A stretch of 34,407 nt of DNA from a virus (taxonomy: Duplodnaviria; Caudoviricetes): positions 1 through 34,407 of the IMG/VR virus record IMGVR_UViG_3300023245_000055. One strand, written 5' to 3'. The translations under genes and the position numbers were made by a program. Positions 1 through 34,407 of the stretch are shown piece after piece (positions within the stretch are counted from its first letter, which is position 1; every line of letters begins with the position of its first letter). The notes under the pieces are model-generated. The model was not told the DNA's origin. It did not search any database and saw only the letters and a program-made list of their open reading frames with translations.

Positions 1-486
1 CTCTTTCACAGTCATAAGATTCACCAGCTTATAGTCGTTGTACTCAAGGATAGCATTGTAGTACATATTCCAATGCTCACCCTGCTGGTGTTCGTATGGG
101 CCACCATTGTGGCAGTGACCGTGTATGTTAGGCCTACCGTACAGCTCCATAGGATGCACAGGCATGTGCGTAATCCAGAAGCCCTTGTATGCCCAGGCCC
201 CTTGAACTGCGTCGAACACAGCGTGATACTGGTCCTGCTGGAGTTTGTCATGGTTACCACGTACCAGGATCTTAGTACCTGGTAGTGAATCAATCATCTC
301 CATCCCTTCAACAGTGAAGGACATGTCACCTACACAGATGAGTGTGTCCCTCTTGGTCAGGTAAGATCGAGCCATCTCTACGATGTGATGGTCATGGTGG
401 TGGTCACTATCGAACCCAGTGCGGAACTTATTACTGATTCCGTTGTGGCCTAGGTGCCAGTCAGATGTAACGTAGATGTTACCCAT
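1..486 (-). CDS. Calcineurin-like metallophosphoesterase (runs off window start; absent from ORF track)
   Basis: Hand translation from ATG 486: MGNIYVTSDWHLGH...VGDMSF...LVRGNHD...ITHMP...NIHGHCH, giving the DxH, GD, GNHD, H and GHxH motifs; GGAGAGG RBS upstream. Confidence 0.9.
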   Translation of the reverse strand, partial: MGNIYVTSDWHLGHNGISNKFRTGFDSDHHHDHHIVEMARSYLTKRDTLICVGDMSFTVEGMEMIDSLPGTKILVRGNHDKLQQDQYHAVFDAVQGAWAYKGFWITHMPVHPMELYGRPNIHGHCHNGGPYEHQQGEHWNMYYNAILEYNDYKLVNLMTVKE

Positions 487-598
487 GTTGAACCCTCTCC
501 CTGGTTAGTCTTTTTAGTAGGTAAAGCCATAGAGCTAGAGCAGCTAAGGCTTCCCAATAATATTGGTAACTGAATACCGCATTAATAAATTCTTCCAT
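479..598 (-). CDS. Small 39-aa membrane peptide
   Basis: MEEFINAVFSYQYYWEALAALALWLYLLKRLTRERVQHG; start coupled to the upstream stop (TAATG) and stop overlaps the next gene. Confidence 0.6.
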   Translation of the reverse strand: MEEFINAVFSYQYYWEALAALALWLYLLKRLTRERVQHG

Positions 599-1371
599 TA
601 CATCTCTCGTTGTATATAACAAGTCTCGCATCGTCCCTCTCGTGATAGCAGATCAATATAGTTACCTGCCTCTCTACAGTTACGACACTTATCAAGTAGT
701 GGTACTGGCTTAGCCACCCCATCTACATCAATCATTAGTACCTCCCATGTGCGGTTAAGGTTATCCACACACCAGGTCTCTCCTCCGTTCATACGCTTGA
801 CACGTACGCCCTCAACATCCCGCTCGTTGCGGTTGCTATTAGAGTGACCAACTACCTGCTTAAGGCCAGGTACGGGGATCATCTCAGCTGTGAAGTCATT
901 CCAGTACAAGCCACCTGCGTAGGCGTACCCACCCCGTGACGTACCGATCTGTAGGAAGTTACCTCCCTCCAAGTACTCCTCAACTGTGATCTGCTCACTA
1001 TCAAGTAGCTCCTGATCCACACCTGCGTGTGTGATAAGGTACTCACCTACCCAATGAAAAGCCTTAAGTGTATCCCACATCCGTTGCTGGAGGTGAGTCA
1101 CTAGTGTTGCTGTATGCTGATTGTACCCACTACAGCGCATCTCAAGCACCATATAGGACATCTCATGGTTACCCCTTAGGGCTACCACTCTGTCGGGTTC
1201 CGCTTCAGCAGCGTCCAGCACCATCCTTAGACAGGCTACCTGATTCTCAGGCCCTTGACTAAAGGAATCTAGGTAATCACCTACGAACACGACGTTGCAG
1301 GGGCTAGCTAGTGCAGCCTCTACTGTCGGGATGTGCCCGTGGATGTCACCTACTACGATGGTTTTCTCCAT
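598..1371 (-). CDS. Metallophosphoesterase (Ser/Thr phosphatase-like) with C-terminal CxxC...CxxC
   Basis: GDIHG, GDYLD, GNHE, THAG and GHS motifs; tail CRNC...CETC; GGAGG RBS. Confidence 0.92.
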   Translation of the reverse strand: MEKTIVVGDIHGHIPTVEAALASPCNVVFVGDYLDSFSQGPENQVACLRMVLDAAEAEPDRVVALRGNHEMSYMVLEMRCSGYNQHTATLVTHLQQRMWDTLKAFHWVGEYLITHAGVDQELLDSEQITVEEYLEGGNFLQIGTSRGGYAYAGGLYWNDFTAEMIPVPGLKQVVGHSNSNRNERDVEGVRVKRMNGGETWCVDNLNRTWEVLMIDVDGVAKPVPLLDKCRNCREAGNYIDLLSREGRCETCYIQREM

Positions 1372-1386
1372 AAAAATTTCCTCCAG

Positions 1387-1423
1387 AAAAATGGAAAGTA
1401 AGGGTGCCCGTGCGAGAGCACCC
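1387..1423 (-). terminator. Putative intrinsic terminator
   Basis: - strand GGGTGCTC-TCGCAC-GGGCACCC followed by TTACTTTCCATTTTT. Confidence 0.5.
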
Positions 1424-1434
1424 CACCTAGAGCG

Positions 1435-1548
1435 TTACATCCCAGCTGCTACGAGCAGCATAAGGAAGCTCCATTGCAAGGCTACAGTAGTAGCCACATC
1501 GTACCCTGAATTAACGAGGGCTTTAATATCTGTCTTAGTTGTGTTCAT
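1435..1548 (-). CDS. Small 37-aa hydrophobic peptide
   Basis: MNTTKTDIKALVNSGYDVATTVALQWSFLMLLVAAGM; ATGA overlap with the upstream stop. Confidence 0.55.
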   Translation of the reverse strand: MNTTKTDIKALVNSGYDVATTVALQWSFLMLLVAAGM

Positions 1549-1730
1549 GCTAGGGCCAGTCCATTACTTGACGTAATGTCCAGGATAGCAATGACTCGAC
1601 CATCATTGAGGGTGATCGAGTCTACTCCAACAACAGCATACGCATCAGCGCTGCCGCCTTCAAACATAGCATCCAGCCATGCGTCTTGAGGGAGCTTCTC
1701 AAGCTCAGTGATTAGATCACTTACTACCAT
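1545..1730 (-). CDS. Hypothetical protein (61 aa)
   Basis: Start moved to ATG 1730 (MVVSDLITELEKLPQDA), which has a GGAGAG RBS; the N-terminus 'V.dLI.eL.k.P.da' is common in small phage proteins. Confidence 0.7.
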   Translation of the reverse strand: MVVSDLITELEKLPQDAWLDAMFEGGSADAYAVVGVDSITLNDGRVIAILDITSSNGLALA

Positions 1731-1756
1731 GCTACTCTCCGGCTGGTGGTTACAAT

Positions 1757-1860
1757 GACAATGCACTGTACTCAGAACCAACCCATACTGCCTACTCCCC
1801 TCAAAGAAGGAAGCGCCCTATGACATCATCATAGGTTGGCCCTGAGTACAATGCACTGTC
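1757..1860 (-). ncRNA. ~30-bp RNA hairpin (RNase III-type site or small RNA)
   Basis: GACAGTGCATTGTACTCAGGGCCAACCTAT pairs with ATGGGTTGGTTCTGAGTACAGTGCATTGTC; the 5 non-Watson-Crick positions are all G:U on the - strand. Confidence 0.7.
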
Positions 1861-1904
1861 GCACTACATAGTACCTAGGCCGTAGGCCAAGCGTTACTAC
1901 ATTG

Positions 1905-2051
1905 TCATAGGTGGCAACGTATTCGCTTGAATAAACCTCGTATGGTGTACTGTCGGCGTATCCACTCTGGAGCTATGCCAACTAATATTACCAACGAGAT
2001 CAAAGCAGCTTGGATGATATGTGCCTGTTGTGCAGGCTCCAATCCAAACAT
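1905..2051 (-). CDS. Small membrane protein (48 aa)
   Basis: AAGGAG RBS before ATG 2051; hydrophobic segment IIQAALISLVILVGIA followed by a basic tail. Confidence 0.6.
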   Translation of the reverse strand: MFGLEPAQQAHIIQAALISLVILVGIAPEWIRRQYTIRGLFKRIRCHL

Positions 2052-2115
2052 AAGCATCTCCTTGTTGTGGTGATTAGACAATTCTTTTTCATCATCGTTC
2101 CACCGGCATCCCGGC

Positions 2116-2170
2116 TGCGCCTCACGTGGTTGGATTCGAACCAACATACTGTCCCATCTTGCACGTGGCG
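2116..2170 (-). ncRNA. tRNA-like minihelix (acceptor-like stem + T-arm, no anticodon arm)
   Basis: CGC-CACGTG, 16-nt GG-containing linker, GTTGG-TTCGAAT-CCAAC (2129-2145), CACGTG-AG-GCG. Confidence 0.5.
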
Positions 2171-2209
2171 GTAAGTACCCTAGTTACGGTAGGGTGTAGC
2201 ACGAGGAAG

Positions 2210-2401
2210 CTACCTACGCGACTCGTGTGTGTCATCAGGTGTCGTCTCAGACTCGGGTAAGGAGGACACTGAACTCTCCTTTCCTGCCCGTTGCCCACTC
2301 ATACACACTCGAACGATGATGTATATACACAAGCCTATTACTAAGCCTGCGAATTCAGTGATGGTGTACTCGTCCATATTAAATCGGGTCTTCGTCGTCA
2401 T
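2210..2401 (-). CDS. Small single-TM protein
   Basis: 63-aa ORF with hydrophobic FAGLVIGLCIYIIVRV. Confidence 0.55.
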   Translation of the reverse strand: MTTKTRFNMDEYTITEFAGLVIGLCIYIIVRVCMSGQRAGKESSVSSLPESETTPDDTHESRR

Positions 2402-2432
2402 GTAATATTATCATGATTGATCCTCCTTCCTA

Positions 2433-2807
2433 CTAGGTAGGGGTAATGTTAAACAAAGGTTTGGGTGGTGTCGGAGGATCCTTATCCTTTTTCTTCTTAC
2501 CTTGCAGTTTAGTATCCTTCTTCAGCCGCACAGGTTCGATGCGGTGGCTCCACTTGTCCCGTCGAGCGGGACCAATTCCATCGCCACGTTCGAGGAGGTA
2601 CTCCTTGATCTTCTTGATCCGTTCCTCCTCTTCCGGTATAGCTGCTGTCAACAGCGATTGCTCCTGTCGAAGCGCAGTCAACCGGTTCTTCAACTTGTTC
2701 AGGTAGTCTTCTTCACTCCGATTGAAGCTCCAAATCCACCAGCGGAGGAGCTTGCGCTTCTCCCGTATTAATAAGCCGCTTGATACGGCTAGACGATATA
2801 GACTCAT
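2433..2807 (-). CDS. Hypothetical basic coiled-coil protein
   Basis: 124 aa, AGGAG RBS, heptad-like centre, Lys/Pro-rich tail. Confidence 0.75.
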   Translation of the reverse strand: MSLYRLAVSSGLLIREKRKLLRWWIWSFNRSEEDYLNKLKNRLTALRQEQSLLTAAIPEEEERIKKIKEYLLERGDGIGPARRDKWSHRIEPVRLKKDTKLQGKKKKDKDPPTPPKPLFNITPT

Positions 2808-2914
2808 AGGTTTCTCCTGTATTGATCGTCAAGTTAATTGATAATTCATGTGCCCCGTACTACGTGTGCAGTACCAATCTAAGGCGGGTTAATATTGCGT
2901 TACTTATACTCTGT

Positions 2915-2972
2915 CAATTACTGTGGGTTCGAACCACGACCGCTTTGCAGGGCAGTCACATCCAAGTAACAG
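2915..2972 (-). ncRNA. D-armless tRNA-like element with a Cys-like (GCA) loop
   Basis: CTGTTACT/AGTAATTG acceptor-like stem; TGGATGT in place of the D-arm; GACTGC-CCTGCAAA-GCGGTC arm; GTGG-TTCGAAC-CCAC T-arm. Confidence 0.5.
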
Positions 2973-3021
2973 TTCTTTATTTGTTCACGGTGGAAGCTGA
3001 TTCTCACCGGCCTGTCCCATA

Positions 3022-3126
3022 ACGATAGGGGTTGGACTCGAACCAACACGGCTTACCAACATGACATGCACAAACTTTGCTCACGCTGTACCACACCTTG
3101 TACTTACCACTAATCATAGGTATCGC
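3022..3126 (-). ncRNA. tRNA-like element (atypical)
   Basis: T-arm GTTGG-TTCGAGT-CCAAC (3031-3047); GCGATA/TATCGT possible acceptor stem; AGTGGTAA D-loop-like segment; no clean anticodon arm. Confidence 0.45.
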
Positions 3127-3352
3127 GCCCGACCTTACGCTATTCACACGCTCGGTTACTAGTTCCAATGGTGTTCTGAATCCTAGTGCTACGGTACGTA
3201 CTCACTATCTCCGCTGCAAACAACCCGCCACAATTTATAGCCAGCTTACCCGTGCCACATGCACATTGTAGATAAGCAAGGGAGGGAAGAAACATTAGCC
3301 TCACCTGGTTGAGAGCCAGTGTACGACACTACCTGTCACCGTGACCCGAACG

Positions 3353-3429
3353 TCATCCGGCAGGGTATTGAACCCTGAGGTTGATAGTAACTTCTCGTTG
3401 TGTTGTGTGTAACTAGGCTACCCAACTGA
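3353..3429 (-). ncRNA. tRNA-like element (atypical)
   Basis: TCAGTTGG/CCGGATGA stem; TAGCCTAGTT D-arm-like start; T-arm CAGGG-TTCAATA-CCCTG (3361-3377). Confidence 0.45.
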
Positions 3430-3430
3430 A

Positions 3431-3508
3431 TAGGTAGGCTGGAATTGAACCAGCGCCCACACCTGTCAGGGTGTGATTGTTCCCACTGTGTGTACAAATT
3501 TCTACTCT
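3431..3508 (-). ncRNA. tRNA-like element (atypical, GAC-containing loop)
   Basis: T-arm GCTGG-TTCAATT-CCAGC (3438-3454); CACACC-CTGACA-GGTGTG arm with a 6-nt loop; AGTGGGA D-loop-like segment; imperfect acceptor stem. Confidence 0.45.
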
Positions 3509-3510
3509 GG

Positions 3511-3845
3511 TACAAGAGCGGTACTCACTAGGCTTGGACACCTTAGTGCATACTCTTTGTCAACGACGACGTGATAACATTCCAGCTATCAGTTATGACT
3601 GCGACAGTCACTATTATTGATTGATCAACCCAGCGCAGGGAGCACTACGTGCTATGCCTGGTGTTATTTACTCATACAGTACGCCAACTACAGTCGGTGC
3701 AGACTGATGTACAATCGCTGCTTGGTACGTACTGGGCTACAGTCGCCGTAGAATTTGTTACGGTCGCTGCAATCCAGAGTTAACTCTCAATCAATCTCAA
3801 TCAATCGAATGTTTCAAACCATAGGTATCTCGAATCAATTGTGGG
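3511..3845 (-). ncRNA. Densely structured ncRNA candidate upstream of the tRNA-like array
   Basis: Long-range ATTGATTGA/TCAATCAAT pairing encloses several hairpins (TTGCAG-CGA-CCGTA/TACGG-CGA-CTGTAG; CAGTACG/CGTACTG); TGACTG/CAGTCA and TGATAGC/GTTATCA hairpins follow; no - strand ORF in the track. Confidence 0.5.
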
Positions 3846-3849
3846 ATGC

Positions 3850-5112
3850 TCAGTATCCGATCCCTGTACGTCGGTACCTCCGGACCAACTCGGCTTGGGG
3901 GATTGTATCGTCACAAGGCACCGCTACCTTGGACCGAGGGCTGATATTGTTTCCCTCGAAGTTATTGACAGCATCCATCAGTTCATATCGTGTACGCTTT
4001 GCAGCGTGACGAACGGTCGGGTTCATGCCGACGAGCTTGCGGCCCTTCTGATAGACATCCCATGTCCAGGCACCAATGGCTGCTATCTGCGATGCTGTTG
4101 TCACAGCAGGCGGTACAGCGAGCTCCTTAGATACCTTCTGCACGTGAGCAAACCCTGGGGTATGCGCCTTCGGTCGAGCTGCTGCTCGATGAATGATAGC
4201 CTTCTTGCGATAGGCCATCTCACCCTGTGTGTAGGGTGCCGAGGTAAGAGGCGGGTCGGCTAACCGTGCGGCTGCTGCTCCCTTCAACTCTATCTCACGT
4301 GCTCGCATCTCCCTTGACCAAGCCTTGAACTGTGTGTTCTCCGACCGTGGGCCACAGTACTCCATGTACTCGAAGCCAGGGATGATCATGCCTCGCTTGC
4401 TCTCGTAACGAGCCAGCTTAACATCAATGCGAGGTTTGTCGTGGTGCTTCATGCACTCTGCTTCCCGTCGGAAGTACTCACGACAGAGGATTTCACTAGC
4501 CTCTACGAGGTCCATCCCGTATGCATCGGCGAGCTGTTCAACTATACCGACATCTTCGTCGGGCATCACAGCAGCTAGTATATCCAAGGTTGCTTCGGGC
4601 ACCATCTCACTGGGAGTGAGCGTGCTTTCTTTCCCGATTCGTGTTGGCTCGTAGTTACTGGCCCTAACGACCTGAGTAACTGGCTTCGGAGCAGGTAAGA
4701 CCTGGACCTCATCTTGCACCTCCGGGAAGGGAAGTTGCTCGGCTTCATTGCCGGGCTGAGATACAGGGACTACCTTACTCTGCTCCTTAGCCTTACGTGC
4801 ATCCGCCATAGGTATCACGTTGCTCTGTACTGCTGGAGCTATCACACTATCGGGGGTTGCGATCACACCTTGACGGTGGAGAACGTGCTGATTTAACTCA
4901 AGCGCATTCAATCGCAGGTTGATGCTGTTTAAGGCATCACTCAGTTTAGTGGTGTCATAGTTAGCGTGGTATAACCCACTCTCTCTATCCCGTACTATCG
5001 CATTACGTGCAGTCGGAGTCCTTACGTCCTCGTGCTTACGCTGTGATTTCTGGTGACGTCCACTGACTGAGGTCTTATGTAAGTCAGTGACTATCATAAG
5101 CTTCTCCTTCAT
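3850..5112 (-). CDS. Hypothetical protein (420 aa)
   Basis: Longest ORF of the left arm; short coiled coil, Pro/Gln-rich linker, basic C-terminal half; no family recognised. Confidence 0.85.
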   Translation of the reverse strand: MKEKLMIVTDLHKTSVSGRHQKSQRKHEDVRTPTARNAIVRDRESGLYHANYDTTKLSDALNSINLRLNALELNQHVLHRQGVIATPDSVIAPAVQSNVIPMADARKAKEQSKVVPVSQPGNEAEQLPFPEVQDEVQVLPAPKPVTQVVRASNYEPTRIGKESTLTPSEMVPEATLDILAAVMPDEDVGIVEQLADAYGMDLVEASEILCREYFRREAECMKHHDKPRIDVKLARYESKRGMIIPGFEYMEYCGPRSENTQFKAWSREMRAREIELKGAAAARLADPPLTSAPYTQGEMAYRKKAIIHRAAARPKAHTPGFAHVQKVSKELAVPPAVTTASQIAAIGAWTWDVYQKGRKLVGMNPTVRHAAKRTRYELMDAVNNFEGNNISPRSKVAVPCDDTIPQAELVRRYRRTGIGY

Positions 5113-5134
5113 TGTGGTTTAAATTAAGCCCGGA

Positions 5135-5146
5135 TAGTCCGGACTA
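5135..5146. promoter_or_regulatory. TAGTCCGGACTA palindrome copy 1
   Basis: Perfect 12-bp palindrome 23 bp upstream of the ATG at 5112. Confidence 0.6.
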
Positions 5147-5322
5147 CTCATCGAACTGACACATTAATCCTTATCGTAACGAGGTGTGTCTCGCATGGTT
5201 ACTGAGCAACCCACCTATCTACAACTACGTTCACCAGAGGCTACCGCAGTTAGGTATCGACAGGCTTGGCATGTTCACACATACATAGCTACCAATGTTA
5301 CAGATCGTGCCACCGACACAGG

Positions 5323-5505
5323 TTACTGTGCCGTATCAGCTACCAGACAAACGCTGGTAGTAGCATCCACGGGGACGCAAGCATCGCCTAAGAAGGCGAC
5401 CAAGTAATCGAGTCCGGCATGAGAGCCGAACACAAGCATCACGACCACGAGCAGTATTACTACATACCGGGGTGCTGATGCGAGCATAGCTGATATTAAA
5501 TTCAT
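5323..5505 (-). CDS. Small membrane/exported protein
   Basis: AAGGAG RBS; hydrophobic YVVILLVVVMLVFG; Cys pair near the C-terminus. Confidence 0.7.
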   Translation of the reverse strand: MNLISAMLASAPRYVVILLVVVMLVFGSHAGLDYLVAFLGDACVPVDATTSVCLVADTAQ

Positions 5506-5534
5506 GCTATTTCTCCTTGGGTTGGTGAGTGTAT

Positions 5535-5618
5535 CTCAATGCACAGGGACGCGGCCCTGTCGGACGCTCACACATTCCAACCTATCACCTTATGTCAAGG
5601 TTGGTACGTCACATTGAG
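5535..5618 (-). ncRNA. Multibranch RNA structure in the leader of 5323..5505
   Basis: CTCAATGT/GCATTGAG closing stem; inner GACGT/GCGTC, CCAACCT/AGGTTGG and ACAGGG/CCCTGT stems. Confidence 0.45.
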
Positions 5619-5720
5619 GTGACATGCTAGAGTCTAGCGCACTGTATCTCGTGCTGCTCTGCATTGATGTACCCAACCGAAGCTGGGCACAGCAATGAAG
5701 ATCAGTCCATTATGTATACC

Positions 5721-6188
5721 CTACAGGGGCGTACTATAGTGCTGATGTTTCAGTTTAGCCCACTGTTCTGTCATGGCACGACAGTCGTAAGCCTCGGCCT
5801 GCTCAAGCCAGCGGCGACCATCTACATGGGCTATCAGGTAACCCTTGAGTACCAGCACCTCAGCGGTGAAGTCGATAGCTCCTAGCTGCTCCACCTCCTC
5901 GGCGAGAGGGTATAGGAATAGCATCAGCCCACTACCACGAGCCTTTAAATCCTCAGCCACTATCGGGGGTATACCCCTCTGGTCCAAAGACATCAGCTGT
6001 TCGTGGAGGATTGAGTACGATGCTACGCAGTACATTCCGGGATACACTGGCGATGTTTCCGGGACGATCAACACGTCGATTAACGGTGGGTGATGAAGCT
6101 CGTCCGCCCGAAGTGGGGGCGCAACGAGGGCACCACAAATAACGATGATGATGACAGCCATTCGTAAGGGAAAGATTAGAGAGAACAT
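5721..6188 (-). CDS. Putative exported protein
   Basis: 155 aa; signal-peptide-like N-terminus ending ...PPLRA; GGAG RBS. Confidence 0.7.
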   Translation of the reverse strand: MFSLIFPLRMAVIIIVICGALVAPPLRADELHHPPLIDVLIVPETSPVYPGMYCVASYSILHEQLMSLDQRGIPPIVAEDLKARGSGLMLFLYPLAEEVEQLGAIDFTAEVLVLKGYLIAHVDGRRWLEQAEAYDCRAMTEQWAKLKHQHYSTPL

Positions 6189-6194
6189 ACATGA

Positions 6195-6413
6195 TTACTC
6201 CTGAGTAATTAAGGGGGTTGGGTTCGGTCCACAATACATCATCCTCATGATGTGCCACGTGGACTCCACTACTACGGAGTGTATGGTGTCTCCATCGTAC
6301 AGGAAGTGATTGGTATCCAGGTATATCTGAGCTGCTAACCAGCACTCGGCTTTGGCTTCGTCCTCTGATAACAAGAATTGTTTCGGCTCCCATGCTTTAA
6401 ATGTATTCACCAC
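6195..6413 (-). CDS. Hypothetical protein (72 aa)
   Basis: GTG start with GGAG RBS; packs tightly against the next gene. Confidence 0.6.
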   Translation of the reverse strand: MVNTFKAWEPKQFLLSEDEAKAECWLAAQIYLDTNHFLYDGDTIHSVVVESTWHIMRMMYCGPNPTPLITQE

Positions 6414-6434
6414 GCCACTCCGTACCGGCTTGAG

Positions 6435-6448
6435 GTAGTCCGGACTAC
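6435..6448. promoter_or_regulatory. GTAGTCCGGACTAC palindrome copy 2
   Basis: Perfect 14-bp palindrome; the 12-bp core starts 23 bp upstream of the start at 6413. Confidence 0.6.
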
Positions 6449-6465
6449 TTGAGTTTAGATTACAG

Positions 6466-6633
6466 TTACCCTACCATGCGAGCCACGGCATCTAAGATAC
6501 CAGCCAGCCCGCCAAAGATAACCACCATCAGCACCAAAGCCGTCCACTCCCCGCCTTTTGGGAAGGGAGTGCGGCTCGGTTTGCGCTGATCTACAACAGG
6601 CCGCTTACGAAGGTCGTCACCTGGGGTGCCCAT
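6466..6633 (-). CDS. Small C-terminally anchored membrane protein (55 aa)
   Basis: MGTPGDDLRKRPVVDQRKPSRTPFPKGGEWTALVLMVVIFGGLAGILDAVARMVG; hand-translated. Confidence 0.5.
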   Translation of the reverse strand: MGTPGDDLRKRPVVDQRKPSRTPFPKGGEWTALVLMVVIFGGLAGILDAVARMVG

Positions 6634-6728
6634 TCGATTACCTTCATTGTTCCGGCCATTGATAGTAAGCCAATGACAGTGCCGATAACGACTCTGCCAA
6701 CGCCACCACTGAATGAACTAAAGAACAT
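6591..6728 (-). CDS. Small membrane peptide (45 aa)
   Basis: MFFSSFSGGVGRVVIGTVIGLLSMAGTMKVIEWAPQVTTFVSGLL; the leader AGGAGAAACCT is identical to that before ATG 2807. Confidence 0.65.
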   Translation of the reverse strand: MFFSSFSGGVGRVVIGTVIGLLSMAGTMKVIEWAPQVTTFVSGLL

Positions 6729-6737
6729 AGGTTTCTC

Positions 6738-6836
6738 CTAAAAGATTGAGTGAAGATAGATAGCACCTACCAGCCCAAAGAGGAATGCTCCCCAAAGGAC
6801 TGGCACGTACCACCATGAACTACGCTGATTGGACAT
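6738..6836 (-). CDS. Small membrane peptide (32 aa)
   Basis: MSNQRSSWWYVPVLWGAFLFGLVGAIYLHSIF with GGAG RBS; the longer track ORF (to 6950) overlaps the upstream gene. Confidence 0.55.
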   Translation of the reverse strand: MSNQRSSWWYVPVLWGAFLFGLVGAIYLHSIF

Positions 6837-7533
6837 GGATGACTCCAGACTGTGGGCGCTGGCCCTGCTCGCTAAGAGCACGCTGTGCATCCTTCGTGAA
6901 CTGCTTGATAAGCCGAGCACGAGGCATCTCAGGTAGCTTGGACAGCGCAACCACTAGGGCACGCATGTCCTCAGGCATCAGGACGTTGGTCTTTGCATCC
7001 AACACCAGACCCTGCTCCAAGGCTTCGGCCATTGTAATTTCCGGGCTAGCATCCCGGTCCTTACGTGGGCCAGCATAACGACGTGTGCTATCACGCTGCT
7101 CCTTGGTGCTCTGAACAGTGACGACCTCATCACTGATCGTGGGTGCTGCCTCATCCTGGTCAGGGACTACAACAACAACTTCCGATTCTTCTGGGGCAGC
7201 AGCCTGCTTGTTGGCCTCACCCTTAGCATTCTTCATGGCATGGTACGACTTGATCCGAGTGAAGTCTAACCCGGCCTTGAAGCCGCCCTTGATATCCGAC
7301 TTGGCTTGGATATACTTACGGGGCAGCTCCTTGATCTTCATCTGTCCTGCTTCATCGGACAAGTAGAAGTCTTCCGCCTCCTCACATCGGCGTATGAATT
7401 CCACCTGATCTTTGCATCGCTTGGCTAGCTTGAACAGGTCACTTGCTGCACCCTGCTGCTTACGTTCAGCTACAATGAATGCACCCAGTACACCCTTGTG
7501 GGTGAGGTGCGCTAATCTACCTTGCTGACTCAT
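6820..7533 (-). CDS. Hypothetical helical protein (237 aa)
   Basis: Start MSQQ at 7533 with GGAGGT RBS and ATGA coupling to the upstream gene. Confidence 0.8.
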   Translation of the reverse strand: MSQQGRLAHLTHKGVLGAFIVAERKQQGAASDLFKLAKRCKDQVEFIRRCEEAEDFYLSDEAGQMKIKELPRKYIQAKSDIKGGFKAGLDFTRIKSYHAMKNAKGEANKQAAAPEESEVVVVVPDQDEAAPTISDEVVTVQSTKEQRDSTRRYAGPRKDRDASPEITMAEALEQGLVLDAKTNVLMPEDMRALVVALSKLPEMPRARLIKQFTKDAQRALSEQGQRPQSGVIHVQSA

Positions 7534-7712
7534 GGTGTTACCTCCTCTTTGCATATGTAACCAGCTACCCGTGCTCCACCATACCAACCGGACTCAACGT
7601 AGCCCTCACCGGTCTGCTCACACGTGGTCATGCTGCTGTCAGGTACTACGTGTACCTGCTGTTCGATGATACCTGTACTGGTGTACAGTATCAGTAGTAA
7701 TGTCACGATCAT
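7530..7712 (-). CDS. Small exported protein (60 aa)
   Basis: Hydrophobic N-terminus, two Cys, AGGAG RBS. Confidence 0.65.
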   Translation of the reverse strand: MIVTLLLILYTSTGIIEQQVHVVPDSSMTTCEQTGEGYVESGWYGGARVAGYICKEEVTP

Positions 7713-7721
7713 ATCATTCTC

Positions 7722-7931
7722 CTAGTTGTTGGATACTACCGCTACCTCCTCGATAGTGGGCAGTAGTGCGCTCTCATCTTGGGCAGTAGTCCGGACTACC
7801 CAACGTGTTTTCACAGTTCTCCTACCTATCCGAGCATACGGACGGCAGTCATGGTATCTCACCTGGTAGAATTCGTAGTACTCATCCCACCTACAGGCAT
7901 CAAGTAGACACCCATGCAATTGGGTCTTCAC
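7722..7931 (-). CDS. Hypothetical protein
   Basis: In-frame GTG at 7931 behind GGAGG; contains palindrome copy 3. Confidence 0.45.
   Translation of the reverse strand: MKTQLHGCLLDACRWDEYYEFYQVRYHDCRPYARIGRRTVKTRWVVRTTAQDESALLPTIEEVAVVSNN
7786..7799. promoter_or_regulatory. GTAGTCCGGACTAC palindrome copy 3
   Basis: Perfect 14-bp palindrome. Confidence 0.55.
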
Positions 7932-7948
7932 TGTCCCTTTCCTCCGTA

Positions 7949-8092
7949 TCAGTGGAGCAATTGGAGTATCCAAACTCCTGCCCCTGCTACACTAAACAGT
8001 ATGCTCATTGGCAACACTGTCACTATACCTATCATCACTAGTGGCCCTGTCACCAGGTCTACCAGCTCTCGCATTACCTCTACCACTGGCAT
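7949..8092 (-). CDS. Small membrane peptide (47 aa)
   Basis: MPVVEVMRELVDLVTGPLVMIGIVTVLPMSILFSVAGAGVWILQLLH; AGGAG just upstream. Confidence 0.5.
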   Translation of the reverse strand: MPVVEVMRELVDLVTGPLVMIGIVTVLPMSILFSVAGAGVWILQLLH

Positions 8093-8339
8093 CTCTCCTA
8101 TTCACAACCAACAGGGCCAGTATCCCTGTCAGTATCATCACTGCCTCTATCATAAACCCTCACTCTGGTACTGCTACGAGCAAGAGGTATGGTGTGCTGC
8201 CTGTCATCAGTCTAACTAGTATCTCTTCCTGACACAGCTTGGGTGCCTCCCTCTCGGGTCACTCGCACACCATTCCTTTCCTGGCCTGCCATTACACAGG
8301 CACTCACATGATACGCCTCCACTTACAGTAGAATAGTAC

Positions 8340-8553
8340 ACGGTTAGACTGTCCCTTTCCCAAGGGCAAGATGAGTACACAAGGTTGCTAGGGTTTCTGC
8401 CTATACCTAGCCTCGGCTCACGCGGTTTGGAATTTCTCCCTGTTCCACGGCATATCGCCTACCCTGTACCAGCATCTAGTCTAGCATGTTGAGCTTCAGG
8501 CATAGGGTCCCTAGCTCGCCGCACCGTCAGAAACTGGCGCACAGTCTAACCGT
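8340..8553 (-). ncRNA. ~215-nt nested-stem ncRNA candidate
   Basis: 13-bp perfect terminal IR (8340-8352/8541-8553) with nested GCTAGGG/CCCTAGC, TGCCT/AGGCA and GCTCA/TGAGC stems. Confidence 0.6.
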
Positions 8554-8582
8554 CTACCATCCCTAATGTGTAGGCATGGTTC

Positions 8583-8710
8583 GCGTATCTCTACGCTATG
8601 GTCGGCACGGACTGCCCCTGTACCTCTTTGCTAGACACCCGATAAGGTGCAGTACCTGTGTACAGTAGGGCAGCCCGCCCCGTCTATGTGGGTAGTGTTA
8701 GTCCTACCCT
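8583..8710 (-). ncRNA. Structured RNA candidate
   Basis: GCGGGCTGCCC-TA-CTGTAC/GTACAG-GGGCAGTCCGT 17-bp bulged stem with G:U pairs, flanked by GCGTA-GAGA-TACGC and GGGTAG/CTACCC hairpins. Confidence 0.55.
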
Positions 8711-8730
8711 AGCTCTCGCTTTGTCACTCT

Positions 8731-8916
8731 CTAGTAGTCGCCTACATTCAGTGATACCTTAAGTTGCGTACCATTGGGCAGCAATAAGGTCTGGAATCCC
8801 TTGCTAGTCGCCAGCATGGACATTTTCTTGCCCTCTTTTGGCGGACGCATGGGCAGTGTCGTGTCAATGATCAGATGTAACTTACCATCTACAATCTTTA
8901 CCTCTACGTTATCCAT
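8731..8916 (-). CDS. Small beta-rich hypothetical protein (61 aa)
   Basis: MDNVEVKIVDGKLHLIID...GK...LATSKG pattern that I recall from small phage/bacterial hypotheticals; AAGGAG RBS. Confidence 0.75.
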   Translation of the reverse strand: MDNVEVKIVDGKLHLIIDTTLPMRPPKEGKKMSMLATSKGFQTLLLPNGTQLKVSLNVGDY

Positions 8917-8972
8917 TCGGATACTCCTTCAGTTGGTTATGGTCACCACCCCTATCTCAAGGGACAGTCTAC

Positions 8973-9000
8973 ACTACACTATCCTTTCGGATAATGTAGT
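8973..9000 (-). other. 12-bp hairpin with GAAA tetraloop overlapping palindrome copy 4
   Basis: ACTACATTATCC-GAAA-GGATAGTGTAGT; no U-tract. Confidence 0.55.
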
Positions 9001-9008
9001 CCGGACTA
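8997..9008. promoter_or_regulatory. TAGTCCGGACTA palindrome copy 4
   Basis: Perfect, intergenic. Confidence 0.6.
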
Positions 9009-9019
9009 TGCCTTTACAG

Positions 9020-9451
9020 TCAAGCTATTTCCCTAACTCTATCTATCTCAGCTCTCGCAACACGCACAGCATAGCGGGATTCGCATCCACTAGACAATGG
9101 TTTACCACTATCTGCAGCAAGGTACTCATACCCTGGTAGGAATACAAACATTCCTCTCCTAGCATGAGTTCGTGCGCTTGCCATAGTACTAGCATCGCTA
9201 GACTTGGCAGCCTTCACATACCCTTGCTGCATAGCCCTGGGTGCATTGAGAGGCAACGGTTTACGCGTGTACCATAAGTCCCATCCTAGGTCATAGTCGG
9301 ATAGCATCCGATTCCCTACCTTGTATGGTCTCGAACGGTTCACGCGTGCAGGTCTTCCCTTAGCCACGTTGAACCCTCTCTCAGACTCAGTTAGTCCCGT
9401 CCTGGGGATGTCAAGACACTTGTCCATTAGTGTCCCGGCTCTTGTTGTCAA
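9020..9451 (-). CDS. Hypothetical basic protein (start uncertain)
   Basis: 143-aa ORF; alternative ATG at 9427. Confidence 0.6.
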   Translation of the reverse strand: MTTRAGTLMDKCLDIPRTGLTESERGFNVAKGRPARVNRSRPYKVGNRMLSDYDLGWDLWYTRKPLPLNAPRAMQQGYVKAAKSSDASTMASARTHARRGMFVFLPGYEYLAADSGKPLSSGCESRYAVRVARAEIDRVREIA

Positions 9452-9465
9452 GAGGCTTGCTCATG

Positions 9466-9477
9466 TAGTCCGGACTA
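9466..9477. promoter_or_regulatory. TAGTCCGGACTA palindrome copy 5
   Basis: Perfect, intergenic. Confidence 0.6.
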
Positions 9478-9510
9478 TCCCGGACCACATTGACAAGTAT
9501 CCTGTTCACT

Positions 9511-9711
9511 CTAAGCGTGTCGCTCTACCGCAAACGTGGCATTAGCAGACAATTCTAGCCCTTGTTCTTGAGCAAAAGCCTCAAGCTCAGTCCTAGTAAG
9601 CTGATGAGTCGGGCCATTGAGCTTACGCCCGGGCTTAGACTTCCACCAGTTATACTGTCGCTCTTGATCCACATCATACGAGGCTCCACCCCGTGCTTTA
9701 TGTACACGCAT
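9511..9711 (-). CDS. Hypothetical protein (66 aa), probable first gene of the left arm
   Basis: GGGGAG RBS; lies downstream of the sigma54 promoter. Confidence 0.7.
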   Translation of the reverse strand: MRVHKARGGASYDVDQERQYNWWKSKPGRKLNGPTHQLTRTELEAFAQEQGLELSANATFAVERHA

Positions 9712-9739
9712 GGTGTCACTCCCTATAAGTTAGAAGAAG

Positions 9740-9751
9740 TAGTCCGGACTA
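9740..9751. promoter_or_regulatory. TAGTCCGGACTA palindrome copy 6
   Basis: Perfect; 29 bp upstream of ATG 9711 and just downstream of a - strand TATACT hexamer. Confidence 0.6.
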
Positions 9752-9973
9752 ACAATCGCGCAAGTATAACCCGCTCACTGTTAGTGTGTAGCTTTATACT
9801 GACTACATGCGGCAATGCTATAGACCGAGTGTACGACGACACCCTCAGTATGTACTATCCACGTCGAGACTAGGCGCATTACAACGTAACTAGTCCGAAC
9901 TGTTAACCTGTCAAGCGCAATGCTTGCGAGGGCCACCAACTGCCTCAAAGGCTTGCCGGGGCAAGATATATAA

Positions 9974-9990
9974 TGCAGACTGCGTGCCAA
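9974..9990 (-). promoter_or_regulatory. sigma54 (-24/-12) promoter, leftward
   Basis: TTGGCACGCAGTCTGCA with exact GG-N10-GC spacing. Confidence 0.75.
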
Positions 9991-10005
9991 CTTTGCCAAA
10001 AACTG

Positions 10006-10018
10006 TAAGTCATTGATT
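10006..10018 (-). promoter_or_regulatory. IHF binding site
   Basis: AATCAATGACTTA matches WATCAANNNNTTR, about -43 to -55 from the sigma54 start. Confidence 0.75.
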
Positions 10019-10044
10019 TATAAGGGTTTTTCCCGTTTGTAGAC

Positions 10045-10061
10045 TTGGCATGATACTTGCT
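10045..10061 (+). promoter_or_regulatory. sigma54-type site, rightward
   Basis: TTGGCATGATACTTGCT with GG-N10-GC spacing. Confidence 0.6.
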
Positions 10062-10067
10062 TGGATG

Positions 10068-10132
10068 GTCACAATGTGACGCAATAGGTCACTTTTATGA
10101 CAATTATGGTCAGAGGGTGACGTAAATTGTCA
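10068..10132. promoter_or_regulatory. Three phased TGAC-N7-GTCA repeats (putative enhancer-binding-protein sites)
   Basis: TGAC at 10077, 10098 and 10118, each followed 7 nt later by GTCA; extra GTCA half-site at 10068. Confidence 0.6.
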
Positions 10133-10280
10133 GTCGAGGCTGTAGGATACGGTATAAAGGCTAGTTTAATCAGGTAATATGATTGTAAAGGGTTGGCATA
10201 AAACGGGCTCAAACGAGCTTATATGGCGTCTCACGGCATGTATTGCTGGCAATGCGACCCGGTAAGTCTACCAGGTAACA

Positions 10281-10318
10281 TACTGTATGGATGTACAGTA
10301 CTGTATAAGTGTACAGTG
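10281..10318. promoter_or_regulatory. Tandem LexA (SOS) boxes 1-2
   Basis: TACTGTATGGATGTACAGTA (10281-10300) and TACTGTATAAGTGTACAGTG (10299-10318), both CTGT-N8-ACAG. Confidence 0.85.
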
Positions 10319-10332
10319 TTCCACGTGAAACA
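10317..10332. promoter_or_regulatory. parS: parS site 1
   Basis: TGTTCCACGTGAAACA matches the chromosomal parS consensus TGTTNCACGTGAAACA. Confidence 0.85.
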
Positions 10333-10366
10333 ACGTAACCAGGATGATAGACAAGATACTTGCATA

Positions 10367-10382
10367 TGTTCCACGTGAAACA
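10367..10382. promoter_or_regulatory. parS: parS site 2
   Basis: Identical 16-mer, 50 bp from the first. Confidence 0.85.
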
Positions 10383-10391
10383 GTCCGGACT
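10382..10391. promoter_or_regulatory. AGTCCGGACT palindrome core (copy 7)
   Basis: Fills the gap between parS 2 and LexA box 3. Confidence 0.55.
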
Positions 10392-10428
10392 ACTGTATAA
10401 ACGTACAGTACTGGGTATTTGTACAGTA
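10391..10428. promoter_or_regulatory. Tandem LexA (SOS) boxes 3-4
   Basis: TACTGTATAAACGTACAGTA (10391-10410) and TACTGGGTATTTGTACAGTA (10409-10428). Confidence 0.8.
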
Positions 10429-10446
10429 TAGGGGTGCAATGGTCAA

Positions 10447-10528
10447 GTAGCTTGACTATCTAAGCAACCCGCGGGCCCATGCAAGAAACGTGCCAGGATT
10501 CTGTCAAGAAAGCTGATAGTCAAGCTAC
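10447..10528. repeat. 14-bp perfect inverted repeat
   Basis: GTAGCTTGACTATC (10447-10460) and GATAGTCAAGCTAC (10515-10528). Confidence 0.75.
10480..10496 (-). promoter_or_regulatory. sigma54 consensus site, leftward
   Basis: CTGGCACGTTTCTTGCA, a perfect TGGCACG-N4-TTGCA. Confidence 0.7.
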
Positions 10529-10751
10529 CTGCCTACCTACCCCAAGGAGGGGTGCCCGGGCCTACATGACCTTCTATTGACTCCATCCATATTTCTCCAG
10601 CAAATTATTTTCTTAGGGAATGTTCGATTTATTCCTCTCTCCTCCATATATATTTTCTAGAAATTTCTTAATCGTGGCTCTCTTAGTTTTATACAGATTA
10701 GAGATTTCTAATCTTAATTAGAGATTTAAATCTTTGATTTAACATCTCAGG

Positions 10752-10778
10752 GAACTTTTTGCGATTTCTGGTGTCTAA
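10752..10778 (+). promoter_or_regulatory. sigmaE/AlgU-type (ECF) promoter
   Basis: GAACTT-N16-TCTAA facing the virion genes. Confidence 0.7.
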
Positions 10779-10922
10779 CTATACATTATTTATAAAAGTT
10801 CTTAAGATCATTGATAGATCGTAAGATAGTAAGTGAATTGAATAGATAGAAAGTATCAATTCTATTAATCTTATATTAGCTATAGTAATATAGTATTAGC
10901 ACATGAATTAGTAGAGGTCTCA

Positions 10923-11084
10923 ATGGGATTGGAACCAAACTTTCAAAACTGGTTAACACATACAGATCAACTTGAAGAATGGGCGAAGCAACTTATATTT
11001 GTTGCCGGATCTATGTATCAACAAGATCTAGAGCAAGCCAAGATAGTGTTAGACGAGTATTACTCGGCAACACCAAACAACTAG
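10923..11084 (+). CDS. Hypothetical protein (53 aa)
   Basis: MGLEPNFQNWLTHTDQLEEWAKQLIFVAG...; GAGG RBS; ends 9 bp before the next ATG. Confidence 0.6.
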   Translation: MGLEPNFQNWLTHTDQLEEWAKQLIFVAGSMYQQDLEQAKIVLDEYYSATPNN

Positions 11085-11093
11085 AAGAGCATT

Positions 11094-11990
11094 ATGGGAA
11101 CAACCTTTAATCCAACCGCTGTAGGCACGGGCTTCCGAGATACAGACAGATGGGACGTTATACTCGCAGAGATAGCGCAAGAGCTAGAAAATAAGGTAGA
11201 TCGTAACGGGGTATCCCCGAACGCGATGGCTGCCGACCTGGACATGGGTGATAACAACCTATTGAATGTCCTAGAGGGTGTTAACGGATCTGATGGTGTG
11301 AACCTCAGCCAAGTCACCAACCTAGCTACTGCTATCGCTACTACTATCGCTGGCACCGTCAGTGGTTCAGGTGGTACCGGTGCAGACCCGATTACTATCA
11401 ACTACGGTACTCTGATAGGCTCTCAAGGCTCTACCAACCGTACAGTGTTTAATCTTACTACTCTCTTGGGTGTAGTCAGCTATAGTGGTATCACAGTTAT
11501 AGTGAACGGGGTAGTACAAGTCCCGGGGCAATCATACAGCTCCAGTGGTACTACCTTAACCTTCACAGAGTCTCTCCTTCCTGGTTCAGATATCTTTCTG
11601 ATCTATGGGGATCTCAGCCCTACTCCTACCACTAGTCTTACAGTTAACAACTACGATCTCGGGGTGTTCGTATCGGGTACGCCATCTAACTCCCAGGAAA
11701 TCCTGAGGTTCGTAGCTCCCCGAGCTATATACTATGCTGATGACTTCGCTAACTCTAGATTAGATGCAGATACAGCAGCTACAGGTTCTTCCGTCTTTAC
11801 AGTTAAAGATGAGGGAGTATCAATCGGTACGATCACAGTTGCAGCAGCCGGTACTACAGGTACCTTCGCTACTACAGCTACAGACCATACTGTAAATATT
11901 GGTGATGTCCTGAGCATTGAGGCTCCGTCTACCGCGGATGCCACACTAGCTGATATCAGTATTACGTTATTTGGTTCACGGGCCTCGTAG
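11094..11990 (+). CDS. Tail fibre-like virion protein
   Basis: N-terminal NKVDRNGVSPNAMAADLDMGDNNLLN fibre motif; VNGVVQ.P...Y..SGTTLTF module; Thr/Gly-rich. Confidence 0.7.
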   Translation: MGTTFNPTAVGTGFRDTDRWDVILAEIAQELENKVDRNGVSPNAMAADLDMGDNNLLNVLEGVNGSDGVNLSQVTNLATAIATTIAGTVSGSGGTGADPITINYGTLIGSQGSTNRTVFNLTTLLGVVSYSGITVIVNGVVQVPGQSYSSSGTTLTFTESLLPGSDIFLIYGDLSPTPTTSLTVNNYDLGVFVSGTPSNSQEILRFVAPRAIYYADDFANSRLDADTAATGSSVFTVKDEGVSIGTITVAAAGTTGTFATTATDHTVNIGDVLSIEAPSTADATLADISITLFGSRAS

Positions 11991-11994
11991 TAAT

Positions 11995-13089
11995 ATGACA
12001 GTTAACTATTTCACTACCGTTGGTGGATTGATCCGGTATAACATCTTGGCTGGTGGCGGTGGTTCTATAGAACTCATAGATGCCGTTACAAATGCCCAAG
12101 TCGATATCCGATCAACCACTGGAAATATCTCTGGCCCTATTGAGTGGTCTCTGGATAATCAATACATCATATGTCCACTGTTCGCTACTATACCTTATGC
12201 TCGGATACACAGAATAGATGTTAACCCTGTTACCCTACTACCTGAGCTAGTTGATGTAGACTCAGGAACACCTACTATGGTATCTGGTGTATCAAATGCG
12301 TCCTGGTCATCCAATGGGGATCACCTCTACGTAACCGGAAACGCTGTTAGCGGTACTGGTACTACGTTACGAGCCTACGAGCTGACGGGTACGAATACTT
12401 GGAGTATCATAAGTCCTGATCCTTTCTCTGCTCAACCTGGTGATTATATATACGCGACCCACTTCAATCCAGCAGATCCTACTATGTTTGCAGCTGGAAC
12501 AGGGGACTCTCCTAGCCTTAGGCTGTACTCCAGAAATCTTGTTACTAACGCTTTTACAGATGTAACGGCCACTAAGTTGAGTGCTCAGATTGCGACGACT
12601 GGTAGGTTTGTAAATGCCTTACGCTTTTCTCCCGATGGTAACTGGTTAGTTCTAGCAGTTAACTCTTCTGTAGATTTACTTTACGTATACTACTACTCTG
12701 TAGATGGAGACGACCTTACGTATGAAGGTACTTTATTCAGCAGTGCTTCAGAAGACACTAATGGACTCAGTTTAGCATGGACACCAGACAGTAACTACTG
12801 CTACCTACAGAATGCTGATAGTAACGCCTCTACCAATACGCACTGCTGGGACTTCACAGGTGCGTCACCATCTACGGTAACTCTTACTAATGACCTAGGT
12901 GGTGTAATGTACCTAGCAATTAGCGCAGACGGAACTAAGATCACCGGATCAAATAGGGTATCCGGCACGTCTATGCATACTGCTGTCATCACCCCCGCTA
13001 CTGGGCAACTCAGTGCTTACACTACATTCAGCTGGCCTGGATCTACTACTGAAGTGGGCGGCATCGCTTACTCAAACCCCTGGACATAA
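11995..13089 (+). CDS. Beta-propeller protein (putative receptor-binding)
   Basis: Blade motifs WSLDNQYI, WSSNGDHL, FNPADPTM, FSPDGNWL, WTPDSNYC, ISADGTKI; ATG 11995 follows the upstream stop. Confidence 0.75.
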   Translation: MTVNYFTTVGGLIRYNILAGGGGSIELIDAVTNAQVDIRSTTGNISGPIEWSLDNQYIICPLFATIPYARIHRIDVNPVTLLPELVDVDSGTPTMVSGVSNASWSSNGDHLYVTGNAVSGTGTTLRAYELTGTNTWSIISPDPFSAQPGDYIYATHFNPADPTMFAAGTGDSPSLRLYSRNLVTNAFTDVTATKLSAQIATTGRFVNALRFSPDGNWLVLAVNSSVDLLYVYYYSVDGDDLTYEGTLFSSASEDTNGLSLAWTPDSNYCYLQNADSNASTNTHCWDFTGASPSTVTLTNDLGGVMYLAISADGTKITGSNRVSGTSMHTAVITPATGQLSAYTTFSWPGSTTEVGGIAYSNPWT

Positions 13090-13095
13090 TATACT

Positions 13096-13821
13096 ATGGC
13101 ATTAACTAAAGTAAAACTCCCCGTAGCAGCTATCTCAGCTATCGTTAACGGAACAAGTGATATCACTATCGGAACAGCCTCTGGTAATCTAGTAGTCACA
13201 CGGGGTGGTACAGTCGTCGGTACGTGGAGCACAGCTGGCCTTACGCTAGCTACAGCTGGTACGCTAGACGCTGACATCATCTCCGGTGAAGCAATCAACC
13301 TAGCTACAACCAGTGGTGCAGCAGCTACTATCGAGACTACGCTTACTCAGCTAGAGATCGGTACAAGTTCAGCCCACCCATTGGAGCTGTCAGCTAACGC
13401 TACGACTGCGTTGACGATAGCAACAGACGGTAAGGTAGCTCTGGCCGTAGACGGCACAGCTGCTAACCACCTAGTAGATAAAGGCTACGTAGATACAGCG
13501 GTTGCTGCTGCTGCCTCTATCGCTGATATCGCTGCTGTAACCGGTACCACCGGAAGCATCAGCATACCTAACAGCACCGGTAATAATCTTATTATCAACT
13601 GGGGTACTACAGCTAGTATCAACTCCGGGTCTGGTGCAGTAGCTGTAACCTTCAACAGAGAGTTCCCTAATGCCTTCCTTCAAGCGGTAGTCTCTAGGGT
13701 CATAGCTAGTAACGGTGCAGAAGAAGGTGTTAACTATGCCAGTGGATCTACTACAGGAATGAACATCTACGCTACCTATAGCGCATCCTCACCTTGTAGC
13801 TATGTAGCTATCGGTTACTAA
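13096..13821 (+). CDS. Tail fibre-like protein with gp53-like C-terminal domain
   Basis: HLVDKGYVD trimer motif; C-terminal LIINWG...VTF...FPN...YVAIGY. Confidence 0.75.
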   Translation: MALTKVKLPVAAISAIVNGTSDITIGTASGNLVVTRGGTVVGTWSTAGLTLATAGTLDADIISGEAINLATTSGAAATIETTLTQLEIGTSSAHPLELSANATTALTIATDGKVALAVDGTAANHLVDKGYVDTAVAAAASIADIAAVTGTTGSISIPNSTGNNLIINWGTTASINSGSGAVAVTFNREFPNAFLQAVVSRVIASNGAEEGVNYASGSTTGMNIYATYSASSPCSYVAIGY

Positions 13822-13822
13822 G

Positions 13823-14404
13823 ATGGATCGTGAAGATTACATGATGTATATCGGGTTCTCTGATCCTTACCAGGACCGCGCTGTCCTAAAGGATGTGATG
13901 GGTCGATACCGTACTAACATCTTCTACGAGTTCAACAAATCCCGACACGAGGACTACCCGCCTCTCTATACCATGCGTGAAGACGAATGGAGAGGCCTGC
14001 CAAGCGCTTACCGGATCTTTATGGAATCGGAGAGCGAGTACGAGGCAGCAATGAAGCTAGTGGGTTCATGGGGCCACTGGCAAAAACTACTCAAGTGTAA
14101 ACCTTTCATGGATGGAAGTGACGAGAGTGCTCTCTGGAACGGGCTGAAGTTCTGGAGAAACGAGAAGCTGGTTCAAGACCAAGCTCTCGCGTACAATCAG
14201 TTAAAGATTAGTGCAGCTCAGGGAAACGTGACTGCACAGAAGATCATCCTAGAGGGTGACAAGAAGACCTCCAAGAGAGGCAGACCTAGTGATGCGGAAG
14301 TTAAGAAGGCCGCAGCTGCCCAGGCAGAGAAGAGCACTCAGGTTAAGAATGACCTAGCACGTATTAAGGATTTAGATGTCAAGCGATTTGCAACCAGTAA
14401 TTGA
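13823..14404 (+). CDS. Putative terminase small subunit
   Basis: Overlaps the start of TerL; helical; basic KRGRPS C-terminus. Mainly a positional call. Confidence 0.55.
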   Translation: MDREDYMMYIGFSDPYQDRAVLKDVMGRYRTNIFYEFNKSRHEDYPPLYTMREDEWRGLPSAYRIFMESESEYEAAMKLVGSWGHWQKLLKCKPFMDGSDESALWNGLKFWRNEKLVQDQALAYNQLKISAAQGNVTAQKIILEGDKKTSKRGRPSDAEVKKAAAAQAEKSTQVKNDLARIKDLDVKRFATSN

Positions 14405-15947
14405 TCTCTGCGAGAACAGTTTCTTTGCATTCATGCGCCTGGTTAATCCTCAGTACGCATACGGAGACATACATGCAGAACTTTGTAAATGGATTCAAGA
14501 TGGTGATTCGCAGCGTAAGCTTGCGCTTCTCCCCCGTGGGCATCTTAAGTCTCACATTGCTGCTGGCTATGCTGCTTGGCGTATCACTTATCGCCCCTGG
14601 ATAAGTATCGTATATCTCTCAGCTGGTGAAGACTTGGCTAAAGACCAGATCTACGCCATCAAGAATATGATGACGAATGACGTATACCGCACTTACTGGC
14701 CGGAGATGTTTAAAGAAGATGAAGGACAAAGAGAACAGTGGAGCGCCTTTAGCTTCAATGTGGACCACCCTGATCGCAAGAGGCGGGGTATTAGAGATCA
14801 TACGATCATCGTTAAGACGGTTAAGAGTAACGCCATCGGACTACATTGCGATCTGCTTATTGCTGATGATGTTGTTATTCCTGACTTTGCTGATTCCGCT
14901 GTGGGTCGTAGTGAAGTTAATCGACGGATGGCGCAGTTTGTTTCCATCCTCAACCCGAGAGGAGAAATCCTAGCGGTAGGTACTAGGTACCATCCAAGCG
15001 ACTTGTACCAATCCTTTATCGAGTCTGTGTATCAGATTTGGGAAGCAGCTCTTAAGGAGTTCAAAGGTGAGGCCAAGCTTTGGGATATCTTCAGCCGTGA
15101 GGTTGAAAGCGAAGGTGACGGGACTGGTGAGTTCCTGTGGCCTTTAACAGTTGATGAAGATACGGGCGAGACCTACGGGTTCGATGCTCAAACTCTAGCC
15201 ATCATACGAGCAGACTATGAGTCGAAGGGTCAGCTGGTACAGTTCTTCTGCCAGTACTACAACAACCCTAACGCGATTGATATGCAACGGATTTCACGTG
15301 GACACTTCCAGTACTACGACCGTAAGCACATCAAGGTAGAGGGCAAGGATGTCTTCTACCGTACGAACAAGCTGAATACATTTGCAGCGATGGACGTAGC
15401 GTGGACAGACAATGCAGGATCTGACTTCACCGCAATAGCCGTTATCGGCATGGACAGTGATGAGAACGTCTACTTGTTAGACCTCACGCAGTTCAAGACA
15501 GCTAACTTCAATGATTACTATAATGAAGTTATGGGACTACACCGCAAGTGGCAGTTCCGAAAGCTGGTAGTAGAGACTAATGCTGGTGGTCAGTTCGTTA
15601 AGAATGAACTAGACCGCATGGTAAGACAGAACGGAGAAGTTCTGACAATCGAAGGGAAGCCAGCCATAACTAGGCAGGGTTCTAAAAACGAACGTAAGGG
15701 AGCTACCCTAGAGTGGAGATACGCTGACCAGCGAATCTGGCATTTCAAAGGTGGGTTGATAGCAGAGTTCGAGGACCAGATAGTCCTTGACAGACCTAAG
15801 CATGATGACTTATCAGATGCTTTTGTTTCAGCTGTAGTCAGCGCTAAGGCCCCTGGCAAGAGAGCATACGCATCAAACGTAAGAGTTATGGATATAAACA
15901 CCACATACAATAGCCGCTTCGGTGGACGCAGGAGCAGAGTAGCATGA
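14376..15947 (+). CDS. terL: Terminase large subunit
   Basis: Walker A-like LLPRGHLKS, Walker B LLIADD, GTRY, QYYNNP; nuclease motifs AMDVA, DFTA, VETN, HDDLSDA. Confidence 0.95.
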   Translation: MSSDLQPVIDLCENSFFAFMRLVNPQYAYGDIHAELCKWIQDGDSQRKLALLPRGHLKSHIAAGYAAWRITYRPWISIVYLSAGEDLAKDQIYAIKNMMTNDVYRTYWPEMFKEDEGQREQWSAFSFNVDHPDRKRRGIRDHTIIVKTVKSNAIGLHCDLLIADDVVIPDFADSAVGRSEVNRRMAQFVSILNPRGEILAVGTRYHPSDLYQSFIESVYQIWEAALKEFKGEAKLWDIFSREVESEGDGTGEFLWPLTVDEDTGETYGFDAQTLAIIRADYESKGQLVQFFCQYYNNPNAIDMQRISRGHFQYYDRKHIKVEGKDVFYRTNKLNTFAAMDVAWTDNAGSDFTAIAVIGMDSDENVYLLDLTQFKTANFNDYYNEVMGLHRKWQFRKLVVETNAGGQFVKNELDRMVRQNGEVLTIEGKPAITRQGSKNERKGATLEWRYADQRIWHFKGGLIAEFEDQIVLDRPKHDDLSDAFVSAVVSAKAPGKRAYASNVRVMDINTTYNSRFGGRRSRVA

Positions 15948-17785
15948 GTGCAGGTAACGGATTAGATATCTTCCAGTCTGCCTTTGGCGCACAGGACATC
16001 AAAGCAGCACAGATAAACACTACATGGATTCGATGGAACGGTAACCGTCGAGAGATCATGGATCGTTGGGATGAACTCCAACGATACGTTTGGGCTACGT
16101 CAACCAAAGAAACGACTAACGAAGAAGTAGCGGACTGGTCTAACACGACCCACCGGCCTAAGATGGCTAACCTCTACGACACCTTAACGATTAACTACGA
16201 CGCAGCACTGTTCCCTAATGACAGATGGCTACGCTGGAAAGGTAACGATACCGACGCAGCTAACGCCCGCAAACGTCAGATTGTCGAAGCGTACATGAAT
16301 ACGAAACACGCAGTCCGTGCTTCTAACTTCCGTAACGTAATGCGACAACTAGAAAGTGATTGGGTTATCTATGGTAACGCTTTCGCTGAAGTTGAATACA
16401 TCCGTGAGTACTCAGTTGATCCTCTTACAGGACAAGTAACCTTGTCGTATGTAGGGCCTAAGATCAATCGACGTGACCCACGTGATATAGTATTCAACCC
16501 ATTAGCTTCCAGCTTCCGCCAAGCCCCTAAGATCACTCGGGACTTGTATACGTTAGCTGAACTAACAAGACTAATGGAAGACAACCCAGGTAATGAGAAG
16601 TGGGCTGAAGTTCACCGCATTGCTACCTCCCACCGCGGGGCTATCCGCCAGTTTAACCAAGGTGATATCGACAAAGACTTAATGCTCCAGTTCGATGGAT
16701 TTGGTACAGCAAGCCAGTACTTTGATTCCGGACTAGTAGAAGTGCTATCGTTCTACGGTGACATTCACTGGGGCGCGACAGATGGCGAGTTTGAATATCA
16801 ACGTGATCGTGAGATCGTAGTTGTAGACCGTTGGGAAACTGCGGTTGATCGTGAGATAGACACATGGACAGGCAAGCCGCATATCTACCACGTTCCGTGG
16901 AGACAGCGATCTGATAACCTGTGGGGCCAAGGCCCTCTCGATAACCTTGTCGGTATGCAGTATCGTGTAGACCACTTGGAGAATGCACGAGCCGATGCGT
17001 TCGACCAGATGCTAGATCCGGATATCGTCTTCGCTGGAGACGTTGAGGATATAGCTCAAGTAGGTGGTGCTAAGCACTACTACATCGCAGAGAATGGTTC
17101 AGTCCAGTATCTGCGTCCTGATACGACCGTCTTAAACGCCGATCTACAGATCAGGGAACTGACCGAAGCGATGGAAATGTTCGCGCTGTCTCCTAGGGAG
17201 GCACTTGGCTTCAGGACTCCAGGTGAGAAAACACTTGGCGAATTCCAAGGATTGACCAATGCCGCAGCAAGAAGCTTCCAACACAAGGTCAACATCTTCC
17301 AGGAGTTCTTGGAAGATCTAGTGAACGCTGAACTAGAAGTATCTGTACGGAACCTCGATGGGGCCGACATGGTTGAGATCATCGACGATGACACAGGCGC
17401 TAGTGAGTTCAAGAAGATAACGAAGTCAGATATCACCAGCAATGGTCGTCTGATACCGGTAGGCGCACGGCACTTCGCTCGTGAGGCCCAACTGGTTCAA
17501 AACTTGCAGTCATTGCAAGGTGGCCCACTCCAGGATCCTGAGGTTGCACAGCACTTCAGTTCACTCGGACTGGCCGAACTATATAAAGAATGGATGGACC
17601 TGGCAGGCGGAGCACGCGAGCTAGTACAACCATACGCAAGGATTGAGGAACGTCTGGAGGCACAACGCCGGATGCAGGTAGCAGAAGACCAAGCTGCACT
17701 TGAATCGCAAACAGACACAGCAGGAGATTTGGATGCAGGAAGTCAACAAGGGCCAGCCGTCGGAGATATTGCTCCGCAAGTTTAG
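15944..17785 (+). CDS. Portal protein
   Basis: 613 aa directly after TerL; YGNAF, WGQGPL and PGEKT motifs of podoviral portals. Confidence 0.9.
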   Translation: MSAGNGLDIFQSAFGAQDIKAAQINTTWIRWNGNRREIMDRWDELQRYVWATSTKETTNEEVADWSNTTHRPKMANLYDTLTINYDAALFPNDRWLRWKGNDTDAANARKRQIVEAYMNTKHAVRASNFRNVMRQLESDWVIYGNAFAEVEYIREYSVDPLTGQVTLSYVGPKINRRDPRDIVFNPLASSFRQAPKITRDLYTLAELTRLMEDNPGNEKWAEVHRIATSHRGAIRQFNQGDIDKDLMLQFDGFGTASQYFDSGLVEVLSFYGDIHWGATDGEFEYQRDREIVVVDRWETAVDREIDTWTGKPHIYHVPWRQRSDNLWGQGPLDNLVGMQYRVDHLENARADAFDQMLDPDIVFAGDVEDIAQVGGAKHYYIAENGSVQYLRPDTTVLNADLQIRELTEAMEMFALSPREALGFRTPGEKTLGEFQGLTNAAARSFQHKVNIFQEFLEDLVNAELEVSVRNLDGADMVEIIDDDTGASEFKKITKSDITSNGRLIPVGARHFAREAQLVQNLQSLQGGPLQDPEVAQHFSSLGLAELYKEWMDLAGGARELVQPYARIEERLEAQRRMQVAEDQAALESQTDTAGDLDAGSQQGPAVGDIAPQV

Positions 17786-18002
17786 GTCCCAAGAGGAAAA
17801 GGAAGAGTTCGCTCGTAGCTATATAAGAGCTAAGAGAGTACTCACGGTAATTAACGAAGATGCTAGACGAGAAGTCAAACGTCAGTCAGACCTGATTGAC
17901 AGCCCGAAAGGTTTTGAGGTTCCCAACTGGCAGTACCTACAGGCATGGTATGCAGGCTATAGATCAGCTATGCGACGCACTGTAGAAGTAACAAGGATAT
18001 AA
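17733..18002 (+). CDS. Small protein between portal and scaffold
   Basis: AGGAG RBS before ATG 17733; PNWQYLQAW..GY motif. Confidence 0.7.
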   Translation: MQEVNKGQPSEILLRKFRSQEEKEEFARSYIRAKRVLTVINEDARREVKRQSDLIDSPKGFEVPNWQYLQAWYAGYRSAMRRTVEVTRI

Positions 18003-18003
18003 A

Positions 18004-18741
18004 ATGACTGATACATTCGGTACGTCCAGAGACGATCAAGCTGGACAAGATGAAGAAAAGAACTTTGGATCGAACGAAGAAGGTATGACAAATGCCCACC
18101 CTGGTTCCCAAGGAATAGATCCTCAAGAATACGAGGCATTACGGAAACGAGATGAGGCGGCACAAGCCCACATCGAACGACTGGAAAGAGAGAACAAAGA
18201 AGCACGAGACAAAGTTGTCGAGCTTGAAGATGGTCTTTCAAATGCAACTAAACTTGATGACGCTTTGGCAAGGATTGCCAACCAAGGTGACGGTCAAGCA
18301 CCCACAGGTGTAGACCGCACTGATGTCGCCCAGGTAGTAGAAGAAGTCCTGGGGCAACACCAAACAGCTGCTAAACAAGATAGCAATTGGGCCACCGTAA
18401 CTGACGCGCTGACAAAGGAATTCGGCGATTGGAAAACTGCTGACGTAAAAGTTCAGGAGAAAGCACGAGAGCTGGACATCTCTATTGAGGATGCTTCAGT
18501 TATGGCGAAACAAAACCCGAAAGCTTTTCTAGAGCTGTTCGTACCCCAACGAAACTCTTCTACTAATAAAGCCGGAAGCTCTACCGGTACTGGGGATGTA
18601 GGGCAACGAGGAATGAACTCACAGGTAGGCGAGGTCCGAGACCAAGCTTACTACACGAAACTACGCAGAGAGAACCCGAACAAATATTGGTCGGTAGAAA
18701 CTCAAGCACAGTATCGTCGTGATCTCTTTCCTGATAAATAA
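18004..18741 (+). CDS. Capsid scaffolding protein
   Basis: Acidic coiled coil directly before the MCP; C-terminal YY..LRRENP.KYWS. Confidence 0.8.
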   Translation: MTDTFGTSRDDQAGQDEEKNFGSNEEGMTNAHPGSQGIDPQEYEALRKRDEAAQAHIERLERENKEARDKVVELEDGLSNATKLDDALARIANQGDGQAPTGVDRTDVAQVVEEVLGQHQTAAKQDSNWATVTDALTKEFGDWKTADVKVQEKARELDISIEDASVMAKQNPKAFLELFVPQRNSSTNKAGSSTGTGDVGQRGMNSQVGEVRDQAYYTKLRRENPNKYWSVETQAQYRRDLFPDK

Positions 18742-18769
18742 TTAAATTGATTTTACATAGGATACTATA

Positions 18770-19759
18770 ATGTCTACAATGGACTCAGTTTGGGGTTCAA
18801 CCCACCTCAAACGTAACGAAGTATTTACTGGTCAAATCAAGGAAATGTTCCAGGACCAAACCTTCATGCAAGGTATGGTTCGACAAATCAACGACTTCGG
18901 TGATGGCGATAACTATCGCATCAGCTCACTTGGTGAGTTGGTAATTGATCAAATGTCTGAAAGCGTAGCTCTTCCTGAGCGCCGCATGGATACTGGTCAA
19001 TTCGTATTTAACATCAACGAACATGTTGGTCTGAAAGTTTCTTTCACGGACAAATTCCTTGAGGACGATTTCCTCGCAAGTGCAGCTGTATCTTCAGCTC
19101 CTCGCAAGATGAAACGCGCCTTTGATGAGTACTACGAAACTCAAGTGTTGAAGCTGCATCGCGTGCAGACTTCTGGTAATGTTAACGCTATCAATGGTGC
19201 TAGCCACCGTATTGTAGCATCTGGCGCAGGTACGACTTCTGTTCGCACCATGTCTCAGAATGACTTTGCATACGCACGTTACGCGCTTCAGAAAGCTAAG
19301 GTACCACTGTCCGGCCTCGTCGCCGTAGTTGACCCGACTTTCGAATTCAACACCAATATCAATAGCACATTGACTTCCAATACCAACGGTCCTCGTTGGG
19401 GCGGAATTGATGGCGTCTCACCTGCTGGTGATGGCGTACGCTTCTTGAACACTATCTTCGGATTTGACGTATACGTCTCTGATTATCTTGATACTGCTAC
19501 GGCACAAGAGGCTCTGGCGACTTATGCTGGCACCGCTGATAACGTCGAGATTGGTGATAAGTTTAACTTGTTCTTCAGCATGGGCGAAGAAGATGCCAAG
19601 CCGTTTATCGGTGCATGGCGTCGGATGCCTCGGATCGTAAGCTGGAAAGACGATGACGTAGAAACTGAATACCATCAGTTCTCTGCTCGATTCGGTCTTA
19701 ACCTGTACCGCCCCGAGAGCCTTGTTACGATTGCAACAAGCACGAACTTCAACGATTAG
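18770..19759 (+). CDS. Major capsid protein
   Basis: 329 aa; position after the scaffold; FGFDVYVSD and RFGLNLYRPE motifs typical of podoviral MCPs. Confidence 0.9.
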   Translation: MSTMDSVWGSTHLKRNEVFTGQIKEMFQDQTFMQGMVRQINDFGDGDNYRISSLGELVIDQMSESVALPERRMDTGQFVFNINEHVGLKVSFTDKFLEDDFLASAAVSSAPRKMKRAFDEYYETQVLKLHRVQTSGNVNAINGASHRIVASGAGTTSVRTMSQNDFAYARYALQKAKVPLSGLVAVVDPTFEFNTNINSTLTSNTNGPRWGGIDGVSPAGDGVRFLNTIFGFDVYVSDYLDTATAQEALATYAGTADNVEIGDKFNLFFSMGEEDAKPFIGAWRRMPRIVSWKDDDVETEYHQFSARFGLNLYRPESLVTIATSTNFND

Positions 19760-19771
19760 GAGATATAAATT

Positions 19772-20290
19772 ATGGCACGTGGAAATACATGGACCAATAG
19801 TGATGGTCTAATCGTCGGTTTCGCTTCGCGAGACACTGTAAACTCTGAACCAGCTATCGTCCACACTGTGGGTCGAGTTAAGCAGGTTGAGATGCAAATT
19901 GATTTTAGTAACCATGCAGATGCAGCAGCCGGAACCCTCACGGGTAAAGAAGCTGTTATCCCTGCTGGTGCTCGAATCATCTCAGCAATCACTACGACTG
20001 GCGCAGTTGTTGTTGGCCCTACGGCTAACACCGGCTTAGACGTCGGTCTTAAGACTGCTGCGGCTGGCGTCGCTATTGACGCTGACGGCCTTGTGTCTAC
20101 CTTCGCTCTGACTGCTGGCGCAGTACAGACTGGAGGCGGCGCATTAGTCGGTACAGTTCTTGCAGCTAATTCTGTTATTTCAGTAGCAGTCGATTCGGCA
20201 ATGACCGCAGGTGACTTCTCTGTATTGGTAGAGTATGCTGATCCCATCGAGGATCAGACTCCGCCTTCAGTAATCACTGGCGCGATCTAA
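19772..20290 (+). CDS. Capsid decoration/minor capsid protein
   Basis: WTNSDGL.VGF N-terminus; IPAGARI...DADGL beta-rich body; follows the MCP before the terminator. Confidence 0.7.
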   Translation: MARGNTWTNSDGLIVGFASRDTVNSEPAIVHTVGRVKQVEMQIDFSNHADAAAGTLTGKEAVIPAGARIISAITTTGAVVVGPTANTGLDVGLKTAAAGVAIDADGLVSTFALTAGAVQTGGGALVGTVLAANSVISVAVDSAMTAGDFSVLVEYADPIEDQTPPSVITGAI

Positions 20291-20304
20291 TCTAGATCAT
20301 CTTA

Positions 20305-20337
20305 TTCGAGGGCGGCATACGTCGCCCCCGGATTTTT
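20305..20337 (+). terminator. Intrinsic terminator after the capsid genes
   Basis: GGGCGGC-ATAC-GTCGCCC hairpin with extended pairing, followed by TTTTT. Confidence 0.8.
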
Positions 20338-20353
20338 AATAAGGAATACATAT

Positions 20354-20734
20354 ATGAAATTTATTTTAGCACTAGTCTTCGGACTACTCGGTACTCTCGG
20401 CTTCGCAGCCACAAGAGAATATACAGCGAGCTTCTCACAAGAATGTCTCACTGTAGAAGGAGACTCACTTGACGCGGACGGTGATGGGATCTGTGAAGAT
20501 CTTAACGGCTTTCGTGTGTATGATGAGGATGGGAACTTTGTTCACGGTATACCAGAAGATGGTACCCGAACAATTACCTTTAGCATGAATCGCCCCTGGG
20601 GTGAACAGTGTCTGACGATGACGTCTCACATGACAGACCCAATTGATGGTTCTTTCAGTGAGTCAGCTTTGTCTGCACCTGGTGGATGCTTATTGGTACG
20701 TCCCGGTAAACCGACTGCTCCAATCATTCAATAG
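20354..20734 (+). CDS. Signal-peptide-bearing small protein (FN3/Ig-like?)
   Basis: MKFILALVFGLLGTLGFA|A signal; DADGDG loop; four Cys; GFRVY and SES...PGKPTAP pattern. Confidence 0.7.
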   Translation: MKFILALVFGLLGTLGFAATREYTASFSQECLTVEGDSLDADGDGICEDLNGFRVYDEDGNFVHGIPEDGTRTITFSMNRPWGEQCLTMTSHMTDPIDGSFSESALSAPGGCLLVRPGKPTAPIIQ

Positions 20735-20746
20735 CACGGACTTAAC

Positions 20747-21262
20747 ATGGCTAACTTACAACACAGTACACTTCCCTCAGCAGTAGTACATGAACCTAAG
20801 CACATTACTATCAATGGTACTACCGCTTCTGGTAAAGTAATTACTAATGATGCTAGTACTTCAGGCACCTCTGACTACCGCTTCCTGAAACGGGAAGATA
20901 TTACGGAGTTGCAAGAGACCTTGACCGTACTAGAGATCGACGCTAGCGCAGCACAAACTCACTACTTACCGACCATGTATTCCGGTAAGGTAGTTGGTGT
21001 TGCTGCTATCGTCAACAGCGCTATCGCCGGTGGCACCAATACTTATGAAGTGCAGATTGATACTGGATCCGTAACAGGATCACAGGTCTCTCTAACTACT
21101 ACAATAGGTACTGGTGGTGCAGCTGGTGATATCGTGACTGCCACACCTTCAGCTGCAAACACTTTTGTAGCAGGGCAGTCGCTTACTATAACCAACACAG
21201 CACTCGCTAACACCGATGCTTCAGTTGATATTCGATTCGCACTCCTGATTGAGAGGACTTAA
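20747..21262 (+). CDS. Virion structural protein
   Basis: H..L....HEPK N-terminus followed by a Thr/Ala-rich beta domain. Confidence 0.65.
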   Translation: MANLQHSTLPSAVVHEPKHITINGTTASGKVITNDASTSGTSDYRFLKREDITELQETLTVLEIDASAAQTHYLPTMYSGKVVGVAAIVNSAIAGGTNTYEVQIDTGSVTGSQVSLTTTIGTGGAAGDIVTATPSAANTFVAGQSLTITNTALANTDASVDIRFALLIERT

Positions 21263-21264
21263 TA

Positions 21265-22041
21265 ATGTCACACGGCAAGCTGACTATGATCCAGATCGTC
21301 TCTAAGACGATGGAAGCATTGAATCTAGATGAGGTTAACTCAATCTCGGATTCCCCGGATGCAGAGCAGATCGCTCAGATTGCTCAAGATTCGGCATATG
21401 AGTTACTCAACCAAAGTGAATGGCCCTTTAGCATTCGCTACGCGCAACTCGAATCTATCGCGGATAGCGCTAGACCTAACTACCTGAGAATACCAGATGA
21501 GGTTACTCGTATTGACTACGTTCGATACGACAAGACCGATCCGGCTAACCAGGATGCAAATCTAGTAGACCTAGTAGAGATAGACACTATCGAATGGCTA
21601 GCACCAGAGCAGTTCCTAGAGATGACCCTCTTGCGGAATACTCAGGTAGCCGAGATCAGTACTATCACAGACTTCAACGGTGCGAGATATCATATCTACA
21701 CCGACCGAGGGCCATCCTACTGGACAAGCTTCGACGATGAGTATATTGTATTTGATGCTTACGACAGTGACATCGAATCAACACTACAAGGGAATAAGAG
21801 CCAGGTACATGTTAAGTGGATAGAGGATATCGTGATCAGCGATGACTTCCAACTTGATGCACCTGCACACTTCTTCTCAACCTGGCTAGCTGACGTAAAG
21901 TCAACAGCCTTTATTTATTTAAAGCAGGAATCCTCACCAAAGGACGAGCAGCGAGCGAGACGCGGACTGAGTGTACTGAGGAGAAATGCATCGAGGACGG
22001 ATAACGATGACGGACGAATTAGATATGGTCGAAGAAAGTAA
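21265..22041 (+). CDS. Tail tubular protein A (adaptor)
   Basis: IV...M..L..DEVNSISD..DAEQIA N-terminus and EWPF motif; synteny. Confidence 0.8.
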   Translation: MSHGKLTMIQIVSKTMEALNLDEVNSISDSPDAEQIAQIAQDSAYELLNQSEWPFSIRYAQLESIADSARPNYLRIPDEVTRIDYVRYDKTDPANQDANLVDLVEIDTIEWLAPEQFLEMTLLRNTQVAEISTITDFNGARYHIYTDRGPSYWTSFDDEYIVFDAYDSDIESTLQGNKSQVHVKWIEDIVISDDFQLDAPAHFFSTWLADVKSTAFIYLKQESSPKDEQRARRGLSVLRRNASRTDNDDGRIRYGRRK

Positions 22042-22333
22042 CCAAGACCACGCAGAGGTATATGATCCCTCTAACAATAAAGAAGATTGGGGTTTCTCAG
22101 ATCTGGAAGGCACAAGTGCTGAACAGAAGGCAGAGACTAATGATCTACACCCAGCGATCTTTGTAAAGCAAGGCGCTAAGACAATTGAAATCTACCACGA
22201 GAAATTCGGTACCCTATGGGGTGCTCGATACGTAGAAGGCGGCCAACTACCAGGTGCTTTAACCGGTAAGTGGACCAACGCTGACGACGCTAAGTTAGCG
22301 GTAGATATTTATGTTGCTCAACAACAGGACTAA
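22025..22333 (+). CDS. Hypothetical protein
   Basis: GGQLP.AL.GKWT motif; lies between tubular A and B; start uncertain. Confidence 0.65.
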   Translation: MVEESNQDHAEVYDPSNNKEDWGFSDLEGTSAEQKAETNDLHPAIFVKQGAKTIEIYHEKFGTLWGARYVEGGQLPGALTGKWTNADDAKLAVDIYVAQQQD

Positions 22334-22336
22334 GTA

Positions 22337-24631
22337 ATGGCATTTGTAGAACAAAGCGAGTTTATGGTTAATTTTGTAGGTGGTCTCAACACTGAGGCTA
22401 GCTCATTGAATTTCCCCGAGAACGCAGCTCAAGCTATAGACAACTTTGATCTATTCATTACAGGGGAAGTCAAACGTAGATTAGGCCTGGACTTTGAGTC
22501 CGGGTACACGGTAAGACCTGAAACCACAACTGACACCAACATCAGCAACTACGCGATCTCTAAGAGTGAGTGGAGAGCTGTAAATGGAAAAGGTGACATC
22601 AATTTCTTGGTGGTTCAGATAGGAACTACGTTGTACTTCCATGATCTCGGTGCTGATCCTCTTAGCTCTACACTGCGAGGGTCGATTGACCTTAGTAGTT
22701 CTAAGACTGGACCGGCTCCTGAGAATAAGATCTTATCCTTCGCTTATGGTGAAGGGGTAATGATCGTAGGTAACGAGGACCTGGATCCGACTATCGTTGA
22801 ATACGATGCGGACCTAGATACATTCTCTAAGCAGAGGATCGAGATTAAAATCCGGGACTTTGCTGGCATAGAGGAACCTGGTGAGTTAGATGCTAGACCA
22901 AGTTTACTCACTAACGACCACCAGTATAACCTGAGAAACCAGGGCTGGCCTGAGCGGACTATCTGTTCAGTCGGTAAGAATGGTGGTGGTGGTACAGTAC
23001 GTACTGATCCTATCCAATTTGCTAACTCTAAGGTATACGAGTACCCCTCCAATGCTGATATCTTTCACGCTTCCAAGATGGCAGCCGCTGATGATGCTCA
23101 AGCAATAGGCTCGTTCTCACCTTGGGATATGCAAAAAATTGCTACTGGTAACACTCCAGCCCCTAAGGGCCACTTCCTGTTAAGTGCATTTGCACAAGAC
23201 CGGAGAGCAGTGAGCGGTATTACAGTTAGCGACAACGGGTTCAACACGAATAAGCGACCCTCAGCCATAGCATTCTATGCTGGCCGGGTATGGTTCGGTG
23301 GTGTACCTGATTCAAATTACACAGGTAATGTGTACTTCAGTCAATCACTGATTGATCTGAAAAAGGCAGGCTTCTGCTACCAGGACTTAGATCCTACCGC
23401 GGAAGACTTGAACGCCCTGCTAGCTAGCGATGGTGGTGTAATCCATATCGCTGACTTGGGCGCTGTATACCAGATGTTACAACTACGACAAGATCTCGTA
23501 GTAGTATCTTCAACTGGTGTATGGGCAATCTCTGGAGACAGTAACCGTGGTAACTTCACCGCGGATAAGTACTCTGTTCGGAGAGTATCAGCTGAAGGTG
23601 CTACCTCGCGGGAAGCGACAGTAGTGACGGAAGGCATGATGTGGTATTGGGGAGAAGGCGGTATCTGGAGAGTCCAGCCATCACAGTTGGATGATACGCT
23701 TACGGTAGACCGGGTAACCCGGGGGACCATACAGACGTTCTATGATAGTATAGGTAATGCAGCAAGGGCTTACGCTAGAGTATTCTACGACCCTTATGCT
23801 AAGAAAATATACTGGCTGTATAATGACAGTGTATCCTACACAGGTGTCACTGATCGCTTTATATTCAACCGCTGCCTAGTTATGGATACAACGCTTGAAG
23901 CGTTCTATACATACACGATCTCAGATCTAGACACCAACAGTCCCGGTGTTGCGGCCTTCACAGTGAAGACCCCTGGAAGTGAGAGCATTACAACTTACGA
24001 CATCTTTGTCTCAGATGATGATATAGTTCAGGGTTCTGATGATATAGTTCAAGACGTAGCGTTTGAAGCATTTAATACAGTTGAGTTGAAAGCACTCTGC
24101 TTCGTGCAGAATGACGATACTACCTGGAGCTACACCTTTGGTGAATTCAACAACCGAAGCTTCACGGACTGGAAGACTTGGGATCAAGCTAAGAACAATA
24201 TCAGTAATACTGGTGCTGATTACACTAGTTATATTCAGACTGGCTGGCGGAATAGCACGGATCCAACAAGGGGTAAAACGATTACCCACCTCACCTCCTT
24301 CTTTAACCGAACAGAAGATGGATACGAGGCAGTCTCCGATGGAATAGTGGATTTCACTAATCCTTCTGGGGCTTATGTTCAGATCCGATGGGACTATACT
24401 GACTTGGATGTCGGTAACTGGACCACACAACAACAAGCATATAGGCTTCACAGGGCGTACCTGCCCGCTGACGCCACGGACCCGTTCGACTATGGGTACA
24501 CAACTGTGAGGACTAAAATGCGTATGAGAGGCCGAGGAGAGGCGTTCAGCGTACGGTATGACAGTGAGTCTGGTAAAGACATGCAGCTGTTAGGCTTCGC
24601 AGTGAACGTAAGGGTTGGTAGGAGACCATAA
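22337..24631 (+). CDS. Tail tubular protein B (nozzle)
   Basis: NFVGGLNTE start, RRLG, AFYAGRVWF, VYFSQ; 764 aa, beta-rich. Confidence 0.88.
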   Translation: MAFVEQSEFMVNFVGGLNTEASSLNFPENAAQAIDNFDLFITGEVKRRLGLDFESGYTVRPETTTDTNISNYAISKSEWRAVNGKGDINFLVVQIGTTLYFHDLGADPLSSTLRGSIDLSSSKTGPAPENKILSFAYGEGVMIVGNEDLDPTIVEYDADLDTFSKQRIEIKIRDFAGIEEPGELDARPSLLTNDHQYNLRNQGWPERTICSVGKNGGGGTVRTDPIQFANSKVYEYPSNADIFHASKMAAADDAQAIGSFSPWDMQKIATGNTPAPKGHFLLSAFAQDRRAVSGITVSDNGFNTNKRPSAIAFYAGRVWFGGVPDSNYTGNVYFSQSLIDLKKAGFCYQDLDPTAEDLNALLASDGGVIHIADLGAVYQMLQLRQDLVVVSSTGVWAISGDSNRGNFTADKYSVRRVSAEGATSREATVVTEGMMWYWGEGGIWRVQPSQLDDTLTVDRVTRGTIQTFYDSIGNAARAYARVFYDPYAKKIYWLYNDSVSYTGVTDRFIFNRCLVMDTTLEAFYTYTISDLDTNSPGVAAFTVKTPGSESITTYDIFVSDDDIVQGSDDIVQDVAFEAFNTVELKALCFVQNDDTTWSYTFGEFNNRSFTDWKTWDQAKNNISNTGADYTSYIQTGWRNSTDPTRGKTITHLTSFFNRTEDGYEAVSDGIVDFTNPSGAYVQIRWDYTDLDVGNWTTQQQAYRLHRAYLPADATDPFDYGYTTVRTKMRMRGRGEAFSVRYDSESGKDMQLLGFAVNVRVGRRP

Positions 24632-25056
24632 TGGAATTTAGATTAGAATCATTCGGGGATTGCATAGAAGAGATCGCTGCATACCTAGAAGGACATGCAG
24701 ATGAAGTAGAGAAGATGCCAATACTCCCAGACTTCGAGGCTTATGCCCGGGGTCAAGAGATGGACTCTCTCAAGATCTTCACTATGCGAAAGGACGGTCT
24801 TCTGTCGGGCTACGCAGCCTTCTGGCTGTATCCACACCCACACCACATGGGTAAGCTATTCGCTACATGCGATCTTATCTACGTACACCCAGTCCACCGC
24901 GGATTTATTACGGTTGACTTCCTCAACTGGGTGGAAGAGCAGCTAGAAGTAGATGCTATTCAGTACACACTCAAAGTTGAACACGATCACCCCGCGCTTA
25001 TGGAACACCTAGGCATGACTCATACCGAGAAGGTATACACAAAGGTAATAGGATAA
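24631..25056 (+). CDS. GNAT-like protein
   Basis: GYAAF...DLIYVHPVHRG...LG...EKVY; position after the nozzle. Confidence 0.75.
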   Translation: MEFRLESFGDCIEEIAAYLEGHADEVEKMPILPDFEAYARGQEMDSLKIFTMRKDGLLSGYAAFWLYPHPHHMGKLFATCDLIYVHPVHRGFITVDFLNWVEEQLEVDAIQYTLKVEHDHPALMEHLGMTHTEKVYTKVIG

Positions 25057-25526
25057 TGGCACAAGCACTCCCTTATATTTTAACAGCTGTGACTGTGGGC
25101 GGTACAGCTGCCTCGATGCACCAGCAGAAGAAGGCCCAGGCTGCTACTGAGAAAGCGGAAGAAGCTTCAGGTGCTACTGCTGCTATCGAGAATCAGAGAG
25201 CTATTAGACAGCAAATCCTACGAGGACGTATAGCTTCCGCACAAGCTACAGCCGCAGCCGGTAACAACGGTGGTGGGTTCGGTAGCTCAGGCTTCCAGGG
25301 AGCAATCAGTTCCTCTACTAGCCAGACCGGATCTAACGTAGGTGCTATTCGTACTTCACAGGCTGGTCAGTCAGCTGTACAGAATAACCTATCACAGGCA
25401 CGAGGCTTCCAGAGCAACGCAGCGACCTTCGGAGCACTTAGTTCCCTTCCTGGTCAGCTAGGCTTCAGTGTTAAAGACTTTGCTAAAGAGAAGACTAATC
25501 AATCTGACGTAGCAGGTACAGTATAA
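25056..25526 (+). CDS. Small internal virion (ejection) protein
   Basis: Hydrophobic N-terminus, Ala/Gly/Ser/Gln-rich; T7 gp14-like position. Confidence 0.75.
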   Translation: MAQALPYILTAVTVGGTAASMHQQKKAQAATEKAEEASGATAAIENQRAIRQQILRGRIASAQATAAAGNNGGGFGSSGFQGAISSSTSQTGSNVGAIRTSQAGQSAVQNNLSQARGFQSNAATFGALSSLPGQLGFSVKDFAKEKTNQSDVAGTV

Positions 25527-28500
25527 TGATAGCTGATGCACAACTAGACGAGAAGCAGGGTACCATCGTTGATGGCCCCTTGCAGAGGCCTGCTCAAGTA
25601 GGAGTAGTAGAGGAAGACTCGCTGAAAGAGAAGCGTGTGGCCCAAGCTGCTGCTATCAAATCAGAGAATGAAGGCATCTCCTCTATGGAAGCCTTTGCCC
25701 AGTTGAGCAAGGAATCTGGTAGTAGTACTGGTGCTGGTCTACGTAGTAAAGCCGCTGATGAGTTCAACGGTGAGGTGATGTCCGATGCACGCCAGATGTT
25801 CTACGAAAGAGCAATGGCTATTGGTACTCCAGCTGAGTCTGCCCTACAAGGTATCGCTGAAGTAGAACTTAACAACTCTCGTGATAAGGCTCGCGAAGAC
25901 TTCCCAATCCGTCAGTACGTCAATGCTATCACAGCACCTGGTGTAGATGCTGAGCAGAAGGAAACCCTGGCGACTAACATGTACTTGCAGGATAAGCTCA
26001 ATGAGTTCCAGCAAGGTATAGGCGCGTGGGAGACTGTCAAGGATATAGGCCTTAGTGTTATCATCAGCCCTAAGGACCTCTTCGATGCTTACCAGGTTAC
26101 TGGTGAGATAGACCCGTTCAAGCAAGAGGACCAGTATCGTAAGTTTGCTCATTGGTTCCAGGGCCTACCCAATGAAGAGAAGTTGGATGTATGGCCTGCT
26201 GTTGAGCGTCACCTAGTGGATGCTATGCCTCGTCATAGGGCAGCTGAGTTCATGCAGGGACTGATTGATCCAGCTTTCCTAGATGGTACCGCTGAAGGGA
26301 TATCCTTCTGGGGCACTGTAGATGCAGCCTTCCTGGGTGTAGAGATACTAGCAGCTGGCTTAAAGCTCCGCAAGGTACTCAACCCTATCAAGGCAGCTAC
26401 CCGAGCTGGAGATACGGAGCGAGCTTCAGAAGCTAACTTCGCACTCATGGACTCTAATACTCCAGAAGGCCAGATCGGTGGCGGACTGGATATAGATGAA
26501 TGGCAGGCTAACACCAACGCCTTACCATTCAACGGTGAGGCTGTAGATGATGCTATCGCATCTGAACTCAGCCCCGCCGTACACGAAAGAATCTTTCAGT
26601 TCCGTGATAAGATGAAAGAAACTTTTAGTGACCTGTCAATATCACGTACCTTCACTAAAGAAGGATTCGTAGATGCCGAGGACATAGGCCGCGCTGAACG
26701 TAGACTGTACGATGAGTACCAGTTCTATGTAGCGGAGAAGTTCTCGAAGAATGACAAGATGGTAAACCTTGACTCAGTGAGCGATTCGGCTCACGGTCGA
26801 GAATTCAGTTACACAGTTACTAACTCTGACGGTACTGAAGACAAGGGCGTATTCAAAGCCATGTTTACCCAAGATGATATCGGATTCTGGCAGCAAGCCC
26901 CACGACAGAACTCTCTGTTGAGTGAGCTAGCCCAGGCCCGTAACACTGACTTCATGTCTACTGTTAAGGCTGCAATACGCCTAGACAACACAGCCTCAGC
27001 CGTATCGGGTCAACTCCGCAAGGTTATCAAGGAAGCTAGCAAGCCTGTTAAGGGCTTTAAGGGCAAGCCCCGTAAGCAGAAGGTTGATGAAGTAGATCAG
27101 ATCTTAATTATGGGTGATGACCTTACCCGTGAATTTACACCACAGCAGTTACGCCAAGGTGTAGGTGGGATCAAGCTAGATGAAGATCAGATAGAGTACT
27201 ACTACAACATGCGTGGTGTTATGAATGGATTAGGTATCCTACGTAACATGGATGCACGTCGTGGTATGATAGCTCGGAATGTCAAGAACATTCAAATGAA
27301 CGAAACAACTCGATTCTTCGGAACCCCAGTCGATGATGCTACCCAAGCCAGTCTACGTGCGAGAGATCTACGTAAGGTATGGATGGTAGACAACGATGTA
27401 GGCCGGGCAGTAGATACTAATGACCTCGATATGGCTAAGCTGTATGACGAGGGCTACAAGTTGATGCGTCTAGAAGAAGACACTATCCTCGGTGGCAGCC
27501 GCTTTAAACACGTCCTTGTGAAGGGCGAGAAAGTAGGTGAGTTACCTTCCGTAGTACTAGACCTTAAGAAGGGCTACATCCCACGGGTAAACCCACAGGC
27601 TACTTACTTTGTACAACGATTCACGAAGTCTACAGTGGACGGGCTGGACGATGTAGTACGTAAAGCGCTTCGGTCCTTCGACAACAAGGCTGACGCTGAT
27701 GCATATGCTGCTAGAATGTACCAAGAGAATGGAGATGAGATCGGCGTAGACTACAAGGTAGTAGCTGATAAAGAGTTGGAAGCTTTTAAAGCAGGTGATT
27801 CAGGTGCAGGCCAGAGTGGAGGCCTAGTCTATAGTCCTCGTGCTCGTAAGCCGATCCCGCATAACGCTGGGACTGATGCTAACGTGCCACGTACTTCCGC
27901 ACTGGAAGCAGTGGAGCTGTACCTAGAGAACACCAAGAACTACATGACCCGAAACGACTGGCGGATGGGAGTCCGTAAGAAGTGGGAAAACACAGCTAAG
28001 TTCAAGCTGGGTCGTGATGTGAAATTCGAAGAAGGTGAGAACATTGCTAATGTTGAACTTAAGACCATGTGGAATAAGATCAACGACTTCAGTGGTTTCA
28101 TGGACAAGTCTGAGCGTAAGTGGGAAGAGTTAGTCAAAGGGGTGTACGAAGCCTCCGTTGACAAGTTTGGTCGTAACCGAATCAGTGACTTTATCCTTAC
28201 CCAACGTCAGAAAGATCCACTAGCCCGCCTACGGGCAGCTACCTTCCACACCTTGCTTGGGTTCTTCAACCCAATTCAACTGTTTGTACAGGCACAGGGT
28301 GCAGCAGTAGCATTGAGCATGAACATAACTAAGCCTGCTACGTTACAGAGACTGTTCCGTCAACAGGGTGGGTTAACTACGCTCCAACATGTCAACTTCA
28401 ATGACAGCCCAGATGTACTCCGCAAGCTAGCGAAGACTTTTGGCTACAAAGATGTAGATGAGATGAAAGCTACGAAAGAGTTATGGGATAAGTCTGGACT

Positions 28501-29851
28501 GTATGATTCTGTACTGTCAAGTGCTGACGTGGAAGCGGCAGCCCGAGGATTCCCTACTACTAGAGGTGCTGTCAAGAGATTCTTTGACTCCGGCCTCATG
28601 TTCTTTAGAGCTGGTGAGCTGTTCAACCGACGGCTAGCCTTCTTGACAGCGATTGACGAACTCGGAGGCGCAGCTAAATTGCGATCCAGCGACAAGCTGT
28701 TCAAGGAGGCTCTTGATAGAGCTAACGGACTGACCCTTAACCTGGGTAAATCTAACCGAGCATTCTGGCAGAAGGGCGCATTGTCTGTCCCAACCCAGTT
28801 TCTCCAGATCCAAACCAAGACCCTAGAATCACTGTTCAGAACGAATGGTGTGTTCACTAAGGTAGAAGCTAGGCGACTACTGATGGGGCAGATGGCACTA
28901 TACGGCTCAGCCGGTGTGTTCCTTGGACCTTGGGCTCTTCGGGCAGGATTAGATGCAGCAGGTTTCGATCAGGTCGATGTTAATAATATGGATACTCGCA
29001 TCCAACGATTGGCTACTGGTGGCCTCACTGACATGTTTGCATACATGCTTGGTGCGGATGTAGTAGCAGCCCCTCGTGGTGCTCTCCTCAACGGCATGGA
29101 TCAGACCTTTCTATCCCTGTTTACTGAGGAATCCTCTGCGTATGAGTGGTTACTAGGCCCATCAGCGGTCGGACCACAGCGAATATGGACTAAGCTACGT
29201 GAAGTAGCCCACATGTTCCCTACTCCGCAGGACATTAACGGTAATGTTAGCTTCGAAGCACAAGATATACTAGATACTTTTCAGTTTGCAGCTAAAAGTA
29301 CAGTAGATATCGCAGTATCTCCGTTCGCATCAACATCCCAGGTACAGAAGTACCTTCTGATGAGCGATCTAGGTCAAATCCGGGACAAGAACGGCAACAT
29401 CGTTGCTGCTCCGAAGGGTGGGTTCGACCCCATGACTGAAATAGCGACACTGCTAGGCTTCAAGCCTGAACTTCTCCAGCGTAAGTACGATCTTTCCGAG
29501 ATCAACGAAGAAACCAGGAAGTATGTAGAGTTTCGTACTCAGCTTCTGGTTAACAACTGGGACTCGTTCCTGCAAGAATACGAAAGGGCTCGCGTAGACA
29601 AGCGAGACATGGATGAGGACACGCTACGTAACCTACGTAAGCGCCACAACGTCCTTATGAATTCTATCTCCTCACCGGGCGTACGTCGTAGAGTCATGGA
29701 CTCCTACAACAACAAGATACGTAACCGCGGAGAAGGTAACTCACAACTAGACAGGCAGATGCAGCGTTACTACGAGAACATGCTGTTCGATTTATCAGGT
29801 ACCTTCACAAGTTCCGATACCCGTCTCATCAAAACTAGGGATACAGAATAA
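25526..29851 (+). CDS. Large internal virion (ejection) protein
   Basis: 1441-aa helical protein; TLLGFFNP.QL.VQ and P.QF motifs; synteny. Confidence 0.75.
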   Translation: MIADAQLDEKQGTIVDGPLQRPAQVGVVEEDSLKEKRVAQAAAIKSENEGISSMEAFAQLSKESGSSTGAGLRSKAADEFNGEVMSDARQMFYERAMAIGTPAESALQGIAEVELNNSRDKAREDFPIRQYVNAITAPGVDAEQKETLATNMYLQDKLNEFQQGIGAWETVKDIGLSVIISPKDLFDAYQVTGEIDPFKQEDQYRKFAHWFQGLPNEEKLDVWPAVERHLVDAMPRHRAAEFMQGLIDPAFLDGTAEGISFWGTVDAAFLGVEILAAGLKLRKVLNPIKAATRAGDTERASEANFALMDSNTPEGQIGGGLDIDEWQANTNALPFNGEAVDDAIASELSPAVHERIFQFRDKMKETFSDLSISRTFTKEGFVDAEDIGRAERRLYDEYQFYVAEKFSKNDKMVNLDSVSDSAHGREFSYTVTNSDGTEDKGVFKAMFTQDDIGFWQQAPRQNSLLSELAQARNTDFMSTVKAAIRLDNTASAVSGQLRKVIKEASKPVKGFKGKPRKQKVDEVDQILIMGDDLTREFTPQQLRQGVGGIKLDEDQIEYYYNMRGVMNGLGILRNMDARRGMIARNVKNIQMNETTRFFGTPVDDATQASLRARDLRKVWMVDNDVGRAVDTNDLDMAKLYDEGYKLMRLEEDTILGGSRFKHVLVKGEKVGELPSVVLDLKKGYIPRVNPQATYFVQRFTKSTVDGLDDVVRKALRSFDNKADADAYAARMYQENGDEIGVDYKVVADKELEAFKAGDSGAGQSGGLVYSPRARKPIPHNAGTDANVPRTSALEAVELYLENTKNYMTRNDWRMGVRKKWENTAKFKLGRDVKFEEGENIANVELKTMWNKINDFSGFMDKSERKWEELVKGVYEASVDKFGRNRISDFILTQRQKDPLARLRAATFHTLLGFFNPIQLFVQAQGAAVALSMNITKPATLQRLFRQQGGLTTLQHVNFNDSPDVLRKLAKTFGYKDVDEMKATKELWDKSGLYDSVLSSADVEAAARGFPTTRGAVKRFFDSGLMFFRAGELFNRRLAFLTAIDELGGAAKLRSSDKLFKEALDRANGLTLNLGKSNRAFWQKGALSVPTQFLQIQTKTLESLFRTNGVFTKVEARRLLMGQMALYGSAGVFLGPWALRAGLDAAGFDQVDVNNMDTRIQRLATGGLTDMFAYMLGADVVAAPRGALLNGMDQTFLSLFTEESSAYEWLLGPSAVGPQRIWTKLREVAHMFPTPQDINGNVSFEAQDILDTFQFAAKSTVDIAVSPFASTSQVQKYLLMSDLGQIRDKNGNIVAAPKGGFDPMTEIATLLGFKPELLQRKYDLSEINEETRKYVEFRTQLLVNNWDSFLQEYERARVDKRDMDEDTLRNLRKRHNVLMNSISSPGVRRRVMDSYNNKIRNRGEGNSQLDRQMQRYYENMLFDLSGTFTSSDTRLIKTRDTE

Positions 29852-32397
29852 TGGTTTCACTAAGCGAAGGTCGCTTTGGTTTAGCTGGTCCAGGTAAGAC
29901 GGCCAACGGCCAACTGTTTGGCGGAGTAGACACAAGCACAGCACAGGCTATCCAAAGCTTCGGCGGCATAGCCGGACAAGCCTACCAAGGGCACATACAG
30001 GGTAAACTCTTAAATGAGTTTCAACAGACAGCGAACGAGATCGGTACGATCAACGCTGGTCAAGCAGCTATCCAGGATGCGGTACGGTCAGGTAATATAG
30101 ACCCGACTAGTCAACGATTCCAACGGTTAGCCGCAGCTACTGACCAGGGTAAGATCTCCCAACAGCGGGCTAGGATAGAATCTGAGGTAATACTCCGAGA
30201 AGCTATCTCTCAGAACCCAGGATTTGGGGATGTCTTCCGAGAAGAGGCTCGATCAGCGCTTGGGTTTGATCCGAGCAACTCCTCTCTACAACAGTTGTTG
30301 ATGTCCGGTCCAGATGCTAGCAAGACTGCACCTCTGACTGAATCCCAGAAGGATATGCAGACGGCTGAGTCTCTGGTTGCTGGTGGGGCGTTTGCTTCTA
30401 CGGAAGAAGCCTTCAAGCAGATACAGAGAAACAAGGCTGCCGAACTCCAAGAGAGTATCGACAAGGCTGACATCCAAACTGGTAAGATGAGTGTTGGTAA
30501 GGTGGCTGTATCCGCAGCTAACCGAGCTACTAACAAATTCAACGGTATCATGCTTGGTGCGCTAGCCCAGGTGAACTCTGCTGGTGGTGTACGTGATGTA
30601 GAACAGTTTAAAGCTGGCATCAATGCTCAGGCTGAGTTGATGAAGTCTCAGATAGAGAACGAGATGGCTAACTCTGGCCGGAGCTACGGTATGGAAGAGT
30701 ATAACCAGGTACGTGCTCGCATTGACGAACAGGCTGCTTCCTACAACACACTGTTAGACAACCAGGATAGCAATATCCTGCTAGCTAGACGACTGACTGA
30801 ACTCACTACCCTTACTGAAACCAAGGCTATTGAGATTGCACCAGCACTAGCTCTCCTAACTCATATGCCACTGGCTGTACAAGAGTCAGCCTTTGACTTG
30901 ATGCTATTAGCAGGTGACGATCAGAACATCATTGATGAGCTTATAGCTCAAGATCCACGTAAGGCCTTTGCCCAAAACCTGGCCTTAGACCTTAAGTCTG
31001 TCGGTGCCAGTATCACAGCAATGGATGACGGTACTTTAAAAGGTCTGTTAGATTCTCGTACCATTGATCCTGAGACAGCTAAGGCTGTAACTAAGAATGC
31101 TGCTCATGATGTCATTGATGGAAAGGAAACCTTAGACATAGCTAAAGTCTATGAAGGCCTAAAGGATACTGACCTACCTATCACAGCACTAGACATGGTA
31201 TCTAAGACAGCCTCTCGATCCTTTACCGATATGCCTGCACAGCAGAGAGCGCGAGTAGCTGAAGATATAGGTACTGCATCGGCTCAACAGATGATGACTA
31301 TTAACCGTGTACTCTCCGGAGCACAAGGCCAAGGCTTGAAGCTTGCCTTCAGTGATGGGCAGTTCCGACTACAGGATACTACTGGTCGATCAGCACGTGA
31401 GCTTATCGGTGGCTTCGCCCCGAGTGGATTCATTAGCCCTGAAGCTGAAGCAGACTACATCGCCCGTAACTCTGGCAGCGTAGCAGCTAACTTCGGATTA
31501 GAAGAAGCTATCGACCTCATGAACGACACCATCGTACCTATCATGCAAGACCAGAGATGGGCAGCACAGGCAGGCTACGCTAATGGTCGTGACTGGGCAG
31601 TCAACATGGTAAATAGCGTTAACGTATCCTCCCTCCGACAGGAAGTAGAGCAAGGTGGTCCTATCCTAGAGAGTCTAGGTATGGGTGACCAGGCTGCATT
31701 CCGTAAGGCTTGGAGATCTGGGGACTTACAAACAGCTATCGGTATCCTTACCAATGTAGCAGACGCTGGCCTACAGGATGGCAGCAACATCAATGCCTTC
31801 CAGACTGCTGATAACTTGACCGGTGTACCTTTCCAGGAACAACAGACTGCACAACCAGCCACTGACCCACTGGCCGAGACCCGGGCCGCTGAGGGAAGCC
31901 GAGCTTCAGTCTATCCGGACCCAGGCGGTATTCCTACTATCGGATACGGCCACAACCTGAAGGCTAACCCGCTCACTCCTGAGATTAAGCAACAGCTAGG
32001 CCTAGATCCTAACATTGCTGATGAGGACCTAGTTCTTACTCAGGACCAGCAAGTGCAGCTACTGTCAATAGACGCTGCACGTGAACTACCTGTGGTAGTC
32101 AAGGCTATCCCGGGATTCCAAGACCTGGACCAACGTCGTAAGGTAGCATTAGCTGATATGGCTATCAACCTGGGCGGTACTGGTGTCAAGGGCTTCACGA
32201 GGATGGTCGACGCTATCAACAGCGGTGACTTCAACACAGCTGCGGATGAACTGCTTGACAGTGCATATGCTAGAGGTTGGGTTCGAAACACGGATACTGG
32301 TGACTGGATACGAGACGCCGATGGAACCATACGGATCCACGGTGGACTGGTTGAGAGAGCTAAGATGAATGCTGAGAAGATGAGAAACGGGGGCTAA
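29851..32397 (+). CDS. Internal virion protein with C-terminal GH24 lysozyme domain
   Basis: EGSRASVYPDPGGIPTIGYGHNL (E-x8-D-x5-T), DMAINLG, AADELLDS. Confidence 0.85.
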   Translation: MVSLSEGRFGLAGPGKTANGQLFGGVDTSTAQAIQSFGGIAGQAYQGHIQGKLLNEFQQTANEIGTINAGQAAIQDAVRSGNIDPTSQRFQRLAAATDQGKISQQRARIESEVILREAISQNPGFGDVFREEARSALGFDPSNSSLQQLLMSGPDASKTAPLTESQKDMQTAESLVAGGAFASTEEAFKQIQRNKAAELQESIDKADIQTGKMSVGKVAVSAANRATNKFNGIMLGALAQVNSAGGVRDVEQFKAGINAQAELMKSQIENEMANSGRSYGMEEYNQVRARIDEQAASYNTLLDNQDSNILLARRLTELTTLTETKAIEIAPALALLTHMPLAVQESAFDLMLLAGDDQNIIDELIAQDPRKAFAQNLALDLKSVGASITAMDDGTLKGLLDSRTIDPETAKAVTKNAAHDVIDGKETLDIAKVYEGLKDTDLPITALDMVSKTASRSFTDMPAQQRARVAEDIGTASAQQMMTINRVLSGAQGQGLKLAFSDGQFRLQDTTGRSARELIGGFAPSGFISPEAEADYIARNSGSVAANFGLEEAIDLMNDTIVPIMQDQRWAAQAGYANGRDWAVNMVNSVNVSSLRQEVEQGGPILESLGMGDQAAFRKAWRSGDLQTAIGILTNVADAGLQDGSNINAFQTADNLTGVPFQEQQTAQPATDPLAETRAAEGSRASVYPDPGGIPTIGYGHNLKANPLTPEIKQQLGLDPNIADEDLVLTQDQQVQLLSIDAARELPVVVKAIPGFQDLDQRRKVALADMAINLGGTGVKGFTRMVDAINSGDFNTAADELLDSAYARGWVRNTDTGDWIRDADGTIRIHGGLVERAKMNAEKMRNGG

Positions 32398-32398
32398 T

Positions 32399-33952
32399 GT
32401 GGCTAATCTGGGGAGTATAGGGAAGGGCCTCTCAAAGCTCTCTAAGGGCGCTGACGAGGTTGTTGACAAGTCAATACTAGACGACATGGTAGGTAGCTTT
32501 AAGCCCGCAGAGAAGCCTACAGAGCTTCCTAAGCCCAATGTAGGGCCTAGTGGCGCAGTCAGCCCAAAGAATGCCGTTCCTCTATCTGAAGATGAGGCTA
32601 TATTGGCAGCTATCGCTAAGTGGGAGGATGCTCCACTCAAGGAAGATGAGGTGTTAAGTGGTGTGATCGACGAGATCGACCTAGGTGATACCCCACTAAA
32701 GGAAGAGGAGATCCTAGACTCTCAGATCTTTGAGGAGATCGACCTAGGTGATACTCCACTAAAGGAAGAGGAGATCCTAGACTCTCAGATCTTTGAGGAT
32801 ATCGACCTTGGTGATACCCCACTGCCTGGAGACCCCGGTGACATAGGCGGACCTGACCCACTCGATAAGAACCCACTTCTTTACTTGATTGATGAGTTCT
32901 TACCTGACACCACCCCCGGGTCCCTTGATGAGTGGATCGGTAAAGATATGGCTAAGCAAATCCAGGTACTGCACGTGACTGGGGCTGTGACTGGGAGCAC
33001 TCTAGAAGGGGGCTTACACGCTCTGATCAAGAATGCTAAGAAGCAGCCTATGACTACCTATGAAGAGGCAGTCATGGGTATCATCACGGATAAGATGGAG
33101 CTAGTAGATGTTGAGAAGGGCTCTCTTATAGTAGATGAGTTCATAGATCTGGATGCCCTAGAGATTACAGCGGATCGCCCCAATGTACCGGAGGGTTTCA
33201 CCTTCGAGAAGATAGCTAACGATATCCCTGAATGGGCAGTTATGCGAGATGATGATGAGATGGAGGCTCTTACCCTCATGACTCACATCCGCGGTGGAGA
33301 CTTCCCTAATATCGGCGATGAGTTAGCAGTTAAGAACTATCGGAATGCGAAGGATACTAGCGGCAGGCCTACTACTGCCATGTACCCATCCCTGGAAGAA
33401 TTTGAAGCTATGGATCCTATGGATAAAGTAGCTATTAACTTCTATACAAGATCTGGTGACGGCCCAATGAACGATGCACTCCGACAGGGTAAGGTGGATC
33501 CAGCCAGCCAGTTAGGTAAGGCTATTCAAGCTACAGATGACGCATTATCACGTCTACCTAGCTGGAACCCGGACCAGGGTCTCTTGCATCGACGTATCAA
33601 CGGCCAGAATATGGTCGATAAGTACGCAAGTATGGAACCTGGCGACACCTTCACTGAAACTGGCTTCACTAGTACCTCACGGGGTAACATGCTAGCCAAA
33701 GACGGTGAAGGTAATAACATCTACATAGGCGGCCAGTCTGATATCTACTTCATCATCCACTCTAAGGAAGGCGGACGGGCTAAAGCTATTGAAGGGCTAT
33801 CTGACTTCGCTGACTCTGAAAAGGAAGTTCTGTATAGGCCTGGTACCGAGTTCAAGATAGTAGCTAAAGAGACGGATATCACGAGTCAACAAAACTTCAA
33901 CGGAACTATTACAGACAGTGAGCACACAATCATCTATTTAGAGGAGATTTAG
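32399..33952 (+). CDS. ADP-ribosyltransferase (R-S-E clade, VIP2/Alt-like) with acidic N-terminal region
   Basis: YT......N..LR, LHRR, GFTSTS, SEKEVL..PGT.F motifs. Confidence 0.9.
   Translation: MANLGSIGKGLSKLSKGADEVVDKSILDDMVGSFKPAEKPTELPKPNVGPSGAVSPKNAVPLSEDEAILAAIAKWEDAPLKEDEVLSGVIDEIDLGDTPLKEEEILDSQIFEEIDLGDTPLKEEEILDSQIFEDIDLGDTPLPGDPGDIGGPDPLDKNPLLYLIDEFLPDTTPGSLDEWIGKDMAKQIQVLHVTGAVTGSTLEGGLHALIKNAKKQPMTTYEEAVMGIITDKMELVDVEKGSLIVDEFIDLDALEITADRPNVPEGFTFEKIANDIPEWAVMRDDDEMEALTLMTHIRGGDFPNIGDELAVKNYRNAKDTSGRPTTAMYPSLEEFEAMDPMDKVAINFYTRSGDGPMNDALRQGKVDPASQLGKAIQATDDALSRLPSWNPDQGLLHRRINGQNMVDKYASMEPGDTFTETGFTSTSRGNMLAKDGEGNNIYIGGQSDIYFIIHSKEGGRAKAIEGLSDFADSEKEVLYRPGTEFKIVAKETDITSQQNFNGTITDSEHTIIYLEEI
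32672..32823 (+). repeat. 63-bp in-frame tandem repeat (~2.4 near-identical copies)
   Basis: Units start at 32672, 32735 and 32798, encoding EIDLGDTPLKEEEILDSQIFE; a degenerate copy precedes them. Confidence 0.9.
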
Positions 33953-33954
33953 AG

Positions 33955-34113
33955 ATGACACAACCATTAGCACAACAAGGTAGCGTACCTGAATGGGTAC
34001 GACAGGCTCAAGAGAATGCCAAGCAAGCGGAAGTACAAGAAGTTACTGAAAACATGCAGAAAAAGATGAATGGTTCTCAGCCTCAGGAAGCGAGCAATGC
34101 CAAAGTTAAGTAG
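33955..34113 (+). CDS. Hypothetical protein (52 aa)
   Basis: MTQPLAQQGSVPEWVRQAQENAKQ...; GAGGAG RBS. Confidence 0.55.
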   Translation: MTQPLAQQGSVPEWVRQAQENAKQAEVQEVTENMQKKMNGSQPQEASNAKVK

Positions 34114-34407
34114 ATTTGTACAGTACGCACCTAAGAATGCACCTTCAGGTGGAGGATCGTCTGCATTAGGCGATATCACTGGTACCACAGCGTATCAGAC
34201 CCTCTACGTTGATAGCGCTGCTGTTATTAGAGAGCTACCACACGGCACCTCAGGGTACGTACTGACTAGCAATGGTGCCTCCTCGAACGTGTCCTGGCAG
34301 GCGGCCAGCAGCGGCTTAGCTGACATCGTCGACGACGTAACTCCCCAATTGGGGGCCAATCTTGACGTAAACGACTTCTCTATTACGTCTGCTACTAACG
34401 GGGATGT
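34097..34407 (+). CDS. Tail fibre protein (truncated by window end)
   Basis: Open to the window end; GTSGYVLTSNG...SWQA and DDVTPQLGANLDVN fibre motifs. Confidence 0.75.
   Translation, partial: MPKLSRFVQYAPKNAPSGGGSSALGDITGTTAYQTLYVDSAAVIRELPHGTSGYVLTSNGASSNVSWQAASSGLADIVDDVTPQLGANLDVNDFSITSATNGD

What the first reader, a model, noticed from the sequence alone, without database searches (positions are those of the whole stretch)
10281..10428. LexA-LexA-parS-parS-operator-LexA-LexA cassette: possible host-run carrier-state switch
Seen: 148 bp hold four SOS boxes in two pairs with the same 18-bp offset, bracketing two identical parS 16-mers and one core of the phage's own palindrome; most sites abut or overlap. 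Known: Bacillus phi29 carries parS sites used by host Spo0J, and GIL01 and CTXphi use host LexA. I know of no proteobacterial podovirus combining both. Inference: the phage may persist as an unintegrated episome segregated by host ParB and kept quiet by host LexA until SOS. Alternatively the cassette is a decoy or docking pad on the first-injected DNA. No integrase, repressor or parAB gene is visible in this window.
Basis: partly seen in the sequence, partly recalled or inferred. Interest (0 to 1): 0.92.

Follow-up and report, generated by a model that had tools for sequence, protein, structure and literature searches.

The report
LexA-fenced host centromere at phage end
An uncultured salt-lake phage carries, in the non-coding gap predicted to be its genome end, two perfect copies of the bacterial centromere word with a pair of DNA-damage-repressor words on each side, which likely let host proteins dock on the phage DNA end during an ordinary lytic infection rather than run a carrier state.

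Summary
The cassette is real and not chimeric. It holds four SOS boxes (one 20/20 identical to the E. coli sulA operator) and two perfect parS, all far above chance. It lies in the early/late gap of a Zobellviridae-like podovirus, at the position of a relative's terminal repeat. All three strict sigma-54 boxes of the window lie in the same gap. No integrase, S24 repressor, ParA or ParB was found in about 47 kb of the genome.

No parS was found in the Zobellviridae records or gaps tested; their gap carries other host words (sigma-54, Fur-like, DnaA, single SOS). A strong SOS box next to parS recurs in 5 unrelated viral clusters (under 0.1 expected) and in 0 of 9 bacterial matches.

Best reading: a host-protein docking block used in the lytic cycle, with LexA pairs fencing ParB clamps near a free DNA end (0.4). 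Rivals: titration sponge, SOS-gated deferment, stable episome (0.1). This scan has already noted parS, SOS and sigma-54 arrays in other phages' terminal repeats; none of the notes returned described LexA bracketing parS. No binding is shown.

The parts
10281..10300 (.). SOS box 1 (20/20 identical to the E. coli sulA operator)
10299..10318 (.). SOS box 2; overlaps parS1 by 2 bp
10317..10332 (.). parS 1, perfect chromosomal-type 16-mer
10348..10364 (+). degenerate sigma-54-like word in the 34-bp spacer between the two parS (76% to the box at 10045)
   Evidence: family D3; reading inferred
10367..10382 (.). parS 2, identical to parS 1
10382..10391 (.). AGTCCGGACT palindrome core, overlapping parS2 and SOS3 by 1 bp each; six more copies lie in the early arm, mostly just upstream of early ORFs; binder unknown
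10391..10410 (.). SOS box 3
10409..10428 (.). SOS box 4 (CTGG half-site)
9974..9989 (-). sigma-54 -24/-12 box facing the early genes; candidate main early promoter
10006..10018 (-). IHF consensus just upstream of that sigma-54 box (the count of IHF words is not above chance; only the position is notable)
10046..10061 (+). sigma-54 box facing the cassette
10068..10132 (.). phased GTCA/TGAC half-sites, three TGAC-N7-GTCA palindromes at 20-21 bp period; candidate enhancer-protein sites
   Evidence: role inferred
10444..10531 (.). 17-nt inverted repeat (10444-10460 / 10515-10531) centred exactly on the sigma-54 box at 10480-10495 (-)
   Evidence: (I12)
10544..10606 (+). G-rich plus TTTCT..AAATT landmark shared with Zobellviridae; places the predicted inner edge of the terminal repeat near 10500
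10727..10739 (-). second IHF consensus
9555..9719 (-). candidate first early ORF (54 aa, no family)
11094..11990 (+). first large late ORF, tail-fibre-like
14376..15947 (+). terminase large subunit, 40-43% to ICP2, CW02, PA11 and Klyazma

Best explanation
The 148-bp cassette is the core of a roughly 800-bp non-coding block of host-protein binding words in the predicted terminal repeat of a likely lytic Zobellviridae-like podovirus, where host ParB would load at the two parS sites and the LexA pairs on both sides would likely act as fences that keep the sliding ParB clamps from running off the nearby DNA end. Shown: the words, their geometry, their position in the early/late gap, no phage par, integrase or repressor gene detected in about 47 kb, and recurrence of SOS next to parS in unrelated phages. 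Inferred, step by step: (1) the gap is the terminal repeat; (2) LexA and ParB bind soon after DNA entry; (3) a direct repeat has its free end on the left in one copy and on the right in the other, so a fence on both sides holds ParB at both ends; (4) the small LexA-ParB cap ties the incoming DNA to the host ParA/SMC and nucleoid, where host RNA polymerase is, or shields the end; (5) SOS cleavage of LexA, or a protein binding the palindrome wedged between parS2 and SOS3, opens the fence.
For: Words far above chance. Position matches the 711-bp terminal repeat of Klyazma through a shared landmark. In Zobellviridae this gap carries different host words in different members: six sigma-54-like boxes in both orientations beside the 138-bp repeat of VpV262, Fur-like and DnaA words in T5S1, Fur-like and IHF in T4S1, single SOS cores in Klyazma and 1.264.O. 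That suggests occupancy matters more than one signal. A strong SOS box (4 or fewer mismatches) within 30 bp of parS occurs in 10 of 14 viral loci, 5 of 9 clusters including this phage, against 0.02-0.10 expected. In one cluster parS and the SOS box are kept across 5 members down to about 72% nucleotide identity while their spacing changes, and 3 of the 5 have a Fur-like palindrome on the far side of parS. In vitro, ParB-CTP fails to accumulate on DNA with an open end, and a bound repressor partly restores it (PMC7053999, section read). Only 1 of 14 other tandem-SOS clusters has a sigma-70-like promoter under the boxes.
Against: No binding, host or lifestyle data. The genome end is inferred from synteny. 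Most family repeats are 74-138 bp, which would leave only half of the cassette inside the repeat; the assembly hint is weak (one unitig at depth 16.9 against 11.2 and 11.6). No closer relative could be checked, because their contigs stop short of the gap. 0 of 8 Zobellviridae records searched whole have a perfect parS. In L249, L251 and L257 the SOS boxes lie on one side of parS only. Adjacency may only reflect crowding into the sole non-coding gap: the chance figure assumes a uniform background. Fenced into about 70 bp, only a few clamps would fit, perhaps too few to engage ParA. ParB can bypass roadblocks (PMC9242446, search listing only). The promoter scan missed its sulA control.
Confidence: 0.4

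Rival explanations
1. Titration sponge. Once the genome is replicated to many copies (the repeat doubles the dose), the boxes soak up host LexA, ParB and sigma-54. This would switch on SOS genes (division block, recombination) and stall chromosome segregation, helping the lytic burst; the geometry is just tight packing.
For: Strong operators, one identical to the sulA operator; several copies; no promoter found under them; sigma-54 boxes in both orientations here and in VpV262; host words interchangeable between relatives. Titration of repressors by multicopy operators is recalled knowledge; one search listed no direct paper.
Against: Does not need the symmetric bracket or the 1-2 bp overlaps. 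It acts only after replication, which leaves little time if the latent period is short (unknown here).
Confidence: 0.22
2. SOS-gated lytic deferment by transcription control. LexA blocks a cryptic or sigma-54 transcript that enters the cassette (box at 10480 facing left), and ParB holds the paused DNA for a short time, in the manner of phi29 (Spo0A plus Spo0J) and the CtrA phages.
For: The published cases of host words on lytic phages are regulatory (PMC2731898, PMC9437464, passages). In the L248 cluster the SOS box sits directly behind a sigma-54 box, over its predicted start. Two Vibrio phages have a single SOS box on a 12/12 sigma-70 promoter. A weak leftward TTGACC-17-TACAAA lies under box 4 (read from the sequence).
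Against: No consensus sigma-70 promoter between 10000 and 10777. The nearest SOS box is about 40 bp downstream of the predicted sigma-54 start, and the likely early promoter at 9974 is 300 bp away.
Confidence: 0.2
3. Stable carrier state: an unintegrated episome segregated by host ParAB and silenced by LexA until SOS.
For: All required host words are present together. The absence of phage par and repressor genes is what a fully host-run switch would predict. phi29 uses host Spo0J for segregation.
Against: T7-like primase/helicase, PolA, exonuclease and endonuclease I, with no plasmid-type rep seen. No close terminase relative in 185,579 genomes (finds close relatives only). No LexA-covered promoter was found. 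LexA fences would block the ParB spreading that partition needs. The characterised relative read here, Klyazma, is lytic with no integrase.
Confidence: 0.1
4. The words are bound by phage proteins (packaging or replication), or are a captured host fragment or assembly chimera.
For: Phage ends are rich in repeats; palindrome density is raised in this gap.
Against: 20/20 identity to the sulA operator and two 16/16 parS. Contiguity in independent assemblies. SOS core next to parS gave 9 matches in all GTDB genomes, none proteobacterial by title and none with a strong box.
Confidence: 0.05

Closest known systems
Bacillus phage phi29 parS sites and Spo0A boxes (PMC2731898, passages)
   Same: A lytic phage with no ParB of its own carries host chromosomal parS together with sites for a second host regulator.
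   Different: phi29 has five dispersed parS and Spo0A boxes at promoters and is trapped in spores. Here two parS are bracketed by LexA pairs within 148 bp, no promoter overlap was found, and the host is probably a gamma- or betaproteobacterium.
T5 injection-stop region DnaA-box pairs (10.1101/866236, abstract and passages)
   Same: Paired host-protein boxes in the non-coding part of a lytic phage's terminal repeat, proposed to act by docking.
   Different: DnaA rather than LexA and ParB (the text has 0 mentions of LexA); two-step injection is not shown here.
CtrA-site clusters and lytic deferment in alphaproteobacterial phages (PMC9437464, passages)
   Same: Host regulator sites concentrated in terminal repeats or intergenic gaps.
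   Different: CtrA sites there regulate phage promoters; no parS is mentioned (0 occurrences).
LexA-controlled temperate phages such as GIL01 (search listings and passage in PMC9437464; CTXphi recalled)
   Same: Host LexA operators on a phage genome.
   Different: Those boxes cover promoters of lytic or antirepressor genes in phages with a dormant state; neither feature was found here.
Zobellviridae terminal gaps (Klyazma, VpV262, PA11, ICP2, CW02)
   Same: Same genome layout, terminase family and post-repeat landmark; host-type words in the same gap in several members.
   Different: None tested has parS or an SOS array; terminase identity is only 40-43%.

Membership tests
Gamma/betaproteobacterial LexA operator | CTGT-N8-ACAG with AT-rich flanks, above chance | tested here: met
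   3 of 4 boxes have the full core, the fourth CTGG; 0 of 100 shuffles; box 1 equals the site upstream of E. coli sulA
Gamma/betaproteobacterial LexA operator | Overlaps the promoter it represses | tested here: inconclusive
   No sigma-70-like site under the boxes, but the same script missed the sulA control
Gamma/betaproteobacterial LexA operator | Binds LexA | not testable with these tools
   needs EMSA or ChIP
Chromosomal-type parS | 16-bp palindrome TGTTYCACGTGRAACA | tested here: met
   2 perfect copies, 0.02 expected; consensus recalled
Chromosomal-type parS | Loads ParB and supports partition | not testable with these tools
   no host, no assay
Phage-plasmid or temperate phage with its own maintenance genes | Integrase, S24 repressor, ParA or ParB gene | tested here: not met
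   0 of 2 records for PF00589, PF02195, PF00717 and PF13614 with working controls; a gap inside the last tail ORF is unseen
Phage-plasmid or temperate phage with its own maintenance genes | Found inside bacterial genome assemblies | tested here: inconclusive
   0 of 62 candidate stretches encode a terminase relative; close relatives only, and the host may be unsequenced
phi29-type host-ParB hitch-hiking | Host parS without phage ParB, plus sites for a second host regulator | tested here: met
phi29-type host-ParB hitch-hiking | Second regulator represses phage promoters and the DNA is segregated into a dormant cell | not testable with these tools
   no promoter overlap found; no infection data
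Zobellviridae | Terminase and virion module related to members; divergent early/late arms | tested here: met
   best named TerL hits ICP2, CW02, PA11, Klyazma at 40-43%; same gene order as ICP2
Zobellviridae | Direct terminal repeat in the early/late gap | tested here: inconclusive
   landmark synteny puts an edge near 10500; only contigs, no raw reads
Zobellviridae | Placement inside the family by genome-wide phylogeny | not tested
   no tree built; PolA gave no hit to ICP2 at 1e-10, so I say Zobellviridae-like

The most novel reading that the evidence does not exclude
An SOS-gated centromere built only from host parts. LexA pairs confine host ParB to a few clamps on the phage end; DNA damage removes LexA, ParB spreads, silences the early promoter and hands the phage DNA to the host segregation machine. 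A phage with no repressor, integrase or par gene could then pause and be inherited in damaged cells. The SOS-next-to-parS pairing appears in at least five unrelated viral clusters.
Probability: 0.12. Interest if true: 0.85.

Novelty: new variant of a known kind. Interest (0 to 1): 0.56.

Why it matters
The ends of lytic phage genomes appear to carry interchangeable docking words for host proteins (LexA, ParB, sigma-54, Fur, DnaA). I found no functional test of this for LexA or ParB in proteobacterial phages in the searches listed. This cassette is the most compact and symmetric example I found, so it can be tested as a 150-bp fragment with purified LexA, ParB and CTP, or on a plasmid, without culturing the phage. 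A positive result would show a repressor used as a physical fence for a sliding clamp, coupling DNA-damage sensing to DNA positioning. It would also blur the lytic/temperate labels that are assigned from gene content alone.

Tried and rejected
Host-fragment or chimera reading: rejected. L173 has the window's length and 100% identity and was not counted as independent; X1 may be the source.

G001 as the complete rest of the genome: its last 6.2 kb (L193 3001-9247) continue in other contigs into a different virion module with no nucleotide match to the window, so I treat it as a misjoin in a shared tail-fibre motif and dropped those ORFs.

Conservation in close relatives: contigs at 62-86% terminase identity end before the gap. 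Near-complete relatives seem to exist (P0003 on 48.9 kb, P0018 on 49.5 kb) but could not be fetched. blastn of 9000-11200 against named phages: no match.

Random viral parS loci: 0 of 128 had an SOS box within 300 bp, so the pairing is rare. Fur words are not enriched near parS in that sample; sigma-54 words are (7 in 57 kb near, 2 in 192 kb far; not dereplicated, intergenic bias not controlled). No Fur, DnaA, CRP or matS word in this phage's gap.

Physical ends: no molecule-end signal from contigs. No RNA holder listed. Atlas search of ORF 9020-9451: no usable hit. Host not identified.

Literature: ten searches listed no paper on LexA boxes beside parS in a phage; the library covers open-access papers only. 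No structure or complex prediction was run.

Full report
OBSERVATION. Between 10281 and 10428 lie SOS boxes at 10281, 10299, 10391 and 10409, identical parS 16-mers at 10317 and 10367, and an AGTCCGGACT core at 10382. These are the only parS-like words in the window up to 4 mismatches. Shuffles give 0.02 expected parS matches against 2 seen and 0.19 SOS matches against 7 strand-matches at 4 sites; none of 100 shuffles reached either count. Box 1 matches the E. coli K-12 chromosome at one place, 20 of 20, just upstream of sulA. The two SOS pairs are a 37-nt direct repeat at 81% identity; reading the two copies, all CTG and CAG triplets are kept and 5 of the 7 differences fall in the central spacers. 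The consensus motifs used as patterns are recalled, not taken from a call.

NOT AN ARTEFACT. The cassette is identical in L006, L007 and L174. L173 is probably the source record and is not counted. Of 8 runs laid, X1 (possibly the source) and X6 span it in one piece, X9 joins it to the early arm and X5 to the late arm; the other four are fragmented. All 24 listed holder runs are labelled salt lake metagenome. An SOS core within 30 bp of parS gave only 9 matches in GTDB genomes, none proteobacterial by title and none with 4 or fewer mismatches to the LexA consensus, so this is not a copied piece of a host origin.

THE PHAGE. The late arm has a terminase 40-43% identical to ICP2, CW02, PA11 and Klyazma, and the ICP2 gene order. 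A contig of the same phage (G001, 99.7% over window 1-10241) adds primase/helicase, PolA, exonuclease and endonuclease I. Its last 6.2 kb belong to another phage. Window plus the valid part of G001 is about 46.7 kb, close to the 47 kb implied by the 73% completeness given for the window; the unseen part probably lies within the last tail ORF. Integrase, ParB, S24 peptidase and ParA families gave 0 of 2 records, with controls positive. No RNA polymerase family appeared among the ORFs scanned; Klyazma also lacks one. No close terminase relative was found in prokaryote genomes (0 of 62 candidates).

POSITION. The cassette lies in the 1.2-kb gap between leftward early and rightward late genes. In Klyazma this gap holds a 711-bp terminal repeat that ends 96 bp before a TTTCT..AAATT landmark; the landmark is at 10592 here and aligns across 6 sequences, which predicts an inner repeat edge near 10500. 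The repeat length is unknown: most family members have 74-138 bp. One unitig covering 10116-10470 has depth 16.9 against 11.2 and 11.6 on its flanks, and contig breaks gather near 10.05-10.24 and 10.44-10.60 kb, but strain variants also break contigs, so this is weak.

A LARGER BLOCK. All three strict sigma-54 boxes of the window lie in this gap (9974 -, 10046 +, 10480 -; 0.08 expected). So do both IHF words (2 seen, 1.4 expected, so only the position counts) and three phased TGAC-N7-GTCA palindromes. The order sigma-54, IHF, palindromes at 9974-10132 looks like an enhancer-dependent promoter for the early genes (inference from established sigma-54 promoter anatomy). The palindrome in the cassette recurs six times in the early arm, mostly just upstream of ORFs; its binder is unknown.

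RELATIVES. No closer relative could be read across the gap. Among annotated Zobellviridae records, 0 of 8 searched whole have a perfect parS or a strong SOS box, 0 of 10 gaps have parS, and 2 of 14 have one SOS core in the gap. Others carry different host-type words there: six sigma-54-like boxes in both orientations beside the VpV262 repeat, Fur-like and DnaA words in T5S1, Fur-like and IHF in T4S1, a sigma-54-like box in PA11; CW02 and VP41s3 showed none.

UNRELATED PHAGES. Named phages picked by similarity to the cassette (so a selected set) show SOS arrays with the 18-bp offset near a record end (Aer_P220, J2-1), SOS boxes in the CBB repeat, and parS in the phiPsa315 repeat; J2-1 also has three perfect parS elsewhere. 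In IMG/VR the tandem 18-bp SOS pair occurs in 44 loci, 15 clusters, and of the clusters inspected only this phage's has parS nearby. An SOS core within 30 bp of parS occurs in 14 loci, 9 clusters; 10 loci in 5 clusters have a strong box against 0.02-0.10 expected from about 9,500 parS-bearing stretches. Two of the four other clusters sit just upstream of a terminase gene, and 0 of 5 records tested encode an integrase or ParB (fragments). Against over-reading: the expectation assumes a uniform background, 0 of 128 random parS loci had an SOS box within 300 bp, and three clusters have boxes on one side only.

MECHANISM. ParB-CTP clamps slide off an open DNA end, and a bound repressor partly restores their accumulation (PMC7053999, section 7 read). 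A parS near a linear end therefore needs a fence, and in a direct repeat the free end is on opposite sides in the two copies, which would explain a fence on both sides. I commit to this at 0.4: host LexA and ParB form a cap on the genome end in the lytic cycle, tying it to the host nucleoid machinery or shielding it, and SOS or the palindrome-binding protein opens it. Every step after the sequence anatomy is inferred. Titration of LexA, ParB and sigma-54 by replicated genomes (0.22) explains the same words without needing the geometry. Transcriptional deferment (0.2) has the best precedent (phi29, PMC2731898; CtrA phages, PMC9437464; passages) but no promoter was found under the boxes here or in 13 of 14 other tandem clusters (the sulA control was missed, so this is weak). 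A stable episome (0.1) is not excluded but has no positive support beyond the words themselves.

NOVELTY. Host words on lytic phage genomes are known: parS and Spo0A boxes in phi29, DnaA boxes in the T5 repeat (10.1101/866236, abstract and passages), CtrA sites. This scan has already noted parS, SOS, DnaA and sigma-54 words in other phages' repeats; a query for LexA flanking parS returned nothing. Ten literature searches listed no paper on LexA boxes beside parS in a phage. No supplements were read. Verdict: a real new variant of a known kind, cheap to test, function unproven; interest 0.56.

Noticed in passing
window 9974-10132: Sigma-54 box, IHF word and three phased TGAC-N7-GTCA palindromes in the order of an enhancer-dependent promoter facing the early genes; the activator is unknown.
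   Followed up: partly
window 10444-10531: A 17-nt inverted repeat is centred exactly on the sigma-54 box at 10480-10495, near the predicted repeat edge.
   Followed up: no
window 5135-10392: TAGTCCGGACTA-type palindrome, 7 copies, confined to the early arm and the cassette, mostly 20-50 bp upstream of early ORFs; none in the first 10 kb of the replication arm scanned.
   Followed up: partly
L264 173-346 (VpV262): Six sigma-54-like boxes in both orientations directly inside the 138-bp terminal repeat boundary, followed by TGGTC-N2-ACC-type palindromes around 405-485.
   Followed up: partly
L248, L250, L252, L258, L259 around parS: A podovirus group with a block of DnaA boxes, sigma-54 box, SOS box, parS and Fur-like palindrome upstream of its terminase genes; parS and SOS are kept to about 72% nucleotide identity.
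   Followed up: partly
L152 2503 and L155 1481 (Vibrio phages Ph19S9E2, Phriendly): A single SOS box overlaps a perfect 12/12 sigma-70 promoter; in Phriendly it lies just upstream of a tRNA-Gly gene and the terminase/lysis genes. Possible direct LexA control in these phages.
   Followed up: no
G001 (L193 about 3000): Public viral contig is probably misjoined to another phage's virion module inside a shared tail-fibre motif.
   Followed up: yes
L202-L245: Tandem SOS boxes at exactly 18-bp offset recur in 15 viral clusters, mostly with no sigma-70-like promoter beneath them.
   Followed up: partly
MF988720 (Pseudoalteromonas phage J2-1): A cultured phage with a tandem SOS pair at 575-612 and three perfect parS at 34943, 78100 and 78133: a possible experimental model.
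   Followed up: no
window 10600-10920: AT-rich stretch between the landmark and the first late ORF, with an IHF word; candidate origin or packaging region.
   Followed up: no
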